From: an uncultured virus (IMG/VR IMGVR_UViG_3300046786_000447)
Lineage: Duplodnaviria; Heunggongvirae; Uroviricota; Caudoviricetes
Virus record (IMG/VR): IMGVR_UViG_3300046786_000447
Length of the DNA stretch: 64,000 nucleotides
Reading direction: 5' to 3' (one strand)
Shown piece after piece: positions 1 through 64,000 of this stretch (position 1 is its first letter; every line of letters starts with the position of its first letter). Under the pieces are notes generated by a model. That model saw only the letters and a program-made list of their open reading frames with translations. It did not search any database and had not been told where the DNA came from. The position numbers and the translations under genes were made by a program.

Positions 1-169
1 CGACAGTATTTGGTGTGTTCTCAGGGGTTGCTGTACCACCAATGAGATCAACGATGTAGTCTTGGTCTTCTTGCTTCTTAGTTAGAACGTCATAGTTATT
101 GACGGTAGCTGTAGCACCTTCAACAACGAGACCACTTTTAACCTTAAAGTCTTTAGTGACTGTTGCCAT
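1..169 (-). CDS. virion/tail protein, N-terminal part (runs off window)
   Basis: ATG at 169 preceded by GAGGAG; reads MATVTKDFKVKSGLVVEGATATV; lies in structural cluster. Confidence 0.6.
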   Translation of the reverse strand, partial: MATVTKDFKVKSGLVVEGATATVNNYDVLTKKQEDQDYIVDLIGGTATPENTPNTV

Positions 170-187
170 GTTGTTATCTCCTCGTTA

Positions 188-634
188 TTACGCCTTAAGT
201 CCCATACGTGCAAAACGTACGGTGACAGGTCGAATTATTGCATCTGGTGTAACAATCAAACTGACTGTATCTCCAGAGCGAGAGACGCTAACGGTGCCCA
301 TATTCCCATCATTGTCAATTGTTCCGTATTCTGTTACGCTAATGTTATCTGCGTCACAAAGAACGGTCAACTCTGTTGCATAGAACTTATTATCTCCAGA
401 AGTAATCTTTGAGATTGAAACGATATACTTGATCATTCTCCATTGAGTTGCATCAAAAGTATCAACAATAGTTGAGCTTTCAATGCCAGTGATTGTATTC
501 TCGTTATTACCAAAAGTGCCAAGATCTGTAGCCTGAGCAGTTGAGGTATCGATTAAAGCTGCGTAGTCACCCTGAGTTGGACGGTCTCCAGTCTCAAAAA
601 GTGTTTTTACGTTAGGGATTGTAGTTCTAGCCAT
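188..634 (-). CDS. putative virion structural protein
   Basis: 148 aa beta-rich ORF in tail cluster; leaderless start 6 nt after TATAAT. Confidence 0.6.
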   Translation of the reverse strand: MARTTIPNVKTLFETGDRPTQGDYAALIDTSTAQATDLGTFGNNENTITGIESSTIVDTFDATQWRMIKYIVSISKITSGDNKFYATELTVLCDADNISVTEYGTIDNDGNMGTVSVSRSGDTVSLIVTPDAIIRPVTVRFARMGLKA

Positions 635-663
635 GATTATATTATACAGGATATTTATATATT

Positions 664-930
664 TTAGAGAATATAATTGCTGTAGCCAATGATAGCAATA
701 CCTACTGATGCTGGATTTGTTCTATCATATCCCTCAAGGCCAATACCACTAAATCTTATCCTAAAAGGTAGGTGTTCGATTACATCTACTCTTGACACAT
801 ATTTTACATTATAAAAATTTCTATAGCCTTCTGGCGGAAATACATTTTGAACCTCGGCAATGGGGTTCTTAGTAGATACTCCCCAGAGGTTTGGATTCTT
901 TAGATTATTCTTTATTAATACAAAAGCCAT
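664..930 (-). CDS. hypothetical protein
   Basis: 88 aa ORF coupled to upstream gene (TAATG). Confidence 0.6.
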   Translation of the reverse strand: MAFVLIKNNLKNPNLWGVSTKNPIAEVQNVFPPEGYRNFYNVKYVSRVDVIEHLPFRIRFSGIGLEGYDRTNPASVGIAIIGYSNYIL

Positions 931-1331
931 TATCGATCAGTTACCTCTGAGATTACAGTCATAATTCCACGGCATACCGTCCAAACTACGACAGCATCTG
1001 AGAGCTGAACGTCAAAAATATCGCCACTCTGCAGTTGCTTACATTGTGCAGGAGTTATGCTTACTGTGAATTCACCAGCATTATCGAATTCTGTTTTTTG
1101 TGGGGTTATAGAAAATAGCAATTCTGTTCCACGTCTAAAGTCTGCCTTGATTTGATAGTCTTCTGGAGTAATTGGGTTTCCAGAGTCATCTTCTACATAA
1201 GATCTAAATGCTGCGTAGTCACCCTTGACAACAGTCCACCTAATAACTGGTGGGGTAGCTCCTACCTCAACTTCACCTGCAGCATTGACTGCCTGAGTTG
1301 ATGTAGTAGTTGTTGTACGTAAAATTGCCAT
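930..1331 (-). CDS. tail adaptor-like protein (BppU N-terminal-like), paralog of 4228-4587 and 5468-5857
   Basis: shared VxGD...[FY]DV[QE]...TV..G.[IM]T[VI] pattern in three ORFs. Confidence 0.55.
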   Translation of the reverse strand: MAILRTTTTTSTQAVNAAGEVEVGATPPVIRWTVVKGDYAAFRSYVEDDSGNPITPEDYQIKADFRRGTELLFSITPQKTEFDNAGEFTVSITPAQCKQLQSGDIFDVQLSDAVVVWTVCRGIMTVISEVTDR

Positions 1332-1349
1332 AATTAATTATACCCCTTG

Positions 1350-1868
1350 TTATGAAAGACCAGCTTTTAGTGAACCCCAGGTGCCATTGCCCTTAGCTTC
1401 AACAATAATTACACCTGCAGAAGAATGCTTAACTGCTACCACTCCAACAGCTGCTGCTCCACCAGATGGCTGAGTTATTGTCAACCCTCCAGTTTCTCCA
1501 ACATATAGTACGCTTCCTACATCACCAAGACCAGATGTATTTACATTGTCAAGGATGCCTGCCACAACAACAATACCATTAGCATTATTTGCAATATCCT
1601 GCTTGGCCAAACCAAGAATTGGCTTGTTTGCAGGAAGTGCCTTTGCAATAGTTGTCTGACCATTATCAGAAGCAACAGCATACACTGGAGTTCCAGCTGA
1701 AATAGTTGATCCGCTAGCATTTAATACTGGAATTTGAAAGTTTGAGACACCAAGTGGTGGCAATACTTCTTCAAGCTTGGAAACAAGCCTGTAAATGTCT
1801 CCATGCACATTGACTGGGTCAGTTGCTTCTGGATATGGAAGATTTAGTCCATTTGGAAGGGTAGCCAT
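1350..1868 (-). CDS. putative virion structural protein
   Basis: 172 aa Gly/Ala/Val-rich; N-terminal LPYP motif typical of actinophage minor tail proteins. Confidence 0.55.
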   Translation of the reverse strand: MATLPNGLNLPYPEATDPVNVHGDIYRLVSKLEEVLPPLGVSNFQIPVLNASGSTISAGTPVYAVASDNGQTTIAKALPANKPILGLAKQDIANNANGIVVVAGILDNVNTSGLGDVGSVLYVGETGGLTITQPSGGAAAVGVVAVKHSSAGVIIVEAKGNGTWGSLKAGLS

Positions 1869-1892
1869 AGTTTTATTATATCAGATTATTAG

Positions 1893-2396
1893 TTATCTGA
1901 AGCTAAATACGCTGAATGGGGTAAAGCTAAATACTGTAAAGAATCCAAATACTGAGAATGGGGTAAAGCTGAAAACAAAGAATGAGAAGTTAAAAACTGT
2001 AAATGGAGTAAAATTAAACACACCAAAGAAATTAAACACTGTAAAAGGCGTAAAGTTGAATACACCGAATGGTGTAAAGTTAAAAACACCGAATGGTGTA
2101 AAGTTAAACACGCCGAAAAAGCTAAATACAGAAAAGGCAGTAAAATTAAAAACTCCATAAGTTAGGTCAATGGATGATTCATATGGTGCAGATTGTCCAG
2201 CTATTGGAACCTGAGATACAATCTTTCCATTTTTAGATTCATCAGCAGCATCTGTGTATTGCTGAGCTGTTTCTGTTCCAAGGATAAAGCCATCTGTAAC
2301 TATTTGAGATTCGGCAGTGGACTTAGTCATACCGACATAATCGGTAACAACTTTCATCCCCTTAGAAGATGCCCACAACCCAAATGAACCTAGCAT
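1893..2396 (-). CDS. PASTA-like domain protein with C-terminal Phe-rich repeat (F[NS]FTPF[GST]V)n
   Basis: VTDYVGMTKSTAESQI...GKIVSQVPIAG resembles PASTA; about 12 degenerate repeat units follow. Confidence 0.65.
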   Translation of the reverse strand: MLGSFGLWASSKGMKVVTDYVGMTKSTAESQIVTDGFILGTETAQQYTDAADESKNGKIVSQVPIAGQSAPYESSIDLTYGVFNFTAFSVFSFFGVFNFTPFGVFNFTPFGVFNFTPFTVFNFFGVFNFTPFTVFNFSFFVFSFTPFSVFGFFTVFSFTPFSVFSFR

Positions 2397-2404
2397 CTAT
2401 TATC

Positions 2405-3052
2405 CTAAGCCGTCAGGTCACCAATAAGTAGCCAGGTATTTGTATCCATCTTTGTAAGAACTGCACCTGAGTGCTGAGCAGCAATCTTCTTATTGCCGTT
2501 CTTGCTGTTTATGGTAACTCCACCTGCTGCAGATACAGAAACGGTACCAGTTCCAGATCTTATAATTTCAATCTTTTGTCCAATCTTAAATGCTGTAGTA
2601 GCATTAGTTGGAACTGTAATAGTTATGTTGTTTGAAGAAGAAACATTGAGAGTTGTTCCTGCATCATCCAAAGTAATTTGATAATTATTATCTGTTGGAT
2701 TAATAATTGCTGAAAGCATAATGTGGTCTCCAGATGATCTCCATCTTGATCCATCATAAATTTGAATGTCGTTAATCTGAGTGCCTGCAGAATTTTGCTG
2801 AACAAAAGCTACAAGTCCTGCAACTGGTGCAGTAATAGCTGCATCACGTGCAGTAGGATTTAGAAAATTATTAATACCAGCTTTTGACTTTACAACAGTT
2901 TCAAAAGTTACTGAGGCTGTTGACTCAAAGTTATGGTCTCCAGTCCATGAATAGTCTGCTGATGTACTAGCAGCACCTGCGATTGGATACCACTTGTCGG
3001 TTGCTTCGTCATATACGTAAGCTACTTTTGAAATATTACTTTTAGTTGCCAT
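2405..3052 (-). CDS. tail fiber-like protein
   Basis: C-terminal ITVPTNATTAFKIGQKI...NTWLLIGDL typical of phage fiber domains. Confidence 0.65.
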   Translation of the reverse strand: MATKSNISKVAYVYDEATDKWYPIAGAASTSADYSWTGDHNFESTASVTFETVVKSKAGINNFLNPTARDAAITAPVAGLVAFVQQNSAGTQINDIQIYDGSRWRSSGDHIMLSAIINPTDNNYQITLDDAGTTLNVSSSNNITITVPTNATTAFKIGQKIEIIRSGTGTVSVSAAGGVTINSKNGNKKIAAQHSGAVLTKMDTNTWLLIGDLTA

Positions 3053-3154
3053 CTGAAGTTATCCCCAATGCTCTCAATTCAGCTTCTGTTAGCCCCAATG
3101 CAACAAGCTTTGCAATTGCTGAGTCTTTTAGCTGTTGTTCTGTTGTCTTAGCCA

Positions 3155-3619
3155 TTATGCACCTATTTGTCTCCATGATGCAGCTGTTGCATCATAAACA
3201 TACATTGCTAGTGGAGAAGAATTCTTATCTACCCATAGTAGTCCATCTACCAAATCTGTAGAAGGTTGTGTATTCTGTAAGATTACGCCCTGAACTAGTG
3301 GCGTATTTGTTTGTGACTGATCTGAGTCTACCCAGATAAAACCATTAATTGGATTAGTTGGCTCTGTTGATTGTACAGATGCAAATCCTAGATCCTGTAG
3401 AAGTGCAATTTCATCCTTCATTACCTGAAGATGCTTTGCAAGGGATGATCCTGCAGTCTTAATTGCTGTTGCTGCATTTTCAGCAGTTGGGTCAAAATCT
3501 TTTGAACCATATAGGAAAACTTTGAGTGCAGCCTGAATGTCAGCTGTCTCATCATAACCTGGAACCTTGGTACTAAAAATACCAGTTCCATTTTGGGTTC
3601 CATCAATATATTGGCTCAT
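3155..3619 (-). CDS. minor tail protein
   Basis: two S/QPT...G.[IL]WVD motifs common in tail fiber proteins. Confidence 0.55.
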   Translation of the reverse strand: MSQYIDGTQNGTGIFSTKVPGYDETADIQAALKVFLYGSKDFDPTAENAATAIKTAGSSLAKHLQVMKDEIALLQDLGFASVQSTEPTNPINGFIWVDSDQSQTNTPLVQGVILQNTQPSTDLVDGLLWVDKNSSPLAMYVYDATAASWRQIGA

Positions 3620-3640
3620 AATACCTCACTATCCTTTAAA

Positions 3641-4228
3641 TTATATCACAGATATCTGGAAAAAGACCTTGTAGTCGCCTGAAAGATTGCTCCAGGTATT
3701 GTTTCCATTTCTCTTTGTCGCATGGACTGTTATTGGAATTGCAATAACGTTCTGAGAATCAGTTTGAACATCGGCAACAGAGATTGCAGCAGCTACTGGA
3801 GAGTCATTTACGACAGTTGCCAGCACTGCATAACTTGAAGAAAGCAAAGAGGATGCTCTCTGGGTGCTTCCAACAACAGATACTGCTGGAATGTAGGTTA
3901 CAGCTTCACCATCAACAAATGTTAATGTTCTGGCTGCGGTGTAGATATCTGGAACAAGCTTAAAAAGGGATACCCAATTCATGCCAGAAGGAGTATTGAT
4001 ATATTGATAGACATACTGATATTCTGAGTCATTTGAATTTAGATTCACATACATATCGTATGCTTTAGCACTTTCTGGCAGGGTAACTTCAGTAGGCTTT
4101 CCATTTCCATACAAGAAGTAGCTACCACGATCACCCTTTAGACCATAATCGACAGCAACATTGATTGATGATGCTCCCCCAATTACAGAAACGTCAGTAG
4201 AAGCTATTGTTGTATAGATATCAGCCAT
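3641..4228 (-). CDS. putative virion structural protein
   Basis: 195 aa ORF in tail operon. Confidence 0.55.
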   Translation of the reverse strand: MADIYTTIASTDVSVIGGASSINVAVDYGLKGDRGSYFLYGNGKPTEVTLPESAKAYDMYVNLNSNDSEYQYVYQYINTPSGMNWVSLFKLVPDIYTAARTLTFVDGEAVTYIPAVSVVGSTQRASSLLSSSYAVLATVVNDSPVAAAISVADVQTDSQNVIAIPITVHATKRNGNNTWSNLSGDYKVFFQISVI

Positions 4229-4587
4229 TACAGAGCTCCTGTAACCTGATCAGTGATTGTAATAGTTCCAGTAAGCAAGGTATGAACAATGCTTCCAGTA
4301 TTATTCTTAATCTCAACATCGTATACATACTGAATATCTGCGTCAAGCTGTGAACCAAGTCCTGGTGTAATCTGACATAATATGTAATTTGGAGATGAAG
4401 AAGTAACGATTGACGAGTTAGCTAAAAATTGTGTAGCACCATTACCACGGCTATCAGCAATTGTAAATTTGACAGATGTAAAATCTGTTAGTGGAAATGC
4501 TGCACCACTATTGTCTTTTGGATAAATCTTAAAATCAAGAGAATCTCCCTTGTAGTAAGAAATGTCGAATGTTCCTGGATATGCCAT
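4228..4587 (-). CDS. tail adaptor-like protein (BppU N-terminal-like)
   Basis: YKGDS...YVYDVEI...TLLTGTITIT pattern. Confidence 0.55.
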   Translation of the reverse strand: MAYPGTFDISYYKGDSLDFKIYPKDNSGAAFPLTDFTSVKFTIADSRGNGATQFLANSSIVTSSSPNYILCQITPGLGSQLDADIQYVYDVEIKNNTGSIVHTLLTGTITITDQVTGAL

Positions 4588-5471
4588 TATACTGCCCTCT
4601 CGTAAGTTCCGCTAACGTAGAAGAAATCTGATGTAGACAAAACCTTTGGAGAGTTATAATCCATATCATATTCTTGATTTCCTGCACCGTACATTAGGTC
4701 TGCAGTTGTTGAGTTTGCATCTGCATCTAGGTACATGTTGTAATGGTTTCCATTTGAATGAATACCACCATCTCTAAAAATGTAATCTCCTGCTGGTGCA
4801 AATGGAAGTGTAACAGTGTATGCTCCAGATCCAAAACTTTGAACATTTGTAAGTGTAAATTTAATTCTAAAGTGAACCAGGTCCCCGACAAGGATGTAGT
4901 GACCAGTTACAGTGTTTGCACCATAGACCAATCCTGTGCCAGACCATACTGGTGTCCAAGTACCTTTTGTTGGAGTACCGTCAGCACCTGCTTCTCCTGT
5001 ATCACCCTTTGGACCCTGGATACCCTGAATACCTTGTGATCCAGTATCACCTTTGTCACCTTTATCGCCCTTTAGGCCCTGTATTCCTTGGATACCCTGA
5101 ATTCCTTGGATTCCCTGATTTCCAGTATCCCCCTTATCTCCCTTTGCACCAGTTGGTCCAACTAGAGATGCAAGCCATTGTGACTCTGATCCTGTAAATC
5201 CATTTGCAAGTGCTAGCTGATATGCAGAAGCACCTGTCATTCCTGTATCGCCGTCTGCACCTGCTGTACCTTGCTGGCCACGTGGTCCAACCAAAGAAGC
5301 AAGCCATTGTGCCTCAGTTCCGTTAAATCCGTTTCCTACTGCAATTTGATATGCGGATGCACCGCTTAGTCCGTTGTCTCCAGTATCGCCCTTTGGGCCT
5401 ACCTGTCCACGAGGTCCCGTTGCACCAGGTACACCTGGCATTGGGACAATCTTAATTATTGGGTTTGTCAT
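4587..5471 (-). CDS. collagen-like tail fiber protein
   Basis: Gly-X-Y runs plus two GASAYQ[IL]A..NGF.G[TS]E.QWLASLVG repeats. Confidence 0.85.
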   Translation of the reverse strand: MTNPIIKIVPMPGVPGATGPRGQVGPKGDTGDNGLSGASAYQIAVGNGFNGTEAQWLASLVGPRGQQGTAGADGDTGMTGASAYQLALANGFTGSESQWLASLVGPTGAKGDKGDTGNQGIQGIQGIQGIQGLKGDKGDKGDTGSQGIQGIQGPKGDTGEAGADGTPTKGTWTPVWSGTGLVYGANTVTGHYILVGDLVHFRIKFTLTNVQSFGSGAYTVTLPFAPAGDYIFRDGGIHSNGNHYNMYLDADANSTTADLMYGAGNQEYDMDYNSPKVLSTSDFFYVSGTYERAV

Positions 5472-5857
5472 AGAGTTCCTCCATAAGTGACATCACCTAG
5501 AATGATTATGCTTCCAACTACTGGAGTCCACACAGTTCCATCAATGGTTGTGATTTGGACATCAAACAGTAGTTCTCCAAGAACTGATCCGTATCCAGTA
5601 CCCCACAGCTTAGTAACGTCTGCTGGTGCTGTGATGTCAACATATCCATTGCCTAGATCGGCAATAAGCTCGTCAACAGTGTCTAGCTTTGGGTCATAAG
5701 CACTTGCTACGACTGACCAACCATCTGTTGAGAAAGGTGTCTTTTCGTCTGGGTTGTAGAATTCTACACGCATGTTGGCAGTATCGCCACGTACAACCTG
5801 CCATTTGATAATGACTGGGTCTGCACCAAAGGTTGAGGGTCCGCAAGGTAATGTCAT
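5468..5857 (-). CDS. tail adaptor-like protein
   Basis: VVRGDT...LFDVQI...WTPVVGSI; start moved to ATG 5857, downstream of TATAAT. Confidence 0.55.
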   Translation of the reverse strand: MTLPCGPSTFGADPVIIKWQVVRGDTANMRVEFYNPDEKTPFSTDGWSVVASAYDPKLDTVDELIADLGNGYVDITAPADVTKLWGTGYGSVLGELLFDVQITTIDGTVWTPVVGSIIILGDVTYGGTL

Positions 5858-5902
5858 AGTAACTCCATTATACAGCAATGTAAGCCAAAATATGTAGAAA
5901 TG

Positions 5903-5951
5903 GACCAACACCCAGAAAGGTGGGTATGAGAGACAGTCCTGGGTGCTGGCC
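5903..5951 (-). ncRNA. candidate small hairpin RNA with anti-RBS loop
   Basis: 13-bp stem whose G-U pairs form only on minus strand; TGGTATACT promoter directly upstream; loop contains CAUACCCACCUUU. Confidence 0.45.
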
Positions 5952-6141
5952 TTAATAAGTATACCATATTAGGATAAAATAGACATTTTAAAAAAGAGTT
6001 ATCAAATCGTTATAAAGATTTTCTCATTTTAAGCCTCACAGATACGAACTCTCTGCTATAATTGTTATATATTAAATATTAAATAATATCTCTAAGTAGA
6101 ATATATCTTATATCTTATATATATTATATATATATTATATA

Positions 6142-6408
6142 TTACTTGTCTTTACTAGCTATATATGTAATTAGCAAATCATAAACACGATCAAGCTTTT
6201 TATCCATGCTTCTTCTCATAGCATCTGCTTCGTTAACACGTGCCTCAAGCATATTGACTTTATCTTTTAAACTTCCGCCACCATTCGGTTTGAGTTCTGC
6301 GAAATAATGCTTTACGAGCCATCTGACTCCTGCTGCAGTAAGCGACAAAATAGTAGCTGCGGAAATAATAATTCCCATGATCATTTGAGCGGAGTTAAGA
6401 GAATTCAT
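6142..6408 (-). CDS. membrane protein (holin-like)
   Basis: single N-terminal TM helix plus coiled coil. Confidence 0.5.
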   Translation of the reverse strand: MNSLNSAQMIMGIIISAATILSLTAAGVRWLVKHYFAELKPNGGGSLKDKVNMLEARVNEADAMRRSMDKKLDRVYDLLITYIASKDK

Positions 6409-6439
6409 AATAACATAATTATACTTGAGTTTTTAACAG

Positions 6440-6460
6440 TTATCCACAGTTTGTGTATAA
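6440..6460. promoter_or_regulatory. inverted pair of DnaA boxes
   Basis: TTATCCACA at 6440 and TGTGTATAA at 6452. Confidence 0.6.
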
Positions 6461-6592
6461 AAGCGAAGCGGAGAATACGTTTTTAAGCAACGGGGTAAAG
6501 TTCGCCGTATAAGTAGTTCCAACCCCAAATAAGCAAAAAGCCCACTCTAAAAGAGTGAGCAGTTGCTAATCTAAGGGGATTTATCTTCGATA

Positions 6593-7279
6593 TTACTTCT
6601 TGATACCGAATGTAAATGAAGGATCTACCAATTCTAGGTTTACGACAAAATCTTCTACCTGATTGATATTTGTAAGATCTGAGAAGTTTGCATTTAGATA
6701 ATCTGCAGCATCATTCTTCTGAAGTCTTGAGTGAAGAGTAGCAATAAGTCCACCCTTCTTAAGATTCTTAACTGCTGAATCTACAAATTCCTTGTACTTG
6801 TCAAATCCCTTGTAACCACCAAAGATGACGTGATCTGGTGCATTCTCCCATGCATGTGAGATAGGAAGATTCTTGATAACGTCTGGAAGGTATGGAGGGC
6901 AAACCAGAATAGCATCAAACTTTGTGCTGACATCTAGTGAAGTGACATCTGCATTAACTGCAGTAAATGTTACATCCTGTGACTGTGCATTTGGAGTAAT
7001 GAAAGAGTATGACTCTGCGTCATTTTCGTAAGCAGTAACTGTAGCTGTTGGATACATGTGCTTGAGGGCAATAGGAACAAATCCTGCTCCAGCACCAAAT
7101 ACAGCAATGTTCTTGCCGTTGAGGTCGATATCATTATCTGTTACATAAGTATGAAGAGCAGCTGCAATATAAACTGTAGCTGAAATTGGTGGGAAGACAT
7201 TGTCATTAGCGTATAGCGTAATGCTGTTTCCTTCAGTAACTTGCTTAGTTACGGTATAGTGATTATCTGGAAGGGCCAT
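6593..7279 (-). CDS. HemK/PrmC-like SAM-dependent methyltransferase
   Basis: FGAGAG motif I; FDAILVCPPY (NPPY variant); GGxxG. Confidence 0.7.
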   Translation of the reverse strand: MALPDNHYTVTKQVTEGNSITLYANDNVFPPISATVYIAAALHTYVTDNDIDLNGKNIAVFGAGAGFVPIALKHMYPTATVTAYENDAESYSFITPNAQSQDVTFTAVNADVTSLDVSTKFDAILVCPPYLPDVIKNLPISHAWENAPDHVIFGGYKGFDKYKEFVDSAVKNLKKGGLIATLHSRLQKNDAADYLNANFSDLTNINQVEDFVVNLELVDPSFTFGIKK

Positions 7280-7317
7280 GAAATTATTATATCAGATATT
7301 TATGATAAAATGAGTAA

Positions 7318-7527
7318 ATGGAAAACCAGGGTAAAGACGTAACACCACTAGATCTATTTAATCCAAAGGCCCCTAGGAGCGATACAGAGCTTAAGGAGCA
7401 TAGAATGGATATATGTAGAGGCTGTGAGCATTTCAGAGAAAGATCGGAAAGATGCATGAAGTGTGGTTGTTTTATGCAACTCAAAAGCACCTTGCTTATG
7501 GCTAAGTGTCCTATTGGGAAATGGTGA
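7318..7527 (+). CDS. small Cys-rich protein
   Basis: CxxC, CxxCGC and CP.GKW motifs; leaderless start. Confidence 0.7.
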   Translation: MENQGKDVTPLDLFNPKAPRSDTELKEHRMDICRGCEHFRERSERCMKCGCFMQLKSTLLMAKCPIGKW

Positions 7528-7630
7528 CTTTGAGTCAAGACGAGCTGTGCTCGTTGTATACCGTCCAAATTTGACAAATCCTGAAGTTGTGCTATCATTA
7601 TATTAACCTAATTAGGAAAAGGAGACAGTT

Positions 7631-7825
7631 ATGCTAATGCGTCAAGAAGTCGTAGATCTTATGACTAACGCCATTGAGAACATGAATCGTCAAATGGCTG
7701 TTCAGCAGAATGCACCATCAGACCAAGTTGAAGAAGCTATTTCACAGCAAAAGCCTCAGCTAATGTATGTAAATGGATTGCTTTATGATCTACTAGTAGA
7801 AAATGGTGTTATTGTTAATCGTTAA
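7631..7825 (+). CDS. hypothetical protein
   Basis: AAGGAG RBS, 64 aa. Confidence 0.7.
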   Translation: MLMRQEVVDLMTNAIENMNRQMAVQQNAPSDQVEEAISQQKPQLMYVNGLLYDLLVENGVIVNR

Positions 7826-8207
7826 CAATACCCTTCAAAATTAGACCAGACTCGGTTTCGACTGTATCTGGTCTTTTTTTATGATCATTTTCTGACTTGC
7901 AAGAACAGTTCTCACAGCAAAAATCTGAAAATATTTTCATAGGCCAATTATCGTATTGGGGATATTCTTGATCGAAGTTGTTTGTCATGATTCTATTATA
8001 CCCTGGACAAAATCTGAAAAATTTCATTTTTAAGAAAATCTGAATATTTTTTAAACATGTACGATACACGATTTAGAATGAAAAAACCTGCAAAAATAGT
8101 GAGCACATTGTTATCAAAACGTTATCAAAACACCCCACTGGGTGCTTGAATTTGTCAGTGGGGGGTGCTATGCTATAAGCATAGAAAGTAAAAAGAAAGG
8201 ACATAAA

Positions 8208-8555
8208 ATGTCACTAGTAATAACAAAAGAAAACTTCGATGAAGTTCGTACCAATGGAATCGGTAACGGTTTCTCAGTAATAAATCCTGCTGATGGTTTC
8301 CGTAAGGATAACCGCCTATGGTTTGGTACTTGTTCAGTATGTAATGAATCAGTAACTAACTCTGCTGTATCAGGTAGAGGTTGGGAACACACTGTGTTTC
8401 TAATGAAGGGTTACTTCTCTAAGGATAACTACCTAAAGGGAATAACTAACCACGCTAGTAGTAAGCACGTTACTTACTGCCCTACTCAAAAGGGTGAATC
8501 TACCCCTTGCGAAATCTACTACATGGAAAATGGTGAAAAGGTTATCGTAGAATAA
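8208..8555 (+). CDS. early hypothetical protein
   Basis: AGAAAGGA RBS before ATG 8208. Confidence 0.7.
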   Translation: MSLVITKENFDEVRTNGIGNGFSVINPADGFRKDNRLWFGTCSVCNESVTNSAVSGRGWEHTVFLMKGYFSKDNYLKGITNHASSKHVTYCPTQKGESTPCEIYYMENGEKVIVE

Positions 8556-8765
8556 CCCACCATAACACGGCGTGTCAGCTTGACAAATGATCATAAAAGG
8601 GCTCGCCCCAATGTCCGATTTGTACCTTTTATCATGTGATATAAAACACCCTATAAATGTCCGTTTTGTCCGTGTCTAAACTTGACTTTTTGGGTTTTAT
8701 CTGCTAGTATTCTACTATAAACAATTAAATAAAGATAAATAAGGTAATGAGCCTAAGCAAATAAA

Positions 8766-8781
8766 TGTGACTAGTATCACA
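8766..8781. promoter_or_regulatory. CRP/GlxR-type site
   Basis: perfect TGTGA-N6-TCACA; near-match at 9859-9874. Confidence 0.6.
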
Positions 8782-8864
8782 GTGAGCCTTAGCAAATAAA
8801 GCCCCTATTTGTCAGACCCCTATGCTAGGATAGTCCTATCAGTTAATAAAGAAAGGTTGTCAAA

Positions 8865-9047
8865 ATGATAACACTAGAAAAAACAATAACATGCGAAAAG
8901 CATGTCCCTAATAAGTCTGCTAAGTCATTCCACAATGACACTTGCTACACATTCTGTGAATCATGTGAGCAGAATATCGAATCATGGTATATGGACTATG
9001 ATAGTGACCGACTATCTGGTTGGTCAGATTGGAAGGTATCTAACTAA
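8865..9047 (+). CDS. early hypothetical protein
   Basis: GAAAGG RBS, 60 aa. Confidence 0.65.
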   Translation: MITLEKTITCEKHVPNKSAKSFHNDTCYTFCESCEQNIESWYMDYDSDRLSGWSDWKVSN

Positions 9048-9223
9048 TGTATAAAGTAAAACTAGAATCGTTCAATGGTAATGTCTCTACAATTACCCTA
9101 CCTAATAAAGAGGCAGTAGAGTCTTTCATCTCTGCCTACCCTGAAAAATTGCCTACTGGTACAGCGATAAAGGTATCGTGTGACCTACTAGGTATCCGTG
9201 GCTCTATTGTAGGAAAGGCTTAA
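9047..9223 (+). CDS. early small hypothetical protein (58 aa, not in ORF track)
   Basis: TAATG coupling to previous gene; open frame. Confidence 0.6.
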   Translation: MYKVKLESFNGNVSTITLPNKEAVESFISAYPEKLPTGTAIKVSCDLLGIRGSIVGKA

Positions 9224-9226
9224 TAA

Positions 9227-9388
9227 ATGAAAACATGTAAAGTAATAAATTGCGAAAATACTAACCTAGTATATAGTGGCATAGATGCCCTTATGCTAGG
9301 GGGTATCCCTACTGAGACCTATTGCTACACCTGTGCAGCTGCCTATGCAGTAATAAGTGCAGATGTAGAAGAATTGCTAAATGTCTGA
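9227..9388 (+). CDS. early small hypothetical protein (53 aa)
   Basis: GAAAGG RBS; Cys pairs. Confidence 0.55.
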   Translation: MKTCKVINCENTNLVYSGIDALMLGGIPTETYCYTCAAAYAVISADVEELLNV

Positions 9389-9433
9389 CCCCTGTGTTAG
9401 AATAATGGCATAAAGAAAGAAAGGAAAACTAAA

Positions 9434-9580
9434 ATGTCAAAAGTAATCTGTGTGTTTTGTGAAAACATCTACTCTGAGGGCGTAATGGTCTGTCAGGAAT
9501 GTAATGAATACAAGGGGCTTATGCCGTTAGAACAGGCTAAGCAAACCTACGACTTTCTAAACCTAGAAGATGAGGAATAA
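9434..9580 (+). CDS. early small Zn-finger-like protein (48 aa)
   Basis: strong RBS; two CxxC motifs. Confidence 0.6.
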   Translation: MSKVICVFCENIYSEGVMVCQECNEYKGLMPLEQAKQTYDFLNLEDEE

Positions 9581-9733
9581 AATAAATGATTTTCTATAAC
9601 GGATTTAATTTGCTTGTTGATATCGTAATCGGTTTTCTAGTTTTTAAACTTGCGTATTCTAGTGGATACAATAAAGGTTTTAATGACTCAGAAGATTTGA
9701 ATGGTCCCCCGTTTTAACGGGATCCATTTTATC

Positions 9734-9747
9734 CGAACATCTGTTCG
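9734..9747. promoter_or_regulatory. LexA SOS box (Gram-positive/actinobacterial type)
   Basis: CGAAC-ATCT-GTTCG perfect palindrome in intergenic spacer. Confidence 0.65.
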
Positions 9748-9983
9748 AAAGGGCGAGCCCCGTTATCAAATTGTTATAATTCTTACGGCGTGTCGATTTG
9801 ACTTTTTAAGTTATGTGTGCTAGTCTTATCTCATAAAATTAAATAGTAGATAAATAAATGTGGTTCAAATCACAATCCCAAAAGTCGGGAATGTCCGAAT
9901 TGTACCTCTCAATTTGTCAGACCCCCATGCTATACTTTCAGGTATAGAAAGTTAAAGAAAGTCTCTTGAAAGGAGAACTATAA

Positions 9984-10280
9984 ATGAAAAAGTTTCGTTC
10001 TATTGAAATCGGTTCAGCCGTTGCTATCTACAATCGTGCAGGTAGTAAAAAAATCGAAGGTTCAGAAAAGCCTAACGGCTCTTTCTTAGCCCGTAAAATG
10101 TTCTACACTAATCCTGTTGCTGTTGGTACAGTAACTAAGATTCACGGGCACAATGCCCACGCTGTCCGTATCACTCTTGATAACGGAAAAGAAATTGAAA
10201 TGGGTTTAGATACTCACTACCACCTAAATGGTGAAATCGGTGAGTGTGTTGCTCACCAAGATAATTACTCAATTATCTAA
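9984..10280 (+). CDS. early hypothetical protein
   Basis: GAAAGGAG RBS. Confidence 0.7.
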   Translation: MKKFRSIEIGSAVAIYNRAGSKKIEGSEKPNGSFLARKMFYTNPVAVGTVTKIHGHNAHAVRITLDNGKEIEMGLDTHYHLNGEIGECVAHQDNYSII

Positions 10281-10330
10281 ATGTCAGACCCCTGTTATAC
10301 AATTAAACTACTAAAGAAAGGTGACAACTA

Positions 10331-10531
10331 ATGTCAGCAAATGTCTATACAATCGAAGAAGCCCTAAAGGGAACTTACTATCGCTCACACACTCTTAGAG
10401 GTGTAATCGAATACGCAGAAAAGCGTGATGATGTTTGGTATCAAGGTGCAGAAGCGTACCTTGTAACTATCCGCCCAGAATACGGAATTGGGTATAAGTA
10501 TCGTACTATCGCAGTAAAGGTTGGTGAATAA
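10331..10531 (+). CDS. early hypothetical protein
   Basis: GAAAGGTG RBS. Confidence 0.7.
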   Translation: MSANVYTIEEALKGTYYRSHTLRGVIEYAEKRDDVWYQGAEAYLVTIRPEYGIGYKYRTIAVKVGE

Positions 10532-10736
10532 TATGTATCAGATAACTGTTGCCTATGATGGAAATCAAATCCATTTTAATCAAAACTATGCAGATGCTCT
10601 TGAAGCATTTACCGCATTTAATAACTTCAAGGATTGGGGTTGGGCACTTGAATACTCAACTGTTAATCTCTCAATGCCAACAGGCAAAATGTACACACGC
10701 ATTTTTCACCGAGATGGAAAGGTAGTAACACGATAA
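10521..10736 (+). CDS. early hypothetical protein
   Basis: ORF track; operon context. Confidence 0.6.
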   Translation: MVNNMYQITVAYDGNQIHFNQNYADALEAFTAFNNFKDWGWALEYSTVNLSMPTGKMYTRIFHRDGKVVTR

Positions 10737-10878
10737 TGGAAATCTTTATCTGTTCTGGGTGCAATACCCTCGCAACTGTAAAAATGACAGGCGACACGAT
10801 AACTGTTAATGCTTGCAAATGTCAGACCAATGCACTAAACTAATAACACAAACCAAATAGAAAAGGATAGAAAATAAA

Positions 10879-11067
10879 ATGATGACTCGTAAGGACTATG
10901 TAAAGACTGCACAGATTCTAAACAACTATGCAGATGAGATTGACTTTCTAGTATTGCAAGAAATTGCAGACGGATTCGCAGAAATGTTTGAGGCAGATAA
11001 CCCAAACTTTAACTATCAGAAATTTATTGACGCTGTTTTTGAGCCAATAAATTCAGACGAAGAATAA
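10879..11067 (+). CDS. early hypothetical protein (MTRKDY family)
   Basis: MTRKDY...F..DNP.F...KF pattern seen in phage early proteins. Confidence 0.7.
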   Translation: MMTRKDYVKTAQILNNYADEIDFLVLQEIADGFAEMFEADNPNFNYQKFIDAVFEPINSDEE

Positions 11068-11131
11068 AAAAGCTTCCCCCTGTTGGGCGGATCGTAGAAA
11101 TGCGACACGCCCGACTACGGGGGCGAGGCCC

Positions 11132-11152
11132 TGTGGATAACTTTGTGGATAA
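11132..11152. promoter_or_regulatory. tandem DnaA boxes
   Basis: TGTGGATAA twice. Confidence 0.7.
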
Positions 11153-11233
11153 CTATTATAACGTTTTGATAACATTTACGTATTAAGTCATTAAGGACTT
11201 GACTTCCTGATTCGAAAATGGTAGTATTAAGTT

Positions 11234-11410
11234 ATGAAAAATAAGACTAAGAAATATCAACCAACGGCTAACCCTGCCTATGCCGAAGGTATGAGAGAGA
11301 TTCGAAAGTCTAATGCTAGTGGCACTCACCTAGATCGAAGGACACGCCGATTAAGGACTAGACAAAGTGCTATCTATCGTGCTATTATTGACCAACAGAA
11401 AGAAGGATAA
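11234..11410 (+). CDS. early small basic protein (58 aa)
   Basis: open frame directly after a TTGACT-N17-TAGTAT promoter. Confidence 0.55.
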   Translation: MKNKTKKYQPTANPAYAEGMREIRKSNASGTHLDRRTRRLRTRQSAIYRAIIDQQKEG

Positions 11411-11412
11411 CT

Positions 11413-11700
11413 ATGGGAAGCAACATGGCAACGGAATTGGCTGATAAAGACCTATTCCCTAATCTAACACTAGAAGACGCAATTGGGATGCACTTACGTG
11501 GCAACCACTATCCACCTGTACCTCTAACTATGGTACAGCCTTGTATTGAAGCTATTAACGCTTACAATGAGGATGAAGGCTCACGTATGATTACCCTGCC
11601 CGAAGGCGTATCTTGGCGTGGAGCAATTGAGGCACCTGCCTATGCGATTATTGAGGCACACCACCTTGACGCTTGGCTTGACTTGGATGAAGATTACTGA
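11413..11700 (+). CDS. early hypothetical protein
   Basis: RBS; HLRGNHYPPVP motif. Confidence 0.7.
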   Translation: MGSNMATELADKDLFPNLTLEDAIGMHLRGNHYPPVPLTMVQPCIEAINAYNEDEGSRMITLPEGVSWRGAIEAPAYAIIEAHHLDAWLDLDEDY

Positions 11701-11731
11701 TAAAATAGTTTAAAGAAAGAAAGGAACCCCT

Positions 11732-12448
11732 ATGCTAACTCGTTCGAAAGATAGGAAAGTAACTAATGCCGTATCCCCTAATGGAAAAACCCCAACTATC
11801 GCCAACACTTTTGGATTACCTAGTGGAAAGGCTTACTCGTGCCCTGGTGCAACCACTGTATGTGAAAGTGTCTGCTACGCAGGAAAACTAGAGAAAGTCT
11901 ATAAAGGCGTAAAGAATGTATTGCTATCCAATTGGGAGCAATTGAAAGACGCTGATTATCTAACTATGTATAATCTATTGGATGAAATGATTATTGCATT
12001 CAAGAAAGATTGTGATAAGCGTAGTGCAGAAAAACTATTCCGTATTCACTGGGATGGTGATTTCTTTAATGAGACTTATGTATTAGCATGGAAGGATGTA
12101 ATCCTTAAGCATGCAGATACACAATTTTGGGCCTATACCCGTTCAGACTTTGCCGTTGAACCATTAACAGGTATTGCTAACCTATCACTTTATTTTAGTA
12201 CTGATAGTGCTAATCGTGTATTGGGTATTCAACTCAAGAAGAAGCATGACGTTAAGTTAGCATACCTTGCTAAGACTTTTGCAGAAGGCAAGGCAGACTT
12301 TGAAGCAATTCAAGATAAGGCTGCCATTCCATGCCCCGAAAATGCTAAGAAGATAAAACTGATTAGCGATAAGGGCAGTGCATGTGTAACTTGCTCACAA
12401 TGTGTATTTAATCGCAATGACATTCTATTTAGTGCAACTAAGAAATGA
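11732..12448 (+). CDS. Gp88-like (radical-SAM-like Fe-S) phage protein
   Basis: SCPGAT..C...CYA and FRIHWDGDF motifs, C-terminal CxxCxxC; resembles mycobacteriophage gp88 family. Confidence 0.7.
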   Translation: MLTRSKDRKVTNAVSPNGKTPTIANTFGLPSGKAYSCPGATTVCESVCYAGKLEKVYKGVKNVLLSNWEQLKDADYLTMYNLLDEMIIAFKKDCDKRSAEKLFRIHWDGDFFNETYVLAWKDVILKHADTQFWAYTRSDFAVEPLTGIANLSLYFSTDSANRVLGIQLKKKHDVKLAYLAKTFAEGKADFEAIQDKAAIPCPENAKKIKLISDKGSACVTCSQCVFNRNDILFSATKK

Positions 12449-12944
12449 GGAACTATGCAAACCTATACAGTTGAAAAACTAACCAATGATATCTATGAGG
12501 ATAACTATTCTCATATTGACTTTATAGAAAACATGAATAGCGGTGATTGTGATTGTAGCATTCATGCTGCCATGGATTTAATTGGGACGTATTGGGGAAA
12601 GAATTGTTAATCCTTGGAATATGCCTAGCTCTATTAACAATTTTTCTGATCCAATAAATGTCGGTGGGAGGGGCTCGCCCATTTTTATCTGTTTGTCAAG
12701 TTTTACGTATTTACGGCGTGTCGTTATGAAATCGTTATAAATAATGTCCGATTTGTGGCGTTTTGGATTTGCTATTGTCGGAGGGTTTCGCTATAATTGT
12801 AGTAGTTGGAAATCAGCAGACAAAAAAGTAAATAGTTGTTATCAAAATGTTATCAAATGGACTTGATAAATGTCAGAGGTATCCGCTACAATAGTATTAT
12901 CAACAAAAGTTGGTATAAAACAACAGAAATGGAAAGGAAGCAAA

Positions 12945-13097
12945 ATGACCGCAACTTACAAGATTGGTGACACTTTCACCACCCTCAAGTCAAAGGTTAC
13001 TGGAACTATCGAAGAGATTGTTCCTAACGCATCTGGCTCGGTGCGTGTTCGCCTAAATGTGAATGGTAATCCACGCTGGACTACCTACAAGGCATAA
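12945..13097 (+). CDS. early small SH3-like protein
   Basis: GGAAAGGAAG RBS before ATG 12945. Confidence 0.6.
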   Translation: MTATYKIGDTFTTLKSKVTGTIEEIVPNASGSVRVRLNVNGNPRWTTYKA

Positions 13098-13207
13098 CGG
13101 GTATGATGTGCTGGGTATCACAATAAACTACCCACCCACCAACTTGACTTATTACCCCAAGTCGTAGTAAAATAGTATAAACAAACAAATGAAAGAAGGA
13201 AGAAATA

Positions 13208-13654
13208 ATGGCAAAATCGCTAGCAGTAAAAATCCCAACGGCTTCTCTTATCGCAGAAGTTGAGTCACAAATCGCAAAGGTAGAGCAGGACATTGACAAC
13301 TACTCTGCCCTCCGTAAGCAGTATGACCTTGATGTAAAGCAGTATGAGAAGGAAGTTATCGCTCACGCTATCAAGGCACTATCTGACCCAACAAACATTG
13401 GAACTGAGAACGGCTCACTTGTTCGTGTAACAGGTAACTATCGCTACAACGGCGTATCTGTTGAGTTCGATACAGAGGCACTAGGCTTCCCTAAGCGACC
13501 TGAAGAACCACAGCGACCAAACGAAAAGACTTACTATGGTCGTGACTACACTACCAAGTTGGACTTGCTCAAGAAGAACCTAAAGGTTCTCAAGATGACT
13601 ACGCAGGAAGAAGTAAATGCTTCGACCTACAACTCCGTAATGGAACTTCTCTAA
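13208..13654 (+). CDS. early hypothetical protein
   Basis: RBS; 148 aa with coiled coil. Confidence 0.75.
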   Translation: MAKSLAVKIPTASLIAEVESQIAKVEQDIDNYSALRKQYDLDVKQYEKEVIAHAIKALSDPTNIGTENGSLVRVTGNYRYNGVSVEFDTEALGFPKRPEEPQRPNEKTYYGRDYTTKLDLLKKNLKVLKMTTQEEVNASTYNSVMELL

Positions 13655-13731
13655 ACTGAGAAACTGACCTGAGCAAGTCAATGATAAAAGGCTCACACTA
13701 ATAATCCCAACAAAGAATAGGAAAATAAAAA

Positions 13732-13911
13732 ATGGCTCGTAAGAAGATTGTAATCGCAACAGAAAAGTGGAACACCAAGAACGGTGAAATCTACAAGGCA
13801 GTAGTTCGTGACGCTAATGGACACTTCATTGGTGCTACTAATCAGACCAAGAACATTCCTGTAAGGCAGAAGCGAAAGTCGCCAATGACTCTCTTCCTTG
13901 TTGGGAAGTAA
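13732..13911 (+). CDS. early small basic protein (59 aa)
   Basis: AGGA RBS; open frame MARKKIVIATEKW. Confidence 0.6.
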   Translation: MARKKIVIATEKWNTKNGEIYKAVVRDANGHFIGATNQTKNIPVRQKRKSPMTLFLVGK

Positions 13912-14100
13912 GAAAAACTAACCTAGGTATGTTATTAAACTGCCTCCCCTTGTGGGGTTGACAAATGGATCAGCTGAGGGTTCGCCCTTTATAACGTTTT
14001 GGTAACATTTAAGAAAAAGCTTACGACACGCCGATGTACGATTTGCATTTGTCAGACCCCCTATGTATAATTATAGGTATAAAGAGAAAGAAGGAAAGAA

Positions 14101-14622
14101 ATGGGTACAAGAGGTATCACACAGGTAATCGATTCAAATGGTCAGACTGTTGTTGCACAGTATGGCCAATGGGACCACTATCCAGAAGGACAGGGTCTAA
14201 ACATTCTATCATTCTTGACTTCAAGTCACAACATTGTTGAACTACTTGAGAAGTCACTATTCAAATGCTACTTCGCAACTGAATCAGAGTTGGAAGAGAT
14301 GTACAAGCCATTCGTTACCGCTGATGGCATGATGACAATGGATAACAGCGATAAGTTTGCTGTAATGTATCCTAGTCTAACTAGAAACACAGGTTCAGAC
14401 ATTCTTAAGGTAGTTACTTATTCGACTGGCCGTGTTCCACTATCTAATCAGATTGACTTCATTGAGGACGACCTGATGTGTGAGGGTATCTATACAATTG
14501 ATTTCCAGACTAGACTATTCACTTCACAGTATGGTGGAAAAAAGGTTGTGTTTGCTCTTGACAAACTCCCTACCGCTGATTTATACTTGAATGAGTTCGC
14601 AAAGGAAGAGGTAATGGCATAA
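14101..14622 (+). CDS. early hypothetical protein (MGTRG...YGQWDHYPEG family)
   Basis: conserved phage early-protein motif MGTR...Y.(H/Q)WD.YP.G.G. Confidence 0.75.
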   Translation: MGTRGITQVIDSNGQTVVAQYGQWDHYPEGQGLNILSFLTSSHNIVELLEKSLFKCYFATESELEEMYKPFVTADGMMTMDNSDKFAVMYPSLTRNTGSDILKVVTYSTGRVPLSNQIDFIEDDLMCEGIYTIDFQTRLFTSQYGGKKVVFALDKLPTADLYLNEFAKEEVMA

Positions 14623-14813
14623 TGGAAAAGACAGAATACACAATCCTAACAGGTGAGTCATATAGCGTTATGGCCACAAGCGAAGATGAAGCAATGGCAA
14701 AGTTCTTTATTCATCTAGGTTTTGAAGATGAGGAAGACTATAAGGATTCAGGATTTGATTTCTCTGACCCTAATGATGTAGAATATAGCGAAACACTAAC
14801 GGAGGTATTGTAA
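14622..14813 (+). CDS. early hypothetical protein
   Basis: TAATG coupling. Confidence 0.65.
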   Translation: MEKTEYTILTGESYSVMATSEDEAMAKFFIHLGFEDEEDYKDSGFDFSDPNDVEYSETLTEVL

Positions 14814-15010
14814 TGAGTAAGTATCAAACGGTAACCGTCAAACTAACTGGCAATGATGGGAATGCATTCTCAATCATGGCCCAAGTCTCAAAGGCACTGC
14901 GTAAAGCTGGAGCTAGCTCTGAAGAGGTAGAACAGTATATGTCTGAGTCTATGTCTGGAGACTACAACAATCTTCTACGTACCGCAATGAAATGGGTTAA
15001 CGTAGAGTAA
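14813..15010 (+). CDS. early hypothetical protein (DGNAF family)
   Basis: LTGNDGNAFSIM...SGDY..LL motif. Confidence 0.75.
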   Translation: MSKYQTVTVKLTGNDGNAFSIMAQVSKALRKAGASSEEVEQYMSESMSGDYNNLLRTAMKWVNVE

Positions 15011-15017
15011 GAGGTAC

Positions 15018-15049
15018 TGCAGGCCGTTCATCCTTTCTTTCTGCCTGCA
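15018..15049 (+). ncRNA. hairpin with anti-SD/anti-AUG loop
   Basis: TGCAGGC/GCCTGCA stem; loop CGTTCATCCTTTCTTTCT. Confidence 0.45.
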
Positions 15050-15122
15050 TGCTAAGGGACCTGAGCACGTCCATGTAAACTGCTCATTACCCTTGCACTG
15101 GGGATCGAAAAGTGCTCGCCCC

Positions 15123-15152
15123 TGTGGATAACTCTGATCAGCCTGTGGATAA
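15123..15152. promoter_or_regulatory. tandem DnaA boxes
   Basis: TGTGGATAA at 15123 and 15144. Confidence 0.7.
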
Positions 15153-15270
15153 CTTTGTTACGAGATCGTTACGACACGCCCATGATTTTTGGCTATTTGA
15201 TTTGACATTGTCGGTGGGGTCATGTAAAATTATAGTATTAGAAAAACCCTACAACAGAAAGGAGCCTCTC

Positions 15271-16284
15271 ATGGCTCATTTGCTAGAATCAGACGCTAAC
15301 GGAAACACTGCTTTCGCATCTTTGCGAGAGCCTGCATGGCATGGTCTTGGAACTGTGTTCAATGAAGAAGTTACTACATCTAAGATGTTGGAACTCGCTC
15401 ACCTAGACAACTGGAATGTTCGTCTTGAAGACGTATCAATTCCTGACACATTCGCAAGTGACAAGAACTATTTCTTCGTTACTCGCACAAACCCATTCGA
15501 CAATTCTCAGAACGATGTTCTTGGCGTTGTTGGCGAACGCTACAAGGTTTTGCAGAATGAAGATTTGTTCTCATTCGGTGACAACATTCTTGATGGTGGC
15601 GGACGTTGGGAAACTGCTGGCTCAATCAAGGGTGGTCGTGTTGTGTTCGGCTCTCTTGCTCTTGAACGTGAAACTGTTCTTGACCCTACTGGCGTTGCAG
15701 ATAAGGTAAAGACTTATCTTCTAATCAACACCTCTCACGATGGTTCAATTGCAATTCAAGCAAGCATTACACCTGTTCGTGTTGTGTGTGCTAACACTCT
15801 AAACCTTGCTCTTGGCTCACGTGGTCGTGGTCCTAAGCAATCTTTCAAGATTCGTCACACTCAGACTGCAGAAGGCAAGATTGCTGTTGCACGTGAGACT
15901 CTTGGCTTGGCTAACAAGTACATGGACGAATTCGACAAGATGGCACACGCCATGATTCAGACTGAGGTCAATGCTAAGCAATTCAACGACATCATTCTTG
16001 CTGCTTATCCTAAGCCTGACAAGGACACTAAGGGTGCTGTCAAGAAGTGGGAAAACAAGGTAGATGTTATCAATGACATTTACACTGGTCAATTCAACGG
16101 CATGATTGCTGGCAACGCTTGGGGTGCTTTCAATGCACTAACTGAACGTCTTGATTGGTATCGCTCAGCACGTGGTGGTTCTAACGAATCTATCCTTGCA
16201 AGTGCAAGTGGATTTGACCCTGCTATCAATGCAGAAAAGAATCGCCTGCTCAAGATTGTGCAGAACACTTTGCAGACTGCATAA
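15271..16284 (+). CDS. DUF932 family phage/plasmid protein
   Basis: PAWHGLG, Y..LQN, ETAGS..GG..VF, NTSHDGS, TPVRVVCANTL; GAAAGGAG RBS before ATG 15271. Confidence 0.9.
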   Translation: MAHLLESDANGNTAFASLREPAWHGLGTVFNEEVTTSKMLELAHLDNWNVRLEDVSIPDTFASDKNYFFVTRTNPFDNSQNDVLGVVGERYKVLQNEDLFSFGDNILDGGGRWETAGSIKGGRVVFGSLALERETVLDPTGVADKVKTYLLINTSHDGSIAIQASITPVRVVCANTLNLALGSRGRGPKQSFKIRHTQTAEGKIAVARETLGLANKYMDEFDKMAHAMIQTEVNAKQFNDIILAAYPKPDKDTKGAVKKWENKVDVINDIYTGQFNGMIAGNAWGAFNALTERLDWYRSARGGSNESILASASGFDPAINAEKNRLLKIVQNTLQTA

Positions 16285-16567
16285 TTATGCACTCCTAGGC
16301 ATGAGTATAAACTGCCTCCCTCTGGGGATCGTGTTAAGCTTGACAAACGCACGAAAAGGGGCTCGCCCCAAATTGTTTTATTTGTCAAGTCAATTTAAAT
16401 TACGATAGTATAACATTTTCCTGGGATTACGTACACTAGGACAAATAGTCACAAATTGGACATTACGTAGCTTATTAGATCCATTTGGGGGATTACGTAC
16501 AGCCTACTTGACTTTGTCAGGGGGTAGGTGTAAAATTGAAGTATCAGAAAGTAGAAAGGAAAACCCC

Positions 16568-17098
16568 ATGCATGTATTGCAAAATATAGCAATTAAGGCA
16601 GAATCAAAAGATGAGGCTGCTGAAATTGTCAAATCTAAGTTCGATAGTATGTATTCAGAATCTGAGGGCTTAGGAGGCTGGAGTGATTGGTTCGTTGTTG
16701 GTGGTGGGCGTTGGAACAGCAGTTCTTCTAATCAGTACCACGATAGTAGTAATGACGTTATCTCTTATGTTGATAACATGGAACAATTTAATCTTACCGT
16801 TAGCAACTCTCTTCAATACCGTCGTGAAGAAGTGGAGAGAATGAAGGAACGTATTGACTTCGATAAGTTCCAGAATGTTATTGATAAGTTTATTTCAAAT
16901 GACTTCTCAAATGAGGATAGGTTTGATATGAACACATGGTATATCAAGAAGATTGCTAGTATTATTAATGGCGAATGGAACTCAGACAGTTATTTCTACG
17001 ACCTAGAAAACTATTCGACATCTTCAGAATATATGCAGGAGAACCTTGACAAGGGTTCTAAAAAATGGTATCTTGTACCAGTAGACTTCCACTTCTAA
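16568..17098 (+). CDS. early hypothetical protein
   Basis: WSDWFVVGGGRW and VPVDFH motifs; RBS before ATG 16568. Confidence 0.7.
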   Translation: MHVLQNIAIKAESKDEAAEIVKSKFDSMYSESEGLGGWSDWFVVGGGRWNSSSSNQYHDSSNDVISYVDNMEQFNLTVSNSLQYRREEVERMKERIDFDKFQNVIDKFISNDFSNEDRFDMNTWYIKKIASIINGEWNSDSYFYDLENYSTSSEYMQENLDKGSKKWYLVPVDFHF

Positions 17099-17116
17099 GA
17101 GAAAGTAGATAAACAA

Positions 17117-17296
17117 ATGGGAATATACAACGTTAAAGTAGTAGTTGAGTATGAGTATGAGGTAGAGGCTGATAACCTTGAAGAAGCAGAAAAGCAGGGT
17201 TTTGACTACGAGGAGTATTCTTACACTGCTGACATTTATAGCATAGACGCTGAAGAAGTTCCTTCTGATGAAGATGAGGAGGATGAAGATGAGTAA
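17117..17296 (+). CDS. early acidic small protein (59 aa)
   Basis: YEVEADNLEEAE motif; open frame. Confidence 0.6.
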   Translation: MGIYNVKVVVEYEYEVEADNLEEAEKQGFDYEEYSYTADIYSIDAEEVPSDEDEEDEDE

Positions 17297-17483
17297 GTAT
17301 ATTACCAATGTTAATGGTGATTGGTGGGAGCTTGACCCTACCCACCCAGTTTGGGTGCTAGACACTGACGATTTGACGGCAGAGCAATTGTCTGCTATCA
17401 TTGATGAACATGACGGATTTGGCAATGACAAGTTCGAAGACGTAATTCGAGAGTATGGAAGAGAGACCCCACTTAATGTCTAA
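17268..17483 (+). CDS. early hypothetical protein
   Basis: ORF track; real start probably MSKY. Confidence 0.6.
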   Translation: MKMRRMKMSKYITNVNGDWWELDPTHPVWVLDTDDLTAEQLSAIIDEHDGFGNDKFEDVIREYGRETPLNV

Positions 17484-17904
17484 GTTTTATACATATGGCT
17501 CTTGGGTAGATACCTTTAAGCCAATCAGAAATAATATCAGTAAGTATCAAGACGACAGCCTTATCCACTTTGAGACCTATGGTGAAGAAGTAGATTTTGT
17601 AAAGAAGGCTGACCCTAAGCACATCTGGACTGAAGTAGATGGTGACGAGGGTACTTATATCGTAGCAGGCTGGCACTTTGTCAATCGTATTCACTACTAC
17701 ATCACAGAGAATCCTTGGGAAGATGAATACACAGAGATTCCTACTTGGACCTACCGTCCCTGTGACTGCTCTGATGAGACTGAAGATGGCGAATACAATC
17801 CTGAATGCCCTGAGTGTGATGAGGGCCTAGTAGATATCGACTGTGACACCGTAGAAGCACTTAAGCAGATTTATGGAGAAGACAATGCTGACATTATTTC
17901 GTAA
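17455..17904 (+). CDS. early hypothetical protein
   Basis: FETYG.E...G.HFVNRI.YY motif. Confidence 0.65.
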   Translation: MEERPHLMSKFYTYGSWVDTFKPIRNNISKYQDDSLIHFETYGEEVDFVKKADPKHIWTEVDGDEGTYIVAGWHFVNRIHYYITENPWEDEYTEIPTWTYRPCDCSDETEDGEYNPECPECDEGLVDIDCDTVEALKQIYGEDNADIIS

Positions 17905-18226
17905 GAAAGCTAAGACCATGATTGACTATGACCTGAACATCTTCATGCTGGAGATTCAGGACCCAATGACTGATGAATGGTACTACGACCCCACCTCGTG
18001 GCATGTGCACGTATACAAGGTAGATGGAGCTGGACACCATGAGGTTGACGTTGCAAGGCCACTAACACCTGAAGAGATTAGAGGCCTGGCCCTTAACAAC
18101 GATCCATATTTTGATGGTGGCGATGCCTGGTATGGAATGTATGGGTACCTACAGGACTATGCTAGCATCATCCCTGAATCTATTAAAGAATACTTGGAAT
18201 CATTCCCAATGTATGAAGCTTCCTAG
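17873..18226 (+). CDS. early hypothetical protein
   Basis: ORF track; operon context. Confidence 0.6.
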   Translation: MEKTMLTLFRKKAKTMIDYDLNIFMLEIQDPMTDEWYYDPTSWHVHVYKVDGAGHHEVDVARPLTPEEIRGLALNNDPYFDGGDAWYGMYGYLQDYASIIPESIKEYLESFPMYEAS

Positions 18227-18279
18227 TTGAGCTTAGCTCCTAGGATATGGTACAGCTAAGGGGTTGGCTGTATCACCAA

Positions 18280-18327
18280 GGAGGGGGGCAGGTGGACATT
18301 TCCTACTTTCACCACTTGCCCTCTTCC
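18280..18327 (+). ncRNA. 16-bp hairpin with anti-SD/anti-AUG loop
   Basis: stem fully paired, with 3 G-U pairs on plus strand; loop ACATTTCCTACTTTCA. Confidence 0.5.
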
Positions 18328-18362
18328 CCAATTTTTGGTATAATCAACTGTGAGGTATAACT

Positions 18363-18566
18363 ATGAGAAAAATGCGACATAGCATAACAAATGAAGAGAA
18401 GGTGGCTCAAAAGATAGATAGTTTGATTTCAGATGTAAGATTAGACATTGACTCCATTGGAATGTATTTTGGACAGATGTCATCAATCACTGGCTACTAT
18501 CGTCTTGAGAACATCGTAGAAGCAGCACGAGCAGAGAGAGAAGACAATGGCAAACGAATCTGGTAA
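18363..18566 (+). CDS. hypothetical protein
   Basis: TGGTATAAT promoter plus GAGG RBS. Confidence 0.65.
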   Translation: MRKMRHSITNEEKVAQKIDSLISDVRLDIDSIGMYFGQMSSITGYYRLENIVEAARAEREDNGKRIW

Positions 18567-18819
18567 GACAGCAATAGAAAATAAGATGGCTATTCTTTCA
18601 GAACTATGGCTTAACTATAGGAACGAAGAAGAGTTTAATGATTTTATTACTTATAACGACTTGGCACTGCCATTGGCGTTTGCTGTAGATGCTGGTATTG
18701 TAGAGGTTAATCCTAAGATTGAGACATTCGTCAATGAGTGTTGGGATTTGCTGCTTACAGGACTAGACACTAAAGACACAGGCTTTGATACACTTGACGA
18801 TTTGTTAGATTCGGAGTAG
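18547..18819 (+). CDS. hypothetical protein
   Basis: ORF track. Confidence 0.65.
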   Translation: MANESGKTAIENKMAILSELWLNYRNEEEFNDFITYNDLALPLAFAVDAGIVEVNPKIETFVNECWDLLLTGLDTKDTGFDTLDDLLDSE

Positions 18820-18828
18820 AATAGAACT

Positions 18829-19182
18829 ATGACAACCCCTACATTAGAACATAGAGACGAATTAGACTCTATCATTAATAAACTACATACACTAAATGAT
18901 GTCCTTTTCCCTAGCCTTGTATGGCTATGGGTATGGGATGTTATCAATACCTTCTATACAGATGAAGAACTATATATTCGTACATCAGATATTGTATGGG
19001 AAGCCCTGGTCTCCAATACCCCTGCCTTTACCCTTGAGTATGGTACAGAACAACTCTACGAAGAGGTAAGAGATTGGATGTTCAATAATAGTCTAATGAT
19101 TGATATCTCAGATATGGATTCAGAAGAGATTGAAAAATGGACGGCAGACAAGGAGCATGGAACATATGTCCAAGGTAGATAA
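18829..19182 (+). CDS. hypothetical protein
   Basis: ORF track. Confidence 0.6.
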   Translation: MTTPTLEHRDELDSIINKLHTLNDVLFPSLVWLWVWDVINTFYTDEELYIRTSDIVWEALVSNTPAFTLEYGTEQLYEEVRDWMFNNSLMIDISDMDSEEIEKWTADKEHGTYVQGR

Positions 19183-19369
19183 GCACCTAAGAGATTATAC
19201 AGAAACAGAACTATTAGAAACGATCTGCGAGTTCTGCCTAGACCCTGAGATGAATATGGCAGAATATATGTGTCCTAACTGCAGCAAGGATAATGAGATT
19301 ATCTGTGTTGAGTGTTGTGGTTGCTTTGAGGACGAAACCATGTTAGACTATGTAATGTCAATAAGTTAG
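19100..19369 (+). CDS. Cys-rich hypothetical protein
   Basis: several CxxC motifs; start uncertain. Confidence 0.55.
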   Translation: MISQIWIQKRLKNGRQTRSMEHMSKVDKHLRDYTETELLETICEFCLDPEMNMAEYMCPNCSKDNEIICVECCGCFEDETMLDYVMSIS

Positions 19370-19631
19370 GAAAAAGTATGGAAACCTTTTTAAAAGAACG
19401 CATCGCTGAACTGAAGGAATCAATGGAAGGATTGGATATCAATGATAGTCTTAATGATTATCTTGAGGGAGCCATTGATGCATATGAAATAGTATTGGGG
19501 AAGATAAATGGATAAGGTATATTACTGGTCAGACCTAGCTGAATTAAACCATGATACACAGGTAGAGGAATTTGGCTTCTGCCTATGTGAAGATGGACCA
19601 CCTAGTTATAGTAACTGTCCTAAATAAGATT

Positions 19632-19653
19632 AGCCACCTTCGGGTGGCTTTTT
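19632..19653 (+). terminator. intrinsic terminator ending the early region
   Basis: AGCCACC-TTCG-GGTGGCT followed by T-run. Confidence 0.85.
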
Positions 19654-20412
19654 CTTTACCCCAAAGGGCGTGGTAATTTTTAGCCTCCTTTACGAAGGAC
19701 CTCAAAAAATCGCTGGAACTTTTGGATTATAACATTACGATCCCCCATTGTCAAATTGGTGTATAATAATATTATGAGTCCTAGAAACCATTTCTTCCAA
19801 GTGTCATATCCAAAAGCTGCTCAACAGCAAAGAGATGATCACAATGAGATGTCTCTATTTGTATGGCATGCCTTTACGAAGTATACTGGGATTCAGAAGC
19901 TCTTTTCATTTACCGTGCTACCCCTACAAAGCCAGGTATCTGATAAGACTAACTCTAACTCAAATGTAAAGTAGAAAGGATCTCAATGATCATGGTAGAA
20001 CTACTACCTGGGGTGGTCCCCATTTAACGGGGGGATTACGAAGAAGCATCTATATCCCCTATAGTACTAATAAGAGAACATTCTCTGAGGTTTGTCCAAA
20101 TAAGGATATTGTTATATTAAATTATTTAATTTTTATATAACGTTATTCCAAATTTGGACAAATTTCTTTTTGCAGACATTACGATGCATAGCACAATATC
20201 CCTGATTTGTCAAATATAACAATTTGATAACTATGACAAATGTCACAATTTGATAACAATTTGGATATGCCTGATTTGACAATTTGGTCAATTTGTGGTA
20301 GGGGGCTGTCCCGAAAATGATTACGAGGGCTATTAAAGATGCTCAATACTCCACTATCATCCACTTCCATCCACTTTAACCCTGTATAACAAACTAAACA
20401 GTAATATCTACT

Positions 20413-20529
20413 TGTGGATAAACCTGTGGATAACTATCTCTAAAACCTAACAAACCATCTTAAAACCTAACAAATCAGACATTACGAACCTAACAAACAT
20501 ATCTCCAAAACCTAACAACCTGTGGATAA
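20413..20529. repeat. three DnaA boxes flanking four AACCTAACAA direct repeats (origin- or terminus-like)
   Basis: TGTGGATAA at 20413, 20425 and 20521; AACCTAACAA x4 between them. Confidence 0.7.
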
Positions 20530-20630
20530 CTTATCATCTTAAGGTACTATAACACCTCAAAGATGCTATACTAAAAGTATGTTTAAAAGCTTTCTAAAAT
20601 ACTTTCTAGTATCCTTCACAGCCACATTGG

Positions 20631-20987
20631 TTATTTTGTCGGGGTACGCTTATTTGATATCTCTATAGCCTTATTGACCATACGGATCAAAGTCTTCTTA
20701 CGTATCCGTCTAGCATCGAATGTCTCAGTATAACCTGATTGAGGCATATCCTTCTTACTAAGATAATAGCCATGTCTTTCTCTTAGTGTTTTTAGTACTA
20801 TAGATTCTACGTGTCTTGCCTTATCCCGTTCGAAAAAGTGCCAATAGGATACTAGCTTCCATCCCTTGGTCCTATGGGCCTTGAACCTGCTATTGGCTAT
20901 ATCTGCTATCCCAATTTTGATAGCATTGAACTCCTCGTGATAGAGGATGTACAGGATAGCTTCGTTCATAGTATAAGTATAGTCCAT
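20631..20987 (-). CDS. GIY-YIG-like (T5orf172-type) nuclease
   Basis: LYIL...IKIGI...R...E...G.TETF. Confidence 0.6.
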   Translation of the reverse strand: MDYTYTMNEAILYILYHEEFNAIKIGIADIANSRFKAHRTKGWKLVSYWHFFERDKARHVESIVLKTLRERHGYYLSKKDMPQSGYTETFDARRIRKKTLIRMVNKAIEISNKRTPTK

Positions 20988-21137
20988 GCTATAATTGAAT
21001 TATGGAAAAATGTGCATACTGTGATAAGCCAGCAGCGTTCTGGGACATAGCAGAGATTAAGAAGGATACCTTCGGCTATGTTGATGTATGTCGTTGCCAC
21101 TTGAATCTGGAAGCAACTTCATAATATGGAGCTTATT

Positions 21138-21389
21138 CTATTCTACGGATTCTTCTTTGTCCTGGGTCTCATCAGCATCTACCATCAAATAAGTAAGCTT
21201 CGAAAGGTCATAGTACCTTTCAAAAATGATGTAGAACTTAATTAAATCAAGAGTCAAGGCTTTCTCATGAAGATCAACCTCAAAGCCAAGTCCCCATCCA
21301 CCCTTTGTGCCTAGATAGATTGCTAACTTATTAAATACATTGACATGGATAGACCCATACCAAGTCTTACTGAATGTTATTCTTGACAT
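21138..21389 (-). CDS. hypothetical protein
   Basis: ORF track; operon. Confidence 0.55.
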   Translation of the reverse strand: MSRITFSKTWYGSIHVNVFNKLAIYLGTKGGWGLGFEVDLHEKALTLDLIKFYIIFERYYDLSKLTYLMVDADETQDKEESVE

Positions 21390-21591
21390 TCATAAGCCCT
21401 TCTGCTAGTTCTGCAGCGTAAGCACATGTCTCATGCTCACACTCATTGTCTGCCTTATAGTCGTCACAAGGCTTCTTGTCTAGAATCTTGATTACTGTCT
21501 CTAGGGCTGATCGGAATCCTCTATTGTATTCCTGTTCCCCGATTTTGTTGAAATCCTCTAGTCGCATGTTTGCTAGGTTATTGATGTCCAT
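21367..21591 (-). CDS. hypothetical protein
   Basis: ORF track; operon. Confidence 0.6.
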   Translation of the reverse strand: MDINNLANMRLEDFNKIGEQEYNRGFRSALETVIKILDKKPCDDYKADNECEHETCAYAAELAEGLMNVKNNIQ

Positions 21592-21763
21592 TGTCTTCCT
21601 TTACGTTAAATTGTGTTCTTAGGTACTGTGCGTACTTCCTTCCAAATTGGAAGCACCACTCTTGTGGCATATTTGAGCTCTTCTTGATGTCTAGACCAAG
21701 ATTACGCTCTATGTGCTGGATGATTAGTTCTGCCTTATCCATTACTTCCTGTACCCCTTCCAA
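21578..21763 (-). CDS. hypothetical protein
   Basis: ORF track; operon. Confidence 0.5.
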   Translation of the reverse strand: MEGVQEVMDKAELIIQHIERNLGLDIKKSSNMPQEWCFQFGRKYAQYLRTQFNVKEDNGHQ

Positions 21764-21880
21764 AATACAAATACATGTCTACCAAAATAAATATCTATGC
21801 CCTTATACTTTGGATGTAGGTCAATGCAGAATCCATAGAATTTGCTAGAATCAAATCTGTTTGGCCCATAGTGTCTATAT

Positions 21881-22351
21881 TTAATCATCTTCGCTCCCAA
21901 TTATGTGTACCTCTAGTTTACCACTAGCCTGCATTTCCTGTACCCATCCTGCAGCCCATTCATCCATCTCAGCACGTGCAGCAACCTCTTCAGGAGCATT
22001 ATAGTCATATGCCATCTCTTTAGCATGCCACTCACGTACGGTCTCCAGTGCCTCGTCTAGGCTCTTAAAGTCCTGGCTACGTCCTTCTTCACAGAATACG
22101 TATGAGTAGATGCAGACATTCATAATAGGGACCTCAGATGGATTCTCAGAACGATCCCAATAGTTTCCGTACTCTACGCTAATCCAGCCTTCAGAAGACT
22201 TACAGTGCCCTTCGTAGGAGAAATAGTGCTGGTATGCTTCATCTAGCAAACGGCTAATCTCTTGTAGTTTTTCAGTATTGTCCAATTTCTTACTTTCTTC
22301 TATGTTGTGGTTCATGCATTTTCCTTGTGTGTAACCCAGTAGTATTGGCAA
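21881..22351 (-). CDS. hypothetical protein
   Basis: ORF track; real start probably MNHN. Confidence 0.6.
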   Translation of the reverse strand: MPILLGYTQGKCMNHNIEESKKLDNTEKLQEISRLLDEAYQHYFSYEGHCKSSEGWISVEYGNYWDRSENPSEVPIMNVCIYSYVFCEEGRSQDFKSLDEALETVREWHAKEMAYDYNAPEEVAARAEMDEWAAGWVQEMQASGKLEVHIIGSEDD

Positions 22352-22794
22352 CGGTCACAGCATGGTTCATTGTTAGGACTGATAACAGCCTTAGCAAAGT
22401 TATGGTAGTAGATATCGTCTTTACGATACAGGTTAGCCTTGTGTGTGGTAGTAACCTTAGCCATAATGTTCTTATCGTTATACCACTTAGGCAGTCCATT
22501 ACCCCATTGGTCGATTGTACGTACACGTAGTTGGATTAGGTTATCTTTGTTCTTATCAGTCTTAATACCCCTGCGATCTGCCTCACGTAGCATGGCTAGG
22601 ATATAGTCAAATAGGGTATTCTCATAGCCACGCCACATCTTAACAGCAGGGTGGTTACGCCATCCAGCTCTAGGGTCAGGATTCATAAGTACATTCATAA
22701 TCTGGTAGCCCTCTAGAATTTGCTTATTAAGACGCTTAGAGTCTAGTGCATGGGCAGACTTATCGAAGTCTTTGTATGGTAAAAAAGTTTGCAT
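22312..22794 (-). CDS. pyrimidine-dimer DNA glycosylase / endonuclease V-like (MSMEG_6728 family)
   Basis: MQTFLPY...LD.KRL.KQ..E..QI...W..HPAVKMWRGY. Confidence 0.85.
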   Translation of the reverse strand: MQTFLPYKDFDKSAHALDSKRLNKQILEGYQIMNVLMNPDPRAGWRNHPAVKMWRGYENTLFDYILAMLREADRRGIKTDKNKDNLIQLRVRTIDQWGNGLPKWYNDKNIMAKVTTTHKANLYRKDDIYYHNFAKAVISPNNEPCCDRCQYYWVTHKENA

Positions 22795-22889
22795 GTTCTT
22801 CTCTCGTTTAACGGAAACCTTATATAACCAGTATACTAGAGAATAGGGCTTGTGTCAAGCCTATGTAACCTCTTATTTACCGCCGAGCT

Positions 22890-23447
22890 TTACAGCTCAG
22901 AAGGAACCCAAAGAACATCATTTCCGCCGTTTGCAACCCTAGCGAGAACGAACATTAAGTCAGATAATCTATTTAGATACTTTGGCACAAGAAGGTTAGT
23001 GTCTCCCTCTTGCTTTACGATCTCCCAAACAGCCAGCTCAGCCTCTCTGACCTCACAGCGAGCAACGTGCAGGTTAGCAGCGAATGGCGTACCACCAGGA
23101 AGCACAAATGATGTTAGATTAGCTAGCTTAGCATTGTAAGCATCAATCAAGTTTTCTAGACCAACAATATGGCCCTCAGTAATTCTCAAAGCCTTGTCAC
23201 GTCTTGTATTAGTAGGAACAGATAGGTCAGCACCAAGATCAAACAGGTCATTCTGCACATGCTGAAGGATTACTGCAATACCTGGAGTTTTGCATTCAGT
23301 TGCTGCAAGTCCAATGTATGAGTTTGCTGTATCTACCTTGCCAATTGCTCTAATGCGAAGGCTGTTCTTTTCAACTCTATCTAGGTTACCCAGAGATGTG
23401 TGACCTACGTCACCTGTCTTGGTGTAAATCTTAGTTAGTCTAATCAA
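22890..23447 (-). CDS. pduO: ATP:cob(I)alamin adenosyltransferase (PduO type)
   Basis: KIYTKTGD.G.T, QNDLFDLGADL, FVLPGG, LH.AR..VR.AE, YLNRLSDLMF. Confidence 0.95.
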   Translation of the reverse strand: MIRLTKIYTKTGDVGHTSLGNLDRVEKNSLRIRAIGKVDTANSYIGLAATECKTPGIAVILQHVQNDLFDLGADLSVPTNTRRDKALRITEGHIVGLENLIDAYNAKLANLTSFVLPGGTPFAANLHVARCEVREAELAVWEIVKQEGDTNLLVPKYLNRLSDLMFVLARVANGGNDVLWVPSEL

Positions 23448-23654
23448 TTATTCCTCTTCCGAAATTTCATCTAAGTAGTCCTCAAATAAGGCTACGATCT
23501 CTTCTATATAATCATCATACTCTATATCAAGGATAATGTGTCCATCAGGCATTTTGTGGATTTTGATGTCCTGCCCTATCCTGAATAGCACATCGCCTAT
23601 CTTGTCGTATAAGTTCATAATGCAAGTATACACGATTTCTGGTATGATTGTTAC

Positions 23655-24473
23655 ATGAGACAATGTGTTGCTTTTTCATTCGATATGAATTACTATGACG
23701 GTGCCTGTGTGGCAGTAAAGTCATTCCTAGATAATTACCATGGTACAGATGTACTAGATGTTTTCTGTTTGGTTAGACCAGACATGATGGACAAGAGAGC
23801 TGAGTTTGTTAGAGATATTGGTAATCCCAATAATGCACAGATTCACTTTGCCTATTCCCAGAAATTTTTTGATATTGTTGAGAAGCCTAGTCTAAACGGT
23901 TCTTTACACATTTCAAGCCATGCATGGCAAAGACTATGGATGGGCTCAATCCTTGATACATACGATAAGGTTATCTATGTTGATGTTGATACTATTACAC
24001 TTAGAGATGTTCAGCCAATGCTAGATTATCCATTGCGTAACAAGTTCTTGGCCGTACTAGAACATTCTGATGCCAACTTTGAGATTTTTGGCACCTACGA
24101 TAGACCATACTTTAACGATGGTGTGTTCATTACTGACCTTAACTACTGGCGTGAGATTGATATGGAAGCTTTGGTTGTTAAGGATATCCAAGAGCGTGGT
24201 GAAACTCTCTATATTGACCAAGATGCACTTAACTCAATTATCATTGATCATTGGTCACCTTTGCCAATTAGCTTTAACACTCTTTCTTGGACACACCAAG
24301 ATAAGATATACTCAAAGAAGAATTGTGACCCAATCATTGTTCACTTTGTATCATCGCCTAAGCCTTGGCAGGGGTCAGACTATTCTGAGTCTCCTTGGGT
24401 AGCAAACTGGCATGAGAAATTCAAGGAAGTTGAGTGGAATCGTGAAAACGAATCAATCTTTGAAAGTGCTTGA
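23655..24473 (+). CDS. glycosyltransferase family 8
   Basis: KVIYVDVD, YFN.GV, DQDALN, IVHF...KPW. Confidence 0.9.
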   Translation: MRQCVAFSFDMNYYDGACVAVKSFLDNYHGTDVLDVFCLVRPDMMDKRAEFVRDIGNPNNAQIHFAYSQKFFDIVEKPSLNGSLHISSHAWQRLWMGSILDTYDKVIYVDVDTITLRDVQPMLDYPLRNKFLAVLEHSDANFEIFGTYDRPYFNDGVFITDLNYWREIDMEALVVKDIQERGETLYIDQDALNSIIIDHWSPLPISFNTLSWTHQDKIYSKKNCDPIIVHFVSSPKPWQGSDYSESPWVANWHEKFKEVEWNRENESIFESA

Positions 24474-24628
24474 TATGCCTGAATGGAAGTCTAAGGTGCT
24501 AAATGCAGTAGCTTGGCTTCTTGGTATGCGTGGAGAGAATGTAGCATGCATTACTTTTAATTTTGATTATAGAGATATTGATGCATATAAACAGCATGTC
24601 TGCCAAGACTGCGGAAAGGAAGAATGTA

Positions 24629-24952
24629 ATGTCTGCAAAAAAGACTAAAGAAGTACTTAATGAAATAGATGGGGTAAAGCTAGAACATAGCGAAGTTACT
24701 CTACATGTTGGACACGAGAAGGGCACTTGTCAAGAATTCTGGTGTACCCTACACAATCGATCACCACACCCTATGCGTTATATGATGCAATTCTGGCGTA
24801 CAGACAAGCAAATGATGGAGCGTATTTGTTCTCATGGAGTTGGACACCCTGACCCAGATGAGTTAATTACAAAAGATTGGACCCATGGATGTGACGGTTG
24901 TTGCGATATTGCTATGGAATATCTTCGTATGAATAAGCGTCTTGACGTTTAA
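24629..24952 (+). CDS. hypothetical protein
   Basis: ERICSHGVGHPDPD...HGCDGCC motif. Confidence 0.65.
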   Translation: MSAKKTKEVLNEIDGVKLEHSEVTLHVGHEKGTCQEFWCTLHNRSPHPMRYMMQFWRTDKQMMERICSHGVGHPDPDELITKDWTHGCDGCCDIAMEYLRMNKRLDV

Positions 24953-25460
24953 TAGCAACCTGAATGCCCTCGTAATCTAAACTGGCATTCTTTTTATTAT
25001 TGCAATAACCATGTGATGGCCTGGCATTCTCAAGAGTGTCAGGTCCTCCTTTTGACAGTGGCATTAGGTGATCAATCTGCAAACCATATTCCCAACCATC
25101 TTTTCCACACTGTCTTGGTGCATTAAAGTCAATAGGCTTATTACAAATGTGGCAGTCTGAACCATACATGTCTATTACCTGCTGGTCTGTGTAATAGCCC
25201 ACCTCTACGCCTAGACTTCGTGCTCTACGCCTACTAGAGGATCTATTGTGTTCTAGTGCCTGACGCTTTCTCCAGGCCCTTCTGAGGACATTTATCTCGC
25301 TATTACGTTCCCGTCTCTGAAGCTTCCAGTGGGCCTTCATAGCCTCTCTACAAGGGTCACAGGGGATTTCTTTTAGCTTACGTGTGTGTAGGTTGTACCC
25401 ACTCATTGTCCCATGCTCTATGCTAGTCAAGAACCACCACACAATACTGTGAGGTTGCAT
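24912..25460 (-). CDS. HNH endonuclease
   Basis: CHIC...IDHLMPLSKGG...N..PSH..CN..K; start uncertain. Confidence 0.85.
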   Translation of the reverse strand: MQPHSIVWWFLTSIEHGTMSGYNLHTRKLKEIPCDPCREAMKAHWKLQRRERNSEINVLRRAWRKRQALEHNRSSSRRRARSLGVEVGYYTDQQVIDMYGSDCHICNKPIDFNAPRQCGKDGWEYGLQIDHLMPLSKGGPDTLENARPSHGYCNNKKNASLDYEGIQVAIKRQDAYSYEDIP

Positions 25461-25779
25461 CTATCTTTGCATGTGCAAGTTTATTTGTTTGTGGCAAAAA
25501 TACAAATTTGCTAGGGTTTAGCTCTATATAATTAAACTTATTTAAGATAAAGCTTAGTGATCCAACATTGTAATACTTGTATATGTCATTATCATAGAAA
25601 AAGTTTGATATTTTTATCTTAAAAATTGTGAGAGGATCCGTGTGTTCATAGGGGCTTTCTTTTATACCAGTCATTGGTATATTTATTGGACTAGACATAT
25701 CTACCCCTGCCTCTAAAGCTTGTTGTATAACAATTCCAAACTTTGATGGTTCTGTAATAAAATTATTTATTTCACTCAT
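25423..25779 (-). CDS. hypothetical protein
   Basis: ORF track; coupled to neighbour. Confidence 0.5.
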   Translation of the reverse strand: MSEINNFITEPSKFGIVIQQALEAGVDMSSPINIPMTGIKESPYEHTDPLTIFKIKISNFFYDNDIYKYYNVGSLSFILNKFNYIELNPSKFVFLPQTNKLAHAKIDATSQYCVVVLD

Positions 25780-26633
25780 TTAATATTTGCCTTCTTGCAT
25801 ATAAAATCTGCATAAAAATCATGGAAAGATTCTCCAGGATGTACATTGTCTTTGGCTATAAGAGAATATTTTTTTCCCTTGTTCTTAACAGTATCATATT
25901 TAAACACTGCTTCTTCCATTTCGCTTTCACTGAAGTAATGAAATGTTTCAAAATCTTTTAGAATTTTAATTGTCTCATCACCAAGTTGCTGAGACCAATC
26001 ATCTCTTTCCTCTGTAGTTCCTGGATAATACTTCTTTTCATCTTGATCTGGATAAATACTTTTAGCTTCTCCACCCTTAAATGTAGTGACATCGTCTGGC
26101 TTTAACGGCCATCCAAAAACTGGAATCTCCCAAGTAAAACTATAAAGCTTAATATTGTTTGACTTACAGTATTGCTCAAGCCAAGAGTATGATCTCCATA
26201 CCATAAGCTGAACATGCTTATAGTCATTTCCACAATACTCTAAATCTCTAGAAGCATTTGGAAATAGAATATAGATTTCATCTGGGTTTCCATAGTTATA
26301 GATATACTTAAATATTTGATCAACAATATCTGTTATTGATAGTCCAGATACACCAATGTTGTAGTATCCAGAAGTTCCAGACATTCTTTGATGTGTCTTA
26401 TATGCCCAAGTTTCTTCTGGCTCTAGGGCTTCTCCTGAAGTAAAAGAACAGCCAGCAAATATTACATGCTTACCGTCATGGTTTTTTGTAAACTCATCAC
26501 AGCGATACAACCATTCTGCACCAATCCAAGAATTTAGTTTATATCCAATCTCATTACGGATTGGCTTACCTTTACTATCATCAATTTGTCTTATTTCTTT
26601 TAGATGTGCATTTGGTCCTGTAAAGTGTTGCAT
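25776..26633 (-). CDS. SGNH-hydrolase-like protein
   Basis: FAGCSFT, N.GVSG, D.VHP; paralog of 48600-49541. Confidence 0.6.
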   Translation of the reverse strand: MQHFTGPNAHLKEIRQIDDSKGKPIRNEIGYKLNSWIGAEWLYRCDEFTKNHDGKHVIFAGCSFTSGEALEPEETWAYKTHQRMSGTSGYYNIGVSGLSITDIVDQIFKYIYNYGNPDEIYILFPNASRDLEYCGNDYKHVQLMVWRSYSWLEQYCKSNNIKLYSFTWEIPVFGWPLKPDDVTTFKGGEAKSIYPDQDEKKYYPGTTEERDDWSQQLGDETIKILKDFETFHYFSESEMEEAVFKYDTVKNKGKKYSLIAKDNVHPGESFHDFYADFICKKANIK

Positions 26634-26739
26634 AAAGTTTTCCTGTTCTATCACTATATATTCTACCATGAATACGAATTGTGGCGATACCGTTTCTGAT
26701 ACCGCCACAACTCATCTATATTCAATTGTTATTTAGTTA

Positions 26740-27318
26740 TTAGTTTGGGAACTTACCCATCCATTCCTTTACCAAAGAAGTAACTCCGTGCCATGCAGAC
26801 CAGTTTTGGCCTCCATCCGACATGAAGTAGGCAATCTCAGCATTCACAATTGGATCATACAGATCTGTATATGATTTCAAGTCGAACTTGTCCAATCGAT
26901 CCTGCCCAAGCGAACCAATCATATTGATTTGAAAAATTCCATATGAATTGTCTCCTGTGCTTGCGTTACGATTGTGAGCCATTGGTCGCCCATTGGACTC
27001 CTTCATCGCAATTGCCCATGCTTCCTTTAGATCTTTGCCACGGAACCCAACGCTGTATAAAACATCCTTGAGTTCTTGAGCCGTAAGCATGTCATTAGTG
27101 TCATACTTTGTCTTAGAAACGGTTTTTGCTGTGATTGCAGCCTGTTCTAAGGGGCTTGGCTTTGTTGTCACGCTAACATTCAAATACTTAGGTGCTGTAT
27201 TTGAAGAAGCAGTTAGTGTGGCAGCGTTAGCGTTTGCACTTGAAGCAACAAATGCCAACATAACGACAATGGTACTAAAGGCAAGGCCAATCTTACCGTT
27301 GTTTTCTGGTTGTATCAT
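26740..27318 (-). CDS. secreted lytic transglycosylase (SLT/lysozyme-like)
   Basis: signal/TM segment; AIAMKES, SYGIFQIN, W.AW. Confidence 0.85.
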   Translation of the reverse strand: MIQPENNGKIGLAFSTIVVMLAFVASSANANAATLTASSNTAPKYLNVSVTTKPSPLEQAAITAKTVSKTKYDTNDMLTAQELKDVLYSVGFRGKDLKEAWAIAMKESNGRPMAHNRNASTGDNSYGIFQINMIGSLGQDRLDKFDLKSYTDLYDPIVNAEIAYFMSDGGQNWSAWHGVTSLVKEWMGKFPN

Positions 27319-27426
27319 TCGCTTCCTCCTTAAGAAAGACAAAGACACCTTTTAAGGGGTGTCCTTGTATATACTATTCTATCAGCTATTGATATTGATG
27401 TCAAATATTAGATTATAAAATGTGAA

Positions 27427-27630
27427 TTAAATCACTTCAAATGATGGATACACTTCGTTGCATGAGTAGCAGTAGTGCGTATGTCCAACATCCTTTAGAC
27501 CACCAAGGGCAATCTTTTCCAATTTTGCTAGATCGATCCACTTTGGTGTTGGATATCCATACAAAATTGGTGCCATATTTTCATTGCCACAAATGGGGCA
27601 TGGCGTTATTTCTAATTCTTCCATGGTCAT
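27427..27630 (-). CDS. small Zn-ribbon protein
   Basis: CPICG...ILYGYP...CYSC. Confidence 0.6.
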   Translation of the reverse strand: MTMEELEITPCPICGNENMAPILYGYPTPKWIDLAKLEKIALGGLKDVGHTHYCYSCNEVYPSFEVI

Positions 27631-27637
27631 TCTCCTA

Positions 27638-28186
27638 TCATATCTCAAAAGCATATTGCTTGTCAAGTGTAAACCACATCGGTAATGAATATCTATCTTG
27701 CTCTATATCTGAGACAAAGTGTTCATCTTCCAAAGAGTTAAAGATTATTAAGTCACCCATTTGTGGTGTAATCTCTATCCCAGTATCAGTGAATCCAATA
27801 GATCCATTATTATTTAAATCATTTAAATATAGCATAGCTGTGTACTTCAAATGACCATTTGTACCCTCGCAACCGTCCTTGTGAGGCGTTAGTTTAGCCC
27901 CTGGCACCTGCTTAGACAGGAACCAAGAAGTTAGGACAACATCACCTTCAAGATGCTCAGTTACTTTGTTAAAAATAGATACAAGAGTATCTTTTACTGG
28001 ACCGACTAAGTCCATTGTAAAAATTGCCTGCTCAGGTAATTCTTCATCATACCCAAAGCGAAGCATATATCTTTTTCTATCATCACGATATATAAATATA
28101 TTAAGATTGTTTTCGATAAAATTGCACAATTCTTCAGCAACATCTTTGCTAATAAAATTATTAATTACCTGTATCATATTATTCAT
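27638..28186 (-). CDS. 2OG-Fe(II) oxygenase (prolyl-4-hydroxylase-like)
   Basis: HKD...YLND...H.V...RY. Confidence 0.85.
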   Translation of the reverse strand: MNNMIQVINNFISKDVAEELCNFIENNLNIFIYRDDRKRYMLRFGYDEELPEQAIFTMDLVGPVKDTLVSIFNKVTEHLEGDVVLTSWFLSKQVPGAKLTPHKDGCEGTNGHLKYTAMLYLNDLNNNGSIGFTDTGIEITPQMGDLIIFNSLEDEHFVSDIEQDRYSLPMWFTLDKQYAFEI

Positions 28187-28197
28187 TATATCACGAT

Positions 28198-28274
<77 letters not shown>

Positions 28275-28275
28275 T

Positions 28276-28352
28276 TGGTAGGGCAGGTGGGATTTGAACC
28301 CACGACAACCACCTTATAAGAGTGGTGCTCTAACCGACTGAACTACTGCCCC
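28276..28352 (-). tRNA. tRNA-Ile(UAU)
   Basis: cloverleaf; anticodon loop CTTATAA; encoded CCA. Confidence 0.85.
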
Positions 28353-28728
28353 AAGACTTTTATATCTTGGACTGTATTCGTTCGATTACTGCCTTAAGAT
28401 AGTAGCCATAATATGGATCTTCATCTTTATTTGCATACAGTTCAGATTCTAAATCTTTAACAATTTCGTTATATGCATGGAGCCTTTGATGCTTTTTTTG
28501 ATCATCCATTAGTTGTTGTGTAATGTGCAAATAACCATGTGGCCAATTGCATTTTAGCTCAGTACTTGTCATGGGTAATATCATGCCTATCATCAATATA
28601 CTTGTGAATCTTTCTTAATGTACGTGCTTTGGAGATTCCAAAAACTGCTAAAGCAAATACAGCATTCCAAAAAAATTCAGCAATAATATGGTCAATGCCA
28701 AATACAACTTCAAATAGATGATGTTCCA

Positions 28729-29019
28729 TTATTCCTCAATTACAGCAAAGATATCACGGTAAGGTAGGATAATTAGCTTCTCATGCTTGTGTTCAATCTC
28801 AGTACCTGAATACTTTGAATAGACAACCTTATCCCCTGGCTTTAGGTCAATCTTAACCTTGTCGCCATTTGCAGCAGTAAATCCTGGACCCACTGCAACT
28901 ACGATAGCTTCAGTTGGCTTCTCACCAGCTGCTGATGTAATAATAAGACCGCTTGCACTAGTCTTCTCTGCTTCTTCGATAGGCTTAACTACTACCTTAT
29001 CTTCCAGTGGCTTAATCAT
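28729..29019 (-). CDS. groES: co-chaperonin GroES
   Basis: IKPLEDKVVV, TASGL-like mobile loop, VVAVGPG, GDKV.YSKYSGTE. Confidence 0.95.
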   Translation of the reverse strand: MIKPLEDKVVVKPIEEAEKTSASGLIITSAAGEKPTEAIVVAVGPGFTAANGDKVKIDLKPGDKVVYSKYSGTEIEHKHEKLIILPYRDIFAVIEE

Positions 29020-29743
29020 TGTTCTCCTTAAATTTTGTGTATAGTTCCATTATATGTGGGAAGGCCTCATTTGTCAAGTTTCTAACTGCCTTTGCATACT
29101 CTTGAATTTCCCATTGTGCATCGTGTTCTAGACGCTGATCAAGGAATGTCATTACACCTTGAAGCGATACCGTCCAACGCCAACGCACATACATGCCATA
29201 TGCAGGCAAGAATAGACGTGCCAACTCTGGTGCAACATTGTCATCCATCGCTTGATGGTATAGGCTTGTTCCTGATGCTACTGTCTGAATTAGCTTTTCA
29301 AAATACCAAGCACCCTTTTCTTCATCAATTGGTTCACCGCTACCCTGTTTGCTATTTTCTGGCTTACTACGCCACTCATCAGATAGTGGTATGTAAAACT
29401 TTTCATCTTCTGTAATATATCTACGAGATGATTCATTCCACCCATTCTGATCATCGACATGGGTTGATGCTACTGCGTACTTCCACCATTGTCTTGCAAC
29501 GAATAGAGGTGCATAGACCTCAAAGGTGAGTGCTGCATGGCGGAAAGGGCTAGTATGTCCTTCACGGATAAGGAAATTAACAAGTTTCTCATCTCTTGAC
29601 TCAAACTCTCCTGATTCTTTATCGTATGATACACGTGCTGCATTTACAATAGATAAGTCATCGCCCAGTGTATCAATAAGTCGTACATATCCATCGTCCA
29701 GAACCTTGATTGGCTCTGGGGTTTCTTTTATCATAATTGTCAT
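29012..29743 (-). CDS. thyX: FAD-dependent thymidylate synthase
   Basis: IVNAARVSY, H.SPF.H, NESSRRY, ELARLFLP, HAQWEI. Confidence 0.95.
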   Translation of the reverse strand: MTIMIKETPEPIKVLDDGYVRLIDTLGDDLSIVNAARVSYDKESGEFESRDEKLVNFLIREGHTSPFRHAALTFEVYAPLFVARQWWKYAVASTHVDDQNGWNESSRRYITEDEKFYIPLSDEWRSKPENSKQGSGEPIDEEKGAWYFEKLIQTVASGTSLYHQAMDDNVAPELARLFLPAYGMYVRWRWTVSLQGVMTFLDQRLEHDAQWEIQEYAKAVRNLTNEAFPHIMELYTKFKENND

Positions 29744-29817
29744 ACATAAATTGTATCGGAAAGTCACAAAAAAGTCAAGCTAGGAGTATAGTATAATTAG
29801 GTGTATACGTTAGGAGA

Positions 29818-30927
29818 TTGCTCTTGTCAGCAACGGTAAAGAATATAATTCCAGTAAAGGGATGTAATAGGCTAAAGATTCATCACTCTGAGTTTGCTCA
29901 AATAAATAGCATTGGATCAAAAGAGTTAGTCATTAGGGAACCAGCCTTTCTTTGGAGTGGCAGAGGCATTGGGTTTTACCATGTATTTATAGATTTGTTA
30001 AACGATTGGCTTATTTGTAAAGAAAACGTACCAGGGATTAAACTATATATTTTAAATGGAGGACCTGACTCCTCTAACATTTTAAAAGAGATGAGCAAAT
30101 TTCATTACGAACTTCTAAATATGCTTCCAGTGGAAGATATCATAGTAGAAACAGAATATAAAACTATACAGTTTAATGATTTATACTTTTGTTCTAATGA
30201 GATGAATTTTGCTATAAGCGATAAGATATTCCCAGACCAGAGAATTGGTACTGTAAGTGGACACATGAACCCTAGATTCTATGAATGGCATTCGTTAGCT
30301 TTTAAAAATTTAAAGAATTTTTTTAAAGATCATTTATATACTGGAGATCCATACCTAAAGCTATATGTTTCTAGAAAAGAAGAGCATAAAAAAATAAATG
30401 ATTTCTTAAACATAAAAAGTGATGAAGATCGTGATTCTGTATTCCAAAAGACAATGCTTGGAGAAAGTCAGTATGAGGAAAGAAGCATATATAGGTATTT
30501 TGATCCAAAAGAAGAAGAAAAGATAGAAGATTTTTTCAGAAATATGGATTATACGATTGTAGATTTTTCTAAGATGTCATTGCTTGAGCAGGTGCTTATA
30601 TCATCTTGTGCAAAAGTAATGGTTGGTTTTCATGGTGCTGGGATGCTGAATGCAGCATACATGCCAGAAGATTCTACGGTGATGCTTATGAATACGTGTA
30701 ATGTAAATACTTTTTATCATACTGAGCTACACAGGATCGACAGGCATAAAGTATTTGAATTTCCACCACGAGGTGTTACACCATCAAAGCCAGGAATAAA
30801 TGCATCTCTTAAAGAATTAAATGTAGATGCAATAAAGATCCTAGGGGTAGATCTCATAGTGCAGTATACGGCACAAGATATTATTGACTATATAAATAAT
30901 AATGACTTTATTATTGGTAATCTTTAA
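29818..30927 (+). CDS. glycosyltransferase family 61-like
   Basis: FYH.F.D, LYVSR, EQV...VGFHGAGM.N. Confidence 0.8.
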   Translation: MLLSATVKNIIPVKGCNRLKIHHSEFAQINSIGSKELVIREPAFLWSGRGIGFYHVFIDLLNDWLICKENVPGIKLYILNGGPDSSNILKEMSKFHYELLNMLPVEDIIVETEYKTIQFNDLYFCSNEMNFAISDKIFPDQRIGTVSGHMNPRFYEWHSLAFKNLKNFFKDHLYTGDPYLKLYVSRKEEHKKINDFLNIKSDEDRDSVFQKTMLGESQYEERSIYRYFDPKEEEKIEDFFRNMDYTIVDFSKMSLLEQVLISSCAKVMVGFHGAGMLNAAYMPEDSTVMLMNTCNVNTFYHTELHRIDRHKVFEFPPRGVTPSKPGINASLKELNVDAIKILGVDLIVQYTAQDIIDYINNNDFIIGNL

Positions 30928-31136
30928 TTAGCAACAGATAGTCTTTCAAGGGCCCAGCCTAGGACCTCTACTGCAATAGTGTCATGTTGCTGATCCTTCT
31001 CTAGGATTAGCCCCTGCAAAAATTCTGTCATTGTTGCACGTTCTTCCATGGCACCAACAGTATAGATCTCAGAGGTTATGCCATCTAGCCTATCCATCAG
31101 CATCTTATATTGATGATCAAAATCGTCCATATACAT
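30924..31136 (-). CDS. hypothetical protein
   Basis: ORF track. Confidence 0.55.
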   Translation of the reverse strand: MYMDDFDHQYKMLMDRLDGITSEIYTVGAMEERATMTEFLQGLILEKDQQHDTIAVEVLGWALERLSVAN

Positions 31137-31168
31137 ATTATACAGCTAAATTTGATATAATATACTTA

Positions 31169-31417
31169 ATGAATCAATACTCTGAATTTCAGGCATACAA
31201 GGAAAAGCTTGGATGTAAGGATTGTGGGGTCAAGTATCCGCACTATATCCTTGAATTTGACCATCGACCAGGGGTTAAGAAGATAGACCTTGTATATCGT
31301 GTTCTAAAGAAATACGGTAAAGATGCAGCTTGGAAAGAAGTAAAGAAGTGTGACGTTGTTTGCTCAAATTGTCACAAAGAGCGAACATATTTTAGAGAAA
31401 AGAATTTGTATGACTAA
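31169..31417 (+). CDS. small HNH-like endonuclease
   Basis: C.DCG...LEFDH...KCDVVCSNCH..RT. Confidence 0.75.
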   Translation: MNQYSEFQAYKEKLGCKDCGVKYPHYILEFDHRPGVKKIDLVYRVLKKYGKDAAWKEVKKCDVVCSNCHKERTYFREKNLYD

Positions 31418-32150
31418 TGGACATATCATCTATATCGGAAAGCACAAAGACTTGTATCTTGATATGTTTAAGGATGAGATAAAATCTTTTGTTGATGTTC
31501 AAGGTGTAGACCTAAAGATTTGGGAAGAGTCTGATATCCGTGATCTTTTGAGCACAAAGTTTGATGAGAGTGTATTAAAGGCCTTCGATTCCATACAGCC
31601 ATATGCACTTAAAACTGATTTAGCAAGATTCTGTATTCTTTATGAGTTTGGTGGAATATATTCAGACCTTGGCCTAACCTTTTTAAACAAACTGAAGACT
31701 GATGGCTACGACCTAGTTTTGTTTCGTGACATACCAGTAGAAAGTATTTATGAAATAGACTGTGCTATACAGATATCTCTTATGTTTTCAAAACCAAAAA
31801 ATGATCTTATGTATAAAACAATAATGGCTTTATCAGATATTTATAATACAAAACAATATGGGGATAACCCAATGTATCCAGGTGGAGAGGTTCAGCTTGG
31901 CAAGATAATCCTTGAAGATAATCAATATTCTATATTTTTGGGTAATTTTGGAGAGAATTTTACAAATCTTGAGGATGTTCTTGGTGATAGAATAACCCTT
32001 AGCTACTGGCAAGATGGTATAATTGTATTGTTTAAAAGCTTTAGAAAAAATGAAATCCTTAAGAATTTAGATATACACAAGACAAACTATATCCATTCAT
32101 GGTTTCACAAAACACTCTACGAAGGGAACACAGATGAAGCTAATAACTGA
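31410..32150 (+). CDS. glycosyltransferase family 32 (OCH1-like)
   Basis: A.K.DLARFCILYEFGGIYSD. Confidence 0.85.
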   Translation: MTNGHIIYIGKHKDLYLDMFKDEIKSFVDVQGVDLKIWEESDIRDLLSTKFDESVLKAFDSIQPYALKTDLARFCILYEFGGIYSDLGLTFLNKLKTDGYDLVLFRDIPVESIYEIDCAIQISLMFSKPKNDLMYKTIMALSDIYNTKQYGDNPMYPGGEVQLGKIILEDNQYSIFLGNFGENFTNLEDVLGDRITLSYWQDGIIVLFKSFRKNEILKNLDIHKTNYIHSWFHKTLYEGNTDEANN

Positions 32151-32688
32151 TCATTTAGTTGGAAGCCCTGACGCAAAAGAACTTTTTGATATGGTGATTG
32201 CTGATGCAGGGAAAAAATGGCATCTAGCATATAGAACAGATGAGCCTGGTGGAGAATCTAAAAACATTATAGATGGCATAGAAGAGTCTTATCAGTTTGT
32301 CATGGTTCCAGAACTGTGGGACCCAATATATCAAAAAGCAATAAATATTTTTGAACAATCTGTTAAAAATAGTAATGTGCCGTTTTCCAAGATATTAAGA
32401 ATTAAATTTAACATTCTACCCAGAGGTATTGATTCGTCAAAGTATCATACACCTCACATTGATCAGGACAGGCCACACAAGGTTTTTCTTTACTATGTGA
32501 ATGATTCTGATGGAGACACTTTCTTTTTTAATGAGAAGTTCCCAGAAAATCCACAGACATTCACCGTTGAATCTCAGGCTTCACCAAAGATGGGAAGGGC
32601 TGTATTTTTTGATGGGTATACCTATCATGCATCAAGCTCACCCACACAATCAAAAATGAGATGTATTCTCAATATAGACTTTGAATAG
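32134..32688 (+). CDS. 2OG-Fe(II) oxygenase
   Basis: HTPHID, YYVNDSDGDT, FDG..YHAS..P...R. Confidence 0.85.
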   Translation: MKLITDHLVGSPDAKELFDMVIADAGKKWHLAYRTDEPGGESKNIIDGIEESYQFVMVPELWDPIYQKAINIFEQSVKNSNVPFSKILRIKFNILPRGIDSSKYHTPHIDQDRPHKVFLYYVNDSDGDTFFFNEKFPENPQTFTVESQASPKMGRAVFFDGYTYHASSSPTQSKMRCILNIDFE

Positions 32689-33448
32689 GAATAACATGCA
32701 CAAGATAATTATTAACTCTGTACCAAGATCAGCATCTCAGTTTATGATGGATGCAATTAGAGATATGTTCTATCATAACGATAGGGATCATAAGGACTAT
32801 GCAAACTCTGGTGAATGGGCACATGACAATAGCTTTATCAAGGTTGCTCATGAGCCACTTTTATTCCTTGCAAATTTTGATGACATATATCAAATAAACA
32901 TACTTCGTGAACCTGTAGACTGTATTTCATCACAAGTATTCAAGTCAGCGTATGGATTTGGTGGATCAACAATTGTTGGTAGGCCAGAGATTGTAGATGG
33001 AAACATGGAATTCTTTAGAACAAAGAAGAACGAATTCCTAGAAGAGTCTATGTATCAAGAATCAAAGATGTGGATGGGATACACATATGGTGCAACTAAA
33101 AATATTGAAAAAGTAATTCCATTTACATTCGAACAGGTGACGCAAAAGCCTGCTGAAGTTCTAGAAGCAATTAGAGATATTGTTAATTCAAATGATCCTA
33201 CTAGACTCCGTGACCGTGAGTATTTTGACCATTGGCTTGATGAAATTAGAAAGCATCACCAGAACGACATCAACTTTACCTCTGGTGCAGCCAATGGGAT
33301 TCCTACAGAAAAGCCAGAAGAATTTTCTTGGGTAAAAGAAGCAGTAGAATCCTATAGATTGATGCCAGAAATGAAGCAGGCGTATCAGGTAGCTTTGGAT
33401 ACATTTAAAGCTAGACAGCAGGAGCTAGGAATCAATATTGAAGTATAG
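32681..33448 (+). CDS. sulfotransferase-fold protein
   Basis: NSVPRSAS (5'-PSB-like) and LREPVD..SS (3'-PB-like). Confidence 0.55.
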   Translation: MNRNNMHKIIINSVPRSASQFMMDAIRDMFYHNDRDHKDYANSGEWAHDNSFIKVAHEPLLFLANFDDIYQINILREPVDCISSQVFKSAYGFGGSTIVGRPEIVDGNMEFFRTKKNEFLEESMYQESKMWMGYTYGATKNIEKVIPFTFEQVTQKPAEVLEAIRDIVNSNDPTRLRDREYFDHWLDEIRKHHQNDINFTSGAANGIPTEKPEEFSWVKEAVESYRLMPEMKQAYQVALDTFKARQQELGINIEV

Positions 33449-34375
33449 CTTTAGTGCTTCTATTACTTCTTTTTTACCCATTTCGGCATAAAATTCTTCT
33501 GTCGCTCTTGTTTTATTTTTCAATGTGACTATGTCAGACTTGCCAGTTAGCATAAATCGTATAATTTCTTTTCTGGTCTCATCAGAGTCTCTACCGCCAA
33601 ATTGCTTGTCATGATATCTAGCATTTTCTTTGCCATATAAAGATAGATTAGTTTTAGATACATTATGACCTATTGGATATAGCAATGCGTCATAGTATAT
33701 GTTCCAACCAGACATATATGTTCTTATGGTTGCCAACTGCTCCTCGCAAAACTGATGCACGTTTGGCTCAATTCCAACTTCTGATATCCACCTAGCATCC
33801 ATAAAAGCAAAGTGACTAGTAAGCCATGTAGATTTGCTAAATGGTTTGCCATCCCATTTTCCATCGAACTGTGCCTGACGTATAGCACCATTGTGATAGC
33901 TTTTTAAATGATCATCATCAATTGCTGGAATCCATTCAATATAGGTATTGATCTCTCCAGTTTCAGAAGATAAGGTTGGCAACTCGCTCATAGGCCTTGA
34001 CCAGACAACGTTATTTCCAAATTCTTTTTGCATATCACTATACCTATTGATCAATATTTGGTCCCAATACATTAAAAAATGCATGTGAGAATCTATCAAT
34101 AGCAGATAGTCTTCATCTTTATGGTACTGAGATAACTCATACCTAATCCTGTTTACCCCTGGCCTTGTCTCTATATCATAAGACACAAAAGTAAATCTAT
34201 CGTCTTCTTTATATTTATTAATAAAGTCATTAATATCAACAGTTTTATACTGTAGCCCAATAACAAACCTAAGTCTATGTGGATTGTAAGCCTTAGCTAT
34301 GGCATCTTCTATAGTTCTTGGTAGGTCAAAATCTTCGTAAGCTGGCACCAACAACATAATTGTTTTATTGTTCAT
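33425..34375 (-). CDS. GlcNAc transferase (GT60/Gnt1-like)
   Basis: PAYED..L..TI..A...A.NP.RL, YLLLIDSHMHF...WD, F.EE...IR.Y..GW. Confidence 0.75.
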   Translation of the reverse strand: MNNKTIMLLVPAYEDFDLPRTIEDAIAKAYNPHRLRFVIGLQYKTVDINDFINKYKEDDRFTFVSYDIETRPGVNRIRYELSQYHKDEDYLLLIDSHMHFLMYWDQILINRYSDMQKEFGNNVVWSRPMSELPTLSSETGEINTYIEWIPAIDDDHLKSYHNGAIRQAQFDGKWDGKPFSKSTWLTSHFAFMDARWISEVGIEPNVHQFCEEQLATIRTYMSGWNIYYDALLYPIGHNVSKTNLSLYGKENARYHDKQFGGRDSDETRKEIIRFMLTGKSDIVTLKNKTRATEEFYAEMGKKEVIEALKLYFNIDS

Positions 34376-35015
34376 TAGGTGACACCACTATTGTAAGATA
34401 TGTATAATTTTTTGGAATGCTGTCCTTAACATTACTTACAGAACATTTGATTATTCGTTGTGACTTATGGCCCATGTCAACTAATAGTTTTACTTCTCTT
34501 TCTGGAGAATATACTATATCAAGTGTAGGTAAGTAGCTATCTGTTCCTTGGTACAAAAAGACAGCCATTGTATCCTGATTTTTCATTAAGACTCTTAGAA
34601 CATCTGCATTGATAAAGTCAATCATGCCAGCATATAAAAATGATTTTGTTGGGTAGCAGCTTAAAATTACTGCAGAAACTATTGCAGATACTTGTGGCAA
34701 TACGTAGACAGAATGTCCACCATCTATAGCTTTTTTGATTAATCTTCCACCAGGATCTGTTATAGCTGGATAACCATCTCCAGTCAGAATAGATACACTT
34801 TTATTGTTTAGGTCTAGTAGATCTTCATGCTCATCCTCAACTTTATCTACTTCAATAAGTGTTTTGTTATTTATTCCAAGGGATTTTAGAAAATCTCCGT
34901 CTGCCTGTTCATGTTCAACAAATATCACATCAGAGGATATGAGGGCATCTATTACAGACTGTGCTGTATCTTTTATATTGTATCTGTTGATACCTAATGC
35001 ATATAAGTTACCCAT
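34365..35015 (-). CDS. RsmI-like tetrapyrrole-methylase-fold methyltransferase
   Basis: D..FVE, GDGYPAITDPGGRLI..A...G..V..LP..SA. Confidence 0.7.
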   Translation of the reverse strand: MGNLYALGINRYNIKDTAQSVIDALISSDVIFVEHEQADGDFLKSLGINNKTLIEVDKVEDEHEDLLDLNNKSVSILTGDGYPAITDPGGRLIKKAIDGGHSVYVLPQVSAIVSAVILSCYPTKSFLYAGMIDFINADVLRVLMKNQDTMAVFLYQGTDSYLPTLDIVYSPEREVKLLVDMGHKSQRIIKCSVSNVKDSIPKNYTYLTIVVSPNEQ

Positions 35016-35034
35016 TAATTAATTATATCAGAAA

Positions 35035-35114
35035 TCCCCCACAGGCATTCAAGCACGAAGGCCACGGTCATAAAATAGGTAACTAATCCATCCTAAGCGT
35101 AGTCCTGTGGGGGA
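35035..35114 (-). ncRNA. candidate ~80-nt structured RNA
   Basis: 11-bp closing stem TCCCCCACAGG/CCTGTGGGGGA; TGATATAAT promoter a few nt upstream. Confidence 0.5.
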
Positions 35115-35122
35115 CATTTAAA

Positions 35123-35452
35123 TTATATCAGTCTTTGAGACTTTGTGTGATCTTTTCCAAAATCAGAAAACAAAGATTTTGGCTTCATACATTTGTCACA
35201 CTTACAGTTAGCATTCTTTGGATCATGATTTAGATATTGTGGCTTCTTAATTCCTACACTTGGGTTTAAACTGTTAGATGGATTCTCTGGAACATCTGAT
35301 GTTTGAACAGAAGCTTCATCTGCTTTTTCTACTGGTACACAGTTAGGGACCATCTGACCATTCTCTCCCTCTTTCATGCCACGCTGCACATAACCTTCCC
35401 AGCAAGGGTCTGCCTTTGTTATCTCATCGGAGCAGCAGGGCTGATCTGTCAT
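35123..35452 (-). CDS. hypothetical protein
   Basis: PCWEGY...GMK....VPNCV motif seen in phage proteins. Confidence 0.6.
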   Translation of the reverse strand: MTDQPCCSDEITKADPCWEGYVQRGMKEGENGQMVPNCVPVEKADEASVQTSDVPENPSNSLNPSVGIKKPQYLNHDPKNANCKCDKCMKPKSLFSDFGKDHTKSQRLI

Positions 35453-35901
35453 TAGTCTTCTACCTCTATGCTTGCACGAATTTGCCAACAGAATTTTTGT
35501 GAAATAGTTTGGCGGTCTGCAAAGAAGTTTGCTAGTCCAAATTCAGATGCTGCAGTAGCAAGCTTGCCAGCAGTTACTAGGTCTGCAATATGCTTTTCAA
35601 TTGACATGTATAGGTCAGCAAGCATTGGCTGTGGGTCGCCAACAATTACTGGCTCTCCTACTGAGGATGTATCAAAGAAATCTACTAGTCTATACGGTGC
35701 ATATACCTGGAATACTCTTAGCCATTCTGCGTATGTGTCTGTAGCAGAGTCATAGTTCTCATAGATATCCCCGAAAAAATCGTGGAACTGCTTGAAGTCA
35801 TCACCCTCTACGTTCCAGTGATAACCATGTGCCTTAAACTTAAGGGCAATGTTATCAGCTAGTAATGACTTGGTTACGTCAATAATGTTTTGATCAATCA
35901 T
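35452..35901 (-). CDS. dps: Dps/ferritin-like protein
   Basis: KAHGYHWNVEG.DF.QFH.FF..IY...D..AE. Confidence 0.9.
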   Translation of the reverse strand: MIDQNIIDVTKSLLADNIALKFKAHGYHWNVEGDDFKQFHDFFGDIYENYDSATDTYAEWLRVFQVYAPYRLVDFFDTSSVGEPVIVGDPQPMLADLYMSIEKHIADLVTAGKLATAASEFGLANFFADRQTISQKFCWQIRASIEVED

Positions 35902-35924
35902 ATGATAAGTATATCATAATATGG

Positions 35925-36998
35925 CTATTCTATGCCGTTTAGGGCAGCAAGACGCTCATATTCTGATATCAGGTCCTGAACTGGTGTCTTGGTATCGGTG
36001 TCATCCTGAGATAGGGCTGCCCAGCTTTCTGGTTTGACTTCTATGTTCCTCAAGTGCTCAAAATATCTTTCAAATTCGTAGTTCCAAAATTTTGTTGTAT
36101 ATAGCATAATTACTGTTTGGTTTGGTTGCATCCAGACAGCATTAAAAATATTACTACCCTTAATTCCAGCAACAATCTCAGCATCTTTAAATAGCTCAAT
36201 TTGTTCCCAAATTGTCATACCACTGGGATCAACTACTGTGAAGCCTTTATTTTTAAAATATTCTTCAAGTATGTCTTCGTCTGCATACCTTCTTGCTTGC
36301 TTTTCTTTTGTATAGTAATCTGTTTGCTCACGTTCACGGATCTTTCTCAAATTTTTTGAGCTTCTTGTTACATATAATTTTTTGCCAGCAGTCACTCCAT
36401 TTCCATAACGAAGTGAGTCTTTTAGATGGTTCATCATCTTTATATGCTCATCAATGACCTCTATCTGAGAGTATTGACAGAGTTCTTTTTGTATGACAAA
36501 AGGTATTGGTCTATCTGATTGCCAAAGGCATTCATTAGGAAAAGTAATTACTTCTTCAAACAAAACGTTTTGAAAGTGCGTATCAAATACAACAAGATTA
36601 GAATAGTTTTCAACTAGGTTGGCCATGTATGGTGATATGTCTTCTGATATACCTTTAACAGATTCTTTCCAGGATTGATTGGCACAAAATATCATCTTAA
36701 TATCAGGAACATATTTTTGTATGTAGTGAAAGTGTGCAAGAATATCTGTAATTGCATGATAGTATGGAACATTTGCAGGTGCAAGGAACACAGGACCCTT
36801 AACAGTAACATCTGGACGTTTGGACTGTACTAGTGGATTATTTCCAGGGTGTGGCTGAGCAAAAAATCTTAGATTCTTAATCCTTATCAGTGGCAGGTAT
36901 GTGTCTGGTAAAAATTGCAACTCTGATGAGTCTATAATCCAGTTATGTGCGTGATAAAACTTTTTTGGATCCTGAAAGCTTTCTTCATTAGTAATCAT
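35925..36998 (-). CDS. glycosyltransferase family 61-like
   Basis: YYH...D, LYVTR, EQIELF..A..VAG..GS...N. Confidence 0.8.
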   Translation of the reverse strand: MITNEESFQDPKKFYHAHNWIIDSSELQFLPDTYLPLIRIKNLRFFAQPHPGNNPLVQSKRPDVTVKGPVFLAPANVPYYHAITDILAHFHYIQKYVPDIKMIFCANQSWKESVKGISEDISPYMANLVENYSNLVVFDTHFQNVLFEEVITFPNECLWQSDRPIPFVIQKELCQYSQIEVIDEHIKMMNHLKDSLRYGNGVTAGKKLYVTRSSKNLRKIREREQTDYYTKEKQARRYADEDILEEYFKNKGFTVVDPSGMTIWEQIELFKDAEIVAGIKGSNIFNAVWMQPNQTVIMLYTTKFWNYEFERYFEHLRNIEVKPESWAALSQDDTDTKTPVQDLISEYERLAALNGIE

Positions 36999-37048
36999 GT
37001 TTTGTCCTTATCTGATATACTATTATAGCAGAGAAAGATATAGGTAAT

Positions 37049-38149
37049 ATGACCAACATTGTCATTCCTATGGCTGGCTTGGGATCAAGATTCAAGAATA
37101 TTGGAATCGATACCCCCAAGCCACTCATAAAGGTTAACGGAAAAACACTAATAGAGCATTCAGTAGAAACTCTTGGACTTGGAAACAAGTTTATTTTTAT
37201 CACCAGGGACTATGAAGATGCCCATTATAACGATGCCCTAACAACAGTATTCAACAAGATGAATATTGATTACGTAGAGGTTAGAGTTAATGAACAACAG
37301 CTTGGTGCAGCACACTCGTGCCTCTATGCTTCTGACTATATTAATAATGATGAACCCCTGGTAATCACAAATTGTGACCAAAGCCTAAGCTGGGATGCTC
37401 AAGCATTTTTAAATAATCTTGATGATTCTGTAGATGGTTGTGTTGTGACGTACATCTCAGAAGATCCTAAGAATAGCTACGCCAGAGTAATTAATGGTAG
37501 CGTTGTTGAGGTGGCTGAGAAGAAGGTTATCAGCAATGATGCACTTGTTGGAGTCCACTACTGGAAGCATGGGCATGATTTTGTTTCATCTGCAAAAGAA
37601 TTGGTGAGGGACTTTAAGTCACACGGATTGCCAGAATGCTATGTATCTATGACATATAACTATATGATCAAGAATAATAAAAAGATTACAACTTGGCAGA
37701 TACCAAAGGCTAACTACCACTCACTTGGAACACCAGAAGATGTAGTTATATACGAGTCAAAGATTAAAGAGTTTTACACAGATAAGCCACAGACTATTTT
37801 CTGTGACATTGACGGAACAATTCTAAAACATGTGCATGGATTTAGCTATCTATATGACAATGATCCTATATCGCTTCCTGGTGTCGTTAAGAAGTTTAAC
37901 GAGTGGGACTCAAAAGGACACAAAATTATTCTAACTACCGCTAGAAAAGAATCTGCTCGTGAGATGACAGAAGAACATCTAAAGCGTCTAGGTCTATGCT
38001 GGGATCAGCTAATAATGGGTCTTACAAGCGGAAAGCGTGTCCTTATTAATGACAAGCTAAGAGTGGAAGATCCTGATCGTGCTGAGAGCGTAAACCTTAT
38101 GACTGATGGTGGTTTTGAGGTTATTGATTGGACAAGGTATAAGCTATGA
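37049..38149 (+). CDS. sugar nucleotidyltransferase fused to HAD phosphatase
   Basis: IPMAGLGSRF...PKPLI; C-terminal CDIDGT and TTAR. Confidence 0.85.
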   Translation: MTNIVIPMAGLGSRFKNIGIDTPKPLIKVNGKTLIEHSVETLGLGNKFIFITRDYEDAHYNDALTTVFNKMNIDYVEVRVNEQQLGAAHSCLYASDYINNDEPLVITNCDQSLSWDAQAFLNNLDDSVDGCVVTYISEDPKNSYARVINGSVVEVAEKKVISNDALVGVHYWKHGHDFVSSAKELVRDFKSHGLPECYVSMTYNYMIKNNKKITTWQIPKANYHSLGTPEDVVIYESKIKEFYTDKPQTIFCDIDGTILKHVHGFSYLYDNDPISLPGVVKKFNEWDSKGHKIILTTARKESAREMTEEHLKRLGLCWDQLIMGLTSGKRVLINDKLRVEDPDRAESVNLMTDGGFEVIDWTRYKL

Positions 38150-38478
38150 TAGTTAAGAGATTAGAAGACAGCATTGGTGGCTGGTATATTGGAAACTTTC
38201 CAGCAGCTGCTTACCAGACAAAAGGACTTGAAGTATCATTAAAGATACACAAGGCTGGAGAAGAATGGGACTGGCACTATCATGAGCATCTAGATGAGAT
38301 CAATCTTCTTGTGCGTGGTGAAATGATTATTCAGGGGCGTAAGCTAATTGCTGGAGATATTTTTATTCTAGAGCCAATGGAAATTGCTGATCCAACCTTT
38401 ATAACAGATTGTGAAGTAGTGTGTGTCAAGGTTCCTAATTTTACTAATGATAAAATAGTAGTTAAGAGGGACAGATGA
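38146..38478 (+). CDS. cupin-fold protein
   Basis: GWYIGNF, H.H...E.N. Confidence 0.7.
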   Translation: MIVKRLEDSIGGWYIGNFPAAAYQTKGLEVSLKIHKAGEEWDWHYHEHLDEINLLVRGEMIIQGRKLIAGDIFILEPMEIADPTFITDCEVVCVKVPNFTNDKIVVKRDR

Positions 38479-38909
38479 TTACAATTGCACACCGTGGAAA
38501 TCTTACTGGACCAGATCCAAAATTAGAAAATAGGCCAGACTATTTGCTTGCAGCAATGGAAGCAGGCTTTGATGTTGAGATTGATGTTTGGGTTGTTAAT
38601 GGAAGACCTTTCTTTGGGCACGATGAACCAAAGCATGACGTAACAGATGCACAGATAGTTTTATTTAAAAAGCGTGGATGGTTTCATTGCAAGAATGTTG
38701 AGGCTCTAAGCTATTTTGTCAAACATCATTCAGATGCAAACTTTTTCTTTCATCAATCAGATGAAGCAACACTTACCAGCCATGGATATATTTGGACATA
38801 TCCTCACCCATCAGTGAGCGATGATTCAGTTGTCGTTCTTCCAGAAATTTATGGTAACAATTACGGCAACCCTTATGCAGTCTGTACAGATTTTTGCATA
38901 AAAAAATAG
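38475..38909 (+). CDS. glycerophosphodiester phosphodiesterase-like protein
   Basis: IAHRGN, EN, DVEIDVW, GHD, HCKN, VCTD. Confidence 0.8.
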   Translation: MITIAHRGNLTGPDPKLENRPDYLLAAMEAGFDVEIDVWVVNGRPFFGHDEPKHDVTDAQIVLFKKRGWFHCKNVEALSYFVKHHSDANFFFHQSDEATLTSHGYIWTYPHPSVSDDSVVVLPEIYGNNYGNPYAVCTDFCIKK

Positions 38910-38945
38910 ACCACATGTTATTGTGGCCTATTCTTTATTAATTAA

Positions 38946-39236
38946 TTACTTAGTAGTTGGCTTCTTTGCAGGAGCCTTCTTTACTACTGCCTTCTTGGCT
39001 GGAGCCTTGCGAGGCCTAACAGCCTTGAGTGCAACCTCTACCTCTTCGACCTTTGGCAAACGACCAAATGCTGAATCATTAGGATTAATGTAGCGAATTA
39101 CCACAGGAGCAATAGCACCCACTAGAGACCATACAAGGTCCTGTGGCTCTGTTACGCCTGCTAGGTATAGTGTTGATGCAGCACCAAGAACTGATCGTCC
39201 GTATGATGCAAGCATTGCTTTTAGTTGTGTATTCAT
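38946..39236 (-). CDS. holin-like membrane protein with Lys/Ala-rich tail
   Basis: two hydrophobic segments, NPND.AFG, KKAPAKK tail. Confidence 0.55.
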   Translation of the reverse strand: MNTQLKAMLASYGRSVLGAASTLYLAGVTEPQDLVWSLVGAIAPVVIRYINPNDSAFGRLPKVEEVEVALKAVRPRKAPAKKAVVKKAPAKKPTTK

Positions 39237-39275
39237 AGTATCCTCCCTAGGACATTATTAGTATAGCATGTTTGG

Positions 39276-39698
39276 CTAGTTGTTTGGAATTTCATCTTCC
39301 TTCGGTAATACCGAAATTAGCTGGTCAAAGGCCACAGCCACGGCCTCCATAGACTTCCACTCACGAGTTTCACCCATAACTGTTCCATATGTTCTATGGT
39401 AGGTTATGATGGGTTCTACTGCTGTCTTAAAGTCTGTGATTGCTCCTTGAGTATTTTCAATATACTCAAAAGCAAAGTCTCTGCTTTTTGTCAGGAACTG
39501 GATAAAGTCCTCTGACTGTAAAGCAAAAATTTCTTTTTCTTTTTGATCTATCTTAGCAATTAGCAAATCTTTATCAATGATTAGCTGTGCTGCAAGTAGA
39601 GCAAGCTCTCTGTTTCTACCCTTATCTCTCAACCAATAATAAGATAAACTCATTAATGATCCAAGGTACAATATTCCAACGATGATTTCAACTATCAT
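39276..39698 (-). CDS. membrane-anchored hypothetical protein
   Basis: N-terminal TM helix. Confidence 0.6.
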   Translation of the reverse strand: MIVEIIVGILYLGSLMSLSYYWLRDKGRNRELALLAAQLIIDKDLLIAKIDQKEKEIFALQSEDFIQFLTKSRDFAFEYIENTQGAITDFKTAVEPIITYHRTYGTVMGETREWKSMEAVAVAFDQLISVLPKEDEIPNN

Positions 39699-39967
39699 AG
39701 ATCTTTTCCGCCTTCTCTTACCAATAGAACAATTGCTCCATTATCTTCTAGAGCCTTCTTAACTCTAATCATATACTCTACTGCACGTATTTTGTCTTCT
39801 CCAGTTAGCCTCATAAAATCTGGTTCACTAGCTTTTACAGTAAGAAAGTTTTCATTATCAATTAGAGTGACCTTAAACCCTTGTGGAGCAAGGTGCCTAA
39901 GAGAATAAAAAGCTCGCTTCATTCCATCTGTATACATTAAACTTCCTTTACTGAAAGATTGCCCCAC
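39695..39967 (-). CDS. hypothetical protein
   Basis: ORF track; real start probably MYTD. Confidence 0.6.
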   Translation of the reverse strand: MGQSFSKGSLMYTDGMKRAFYSLRHLAPQGFKVTLIDNENFLTVKASEPDFMRLTGEDKIRAVEYMIRVKKALEDNGAIVLLVREGGKDL

Positions 39968-40500
39968 CTACAGTGACGCATAATTCTTCTATCTTGTAGA
40001 TGAGAATCTTCGGGTATTGTTGGATGCTCCCAATCATGGATTGGAACATCGTCAGCAATCTTTAATGCCTCTTCTTCTGAATTGGCAAATACCCTAATAG
40101 TATAGTTATCCCTAATAAGAACAGACACCTCATACTCTGTATTGCCATCTCCAAATTTAGTTGCAGATCTTGGGCCATATCCATAACTAAAGTGTCTGAA
40201 CTCCACATCCTTTAGTCTTTCGAAATCTATTTCTCTTGTAGTTGCGATGAAGTCGCCTGGTGATACATGAATATTAAATTCAAATATTGAAATATCTGCA
40301 TGCCCAAAGAAAACAACACCAGTTATCATGTATGAATCAAGAACATCATTAAATACATTTACGTGAGTAAACTTACTTTTCATGGCACCAAACAGCTCTT
40401 CTTTTATTCTAGAGTCGTCTGGATCATATTCAGCAAAAGTTTCTGTAGCATACATGAATGTAAGCTCTTCATCTAGAAATGGTCCAAGATTTGTATTCAT
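39937..40500 (-). CDS. hypothetical protein
   Basis: ORF track. Confidence 0.6.
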   Translation of the reverse strand: MNTNLGPFLDEELTFMYATETFAEYDPDDSRIKEELFGAMKSKFTHVNVFNDVLDSYMITGVVFFGHADISIFEFNIHVSPGDFIATTREIDFERLKDVEFRHFSYGYGPRSATKFGDGNTEYEVSVLIRDNYTIRVFANSEEEALKIADDVPIHDWEHPTIPEDSHLQDRRIMRHCRWGNLSVKEV

Positions 40501-40501
40501 A

Positions 40502-40783
40502 TTAGCCTGTCGTCAGTCTCTTCCATTTCTGACCCCAATCCTTTTTGGTCAGATGCTTGCTAAACTCTCTAGAAATCTCTCCATTTTCTAGATAGATTCC
40601 TCCCCAGACACCCCAGGACTTTTGAGATACACCAGTAGCAAAGCAATCTCTTGCAACTGGACAGCTCATACACAAATCTTCAACAGCAGCTCTGACATTC
40701 TCGTCTGCTTCGTATTTGTCAAAGAATACCTCGGTATCCATGCCTTTGCACAGACCCTGATCTTTCCATTCAACAATAGGCAT
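40502..40783 (-). CDS. whiB: WhiB family Fe-S transcription factor
   Basis: W....LC, FF, LCxxCPV..DC, GVWGG. Confidence 0.9.
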   Translation of the reverse strand: MPIVEWKDQGLCKGMDTEVFFDKYEADENVRAAVEDLCMSCPVARDCFATGVSQKSWGVWGGIYLENGEISREFSKHLTKKDWGQKWKRLTTG

Positions 40784-40784
40784 A

Positions 40785-40994
40785 CTAACCTACTATCTTA
40801 TCTGGAATATTCCATCCTGTTTCGGTAACTGGATAAACAAACTTAGTGTACCACTTGCCCCTAACATAGGCACCATTTGGCTTTGTGTACGCCCCAGGAT
40901 TCCACTTGAGACTTACAACATCCCACCCATCCCATGATAGGTTCTTGTTGTTGCGTACGATGTTTTCCATTTCTTGCAATGACTTGATAATCAT
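40785..40994 (-). CDS. hypothetical protein
   Basis: LSWDGWDVV; ORF track. Confidence 0.6.
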   Translation of the reverse strand: MIIKSLQEMENIVRNNKNLSWDGWDVVSLKWNPGAYTKPNGAYVRGKWYTKFVYPVTETGWNIPDKIVG

Positions 40995-41038
40995 TATTGC
41001 TCCTTGTATATTTTACGGTTTGATTGTTTGGTTATTAA

Positions 41039-41389
41039 TTAGTATCTATAAATCTGAACATCAACATCCTTATCACCAATACTGGTAACAGAATCTGGAA
41101 CAGTTTCCTTTGGCACACAATAGAATGCATAATAGTCAATTATTGTGTAGTTTTGCTTAATCCAGCTTGGCGGAACCTTTACAAGCTTAGTCTTGATTCC
41201 CTTAGCCTTCATAGACCTCTCAGTTACATTGAGAAATTCCATTGCCATGCTATTAATTTTAAGTGGGCCTGCAGAATAGACTATAAACTCTTTATCATCT
41301 TCTGCCATACGAATTAAGGCAGAGCGAATTCCTGACAAAAAGATTTCATAGTCATTAAAGTTCTTTGTTCCCTGAACGACCACTATCAT
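41039..41389 (-). CDS. SLOG-like hypothetical protein
   Basis: IVVVQGTKNFNDY. Confidence 0.5.
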   Translation of the reverse strand: MIVVVQGTKNFNDYEIFLSGIRSALIRMAEDDKEFIVYSAGPLKINSMAMEFLNVTERSMKAKGIKTKLVKVPPSWIKQNYTIIDYYAFYCVPKETVPDSVTSIGDKDVDVQIYRY

Positions 41390-41804
41390 GGTTTTTCTCT
41401 TCCTCTCGTAGTATTTCTACTATTTCACTAATACGTTTTAATTGTACATCATCCATGGCCATTGTGTCAACTGCACGTGCGTTTTCATGGTCAACGTGGT
41501 GATCAAGAATGTCTGCTGTATAGAATATGTTGTCTTTAATCCAGAATGCCTCATTCTCAGATATAACAACCTTAATGTGAAGTGAGTCATACAGTTCTTG
41601 TGCCTGAGTTTTTTTCTTAGACAACTTAACAGCATTAATCATTTCATCAATAAATCTAGTTGGCTCAGTAATTCTCCATAGACGTGCTTGTGTATGGATT
41701 GGTGCTCTTAGATTTTTGTTAGTCTTGTTAGACAGCTGAGACGTAAATCTAGTAAACAGATACATGCATATAAATGCTGATACAGAACCAAGGAAAAACT
41801 CCAT
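41355..41804 (-). CDS. membrane-anchored hypothetical protein
   Basis: N-terminal hydrophobic segment; leaderless start. Confidence 0.6.
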   Translation of the reverse strand: MEFFLGSVSAFICMYLFTRFTSQLSNKTNKNLRAPIHTQARLWRITEPTRFIDEMINAVKLSKKKTQAQELYDSLHIKVVISENEAFWIKDNIFYTADILDHHVDHENARAVDTMAMDDVQLKRISEIVEILREEEKNHDSGRSGNKEL

Positions 41805-41827
41805 AGTCTTATTATACTCCTGTTTAA

Positions 41828-42244
41828 CTATTTAGTTTTCTTAGCTGCGTTAGCTCTAGCTTTTGCTAGTGCATCAAAATCTTTAATTTTAGTTTCACCA
41901 AGATAGCCCCAGGCATAGCCCTCATTGATCATCTTGTTATTTAGTGATTCAGAACTATCATCTAGATATACCCAGCCAAGGATGCGACCATACTTCTCAG
42001 ATGAATCCATCTTCTCAGTACGGATAACAACCTTCTTTGCTCCCTTAATGTTCTTCTTAAGGTATTCCTTAGCCTCAAGCCCAAGAGCCTTCTCTGCCTT
42101 GTCTGTTGTGCGTGACTCTGGGGTATCAATACCAGCCAGTCTTACACGTGACTTAAATAGGATATCAAACCCTAGATCAATTACAACGTCAATGGTATCT
42201 CCATCTACTACGTTGGTTACTTCATTTACATAATACTCGTACAT
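41828..42244 (-). CDS. thermonuclease (SNase-like)
   Basis: VVDGDTID, VRLAGIDTPE, KYGRILG. Confidence 0.9.
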   Translation of the reverse strand: MYEYYVNEVTNVVDGDTIDVVIDLGFDILFKSRVRLAGIDTPESRTTDKAEKALGLEAKEYLKKNIKGAKKVVIRTEKMDSSEKYGRILGWVYLDDSSESLNNKMINEGYAWGYLGETKIKDFDALAKARANAAKKTK

Positions 42245-42245
42245 T

Positions 42246-43442
42246 TTATTCTCCGTTCCATACCCAGACATTTCCAGTGTATCCAAGATTGCGTAGCTTA
42301 TTCTCTAGCTCGTCTTTGATATTCCATGCAAATACTATTATATCAGTTGGATCAAGTTTTAGCATCTCGTCCATACTAACAATTGGAATATTTATTCCTG
42401 GTATGTTATATCCTTGTTTTTCTTTTACATCGTCTGCTATTGCAGAAATCCGCTTAGTGCTAATGCCAGCAAAGTTAAGCATAACAGTTGACTTGGCTGA
42501 TGCACCTACACCACAGATAACTGCTCCTGATTGCCATAGACTTTCTACCTTGCCCTTAAACTTATTAGCCTTATCTAAGATTCTTTCCTGAGTTTCTTCC
42601 CATTTAATTCTATCAATTAGGCCATACTCAATTTCCTCTCTGATTGCGGTTCTAACGCCCTCTAGAGGCTCTCCACCCTGCTTAATCCAATATCTATTAG
42701 AACCACCCTGTGGAGGCGTTGACTGCACATTAAACAGCGATAGTCCAAACTTGTTAGCAAGTTTTGCTACTGAGTATGCAGACAAGTAAGAATAGTGTTC
42801 ATGAAAAATTACGTCAAAATGATCGTGATCAAGGATGTTCATTACTGTTGGATTTTCAATAGTAACTGTAGTGTCTGATCCACAAAGAGCTGAAATGCCA
42901 GCCATAAAGCTTTGGATATTTGGAGTGTGTGCAAGAACATTATTTGCAATAATCCACTTTGGCTTACCCTTTAACCTAACAATCTCATTGGCTAGTTCAA
43001 CGCTAAAGAAGTCAGTAATTACTGGAACCCCATCACAAATAGCATACATAGAGATATTTTCTGCAGGGTCAACACCAAGAACATCTATACCTTTTTGCTG
43101 CAAATACTTTAGCAGGTATCCATCGTTACTTGCAATTTCAAGAACCCAATCACCTGATTTTATTGTAGGTAACACATGCTTATCTGCAAAATCATGAATA
43201 TATTCTATGTATGACTTACTTGTTGATGTACGCCAATTATAGTTTTTGTATAGTTCAGATGGAGATAGGTCATGAGATAGCTGACCTAAGCCACAGTCTT
43301 CGCACATAAGCATTCTATTCGGATATAGATAGCTTGGCTCTGTATCTTTAGTGAATGCCCCAGCAATTGGCTGAAGGCCAAGATCAATAGCAGGAAATAG
43401 TCTTGTGCTATTACATGCTCTACAAGTTTCTCTTACAACCAT
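42246..43442 (-). CDS. NDP-sugar C-methyltransferase
   Basis: N-terminal CRAC/CEDC Zn site, EIASNDGYLL, NNVLAH, FHEHYSY, GASAK. Confidence 0.9.
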   Translation of the reverse strand: MVVRETCRACNSTRLFPAIDLGLQPIAGAFTKDTEPSYLYPNRMLMCEDCGLGQLSHDLSPSELYKNYNWRTSTSKSYIEYIHDFADKHVLPTIKSGDWVLEIASNDGYLLKYLQQKGIDVLGVDPAENISMYAICDGVPVITDFFSVELANEIVRLKGKPKWIIANNVLAHTPNIQSFMAGISALCGSDTTVTIENPTVMNILDHDHFDVIFHEHYSYLSAYSVAKLANKFGLSLFNVQSTPPQGGSNRYWIKQGGEPLEGVRTAIREEIEYGLIDRIKWEETQERILDKANKFKGKVESLWQSGAVICGVGASAKSTVMLNFAGISTKRISAIADDVKEKQGYNIPGINIPIVSMDEMLKLDPTDIIVFAWNIKDELENKLRNLGYTGNVWVWNGE

Positions 43443-44434
43443 TCTGGATGCTCCATATACCATTCAACAATTTCCTTTAGCGATTCATCAAGATCATATG
43501 GTGGTATCCATCCAGAATCGACCAGCTTGCTATTGTCAAGTCCATAACTTGAGTCGTAACCTGGTCTTGAAATAGATGAGTCTACCAGATTATATGAAAT
43601 TGGCTTACCAATTATGTCAGCAATCTTCTGTGCCCACTCAAGGTTTGAATACTCAGCATCCCCTGCGATATTAAATCTCAAAGGTTTGTCTGCGTCTGAT
43701 GGCAGTGGAAATTCCTGCGACAATGCATGTAGCAATGCAGATGCTTTGTTTCCTGCATAAAGCCAATAACGCTTTCCAATCTTGTCGCCATCATAAGTGT
43801 GTATATCTAGAGTCTCACCATTGATAATTTTCTTAATTGCCATTGGTGTAAATTTCTCAACATTCTGACATTCCCCAACAATATTCATTATGTTAACAAT
43901 ACCTACTGGAATACTATATGTTCTCCAGTATGAATAGATAATGTCTTCCTGTGCAGCTTTAGATGCACTATATGGATTGCTTGGAAGGTGTGTATCCCAT
44001 TCAGTAAAATTACGACCTTGGTATGGACCAAACACTTCATCAGTCGAAACGTGGATAAACTTCTCTGGCTTAGCTTCACGTGCCCAGTCAAGCATGTGGC
44101 AGATGGCCTGAACATTATTAATAATAAATGGTGCAGGATTTGAAATACTTCTGTCTACGTGACTTTCACTTGCTAAGTTAATAACATAATCAATCTTTCC
44201 AAACTGCTTTGCAGTAACAGGTGAGATTGGTGCTGTCAAGTCACATGTTAGCAGCTTAACCCTGCTTAGCTTTTCATCTGATCCACCAGTTGCAAAGATA
44301 ATCCTATCTTGCAATCCATGGTGATGGAATGTAGTCAAACAAACTACTTCCCAATCTGTAGTATTTAGTATACGCTTTAGTACGTGGCTTCCTACAAAAC
44401 CTGAAGCACCAGTCAGCAGAACTCTCTTAGTCAT
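43433..44434 (-). CDS. rfbB: dTDP-glucose 4,6-dehydratase-like
   Basis: TGASGFVGSH, ASESHVDRSI, STDEVFG, YSASK. Confidence 0.85.
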   Translation of the reverse strand: MTKRVLLTGASGFVGSHVLKRILNTTDWEVVCLTTFHHHGLQDRIIFATGGSDEKLSRVKLLTCDLTAPISPVTAKQFGKIDYVINLASESHVDRSISNPAPFIINNVQAICHMLDWAREAKPEKFIHVSTDEVFGPYQGRNFTEWDTHLPSNPYSASKAAQEDIIYSYWRTYSIPVGIVNIMNIVGECQNVEKFTPMAIKKIINGETLDIHTYDGDKIGKRYWLYAGNKASALLHALSQEFPLPSDADKPLRFNIAGDAEYSNLEWAQKIADIIGKPISYNLVDSSISRPGYDSSYGLDNSKLVDSGWIPPYDLDESLKEIVEWYMEHPEWL

Positions 44435-44663
44435 CTCCCTTGAGCCTATTCTCTTGCAATCTTTCTCTTTCATCGACAAATGAGTATGCAAACTTCATCA
44501 TCTTGTCGTATCCTACGGCATTATCCATAACCTTGTTATAGTGATGTCCACAAAACAATAGGTCTCCAGTAACACCAGTTACCTGAACGTAGGCCTGAGC
44601 CCCACATGAGTCACAGCGATCATTTGCTGTTAGCTTATATTCCTTGGTATCTAACTGTTCCAT
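44427..44663 (-). CDS. small Zn-binding protein (actinobacterial type)
   Basis: LTA.DRCDSCGAQAYV...LLFCGHH. Confidence 0.7.
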   Translation of the reverse strand: MEQLDTKEYKLTANDRCDSCGAQAYVQVTGVTGDLLFCGHHYNKVMDNAVGYDKMMKFAYSFVDERERLQENRLKGDD

Positions 44664-45081
44664 ATCTCATCCTTTGTGTTTCGTTTATAAAATCTTCAGA
44701 GCCAATGACGTAGTTCTTTCCATTTAGCTCAAACCAAAAATTTTCTAGGTTATTTCTATAGTAATCAATATACCAGTGTATTGCCTGATTGTCAACTTTA
44801 TCCCCTGCAACTACTGCTCTAGAATATTTAATATCATTTACAACATCTTTAACGATTAAGATATTAGTATCTTTTGGGCCTAGGTGTTCTGGCATAGAAT
44901 CATTAACTATCCATTCACACTTAAAGTCTTTACAGGGAAAATCTGGACGGTTTTCATAATCGTTACAGCCTTTTCCAATTGTTACAAAGAAGCAAGGCTT
45001 GCCAGGGTACATGGAATGACCACGGACTTCTCCTTGAAGCCAACCTTCACAACATTTAGTGCAGCCTTCACAAGACTTCAT
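44635..45081 (-). CDS. YkgJ-like Fe-S cluster protein
   Basis: CEGCTKCC...PCFF...GC..YE.RP..PC..F.C. Confidence 0.7.
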   Translation of the reverse strand: MKSCEGCTKCCEGWLQGEVRGHSMYPGKPCFFVTIGKGCNDYENRPDFPCKDFKCEWIVNDSMPEHLGPKDTNILIVKDVVNDIKYSRAVVAGDKVDNQAIHWYIDYYRNNLENFWFELNGKNYVIGSEDFINETQRMRYGTVRYQGI

Positions 45082-45260
45082 TTTCTGTTGTCTGTGTTAT
45101 AAAATCCACTACCCTTAAACTGAATAGCAGGTGTGCCAAGAACTTGACGCATTCTATATCCACACTTTTCACATAAATGTTCTGGCGATGGATCATGAAT
45201 ACTTCTTGTTTCTTTAAACGAATGATCACATGATGTGCATGCATACTCATAAACTGGCAT
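45078..45260 (-). CDS. FmdB family Zn-ribbon protein
   Basis: MP.YEY.C..C...C..CG...FKGSGFY.TD. Confidence 0.85.
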   Translation of the reverse strand: MPVYEYACTSCDHSFKETRSIHDPSPEHLCEKCGYRMRQVLGTPAIQFKGSGFYNTDNRK

Positions 45261-45460
45261 TATTTAATTTTCTTTCCCCATTTAGCCCATACACGTTCGT
45301 GTACAAAATAAAGAACTGACTCCCAAAATAGTTCAGCAAGAGCTGCAATTCCTGCAATCTCCCATTCACCAGTTAGGATCAAAATTGTTCCAGCAACCAT
45401 AGACATGTGCACAAGCTGCCAACTAATAGTTTTAATAAGACTTCTCTTTTTGGATTCCAT
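45260..45460 (-). CDS. DUF2061-like membrane protein
   Basis: ES.KRSL.KTISW...Y..HERVW. Confidence 0.75.
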   Translation of the reverse strand: MESKKRSLIKTISWQLVHMSMVAGTILILTGEWEIAGIAALAELFWESVLYFVHERVWAKWGKKIK

Positions 45461-45534
45461 ACTTCCTCCTAAAATAAATACCACAAAGGGTGGCATACTA
45501 TATTAAGTATACCACCCAATGGAATAGTTGTCAA

Positions 45535-46296
45535 TTAGCCAAGCTTAATTTTCTGACCAACAGCAATCTTATTAGCATCCTTAATTGCATTAAGCTTAAC
45601 TAACTTATCAATTGTTGTCTTGTTCTTAGCTGCAATTCCTGCAAGGGTATCTCCTGCCTTAACAGTGTGTACCTTTGCTGGAGCCTTTGCAACAGCTGGC
45701 TTAGCAACTGGCTTTGGTTCTGGCTTAGGCTTCTCTTCTGGCATAGCTGAGTGTGCTGGTAGAGGCTGTGCAGGTGCGTCAGCAGGTGTTACTTCTTCTG
45801 CGGATGCCTTTACCTTTTCAGCTGCCATTAGGGCCTCTACAAAGCGAATTGGCTCAACGAATCCCTTGCCATCGGCAGACCATCCGTGCTCCTTGCCCTT
45901 CCAGATCTCCCAGTGTAGATGAACACCAGTTGACATTCCAGTAGTTCCCATCTTACCAAGGACTGTTCCAGCTGTTACTGTTTGCCCAACCTTAACCTGT
46001 AAAGATCCTTCTACCATGTGTGCATATAGTGAGGTATATGCAACACCGTCAATCTTATGCAAAAGAACTACATAGTAGCCAAATCCACCACCTGGTGCAG
46101 TTGACTTCTGTGCCTTTAGAACTTTACCATCGGCAAATGCCTCTACATACCATGGACCTTTGCCTAGTCCAAAGATGTCAGTACCATTGTGGTGCTTTTT
46201 AGTTTTCTGAACAGGGTGGATTCTCCATCCCATTAGGCTGCTTACCTTCCAGCCTTTGTTCTTTCCTCCGTCAATCGGATATTGATAGTTGGCCAT
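45535..46296 (-). CDS. endolysin, M23 peptidase plus LysM
   Basis: H.G.D, YAH, STGVHLHWE; C-terminal HTVKAGDTL..IA. Confidence 0.9.
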   Translation of the reverse strand: MANYQYPIDGGKNKGWKVSSLMGWRIHPVQKTKKHHNGTDIFGLGKGPWYVEAFADGKVLKAQKSTAPGGGFGYYVVLLHKIDGVAYTSLYAHMVEGSLQVKVGQTVTAGTVLGKMGTTGMSTGVHLHWEIWKGKEHGWSADGKGFVEPIRFVEALMAAEKVKASAEEVTPADAPAQPLPAHSAMPEEKPKPEPKPVAKPAVAKAPAKVHTVKAGDTLAGIAAKNKTTIDKLVKLNAIKDANKIAVGQKIKLG

Positions 46297-46362
46297 TTGG
46301 CCCTCCTTCTGTACAATATATTTTAACACATTATACAGAAATGAGATCTATATCACAATTAA

Positions 46363-47148
46363 CTACTTAACACCCTTTAGTCTTCTGAAAGTTTCTTCGT
46401 CAACAATGCCTGTTGGTTTGATCTTTTCTTTTGTTTGAAAAGCTTTAACAGCCTTTTCAGTTCCTGGACCAAACTCACCATCTGCATTGATCTTAAGTAA
46501 AGCCTGAACATTCTTAACAGACTGACCCTTTGCACCCTTTTTAATTGGCTTAAAGAGTTTAGCTGGTGGAACGTCAACACCTTGTGATTTTGCGACTTCT
46601 GCAAGAGCCACCTTCTTCTCTTCAAGTGTTTTAACTTCTTGTGCTGGAGCATCTGGATAGTCAACCACTCCATAGCCTGCAATGAATACTGGAAGATTTT
46701 TCTTATTTGGACCATAGGCACGAAGCTTCTTTGCACACTCGCCACCATTTGATTGGCTACCCTTCTTACCGTCTGCAGATGTATTTCCTTCAATGCACCA
46801 CGCTGTGCCATCTCCGTTATCTTTTAACACCCATCCAACATGATCAATGTCACGTCCGCCTGGAAAATCAAAATAGACTACCCATCCTGCTTGTGGCTTG
46901 TTACCCTTTACTGGTAACCATTTATTAGTTTTCTTAAATGCTGCTACACCTGCTGGTGTATAAACTGTATTTGGAACTTTTACGCCAGCCTGATTTGCTG
47001 ACCAGTTAACAAATGAGCCACACCATGGAAGGAAGTTTGCCTTCGTGTATGCCCCATACTTTGTTTCATTATCTTTTGGACCTTCTACGGTTCCAACTTC
47101 TTTCTGAATAATTTCTAGAAGAAGTTCTCTTGTTCCTTTTGCTGCCAT
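46363..47148 (-). CDS. endolysin, CHAP domain plus peptidoglycan-binding domain
   Basis: PWCGSFV, HVG.V, IEGNT; DG.FGPGT..AVK.FQ. Confidence 0.9.
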   Translation of the reverse strand: MAAKGTRELLLEIIQKEVGTVEGPKDNETKYGAYTKANFLPWCGSFVNWSANQAGVKVPNTVYTPAGVAAFKKTNKWLPVKGNKPQAGWVVYFDFPGGRDIDHVGWVLKDNGDGTAWCIEGNTSADGKKGSQSNGGECAKKLRAYGPNKKNLPVFIAGYGVVDYPDAPAQEVKTLEEKKVALAEVAKSQGVDVPPAKLFKPIKKGAKGQSVKNVQALLKINADGEFGPGTEKAVKAFQTKEKIKPTGIVDEETFRRLKGVK

Positions 47149-47184
47149 ATATCAGCCTCCTCTGTTGTTATACTAATTATATCA

Positions 47185-48603
47185 TTAGCGACATATCTTA
47201 GTTTTGTAAGTGTTTTCCCACTCTACAATATCATTCTCATCATTTAGCAATGGCTGCCCCTTAACATTTAGGCTTGTATTCAATAGTACTGGGACTCCTG
47301 TTGCCTCGTAAAATTTTGTTAGCAGGGCATGTAGTCCAGGGTGCTGCTCTTTAGTTACAGTCTGCACTCTTGATGTACCGTCTACGTGAACAACAGAAGG
47401 AATCAGATCTGGCTTTAGACAGCGTGGGGTATACTGCATATATGGAGACTCATAGTTCATATCAAACCACTCAGAAGCATGCTCAGCTAACACTACTGGT
47501 GCAAATGGTCTAAAGAGTTCCCTCTTCTTAATTCTATTTACCTTATCTTTGATCTCTGGATCCCTTGGGTCTGCAAGAATACTTCTATTGCCCAATGCTC
47601 GTGGACCAAATTCTGCTTTTCCAGATGCAACTGCAACTACCTTATTTGTCATCAGCTCATCGAATAGCTTGTCTACTGGGTATTCTCCACCAAGATCATA
47701 CCCAAGGTAAGGACCTTCCCACTTTACATGTTTTCCATAAAGTGCAAGGGCAGCACCAAGTGAACTGCCAGCATCTCCAGGATTAGGCATAATCCAAACA
47801 TCTTTGAATAGACTCCAAAGCTTTGTATTTGCCTTGCTATTCAAAGCACAGCCACCCATAAATACTAGGTTGCTGTATTCTGGCAAATCTTGGCGTACCT
47901 GAAACATAAAATCCATTAGTCTTTCTTCATACACAAACTGAACAGCAGCAGCAATATCAAACTTGTCTTGCTCACTAACGATATTATATGGCCAGTCTGT
48001 TATACCTTTATGATAGTTATACTTCTGGCTATTTATGTTTGGAAAGTATGACAGCACTTCTTCGTAATAAGTTTTTGGATCTCCATACCCTGCCATACCC
48101 ATAAGAATGTACTCATGCTCGTTTGGCTTTAGTCCTATTAACTTAGTAAATGCAGTATAGAAAAGGCCAAAGCTTAGTGGATATTTAACTTCTTTAAATA
48201 ATTTTATATCTTCTCCATCTGCAGTCCAAACCGTAGATGTGGCAAATTCTCCCATTGCATCAAGAACAACTATTGCTGCCTTGTTAAAGTAACTGGTATA
48301 GTATCCAGCACAAGCATGCGAGTAATGGTGCTTAAAAGATACGTCATAGCTATGTGTTGGCTTCCAGTTAGCAGCACCACCATGTCTAAATAGTCTAAAA
48401 CGCTTAAGCCATGGCTTTTCATAGTATGCAGTTACATCTGACTTACCATACTGCAGGGCATCTTCCCATAGCTCACTGTTTGTGTACCAATCATTCTTTT
48501 CTTTGCTATATCGTTCAGCGTGACCTGCAAACAAAATCTTGCCGTCTTCGACTACAGCTAGAGCTGCATCGTGGGATGTTTCATTGAATCCAAATACTCT
48601 CAT
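47185..48603 (-). CDS. O-carbamoyltransferase (NodU/CmcH family)
   Basis: HDAA, ERYS..K, HH.SHA, EFGPRALGNRS, RPFAP, HVDGTSR.QTV, LNTSLN. Confidence 0.95.
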   Translation of the reverse strand: MRVFGFNETSHDAALAVVEDGKILFAGHAERYSKEKNDWYTNSELWEDALQYGKSDVTAYYEKPWLKRFRLFRHGGAANWKPTHSYDVSFKHHYSHACAGYYTSYFNKAAIVVLDAMGEFATSTVWTADGEDIKLFKEVKYPLSFGLFYTAFTKLIGLKPNEHEYILMGMAGYGDPKTYYEEVLSYFPNINSQKYNYHKGITDWPYNIVSEQDKFDIAAAVQFVYEERLMDFMFQVRQDLPEYSNLVFMGGCALNSKANTKLWSLFKDVWIMPNPGDAGSSLGAALALYGKHVKWEGPYLGYDLGGEYPVDKLFDELMTNKVVAVASGKAEFGPRALGNRSILADPRDPEIKDKVNRIKKRELFRPFAPVVLAEHASEWFDMNYESPYMQYTPRCLKPDLIPSVVHVDGTSRVQTVTKEQHPGLHALLTKFYEATGVPVLLNTSLNVKGQPLLNDENDIVEWENTYKTKICR

Positions 48604-49541
48604 CTTTTTACTCCAAAACAATTATCAAGTATATAATCACTCCACATTGTATGAAAATGTTCTCCAAAGTGAGAGTCATCTCTTGCTACCAAGCCAAAGT
48701 CCTTGTGCCCGTCTCTTATTTCAATCATGTGAACTTTTTCAAATATATCGCCTTCAGCAACCTTATGGAATGACTTTAGTTTGTGATCAGCCAGCTCATC
48801 TATTGTATTTTCGTCACCCCAGCTATCCCATGTAATCATAAACAGATCTATTCCTGCTTCTTTGCATAACAACTCAAGCATTTCTATTTGCTGAACTGTT
48901 AAAAATTTAATCAACATTTTTGTTGCTGGGCTCATCTTTAGCGGTGACTGCCTTATATCTGTTCCAGGCATTGTTGTTCTATCGTCACTAGTTGCACACA
49001 AACTAAGATCAACGCCCTCTGTAGTTACACTAGCATTGACTCCATAAAACCTATATATTTGTGGAAGATTGATAATTATTTTATCTGGCTTTCCAAACCT
49101 TTTTATATATTCAACAACCATATAGATTATTTGAAGTATGCTTAGGCCAGGAAATGATATGTTAAAGTATCCACTACACTTGGTTTGTTCAGATATTTTG
49201 TTGTATACCTTTTTTGCCCAAACTTCATCTTCAAATAATCCGTCACCCCATGTAACAGAACATCCAGCAAAAAGGATATGCTGACCATCATGCTCTGATG
49301 TAAAATCATCACACCTATATCCAAAATTATTAAATCTTGATATTGTTTCTTTTGCCCATGGATAAGTATCTCTATCTGAATACTCAACATTAAGAATGTC
49401 ATTGTTTTCATCAGCAATATTAACAATGGTGTGATGTAAATATCCAACAGTAAATGGAACGAGATCTGCTAAACCATTTTCTGGTTCAAAATAGTACTGA
49501 TCTCCTTTAGGAATACTGTATCTAAAAGGTGAGATTGGCAT
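48600..49541 (-). CDS. SGNH-hydrolase-like protein
   Basis: FAGCSVTWG, D.SHFG. Confidence 0.6.
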   Translation of the reverse strand: MPISPFRYSIPKGDQYYFEPENGLADLVPFTVGYLHHTIVNIADENNDILNVEYSDRDTYPWAKETISRFNNFGYRCDDFTSEHDGQHILFAGCSVTWGDGLFEDEVWAKKVYNKISEQTKCSGYFNISFPGLSILQIIYMVVEYIKRFGKPDKIIINLPQIYRFYGVNASVTTEGVDLSLCATSDDRTTMPGTDIRQSPLKMSPATKMLIKFLTVQQIEMLELLCKEAGIDLFMITWDSWGDENTIDELADHKLKSFHKVAEGDIFEKVHMIEIRDGHKDFGLVARDDSHFGEHFHTMWSDYILDNCFGVKR

Positions 49542-49628
49542 TAGTATATAAACTCTTTCTTTTTCAACTTCTTTTTATTCTTAATCTTCCATATTTTAAA
49601 TCTTATTTTCCAAATAATAGATTTCATG

Positions 49629-50276
49629 TTACTCCTGACCGTTTGACATAATTGGCTTTGCCATATTGTGATACCAATGTGGCATAGCATAACGAGATCC
49701 ATCTGTAACCTCAAATACTTCGTGTACGTAAAGGAAGTTTGATGGGAAGAACACAATGCTTCCAGCTTCAGGCTTTATCTTTACGCCAGACTGCCTAAAC
49801 TCAATCTCTCCGCCATCATAATTATCATTTAGATACATCACTGCAGAAAGAACTCTGCTAGATATACCATGGTCCTGATGTGGAGGAAGATGCCCACCAC
49901 CATCATATCTTAATAACGTACTTCCTAGCTCTTCAGACTTTATGTTATTTTTAGCAAACGGATATATTGAACAATAATGTTCGAATGCCCTATCTAGTGC
50001 ACCAAATACAGTATCTCCAAGCTCCATCATTTCGTCTTTATAATAACATTCTGGAGAGATATCCCTTGATCTAAATATATTTTTTCTATAGTTAAATGGT
50101 TTTGGCATATGTTCATCCCACCAAGGCTCCCAACCATCTGCCTGAGCAGTCTGCACTCCATGCTCTTTTGCTTCGACACGTCTTGCAACATCCTCAGCCA
50201 AGTCAATAACTTTTTGTGGGTTATCCATAACGTTTGTATAATATACAAGACCTAAATCTAAAACTTTAAAGTCCAC
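49629..50276 (-). CDS. prolyl-4-hydroxylase-like 2OG-Fe(II) oxygenase
   Basis: RY..G..L.PH.D, YLND.Y.GGE, FPS...Y.HEV..V..G.RY. Confidence 0.9.
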   Translation of the reverse strand: MDFKVLDLGLVYYTNVMDNPQKVIDLAEDVARRVEAKEHGVQTAQADGWEPWWDEHMPKPFNYRKNIFRSRDISPECYYKDEMMELGDTVFGALDRAFEHYCSIYPFAKNNIKSEELGSTLLRYDGGGHLPPHQDHGISSRVLSAVMYLNDNYDGGEIEFRQSGVKIKPEAGSIVFFPSNFLYVHEVFEVTDGSRYAMPHWYHNMAKPIMSNGQE

Positions 50277-50874
50277 GCTCTTCCTCTTCCATATCGTATT
50301 CAGCTGCTGCATACCCAAGATAGTCATCTGGCTCAACCATATCTGGGTCTGCATATTGTGGATCACTAGTTAAGCAAACCACAACAGAAAATCTTTCTCC
50401 AGATTTCATCTCTGAAATTCCGTGCATATATTCTCCACCAGCTGATGGGAAAATAACACCATCAAGGTCTACTGGCTTATAGATAAATCCTTGATTTGGA
50501 AAGTGAAGGTTTGCACCAGTAAATTTTCCACCAGGATACAAAACTGCACTCCACTCAATCCATGGCTCAGGGTCAACTGAGTCAGTGTGTACTCCGCCAG
50601 AGTATCCAACCTGTGTTGTATAGTTCATAAAAACTTTATAAACATAAACTGGATTTTTAAATCCATAAAGCTCTTTAACATATTCAGCAGCTTTGCGTCC
50701 ATACTTCTTATTCAAGTATCTTGTATTTTCATTGTAAGGAAGAGCTGTGCCACCAAACCTATCCTTGTAGTATTCTGGAAATGGCTCAACCTTAGAAGGT
50801 TTTCTTGCCTCATCCATGTAGAGCTGTGCATCGTTTGGCTCTATAAAATTATTAATTATCTTTATACTATTCAT
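50266..50874 (-). CDS. 2OG-Fe(II) oxygenase
   Basis: H.D, FPS...Y.HG...SGERF. Confidence 0.8.
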   Translation of the reverse strand: MNSIKIINNFIEPNDAQLYMDEARKPSKVEPFPEYYKDRFGGTALPYNENTRYLNKKYGRKAAEYVKELYGFKNPVYVYKVFMNYTTQVGYSGGVHTDSVDPEPWIEWSAVLYPGGKFTGANLHFPNQGFIYKPVDLDGVIFPSAGGEYMHGISEMKSGERFSVVVCLTSDPQYADPDMVEPDDYLGYAAAEYDMEEEERGL

Positions 50875-51749
50875 TAGTAGATCGCCTTTACTCCAACTAT
50901 AAATCTTCTAGCATCAACGCTGTGCATGTCAAGTTTGTATGGGTCATAGCTGACATCGTTAGTCTGATATGGAAGATAGTTAATTGATTCTGGATTGATA
51001 TTATATGAATTTATGAATGCAAGTCTTCCTTGCTCATTCATTTCATACCTTTCAAGATCAACACCCTTAATAAGTCCAACAACTATATTGTAATTATGTT
51101 CTTTTGACCAAATACAATATTTATTTTCAATTGATCTTTCTTTATTATCAGACATCATACTTGATGGCATTGAGCAAATCTGATAACCCTTTGATAGAAA
51201 AGCAATAGATAGATATTCTTGCTCTCCAGCATACTTCAAAAAATCTGGGTAGCGAATTTGATTGAAAGCTTCACTAGATCCAAATATAAAGTTTCTGTCT
51301 ATAAAGTTAGTGACCTTATAATTATCCCAGTCTGACCATTCTGGCTTTATGTCAAACAGGTTTGGCTGAGTTACTTCAACTTTTCCAGCACCAGAAATAA
51401 TAGTTGGAACATCCTGAGATTCAACATATTGCACCAACTCCCTGTCCCATCCGTCAGACAAAGTTATGTCTGGGGATATTAGACAAATATAGTCTGCACC
51501 TCTCATATCATGAAGCTTATTATGACGTGCTCTACAATGACCAGCTATATCATCCCAAATCTTGTGGTCATAAGAGCAATACTCTTCTATGTCCTTGAAG
51601 TCATTTCTATGATCAATTGCGTTTTGGTCAAATATATTAAACCTAACTTCATGGTATGACTTAGACTTTATATCATCTACCATGGCCCTTAGATTCTTAT
51701 CTTTATAGCCCACTATGATTACAGCAATTGACTTAGTCTGATTCATCAT
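50874..51749 (-). CDS. GT-A glycosyltransferase (GT60-like)
   Basis: GYKD..L, GWD..L, Y.GEQEYLSI..L..GY; similar layout to 33425-34375. Confidence 0.6.
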   Translation of the reverse strand: MMNQTKSIAVIIVGYKDKNLRAMVDDIKSKSYHEVRFNIFDQNAIDHRNDFKDIEEYCSYDHKIWDDIAGHCRARHNKLHDMRGADYICLISPDITLSDGWDRELVQYVESQDVPTIISGAGKVEVTQPNLFDIKPEWSDWDNYKVTNFIDRNFIFGSSEAFNQIRYPDFLKYAGEQEYLSIAFLSKGYQICSMPSSMMSDNKERSIENKYCIWSKEHNYNIVVGLIKGVDLERYEMNEQGRLAFINSYNINPESINYLPYQTNDVSYDPYKLDMHSVDARRFIVGVKAIY

Positions 51750-52518
51750 GCTTTACCTCTTTAAACAATTTTCCAGCAAGACCAAAGATCTTTCTTCTCC
51801 ATGCAGTTTCTTTATAGTAACCATATAGTCTTGATCTTCTGTTTTCTGCCCTGAACCAATGTTTTTCATGTGCCTCTGGCGTATGATCTGTCTCAAGCTC
51901 CCAGTTATCTCTCTTAAATGGTATCATTTGAAATATTGGTGTGCCCTTTGGAATTACCCCACGGAAGCCACGCTTAAGGAAGAATGCAGTAAATACTGGA
52001 AGCCCCCAAATATCTGCCTCAACGATTCCTGACAAGGTATAGAAGGGCAGGTCGTGCCTATTCATTGGATGAGTTATTAATACAGAATATCCTGGTGGTG
52101 TTTCATAGTACCAGTTCATTCTCCAGCCATAGTGAATTGGATGGCAATTATCTGGAAGTGGAACATCAAATATTGGCCTTGTGTCAACTAACATTACATC
52201 ACCATTCCAAGACAATATTGGGTGTCCATTTTCATCCATATCTACATATAGATCATCTTCAAGACAGTATTGGTAGCCAGCGGTTAGTGCATCAAAATAT
52301 GGCATACACATTTTTGTAGACACCATTGCACCATCATTGCCAATGTTATTTTTAACCCCAAGTGTTGTATCGTCATTAGACTTATCAAATCTTGCCAAGT
52401 GACGATACCACTCTGGAACATGCTTAGCAGCTGGTTCTGGTGGATACAACACAGGATGTCCTGGCTTCTGTGGGTTGCCAGGTACAAATGTAATCTTCTG
52501 TGTTACATCCTTAGCCAT
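51733..52518 (-). CDS. hypothetical protein, paralog of 52518-53240
   Basis: shared P.WY, T.K.CMP.FDA..AGY, TP.GYS.L...P, G.V..D, IP.GTPI.Q.IPFKR..W. Confidence 0.75.
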   Translation of the reverse strand: MAKDVTQKITFVPGNPQKPGHPVLYPPEPAAKHVPEWYRHLARFDKSNDDTTLGVKNNIGNDGAMVSTKMCMPYFDALTAGYQYCLEDDLYVDMDENGHPILSWNGDVMLVDTRPIFDVPLPDNCHPIHYGWRMNWYYETPPGYSVLITHPMNRHDLPFYTLSGIVEADIWGLPVFTAFFLKRGFRGVIPKGTPIFQMIPFKRDNWELETDHTPEAHEKHWFRAENRRSRLYGYYKETAWRRKIFGLAGKLFKEVKHDESD

Positions 52519-53240
52519 TACTTATACTCTTTACGGCTTCTAAACTTATTCTTATACCCATTACTAAAGGTACTACGCAAACTATGACGCTGAGGAATGA
52601 TGTCCTTCTTGGTTGCTTCATAGCTCTCAATCTTCATCTGCCAGTCTTCTCTCTTAAAAGGAATTACCTGAGCGATTGGCGTTCCTTGTGGGATTACGCC
52701 CTTGAAGCCCTTTTCTACCCAGAACGAGAAGTGCCCATCAGTAGCAAACCCATCTGTATCTACAAGTCCTGCCACAGCAAACAGTGGAGATGTATCACCA
52801 TGTAGTGGTTGCATAATTAGTGTGCTATAACCCTTTGGTGTCTTTACCATCCAGAATGGCATAATTCTTAGAAGATCTTGGTGCCACTTTTCTCCATAAG
52901 GATATTTTTCATACTGTCTACGTTCATGCGAAGCGAACATATCACCCTTGAACTTTGACATAGCCAAAGGAATTTGCCAAGTAAGCTTTTCTCCAGTTGC
53001 ATCTACAAAGACATCCATAGGAAGTCTTAGCGTATATCCTGCTGTAATTGCATCAAAAATTGGCATACACTTCTTTACAGTGCTTGCAGGCTGACCTGTC
53101 TGTGCCATCATTTCACCTGAATCAATTGATCCTGGTGTGTCCTTGTACCACTGTGGTAGATTCTTAGATCCTGGTGTTGGCTCTGGTACGAAACTTTCTA
53201 CATCATCATTCAATGGGTAGAACTGTATTATATTTGTCAT
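52518..53240 (-). CDS. hypothetical protein, paralog of 51733-52518
   Basis: same motif set. Confidence 0.75.
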   Translation of the reverse strand: MTNIIQFYPLNDDVESFVPEPTPGSKNLPQWYKDTPGSIDSGEMMAQTGQPASTVKKCMPIFDAITAGYTLRLPMDVFVDATGEKLTWQIPLAMSKFKGDMFASHERRQYEKYPYGEKWHQDLLRIMPFWMVKTPKGYSTLIMQPLHGDTSPLFAVAGLVDTDGFATDGHFSFWVEKGFKGVIPQGTPIAQVIPFKREDWQMKIESYEATKKDIIPQRHSLRSTFSNGYKNKFRSRKEYK

Positions 53241-53901
53241 AGAATTCCTTTACTCTTTCTACTATTATATCACTTGCATAAAAAACTATGTCGAACATAG
53301 CTGATTGTCTTGGTATCTTGCCAAAATCTGGATTAACCATGTGTGGGCCAACGTTCCTAAAATTAAAAGGAACAAACGGAGGCTCTAAATATTTTACTGA
53401 TTGATCTATCTTGGCAAACCTATGTCTAATCGGATAAGTATTAAATGGTGTAACTATTGGAGATGGCTCAATAAAAACTTCAACGTTCTCATCTATTATC
53501 CATGGAACATAAAATTTGTAGGTTCCATCAAAACAATCCTGTGCTTTTAGATCAAGTTTAGTATTATAATACTGTCTCATCCAAGGCCTATCTCTATTTA
53601 TAAATCCTTCGTGCTCGTGGATTAAAAGAAACATTTCTGCATGGTTGCCTTGGCGAAGTCTAACTATATTATTTTCAATACTAATAAGCTGTGGTGGTGG
53701 AACCAAAGCTTCTACGTATTTATTAATAGGCTTGATTACTTGATCTGAATATGGACCAGTTCTTATTCTATTAAAGTTCATCCAGAATTCGGGTATGCCA
53801 GACTTAAAGCATATGTCCACAAACTGTGGGTCTTTGGTGTCATACCATACTGTAAATGTTGGTGCTTCACCAGTTGTTATCTGAGGCTTTTCCATATCCA
53901 A
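53206..53901 (-). CDS. hypothetical protein
   Basis: ORF track. Confidence 0.6.
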   Translation of the reverse strand: MDMEKPQITTGEAPTFTVWYDTKDPQFVDICFKSGIPEFWMNFNRIRTGPYSDQVIKPINKYVEALVPPPQLISIENNIVRLRQGNHAEMFLLIHEHEGFINRDRPWMRQYYNTKLDLKAQDCFDGTYKFYVPWIIDENVEVFIEPSPIVTPFNTYPIRHRFAKIDQSVKYLEPPFVPFNFRNVGPHMVNPDFGKIPRQSAMFDIVFYASDIIVERVKEFYDKYNTVLPIE

Positions 53902-53965
53902 ACCTTTCTAAGTAACAAGTATACCACTTTTACCAGCTTTTTGCAGTTAGTGATATACTGGAGAT

Positions 53966-54685
53966 ATGGGACTATTAACTGTAGGATGCTTTCATCTTGG
54001 CAATAAGGATGATATTTCTTTAACTACCCAGAAGGCTATAGACTCTGCAGATCTTTTAGTCATAGAAAATAATATCGATCATCGTTTTGGCTATAAAACT
54101 ATGCTAGAAGATAACCTTGAAGTATTTTTTAATAATAATACAAATAAAAATAGAATCATAATACAGTACGGAACTAAAATGCTTGACCTTTTACCAGAAG
54201 TTGAGTTATTCAAAAAATATCTTCAAGACGGCAGAAATGTAGTTGTATTAAGTGATGAAGGGTCCCCACTAATAGATGACAGCGGAACGTTATCTATTAA
54301 GATAGCTAGAAATCTTGGCCATGATGTTAATTTTTTATCTGGCCCTGCTACCCCAATGCTTGTTTATTCTAATGCTTTTAAATTTATATTAGATTTTCCA
54401 AACCTAGTCGATGGATTTTGCTTTATTGCAGCAAGATCAGATGACGAGGAGAGCTTATCTAAAGTTAGAAAAGCACTTGATGCAGGAATAAGTGTTGTTT
54501 TAAACTTTACACAGACTTGGGAAAACTCTAGACTAGATCTTTTGTTTGGTAATAGAAAAGTAATTCTTTGCCTTGACCTGACTTTAGAAACTGAAAAAGT
54601 CTGGATATCTCAACTCAGCAAGGTCAGCAAATATACATCTGATGGTGGAGTGCTATCTATGCTTATTCTACCAGACATTGTCTAA
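53966..54685 (+). CDS. RsmI-like methyltransferase (second copy)
   Basis: LGN.DDIS, D....E, LSDEG.P.I.D.G, LSGP, LT.E.E. Confidence 0.75.
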   Translation: MGLLTVGCFHLGNKDDISLTTQKAIDSADLLVIENNIDHRFGYKTMLEDNLEVFFNNNTNKNRIIIQYGTKMLDLLPEVELFKKYLQDGRNVVVLSDEGSPLIDDSGTLSIKIARNLGHDVNFLSGPATPMLVYSNAFKFILDFPNLVDGFCFIAARSDDEESLSKVRKALDAGISVVLNFTQTWENSRLDLLFGNRKVILCLDLTLETEKVWISQLSKVSKYTSDGGVLSMLILPDIV

Positions 54686-54691
54686 CTATTG

Positions 54692-54763
54692 CATTCCTAT
54701 CTGGATTCGAACCAAAAATAACAGATTCAAAGTCTGCTGTGTTGCCAATTACACCATAGGAAT
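54692..54763 (-). tRNA. tRNA-Gln(UUG)
   Basis: anticodon loop CTTTGAA. Confidence 0.85.
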
Positions 54764-54764
54764 A

Positions 54765-54839
54765 TGGCTCCCAGATCTGGATTCGAACCAAAACAAACAG
54801 AGTCAGAGTCTATTGTGCTACCGTTACACCATCTGGGAA
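54765..54839 (-). tRNA. tRNA-Gln(CUG)
   Basis: anticodon loop CTCTGAC; CCA. Confidence 0.85.
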
Positions 54840-54913
54840 TGGTGGATCTACATGGTATCGAACCATGTTCCTCAGATTAAGAGTCTGATGCATCACCTTA
54901 ATGCTTTAGATCC
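54840..54913 (-). tRNA. tRNA-Lys(CUU)
   Basis: anticodon loop CTCTTAA; CCA. Confidence 0.85.
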
Positions 54914-54917
54914 ACGG

Positions 54918-55001
54918 CGGAAACAGTAGGATTCGAACCTACGGGGCTGTTACACCCACGGTTTAGCAAACCGCTGCAATGGACCACTCTGCCATGCTTC
55001 C
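54918..55001 (-). tRNA. tRNA-Ser(GCU)
   Basis: anticodon loop TTGCTAA; long variable arm. Confidence 0.85.
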
Positions 55002-55002
55002 G

Positions 55003-55075
55003 TGCCCCCAGATGGATTCGAACCATCGCTAAAACGATTTTAAGTCGCTTACCTCTACCACTGGGCTATAAGGGC
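55003..55075 (-). tRNA. tRNA-Leu(UAA), short variable arm
   Basis: anticodon loop CTTAAAA. Confidence 0.8.
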
Positions 55076-55079
55076 TTTG

Positions 55080-55152
55080 TGCTTCCCATAGGATTTGAAC
55101 CTATACTGATCAGGGTTTGAAGCTGATGTCTCTACCGTTGGACTAGGGAAGC
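55080..55152 (-). tRNA. tRNA-Leu(CAA), short variable arm
   Basis: anticodon loop TTCAAAC; C31-C39 mismatch. Confidence 0.75.
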
Positions 55153-55153
55153 C

Positions 55154-55243
55154 TGGCGGAAGGAGGGAGAGTCGAACTCCCAAGGGCTTTAACACCTCAA
55201 CTGTTTTCAAGACAGGTTCCGTCGCCAATCGGATTGTCCTTCC
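55154..55243 (-). tRNA. tRNA-Ser(UGA)
   Basis: anticodon loop CTTGAAA; long variable arm; CCA. Confidence 0.85.
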
Positions 55244-55244
55244 G

Positions 55245-55317
55245 TGCTTCCCGTGAGATTTGAACTCACACTTTGTAGCTTCTAAGACTACTGCCTCTAC
55301 CGTTGGGCTAGAGAAGC
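55245..55317 (-). tRNA. tRNA-Leu(UAG), short variable arm
   Basis: anticodon loop CTTAGAA. Confidence 0.8.
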
Positions 55318-55318
55318 G

Positions 55319-55389
55319 TAGTCCATAAGAGAATCGAACTCCTGTCTACTGGATGTAAGCCAGCTGCTCTACCATTGAGCTAATGGACT
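55319..55389 (-). tRNA. tRNA-Val(UAC)
   Basis: anticodon loop CTTACAT. Confidence 0.85.
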
Positions 55390-55393
55390 GCTG

Positions 55394-55466
55394 TGGATCT
55401 TAGGAGAATCGAACTCCTAGCCTTCTGAATGCAAATCAGATGCTCTCCCAATTGAGCTAAAGACCC
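55394..55466 (-). tRNA. tRNA-Ala(UGC)
   Basis: anticodon loop TTTGCAT; G3-U70. Confidence 0.85.
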
Positions 55467-55540
55467 TGGGGTGAACGAGGGGAATCGAACCCCCACCTCT
55501 TGGACCACAACCAAGCGTTCTGCCGTTGAACTACGCACAC
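55467..55540 (-). tRNA. tRNA-His(GUG)
   Basis: anticodon loop TTGTGGT; CCA. Confidence 0.85.
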
Positions 55541-55542
55541 AG

Positions 55543-55622
55543 TCCCTGCTGTTGGAATCGAACCAACCATGCTAGCAAGCGAGAGATTTACAGTCTCCGT
55601 CCACACCTTGTGGATAGCAGGG
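55543..55622 (-). tRNA. tRNA-Tyr(GUA)
   Basis: anticodon loop CTGTAAA; variable arm. Confidence 0.8.
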
Positions 55623-55627
55623 TAACG

Positions 55628-55699
55628 TACCAATAAAAGGATTCGAACCTTTGACCGATGGCTTCGTAGGCCATTGCTCTTCCGCTGAGCTATATTGGT
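55628..55699 (-). tRNA. tRNA-Arg(ACG)
   Basis: anticodon loop CTACGAA. Confidence 0.85.
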
Positions 55700-55703
55700 A
55701 AAG

Positions 55704-55775
55704 TCTAGATGGCAGGGTTCGAACCTACGGTCTCCTGTTCCCAAAACAGGCGTGATACCACTTCACTACATCCAG
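55704..55775 (-). tRNA. tRNA-Pro(UGG)
   Basis: anticodon loop TTTGGGA. Confidence 0.85.
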
Positions 55776-55776
55776 T

Positions 55777-55854
55777 TGGTTGCGGAGGCAGGATTTGAAC
55801 CTACGACCTTCAGCTTATGAGGCTGCTGAGCTGTCCTAACTGCTCTACTCCGCA
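55777..55854 (-). tRNA. tRNA-Met(CAU), initiator-like 5' end
   Basis: anticodon loop CTCATAA; 5' TGCGGAGTAGAGCAG; ends ACCA. Confidence 0.85.
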
Positions 55855-55860
55855 ATGTAC

Positions 55861-55889
55861 ATTATACTTCTTCTCTATTTAATTGTCAA
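55861..55889 (-). promoter_or_regulatory. consensus SigA promoter driving the distal tRNA array
   Basis: TTGACA-N17-TATAAT, 6 nt before tRNA-Met. Confidence 0.85.
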
Positions 55890-55890
55890 G

Positions 55891-55963
55891 TCCTAACACT
55901 TGGAATCGAACCAAGAACCTTCTGTGCTTCAAACAGACGCTCTACCAATTGAGCTATATCAGG
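55891..55963 (-). tRNA. tRNA-Phe(GAA)
   Basis: anticodon loop TTGAAGC. Confidence 0.8.
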
Positions 55964-56037
55964 TGGCAAAGTATGTAGGAATCGAACCCACGCCAACAGG
56001 TTTGGAAGCTGTTGTGCTACCACTACACCAATACGAT
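55964..56037 (-). tRNA. tRNA-Trp(CCA), imperfect acceptor stem
   Basis: anticodon loop TTCCAAA; two acceptor-stem mismatches. Confidence 0.7.
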
Positions 56038-56041
56038 ATGT

Positions 56042-56221
56042 TATGGAACTAACTGTTTGGTATTATATTAAGTTATGATTGTTTGGATTGTTATTAGATA
56101 ATCTATTTGTTTAAGCGAGTTAGATTAGATACTCGGCTGGAGACTGGCTAAATGCCAAGAGTACGCCAGACTAAATCGCACATGCGATTGCTGGTTTGAA
56201 TACTTCATAGTTAGCTCCATA
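56042..56221 (-). ncRNA. candidate ~180-nt ncRNA in tRNA array
   Basis: 13-bp end-to-end stem; own TGCTATAAT promoter; internal hairpins. Confidence 0.5.
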
Positions 56222-56252
56222 GTTATATTATAGCATACTTTTTATGCTATTG

Positions 56253-56324
56253 TAGCCCCAACGGGAATCGAACCCGTCTTGCCAGATTGAAAATCTGGAG
56301 TCCTAACCGATAGACGATGGGGCC
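56253..56324 (-). tRNA. tRNA-Glu(UUC)
   Basis: anticodon loop TTTTCAA. Confidence 0.85.
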
Positions 56325-56480
56325 AGGTGGAATGGTATGATAATCGGTCATCCATTCCTAGTCAGCACTCCTCTGACAGCAGAGAGACAGTCCGTATCTG
56401 TTCACGTCTACATTTCGCAGTAGATTCGTCATGTTCTTTATGGACTTACATGAATGACCTATTGGCGATTAACCCAATTG

Positions 56481-56554
56481 AGCTCCCTGTCAGGTTCGAA
56501 CTGACGACCTATCGCTTACAAGGCGATTGCTCTGGCCAACTGAGCTAAGGAAGC
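56481..56554 (-). tRNA. tRNA-Thr(UGU)
   Basis: anticodon loop CTTGTAA. Confidence 0.9.
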
Positions 56555-56725
56555 ATTTGCCAATCGTGGTCACCTTTTGGTTAAGGAACTATTCCCATTG
56601 GCTGTTATACCTAGTGGATTAGCAGAGCAATCTCCATCGGTCTGAACACCTTCGTATGATGCGTCCACAGGGTACGTTTCGGTATAACAATCTCCACATA
56701 AGTTGTTCAGACTTATGCTTCTGAG

Positions 56726-56799
56726 CGATCCTGACCAGACTTGAACTGGCGACCCCTACCGTGACAGGGTAGTGCTCTAACCAACTGAGCTACAGGACC
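56726..56799 (-). tRNA. tRNA-Asp(GUC)
   Basis: anticodon loop CTGTCAC. Confidence 0.9.
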
Positions 56800-56993
56800 A
56801 AAAGTGAGTAGGTGGATTGTCTATTACCACCAAGGAGAAGTCTAGATACCAATGTATAGTACCGCCTTAATCCTACCAAGACCTTGCTCCGCTAAGAGCA
56901 GGGACGCTAATCCCAGTCTTGTGCAATTCTCGCCCCATCTAGACAAGGGACTTCGTTCTGCCATACTCCAGGTTCTGATCAGGAACCTGTTTG

Positions 56994-57066
56994 CTGCCCC
57001 ACCTGGGATCGAACCAGGGACCTGCCGATTAACAGTCGGACGCTCTGCCAGCTGAGCTATAGGGCA
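56994..57066 (-). tRNA. tRNA-Asn(GUU)
   Basis: anticodon loop CTGTTAA. Confidence 0.9.
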
Positions 57067-57106
57067 TTGTGTCCGTTAAGGATGGACTTCCTATTTTGTT
57101 GTAATA

Positions 57107-57910
57107 CTATGGTATCACAAACACAATACCCTTGTCAAGTTTCTCAGACAAATATTTTGTAGCAACTGCAACATTTGCAGATGAGGTTGTCTGCGGAACA
57201 AGTCCAAAGATATTCGATTTGTATGAAAATACGTTTGCTGGTAGTGAACCAATCACATCAGTATTAATATCACGACTTGATGATGGGATATAGGCACCAC
57301 CAACACCAGAGCCAACGGATACGGTCTCAGTAATGCATGCTGGATATGATACTGGCTTTGATGCTCCATTATTTCCAGTTGCAGCAAAGAAAGGAATGCC
57401 AGTACTCTTTAGGTTAGCAATGCTTGTACGAATCTGTGGATCAACTACTGCAATGTTGGTTAGTCCAAAATTAGAAAGCTTACAGTCTCCAATCTTTGTC
57501 ATGTTGCCACTAAGACTATATGAGAATGAAACTGCACCAACGGTTGCTTTGTTTGCCTCTACCCATTTAAGTGCCAAAAGTAAAGTATTGCCAGATACAC
57601 CAGACACAGAACCCTTTGCAGACACATCTGATGCACGAATAACTGTAAGACTAAGTGCTGGGTTCTGCTTTAGTGCAATCTCAGCCATTGCTGTTCCATG
57701 GTTAGATGGGTCAGATACTGAATTTGAGATAGCTGCTTTATTCAAACACTTATCAGATGCAACACAAACCTGAGTTACAGATGATGGCAACTTGGACAAA
57801 TCAAAATAGCTGTCAATGATAACAAGTGATTTTGTGTCTGCCTGTGCTGGTGTTGCGAATGATGCAGCAAGTAATGCTGCAGAAATTACTGCATAGATTG
57901 TTTTCTTCAT
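57107..57910 (-). CDS. secreted subtilisin-like (S8) protein
   Basis: signal peptide; IIDS, NHGT, ATGNN, YPAC; nucleophile motif divergent (QTTSS). Confidence 0.7.
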   Translation of the reverse strand: MKKTIYAVISAALLAASFATPAQADTKSLVIIDSYFDLSKLPSSVTQVCVASDKCLNKAAISNSVSDPSNHGTAMAEIALKQNPALSLTVIRASDVSAKGSVSGVSGNTLLLALKWVEANKATVGAVSFSYSLSGNMTKIGDCKLSNFGLTNIAVVDPQIRTSIANLKSTGIPFFAATGNNGASKPVSYPACITETVSVGSGVGGAYIPSSSRDINTDVIGSLPANVFSYKSNIFGLVPQTTSSANVAVATKYLSEKLDKGIVFVIP

Positions 57911-58119
57911 ACCCTTTTGTCTCTCTATTCTTTGATCTTAATTACTGGGCAACACGGATCTCCACCGTCTTCCCACTCTTGTTCTTCTTCTTCTGTCATA
58001 TATGGATCACCGTCATGGGTGTAGCAGAATGGTTCGGTTACCCATCCCTTTTCAATACCGTGTTGTAGCCAATCCCACAACTCATCAAAGTTTTTATCTG
58101 TCATATAAATATAATAACA

Positions 58120-58641
58120 CTAAAGGCTGACAATGTCAACTTGACCACGACAACTTGGTGAGAATTTTACTGCTGCCTCAACAGCTTTCTCAACACGCTT
58201 CTTTGGATCTTTAAGGTGTTCTGTTGTAAATAGAGATCCATATGCATATGATGCACCAGAACCCATAGCAATGTAATCTTGTGTGTATTGGTTTAATGAC
58301 ATATCAACAGCATCATGCTCATATATCTTACCCTTAACAGCAATGATCAGTGCGAAGTCTGAATCTTTTCCTGTATCTACCCACCAATTTTCATAAAATA
58401 CTTTAAGAGACATTAAGAAATCAGTGTACATAAATTTATCTAAATCGCCTTTAGGTGCTGGTGGCTTAAAGTTATATCGCATCCTATCGCCATCCATTGC
58501 ACCACAGTAACCAAATAGGTACTCTCCAGTTTTCCAAACTTTGGGGGATGTCAGTGTCATAATTACATCATCAGTGGATGCAGCACGTTCACCTGCCATA
58601 AATATCTTGTCATCTTGACGGACTACAGCAATACAGGTCAT
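58120..58641 (-). CDS. HslV/proteasome-beta-like Ntn hydrolase
   Basis: N-terminal Thr (MTCIAVV), AMGSG..YA.G. Confidence 0.75.
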   Translation of the reverse strand: MTCIAVVRQDDKIFMAGERAASTDDVIMTLTSPKVWKTGEYLFGYCGAMDGDRMRYNFKPPAPKGDLDKFMYTDFLMSLKVFYENWWVDTGKDSDFALIIAVKGKIYEHDAVDMSLNQYTQDYIAMGSGASYAYGSLFTTEHLKDPKKRVEKAVEAAVKFSPSCRGQVDIVSL

Positions 58642-58727
58642 GAAAAATGTCCCCCAGCTTTCTGTGTTTTAGGTACATACCTATTATACATGAGCCAGGG
58701 GACATTGTCAATGACTATCGATAATGT

Positions 58728-59018
58728 CTACTTAACTTGTTTCTTATCGACTGTTGCAAAAGCGTCATTAATTTCAGCGATTGTGAGCTTGCCATCGTCA
58801 AGAAATGCTCGTGCAAGCTTTTCTACGACTGTGGCTACGCCCAACAAACCTGCAAGAAATACTGCCTGTGCGGTATCAATACCCACGACAGCTCCTGCTC
58901 CAAGAACTCCAAGACCATTTGCAGCGAATACTGCAACGATTCTCATGAGAACATTAGACAAGGCCTTCTGACCCTGGGGTTTTGCTGGCACTGTTCCTGC
59001 TTCTTTTTTAATTGCCAT
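58728..59018 (-). CDS. membrane protein
   Basis: two TM helices; DDGKLT..EIN. Confidence 0.65.
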   Translation of the reverse strand: MAIKKEAGTVPAKPQGQKALSNVLMRIVAVFAANGLGVLGAGAVVGIDTAQAVFLAGLLGVATVVEKLARAFLDDGKLTIAEINDAFATVDKKQVK

Positions 59019-59230
59019 TAGTCTTCCTCTTCTCTATTTCTAATCGGATAGGTAACAACCCATGCGAACAGGGTTCCTAATATCGCATACCCAACAATCG
59101 TTTTGGCACTACCATCAAGGACTACCCAGGCAATAAACATGCCAAGAAGTGTCCATAGCTGGTCTACCATATCTTTAAAGAATTTAACCATTTGATCTCC
59201 TCGTATTGTTAGACCCACCAGTAGTACCAC
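59018..59230 (-). CDS. small membrane protein
   Basis: two TM helices; real start probably MVKFF. Confidence 0.6.
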   Translation of the reverse strand: MVLLVGLTIRGDQMVKFFKDMVDQLWTLLGMFIAWVVLDGSAKTIVGYAILGTLFAWVVTYPIRNREEED

Positions 59231-61409
59231 CAGTCGTTGCTACTGAAGCTGCATTCATTGCTGCACCTGCAGCGACAACAGTTGCCACGACCATGTGTTG
59301 AGCCTCTTCTCTCTCAGCTGGGCTCATATCTGCACCAATAGATCCAAGGGCAGCAATAGCTGCTCCAGGATTTGACAGCAATTCCCCTACGAATGCTGCT
59401 GGGTCAGAAATCAATTCAATATTTGCTGCTACTGCAGCAGTGATAACTACGGCATTTCCATTCTCATCAGTTCTAACATCAACTGGTGTTTGTGGTGGAA
59501 GATCAGAATATGAAACTCCAGCTGCCTTAATATCTTCGCTTGACAATGCTTCTCCTGGCTTAAGATCTTCTACTAGAGATGAGACAATAGCCTCTTTCTC
59601 TTCTTCTGTAATTACCCCGTCACTCTTAGCATCATCAACAATGTTTTCAGTTTTTGCTGCTTCTTCAGCAGCCTTTGCCTCAGCTTCTAGTCTTGCTTTT
59701 TCTTCAGCCAATCTTTCTGCTTCTGCAAGTTTTTCTGCCTCTATTCTTTCTGCTTCAAGCTTTGCAGCTTCTTCTGCAGCTAACCTTTCTGCTTCCAATC
59801 TTGCCTCTTCTTCAGCTTTGGCAAGTGCTTCAGCTTCTGCTTTAGCCTTAGCTTCTGCTTCTGCAGCAAGTCTTGCTTCTTCTTCAAGCCTTAGTCGTTC
59901 CTCTTCTGCAGCCTTTGCCTCAGCTTCTAAACGCAATCTCTCTTCTTCAGCAGCTTTAGCCTCTGCCTCAGCTTTAAGTCGTGCTGCCTCTTCTGCAGCT
60001 GCCTTAGCTTCTGCCTCTAGTCTAATTCTCTCTGCTTCTGCTCTTGCTGCAGCTTCTGCTGCTAATCTAGCCTGCTCTGCAGCGATGGCAGCCTGTCTGG
60101 CAGCTTCCTCTGCTGCTGACTGCTGTGCAATCACAGTGGATAGGTTACTGACTGCTCCACTTGCATTCTGAACTGCTGAAACTGCAACTGCTGATAAGTT
60201 AACTGCAGTTGCGATTGCTTGATTTGCATCTTGAATTGCAACCTCTTGTTCAGCCTGTGCTGACACAACTGCCTCTTCTGCAATGGAAACTTCAGATGTG
60301 GCTGATGATACTTCAGATAATGATCCATTTTCAATCTGAATTAAACTATTTAGCAATGTATTACTAGATTGTAATTGATTGTTTGCATTTGTCAAATCTT
60401 GAACTTGTTGTTGTGTAGGGCTTGAGGTAGTTCTAGAAAAAGCTGTTGTAGGAACTATTGACCAACTGCCACCCTGAGTCCACATAAAGTTAACATTGGC
60501 ACCACCACCATTTTCATAATAATATAATGTCATTGGAATTGGTTGACCAGCTTGCACATTATAGGTAATTGCTGTTCCACCACCACCTTTGTCATACCAG
60601 TCATTTATAACTGTTTCTCCATTTAGTTTTAAGATAACCCCATCATCTGCTGGAGCATAAAGGCCAATTGTTCCAGTATATTGAGATGTAATATTACCAC
60701 TAAACTTAACAATAAAGTCTTCTGCTATCAAATTAAATGCTGCACCACTACCCCAGTTAAAGTTAATCTGAGTTACAGTAGTTGTATATATTGGTGATCT
60801 ACCAATCTGCTCTGGAAGTGGTGGGGCATTGTTGTATCCACCCATATTATAAATTTCTGCCTTCAGTCCAGAAGACAAGCCTATTGTTTGATTAATAGCA
60901 GTCTGTACGGATTGAACATTTTGAATGTCTGTTGCAACCACAACTTCTTGTGCATCAACATTTGCAGAAGCTTCTGCCAGATTTGCTGTAGCATCAACTA
61001 GATTGTGCTGAGCATTATTAAGGTTGGACTCTGCTTGAGTTACTGTTGCCGTAGCACCATCTACCACAGAAATTTTAAGATTAGCCTGCTCTACAGCTGT
61101 CTCTGCAGAATCTACTGCATTAGCAGCGACCTCAATTGCTTGTGTAGCTGTGGTAATTGCTGTAGAGATTGCCTCTGTTACTGATACTGACCCTGAGCTT
61201 TGTACTGCTGATTCCATATTTTGAGAAACAACTACTAGATCAGCATTGGCTGTTTGTAGCTGAACAACTACTGTTGACAAATCCCCTTCTTGAACAACAG
61301 TTACGGTAGCAGAATTGACCACTTCATCAGCCGATGCAGCAGCAAGTGGCCATAAGATCATGGCTCCAGTTAGGATAAATAGGGCAATTACTGCCCAAGA
61401 CTTCTTCAA
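59184..61409 (-). CDS. secreted PA14-domain protein with long Ala/Glu coiled coil
   Basis: signal peptide; INFNWG, ADDGV.L.L, YYENGG; EAEAKAAEE repeats. Confidence 0.8.
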   Translation of the reverse strand: MKKSWAVIALFILTGAMILWPLAAASADEVVNSATVTVVQEGDLSTVVVQLQTANADLVVVSQNMESAVQSSGSVSVTEAISTAITTATQAIEVAANAVDSAETAVEQANLKISVVDGATATVTQAESNLNNAQHNLVDATANLAEASANVDAQEVVVATDIQNVQSVQTAINQTIGLSSGLKAEIYNMGGYNNAPPLPEQIGRSPIYTTTVTQINFNWGSGAAFNLIAEDFIVKFSGNITSQYTGTIGLYAPADDGVILKLNGETVINDWYDKGGGGTAITYNVQAGQPIPMTLYYYENGGGANVNFMWTQGGSWSIVPTTAFSRTTSSPTQQQVQDLTNANNQLQSSNTLLNSLIQIENGSLSEVSSATSEVSIAEEAVVSAQAEQEVAIQDANQAIATAVNLSAVAVSAVQNASGAVSNLSTVIAQQSAAEEAARQAAIAAEQARLAAEAAARAEAERIRLEAEAKAAAEEAARLKAEAEAKAAEEERLRLEAEAKAAEEERLRLEEEARLAAEAEAKAKAEAEALAKAEEEARLEAERLAAEEAAKLEAERIEAEKLAEAERLAEEKARLEAEAKAAEEAAKTENIVDDAKSDGVITEEEKEAIVSSLVEDLKPGEALSSEDIKAAGVSYSDLPPQTPVDVRTDENGNAVVITAAVAANIELISDPAAFVGELLSNPGAAIAALGSIGADMSPAEREEAQHMVVATVVAAGAAMNAASVATTGGTTGGSNNTRRSNG

Positions 61410-61474
61410 AGTAGGGGTCTCCTTTGTAGGGGTAGAAGCTTAACAAAATAATTATATCACGCTTTGATAAAAGT

Positions 61475-61495
61475 AAAGGGGCACCGAAGTGCCCC
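61475..61495 (-). terminator. intrinsic terminator after nrdJ
   Basis: GGGGCAC-TTCG-GTGCCCC followed by T-rich run. Confidence 0.8.
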
Positions 61496-61518
61496 AATAC
61501 CTTATCCGATCTATTTAA

Positions 61519-63549
61519 TTAAGAGATCTTTAGTTCACACGCATCTGTTGTGCAGTATGCTTCTCCCTGTGCTTCAAGATTGTCTACGCCATCATAGATA
61601 GCTGACCAATTAATCTTTTTGACGGAGCCTACATAAGAATTGTATTCCTCTTCTGTGATCTCTGTGTATGGTTGCTGTGGATATACTGTGTTACCCATTG
61701 GCAGGAATGATACAGCTTTTAATTGCCCCTCATACATGTTGAGAACTGATGCAATGTGCTGTTTTTCTGTTTCCTTGTCAAATGATAGAGTTACAGAAAC
61801 TCCATTATCTGACCAATACTTTTGTGTAGTTGCTGCAAGACCAATCTTTTCAAATAGTGTTACTTGCTTTTCTGCTCTCTTCTGTCCAGATGCAATAGGG
61901 AAGTATACTACTGAAGTATTAGCTGACACTAGGTCATCTTCAATCTTATACCCTGCTGCTCTGAATAGGTGCATCATTGGATCGTTATTGCCAAAACGAA
62001 TTGCACGTAGGTAGAACTTTCCTCCAGGCCCCCAGTGAACTCCAGGAGTTGCACCAGAAAGAATTGATACAGAGCCAGATGGCTTAACAGTTGTTACACG
62101 AATTGATTCACGAACACATAGCCATTCTGAGTACTGCTTGTCGTAGAAACGAATCTTATTGTACCCTTCGTCCATCCACTCACGAACAGTTGGCAAGCCA
62201 TGGTCATCAGCGAACGAAGCGATGCCAGTTAGAGAAGTACCAATACGGCGGTTTCTCTGCATAATGCCGTTTGTCTGCTGCCAGTGTGTTGGAAGAAGAG
62301 TAACAGTTTTGCCATACAAGTATGCAAACTTTAGAGTGCGTAGGAAGTCTTCCTTTGACTCGTGGCGGTTTAGGTGTACCTCAACTAGGGTACATAGCTC
62401 GTAGGACTCCAGAGGCTGTTCTGCACATGGATTAAAGCCCATTACACGATAGTCCTTGCCATCTGCTGGATCAGCCAAACGACCATAGTTACGTGCAACA
62501 TCAAGCCAAATAAATCCTGGCTCTCCATTGTCTGCAATGCGGTCTACATACTTTGAGTAGTCCATACCAACAGTTGCTGAGATGGAATTGTTTGACATCC
62601 AAGCCCATCCTGGATTCTCTGGGTCATATGAGTTACGCTCTGGGAATGCCTCTGCATTCTTTAGGTTTAGGAAGTCCTCATCTCCATCAACACCAAGTGC
62701 AAGGGTAGCAGAACGTCTTACGTTACCTGCAACAACACATGTACCAATAAGGTTAATGATATCAACAATAGCTCGTGAGTCTAGTGTCTCTCCAGCTCTT
62801 GACCCAACTGCCTTGCGAACTCTTTCATGTAGGTCCATAAGTGGCTTAGGTCCTGAAGCAGTTCCTCCAAAGCCCTTGATAGGTGCACCCTCTGGTCTAA
62901 TCAATGAGTAGTCAAACTGCTGAATATTCTGGTTTGGACGCAAGAATGAATTGATCAAAAGTCTTACTGACTCTACCCAACCCTCACGAGTGTCTGGGAT
63001 TTCGTAAGTCACTGTAGGCTCTGTAGGGGCATAGATTGGGAAATTCTTATCCTGTCCTAGTGTATCAAAGCCAACGCCAATACCAAGCATTAGGGCATCC
63101 ATTACCCAAGCAAACAGTGCTCCTGGATCATTCTTGTCCAAGTCCTTTGTAGATACAACTGCACAGTTCTGAAGGGCAGCTGAGTTACGCTTCTCCATAG
63201 TTAGAGGTGTTCCAAAAGACCATAGGCCACGTCCTGGTGGTGTCCACTTAAGGTTAAACATTCTATCGAATGCTTCTTGTGCAGACTTCTGTGCCTTGTA
63301 GTCATTCCATGGTAGACGGTTTTCCTTAGCGTGATTCTTCTGAACTGAGTACATACCCTCAATTACACGGCGACATACTTCGTGCCAACGCTCTTTGGTT
63401 CCGTCTTCCTTTACTCTTGAATATGTTCTAATAAAGGTAATCTCTCCAAGTGAGTTTGAACCTACGTCCTTAAATCCGAATGGTGATTCTGCTAAAGAAT
63501 ATTTATCAATAAACTCATCTGTGAGTTTGAATGAAAAGAAATCTGACAT
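61519..63549 (-). CDS. nrdJ: adenosylcobalamin-dependent ribonucleoside-triphosphate reductase (class II)
   Basis: RTYSR, PPGRGLW, NC, VAGNVRRSA, NPCAEQ.L...ELCTLVE, TTVKPSG, C-terminal CxxxxC. Confidence 0.95.
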   Translation of the reverse strand: MSDFFSFKLTDEFIDKYSLAESPFGFKDVGSNSLGEITFIRTYSRVKEDGTKERWHEVCRRVIEGMYSVQKNHAKENRLPWNDYKAQKSAQEAFDRMFNLKWTPPGRGLWSFGTPLTMEKRNSAALQNCAVVSTKDLDKNDPGALFAWVMDALMLGIGVGFDTLGQDKNFPIYAPTEPTVTYEIPDTREGWVESVRLLINSFLRPNQNIQQFDYSLIRPEGAPIKGFGGTASGPKPLMDLHERVRKAVGSRAGETLDSRAIVDIINLIGTCVVAGNVRRSATLALGVDGDEDFLNLKNAEAFPERNSYDPENPGWAWMSNNSISATVGMDYSKYVDRIADNGEPGFIWLDVARNYGRLADPADGKDYRVMGFNPCAEQPLESYELCTLVEVHLNRHESKEDFLRTLKFAYLYGKTVTLLPTHWQQTNGIMQRNRRIGTSLTGIASFADDHGLPTVREWMDEGYNKIRFYDKQYSEWLCVRESIRVTTVKPSGSVSILSGATPGVHWGPGGKFYLRAIRFGNNDPMMHLFRAAGYKIEDDLVSANTSVVYFPIASGQKRAEKQVTLFEKIGLAATTQKYWSDNGVSVTLSFDKETEKQHIASVLNMYEGQLKAVSFLPMGNTVYPQQPYTEITEEEYNSYVGSVKKINWSAIYDGVDNLEAQGEAYCTTDACELKIS

Positions 63550-63660
63550 TTTGTACGCTCCTAAAATAATGTAGAAGTTAATTATAGCATAGTGTTTTTG
63601 TTTTTGTAAAACTCTCCTTCAAGTAATGCTTTAGAGTTTTTAAAATAACAAAACGGTAAC

Positions 63661-63686
63661 AAAAAAGGGACCAGTTTCCTGGTCCC
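63661..63686 (-). terminator. intrinsic terminator
   Basis: GGGACCAG-GAAA-CTGGTCCC followed by T6. Confidence 0.8.
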
Positions 63687-63704
63687 CTTAGTGTTAAGTA
63701 TTAA

Positions 63705-64000
63705 TTACTTAAGTGTTGCAACCTTAGCCTTTGGAAACTTCTTATTCCAATTTGCAGCAAGTGCATTGTATTTTGCCTTTGCAGACGCAGTGTTCTTAGC
63801 CTCAGCAATAGCCTTTGCCTTCTCAAGCTCAAGCTCTGCCTTTACCTTTGCAAGTTCTGCCTTAGTTGCATCGTGTGCAACCTTTTCTGCAGCAAGTTCT
63901 GCAGTCTTAGCAGTTACTTCTGATGCAAGGTCACGAACTGTAACGTCTAGAATCTTCTGTCCTGCTGGAGCATTAAGTCCAGTAACAGCAGATGCTACAG
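63705..64000 (-). CDS. Ala/Lys-rich surface-type protein, C-terminal part
   Basis: open frame ending ...KAKYNALAANWNKKFPKAKVATLK*; truncated by window. Confidence 0.6.
   Translation of the reverse strand, partial: VASAVTGLNAPAGQKILDVTVRDLASEVTAKTAELAAEKVAHDATKAELAKVKAELELEKAKAIAEAKNTASAKAKYNALAANWNKKFPKAKVATLK

What the first reader, a model, noticed from the sequence alone, without database searches (positions are those of the whole stretch)
8153..16536. Early genes sit behind 11 PafBC/RecA-NDp-type DNA-damage promoters
Seen: TGTC(A/G/T)G, exactly 10 nt, then TANNNT at 8153 (TATGCT), 8810 (TAGGAT), 9382 (TAGAAT), 9915 (TATACT), 10282 (TACAAT), 10820 (TAAACT), 12776 (TATAAT), 12871 (TACAAT), 14050 (TATAAT), 15209 (TAAAAT) and 16515 (TAAAAT). 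Each lies ahead of SD-led ORFs, and several also carry a TTG -35 element. Known: TGTCRG-N10-TANNNT is the RecA-independent promoter of actinobacteria, read by the WYL-domain activator PafBC, which senses nucleic acid/ssDNA and redirects SigA to a -26 element. Inference: the phage wires its early programme into the host's LexA-independent DNA-damage regulon, possibly using its own incoming DNA as the trigger. I know of no description of this as a phage strategy.
Basis: partly seen in the sequence, partly recalled or inferred. Interest (0 to 1): 0.92.

Follow-up and report, generated by a model that had tools for sequence, protein, structure and literature searches.

The report
Phage early promoters mimic PafBC boxes
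A block of small early genes in an uncultured freshwater phage sits behind about eleven promoters whose sequence and spacing match the DNA-damage promoter that actinobacteria place in front of recA, so the phage may switch on these genes through its host's damage sensor.

Summary
All 11 sites are at the stated coordinates, and a twelfth lies at 10332. The window has 15 matches against 2.0 expected.

The motif is conserved. In 80 related IMG/VR loci it occurs 629 times on the gene strand and 57 times on the other. In five complete relatives it is confined to one block of about 5-9 kb. Each of the six letters TGTCAG and the exact 10-nt gap to TAnnnT is needed: 405 unique sites, against at most 22 for any substitution and 13 or 2 for gaps of 9 or 11.

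This geometry equals the published PafBC consensus tGTCgg(N10)tA(N3)T. The same box precedes recA in 5 of 5 small and 23 of 27 evenly drawn actinobacterial genomes.

No sigma, WhiB, WYL or PafB/C-like gene was found in the phage.

Not shown:
- the host;
- dependence on PafBC;
- transcription start sites;
- the trigger.

Many sites also carry a -35-like hexamer and an extended -10, so they may fire without an activator.

Verdict: a genuine promoter family of PafBC type. Hijack of the host damage activator is the best explanation (about 0.5), not proven. I found no paper describing it.

The parts
8153..8174 (+). Class B promoter TGTCAG-N10-TATGCT ahead of the ORF at 8208-8555. TTGAAT lies 17 nt upstream of the -10.
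8810..8831 (+). Class B promoter TGTCAG-N10-TAGGAT ahead of the ORF at 8865-9047. No -35-like hexamer; TG extended -10.
9382..9403 (+). Class B variant TGTCTG-N10-TAGAAT ahead of the ORF at 9434-9580. It overlaps the 3' end of the ORF at 9227-9388.
9915..9936 (+). Class B promoter TGTCAG-N10-TATACT ahead of the ORF at 9984-10280.
10282..10303 (+). Class B promoter TGTCAG-N10-TACAAT ahead of the ORF at 10331-10531.
10332..10353 (+). Extra match inside the first codons of the ORF at 10331. It is kept in relatives, perhaps only because it is coding sequence. Status open.
10820..10841 (+). Class B promoter TGTCAG-N10-TAAACT ahead of the ORF at 10879-11067.
12776..12797 (+). Class B promoter TGTCGG-N10-TATAAT, with TTGCTA 17 nt upstream. 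It stands in tandem with the 12871 promoter.
12871..12892 (+). Class B promoter TGTCAG-N10-TACAAT ahead of the ORF at 12945-13097.
14050..14071 (+). Class B promoter TGTCAG-N10-TATAAT ahead of the ORF at 14101-14622.
15209..15230 (+). Class B promoter TGTCGG-N10-TAAAAT with a perfect TTGACA 17 nt upstream, ahead of the DUF932 gene at 15271-16284. The orthologous promoter is conserved in 80 relatives.
16515..16536 (+). Class B promoter TGTCAG-N10-TAAAAT with TTGACT 17 nt upstream, ahead of the ORF at 16568-17098.
8682..8710 (+). Class A canonical promoter TTGACT-17-TAGTAT, 128 nt upstream of the class B promoter at 8810.
9798..9826 (+). Class A canonical promoter-like site (TTGACT, 17 nt, TAGTCT), 117 nt upstream of the class B promoter at 9915.
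11199..11227 (+). Class A canonical promoter TTGACT-17-TAGTAT ahead of the ORF at 11234-11410.
13144..13173 (+). Class A canonical promoter TTGACT-18-TAAAAT ahead of the ORF at 13208-13654.
8208..19974 (+). Block of about 33 small + strand ORFs. Almost all are orphans. Named families are GP88 (11732-12448), DUF932 (15271-16284) and phrog_1933 (14813-15010). Taken to be the early region.
19632..19649 (.). G+C-rich hairpin with T runs on both sides, near the end of the block. Terminator-like on both strands.

Best explanation
The eleven sites are real promoters of a class built like the actinobacterial PafBC (RecA-NDp) promoter. An asymmetric TGTC(A/G)G element sits at about -28 to -23, followed by W-S-S, exactly 10 nt before a TAnnnT -10 hexamer.

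Proposed mechanism: the host RNA polymerase with its housekeeping sigma factor reads the -10. The host heterodimer PafBC, once loaded with single-stranded DNA, bridges sigma region 4 to the TGTCAG element ('sigma adaptation'). Most genes of the phage's early block would then be driven or boosted whenever the cell senses ssDNA or damage. That could include infection itself, or UV stress in surface water.

Canonical -35/-10 promoters in the same block would give PafBC-independent immediate expression. Many class B sites also have a partial -35 and an extended -10, so PafBC probably boosts them and is not strictly required.

Shown here: the motif, its conservation, its strict geometry, its identity with host-lineage recA promoters, and the lack of a recognisable phage-encoded activator. 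Inferred: the host, PafBC binding, the timing and the trigger.
For: 1. Enrichment. The window has 15 matches against 2.0 expected, 12 of them on one strand within 8.4 kb.

2. Conservation.
- 80 related loci hold 629 gene-strand and 57 other-strand matches.
- In five relatives rated 100% complete, 8-12 matches cluster on one strand in a single block of about 5-9 kb.
- Five further partial contigs hold 7-16 matches on one strand and 0-1 on the other.

3. Strict requirement.
- TGTCAG gives 405 unique sites; any single substitution gives at most 22.
- A gap of 10 gives 405 sites, a gap of 9 gives 13, and a gap of 11 gives 2.
- The last G is needed, and the letter before the first T is A or T in equal shares. 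This rules out reading TTGTCA as a -35 hexamer.

4. At the orthologous DUF932 promoter, 58 of 62 distinct sequences keep TGTC[AG]G while the 10-nt spacer varies.

5. The published PafBC consensus is tGTCgg(N10)tA(N3)T, a '-26 element' read by PafB R46 and R50 at the GTC triplet (passages of PMC8635444). PafBC is activated by ssDNA (passages of PMC11804915).

6. The same box stands upstream of recA.
- It is there in 5 of 5 genomes of 1.3-1.4 Mb, next to a LexA-type box.
- It is there in 23 of 27 evenly drawn published genomes of the class.
- Those boxes show the same W-S-S after the hexamer. In the phage (38% G+C) these two positions are 83-84% G or C.

7. Candidate host lineages have the factor.
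- A PafC-type HTH domain was found in 382 of 401 class genomes, and in 25 of the 29 of 1.5 Mb or less.
- Five small genomes each hold one tandem pafB-pafC pair and no other WYL regulator-sized gene.
- One such PafB aligns over its full length to the M. smegmatis chain 7p5x_AY (E 2.7e-36), with RMFERDK, which holds R46 and R50, identical.

8. In three small genomes, 16 of 30 motif hits are followed by an ATG 6-7 nt after the -10, as in leaderless genes. The genes include recA, an RNase T-type exonuclease, DUF6504 and DNA methylases. The box is therefore a working promoter type there.

9. No phage sigma factor, WhiB, WYL or HTH domain was found.
- Pfam was run on 109 window ORFs and on 58 ORFs of the other half of the complete relative G405.
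- PHROGs was run on 36 ORFs.
- My own PafB and PafC HMMs found nothing in the six-frame ORFs of the window or of G405; the best E-value was about 1.
Against: - The host is not identified. An adenosyltransferase, GroES, a DNA search and the protein atlas gave no answer.
- 43% of class B sites have a 4/6 or better match to TTGACA at 16-18 nt (control 15%), and 58% have an extended -10 TG (control 10%). In the window, 8 of 11 sites have a -35-like hexamer. PafBC promoters are described as lacking a -35, so these sites could fire without PafBC.
- The fifth letter is A in 92% of phage sites. It is G in 19 of 23 recA boxes of mostly high-GC genomes, though it is A in 3 of the 5 small genomes.
- The cultured relative Jay2Jay has 0 hits in its first 14 kb, and 2 hits in the whole record against 5 for the control pattern.
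- Other conserved upstream elements of unknown role (AATGTCCGATTTG, GGCGTGTCG) hint at further, possibly phage-specific, regulators.
- No start sites or expression timing could be read. RNA-library contigs cover the block but cannot show starts.
- Making an early programme depend on a damage signal looks risky for a lytic phage.
Confidence: 0.5

Rival explanations
1. Housekeeping-sigma promoters that need no activator. The -10 (often extended) and a weak -35 suffice. TGTCAG in the spacer is then an operator or contact for something else, for example a phage or host repressor that shuts early genes off, or a decoy that soaks up PafBC without needing it for activity.
For: - Extended -10 TG occurs in 245 of 425 sites (control 71 of 681), and a -35-like hexamer in 183 of 425 (control 99 of 681).
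- TTGACA or TTGACT stands at 17 nt at 15202 and 16508.
- GATTTGCAT is as conserved as TGTCAG at the DUF932 promoter.
- Canonical TTGACn-17-TAnnnT promoters are common in the same loci, 352 against 94, so the phage clearly uses unaided host polymerase as well.
Against: - 57% of sites have no usable -35.
- The element is asymmetric, which is unlike typical dimeric repressor operators.
- An inverted repeat around the -10 is not a general feature: 10% of sites against 4% of shuffles.
- The letters, the exact register and the following W-S-S coincide with host-lineage recA promoters. An unrelated operator would not be expected to do that.
Confidence: 0.22
2. Middle-type promoters read with a phage-encoded activator of no known family, working like T4 MotA/AsiA. 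A product of the canonical class A promoters would bind TGTCAG and recruit host polymerase. The likeness to the PafBC box would be convergence, or deliberate mimicry of the same sigma surface.
For: - The block holds about 30 orphan ORFs of unknown function.
- Class A promoters stand 117-128 nt upstream of two class B promoters and directly ahead of two other ORFs, which would allow a cascade.
- The motif is confined to this phage clade and is not seen in the Streptomyces relative.
- Extra conserved upstream elements suggest clade-specific factors.
Against: - No HTH, sigma, WhiB, WYL or PafB/C-like protein was detected by Pfam, PHROGs or my own HMMs.
- An independent factor would have to match six letters, the exact spacing and the flanking W-S-S of the host box by chance.
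Confidence: 0.15
3. The repeats are leftovers of duplicated intergenic cassettes, or a non-promoter signal such as a packaging, replication or RNA-processing site.
For: The intergenic regions share several other repeats. DnaA-box-like sequences lie among them.
Against: - The position is fixed about 30 nt ahead of ribosome sites and start codons.
- The sites are specific to one strand.
- The spacer varies while the hexamer and the -10 stay constant.
- Single substitutions are almost never tolerated.
- The same box fronts leaderless genes in cellular genomes.
Confidence: 0.03

Closest known systems
PafBC-dependent (RecA-NDp) promoters of mycobacteria and other actinobacteria
   Same: The hexamer TGTC(A/G)G, the exact 10-nt gap and the TAnnnT -10 are the same. 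W-S-S follows the hexamer, as in recA promoters of the class. The element is asymmetric and single.
   Different: - These sites are on a phage, about 11 copies in 8.4 kb, whereas a whole 1.3-1.4 Mb cellular genome has 11-14 pattern hits.
- The fifth letter is mostly A.
- Many copies add a -35-like hexamer and an extended -10.
- The transcripts have 25-35 nt leaders with ribosome sites, whereas many host-side copies front leaderless genes.
- Dependence on PafBC is untested.
T4 middle promoters (MotA box with AsiA, sigma appropriation)
   Same: A -10 element is combined with a specific box near -30 that takes over the role of the -35. The PafBC paper itself draws this parallel (passage).
   Different: In T4 the activator and co-activator are phage-encoded and act after early expression. 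Here no phage factor was found, and the box equals a host box.
WYL-domain regulators that couple DNA-damage sensing to anti-phage defence (BrxR, CapW, and the Moraxellaceae activator of PMC12392091; titles and abstracts seen)
   Same: In three small actinobacterial genomes the same box fronts DNA methylase, MmeI-type and helicase genes in an island, as well as recA. One ssDNA-sensing switch may thus serve both repair and defence.
   Different: Those systems regulate host genes. Here a phage appears to carry the target sites.
Phage genes wired to the host SOS repressor LexA (recalled from general knowledge, not from a call)
   Same: Phage expression is tied to the host's DNA-damage state.
   Different: LexA represses, and the known cases mostly concern prophage induction. 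Here a presumably lytic phage (no integrase or repressor domain was found) would use an activator for its early genes. One LexA-like box at 9735 is not above chance.

Membership tests
PafBC-dependent (RecA-NDp) promoter | tGTCgg-type hexamer at about -28 to -23 | tested here: met
   TGTC[AG]G at 10 of 11 sites and TGTCTG at one. Each letter is needed across the clade: 405 sites against at most 22 for any substitution. The consensus comes from passages of PMC8635444.
PafBC-dependent (RecA-NDp) promoter | Exactly 10 nt between the hexamer and a TAnnnT -10 | tested here: met
   A gap of 10 gives 405 unique sites, a gap of 9 gives 13, and a gap of 11 gives 2.
PafBC-dependent (RecA-NDp) promoter | No -35 element | tested here: inconclusive
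   57% of 425 clade sites have 3 or fewer of 6 matches to TTGACA, and 43% have 4 or more (control 15%). In the window, 8 of 11 have a -35-like hexamer.
PafBC-dependent (RecA-NDp) promoter | Flanking preference as in chromosomal boxes (W-S-S after the hexamer) | tested here: met
   In the phage, positions 7 and 8 are 83-84% G or C in a genome of 38% G+C. The recA boxes of 23 genomes show the same pattern.
PafBC-dependent (RecA-NDp) promoter | The host encodes PafBC with the DNA-reading arginines | tested here: inconclusive
   The host is unknown. A PafC HTH domain is in 382 of 401 class genomes. Five small genomes each hold a tandem pair. R46 and R50 are conserved in one of them.
PafBC-dependent (RecA-NDp) promoter | Transcription depends on PafBC and ssDNA or damage | not testable with these tools
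   This needs in vitro transcription or reporter assays.
PafBC-dependent (RecA-NDp) promoter | Transcript start 6-8 nt after the -10 | not testable with these tools
   The RNA libraries are held only as contigs, so no starts can be read.
T4-type middle promoter (sigma appropriation by phage factors) | A phage-encoded activator that binds the box | tested here: not met
   No DNA-binding or sigma-related domain was found in 109 window ORFs, in 58 ORFs of G405, or in 36 ORFs by PHROGs. My own PafB/C HMMs gave nothing below E of about 1. Orphan proteins cannot be excluded.
Canonical housekeeping-sigma promoter | TTGACA-like -35 at 17 +/- 1 nt from TATAAT-like -10 | tested here: inconclusive
   Met by some class B sites (15202, 16508) and by the separate class A sites. 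Not met by 57% of class B sites.

The most novel reading that the evidence does not exclude
An abundant clade of uncultured freshwater actinophages runs most of its early programme through the host's ssDNA-sensing WYL activator PafBC. In candidate host genomes that same switch drives recA and restriction-modification genes.

Infection, or sunlight damage, would be the inducing signal. The ten or more phage copies of the box, multiplied by replication, would also compete with the host's few repair and defence promoters for PafBC. That would turn the cell's alarm into the phage's ignition key.
Probability: 0.3. Interest if true: 0.88.

Novelty: new variant of a known kind. Interest (0 to 1): 0.74.

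Why it matters
PafBC and 'sigma adaptation' are known only as a host DNA-damage response. A phage that carries a dozen target sites for it would be a new way of taking over host transcription, using no phage-encoded factor.

It would tie phage early expression to ssDNA sensing. That is the same signal that WYL regulators use to switch on defence.

The clade is common: 509 IMG/VR stretches encode a relative of one early-block protein, DUF932. Its contigs appear in freshwater metatranscriptome libraries, so the mechanism could matter ecologically.

It is directly testable with published M. smegmatis reagents, because the DNA-reading residues of PafB are conserved.

Tried and rejected
Host identification failed.
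- A cobalamin adenosyltransferase query found mostly alphaproteobacteria at 43-52% identity.
- GroES is 48-58% identical to every genome tried.
- A 19.5 kb DNA query gave only matches of 34-90 bp.
- The protein atlas returned viral clusters only.
- The earlier-findings index held nothing for this genome.

Reading TTGTCA as a -35 hexamer for a second -10 six nt further on was rejected. The G after TGTCA is needed and the preceding letter is A or T. Only 119 of 405 sites have a TAnnnT at a gap of 16.

An inverted repeat over the -10, seen at 8153, 9915 and 14050, is not general: 10% of sites against 4% of shuffles have arms of 6 or more.

LexA-type boxes (GAACN4GTTC): 2 in the window, and 11 of 100 shuffles reach that number. 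Not significant.

RNA evidence: four freshwater metatranscriptome runs hold contigs over the block, with depth in 29 of 30 bins in X1. Contigs show neither starts, strand nor level, and DNA carry-over is possible, so nothing about transcription is claimed. The bin 12708-13141 had the highest summed depth in two of the four runs (X1, X2), which the tool warns must not be used to rank genes.

A wider scan with TTGTCAGACCCC-N5-TAnnnT found at least 134 IMG/VR stretches. The five contigs checked are 34-47% complete fragments, probably of the same size class. So it stays untested whether unrelated phage lineages share the box.

The paper on pafBC and mycobacteriophage resistance (Rafique 2025, cited in PMC12848934) is not held. 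It may bear on novelty.

Full report
WHAT IS IN THE SEQUENCE

The pattern TGTC[A/G/T]G-N10-TANNNT occurs 15 times in the window. Dinucleotide shuffles give 2.0 on average, and 0 of 100 shuffles reach 15. Twelve matches lie on the + strand between 8153 and 16536.

Outside 7600-20500 there is one exact TGTC[AG]G match per strand.

Ten of the eleven sites stand ahead of a small ORF with an AAAGGA-type ribosome site. Site 12776 stands in tandem with 12871.

The window has about 39% G+C and carries 23 tRNA genes.

THE PHAGE

Its genes mark it as a relative of the large Streptomyces phages of family Stanwilliamsviridae.
- The DUF932 protein (15271-16284) is up to 55.8% identical to theirs. In those phages the gene has two places per record, one within the first 2.7 kb of the record and one more that I take to lie in the copy of a terminal repeat at the other end.
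- A GP88-family protein, CHAP/PG-binding and M23/LysM lysins and a PASTA domain fit a Gram-positive, actinobacterial host.
- 509 IMG/VR stretches encode a relative of the DUF932 protein, and the best 80 were kept as loci.
- Freshwater metatranscriptome libraries hold contigs of the block.

THE MOTIF IS CONSERVED AND STRICT

- In the 80 related loci the motif occurs 629 times on the gene strand and 57 times on the other, in 1.35 Mb.
- Five relatives rated 100% complete (108-117 kb) each hold 8-12 matches clustered on one strand in a single block of about 5-9 kb. Elsewhere their counts are at background.
- Five further partial contigs show 7-16 matches on one strand against 0-1 on the other.
- A substitution scan over unique sites shows that each of the six letters is needed: 405 sites for TGTCAG, at most 22 for any single change. 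The gap must be exactly 10: 405 sites, against 13 for 9 and 2 for 11.
- The letter before the first T is A or T in equal shares, and the G after TGTCA is required. The element is therefore not a displaced TTGACA.
- After the hexamer come W-S-S, with 83-84% G or C at two positions of a 38% G+C genome. An extended -10 TG is frequent.
- At the orthologous DUF932 promoter, 58 of 62 distinct sequences keep TGTC[AG]G while the spacer changes freely.
- The start codon usually lies about 30-34 nt after the -10.

COMPARISON WITH THE KNOWN PafBC BOX

Passages of PMC8635444 give the in vivo PafBC consensus as tGTCgg(N10)tA(N3)T. They describe a '-26 element' (-23 to -28) read by PafB arginines 46 and 50 at the GTC triplet, in promoters that lack a -35. 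Passages of PMC11804915 show that ssDNA bound to the WYL domains activates PafBC. The phage motif has the same letters and the same register.

I then tested whether the box is in use in plausible host lineages.

- A PafC-type HTH domain (PF19187) is found in 382 of 401 evenly drawn genomes of the class, and in 25 of the 29 that are 1.5 Mb or smaller. This tally includes nine genomes flagged as unpublished.
- Five genomes of 1.3-1.4 Mb all carry TGTC[AG]G-N10-TAnnnT upstream of recA, next to a LexA-type box. In three of them the hexamer is TGTCAG.
- Among 27 evenly drawn published genomes, 23 have the box upstream of recA, with W-S-S after it.
- Five small genomes each hold one tandem pafB-pafC pair, plus only a weak WYL match in an ORF of about 740 residues.
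- One such PafB aligns over its full length with the M. smegmatis chain of the polymerase complex 7p5x. The stretch RMFERDK, which holds R46 and R50 by my count of the printed alignment, is identical.

WHOLE-GENOME HITS IN THREE SMALL GENOMES

Whole-genome scans of three such genomes give only 11-14 hits each, against 9-10 for the reversed control pattern. That is about as many hits as the phage packs into 8.4 kb.

In 16 of the 30 hits examined, an ATG opening an ORF of at least 60 codons follows 6-7 nt after the -10. This is the layout of leaderless genes. The genes include recA, an RNase T-type exonuclease, DUF6504 (three times), N6/N4 and C5 DNA methylases, an MmeI-type enzyme and a HATPase_c_3 protein. 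Several of them cluster in one island.

DOES THE PHAGE BRING ITS OWN FACTOR?

- Pfam on 109 window ORFs and on 58 ORFs of the other half of the complete relative G405 found no sigma factor, WhiB, WYL or HTH domain.
- PHROGs on 36 ORFs, 33 of them from the early block, found none either.
- HMMs that I built from six PafB and six PafC sequences found nothing better than E of about 1 among 2,168 six-frame ORFs of the window and G405.
- About 30 early proteins are orphans, so an unknown factor cannot be excluded.

WHAT SPEAKS AGAINST A PURE PafBC READING

- 43% of class B sites have a 4/6 or better -35-like hexamer (control 15%), and 58% have an extended -10 (control 10%).
- In the window, 8 of 11 sites have such a hexamer, including a perfect TTGACA at 15202.
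- Separate canonical promoters (TTGACT-17-TAGTAT) lie in the same block, two of them 117-128 nt upstream of class B promoters.
- The cultured relative Jay2Jay lacks the motif.
- Further conserved elements of unknown role sit upstream: AATGTCCGATTTG, and GGCGTGTCG in both orientations.
- The host could not be identified.
- RNA contigs cannot show start sites.

JUDGEMENT

The motif is a genuine promoter family, and by sequence it is of the PafBC type. The coincidence covers six letters, an exact register and the flanking G/C preference, and recA promoters across the class share all of these. That makes use of the host factor the most economical explanation (about 0.5). Because of the partial -35 and the extended -10, PafBC more likely boosts these promoters than switches them on outright.

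The rivals are:
- unaided housekeeping promoters with an operator or decoy in the spacer (0.22);
- an unrecognised phage activator (0.15);
- a non-promoter repeat (0.03).

NOVELTY

Four full-text searches found no paper that describes phage promoters of this type. The term sets were PafBC with phage; RecA-NDp with phage; PafBC with mycobacteriophage and promoter; and 'sigma adaptation' with bacteriophage (listings and abstracts only, apart from the passages cited above).

One subscription paper on pafBC and mycobacteriophage resistance is cited in PMC12848934 but is not held.

Noticed in passing
window 20100-20550: An A+T-rich stretch between the converging + and - strand gene blocks. It holds three DnaA-box-like TGTGGATAA copies (20413, 20423, 20520), four AACCTAACAA repeats and ATTTGTCAA/ATTTGACAA repeats. 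It looks like a replication origin that uses host DnaA.
   Followed up: partly
window 11130-11156 and 15121-15158: Pairs of CCTGTGGATAACT (DnaA-box-like) lie inside early intergenic regions, upstream of promoters. CTGTGGAT is among the most enriched 8-mers in the relatives, in both orientations.
   Followed up: partly
window 8766-8781, 9859-9874, 13107-13122: TGTGA-N6-TCACA palindromes of CRP/GlxR type lie in early intergenic regions. One is perfect and two have one mismatch. The window has 11 matches at up to one mismatch against 3.7 expected. Two of them lie between a class A and a class B promoter.
   Followed up: partly
window 8610-8622, 9890-9902, 12743-12755; also L012-L084 upstream of DUF932: A conserved AATGTCCGA(T/A)TTG element stands 23-40 nt upstream of class B hexamers. 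It contains TGTCCG, one letter away from the promoter hexamer. Its role is unknown.
   Followed up: partly
window 8566-8576, 9784-9794, 12704-12714 (+) and 14031-14041, 15171-15181 (reverse complement): ACGGCGTGTC(G/A), or its reverse complement, is in most long intergenic regions. GGCGTGTC is the most over-represented 8-mer in 80 relatives, at 30 times expectation, in both orientations. Unexplained.
   Followed up: partly
window about 13660-13700, 15060-15095; L005-L084: Strand-specific CCTGAGCA ... (A)AACTGCTCA pairs stand after genes: 273 against 11, and 280 against 12, in the relatives. The arms are complementary, so they could form a terminator or an RNA-processing hairpin without a T tail.
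   Followed up: no
L218 (G268:C1:416000-435999), L219, L220: In small actinobacterial genomes several TGTC[AG]G-N10-TAnnnT boxes cluster in one island. They sit directly in front of leaderless genes for DNA methylases, an MmeI-type enzyme, a helicase neighbour, HATPase_c_3 and trypsin-like proteins. A PafBC-type box may control restriction or defence genes there.
   Followed up: partly
window 9735-9746: GAACATCTGTTC, a LexA/Cheo-type box like the one next to host-lineage recA promoters, lies in an early intergenic region. Two such boxes in the window are not above chance.
   Followed up: yes
window 22312-22698, 22890-23447, 28729-29019, 61519-63549; G405 53.7-57.2 kb: Auxiliary genes include a T4 endonuclease V-like pyrimidine-dimer glycosylase, a cobalamin adenosyltransferase next to a B12-dependent class II ribonucleotide reductase, and GroES. 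The relative G405 also has a class Ib reductase set (NrdI/E/F), RecA and a Pol III alpha subunit.
   Followed up: no
window 7950-8070: Three copies of AAAATCTGAA(A/T)A(A/T)TTT lie in the divergent region between the - strand genes and the early block. Unexplained.
   Followed up: no
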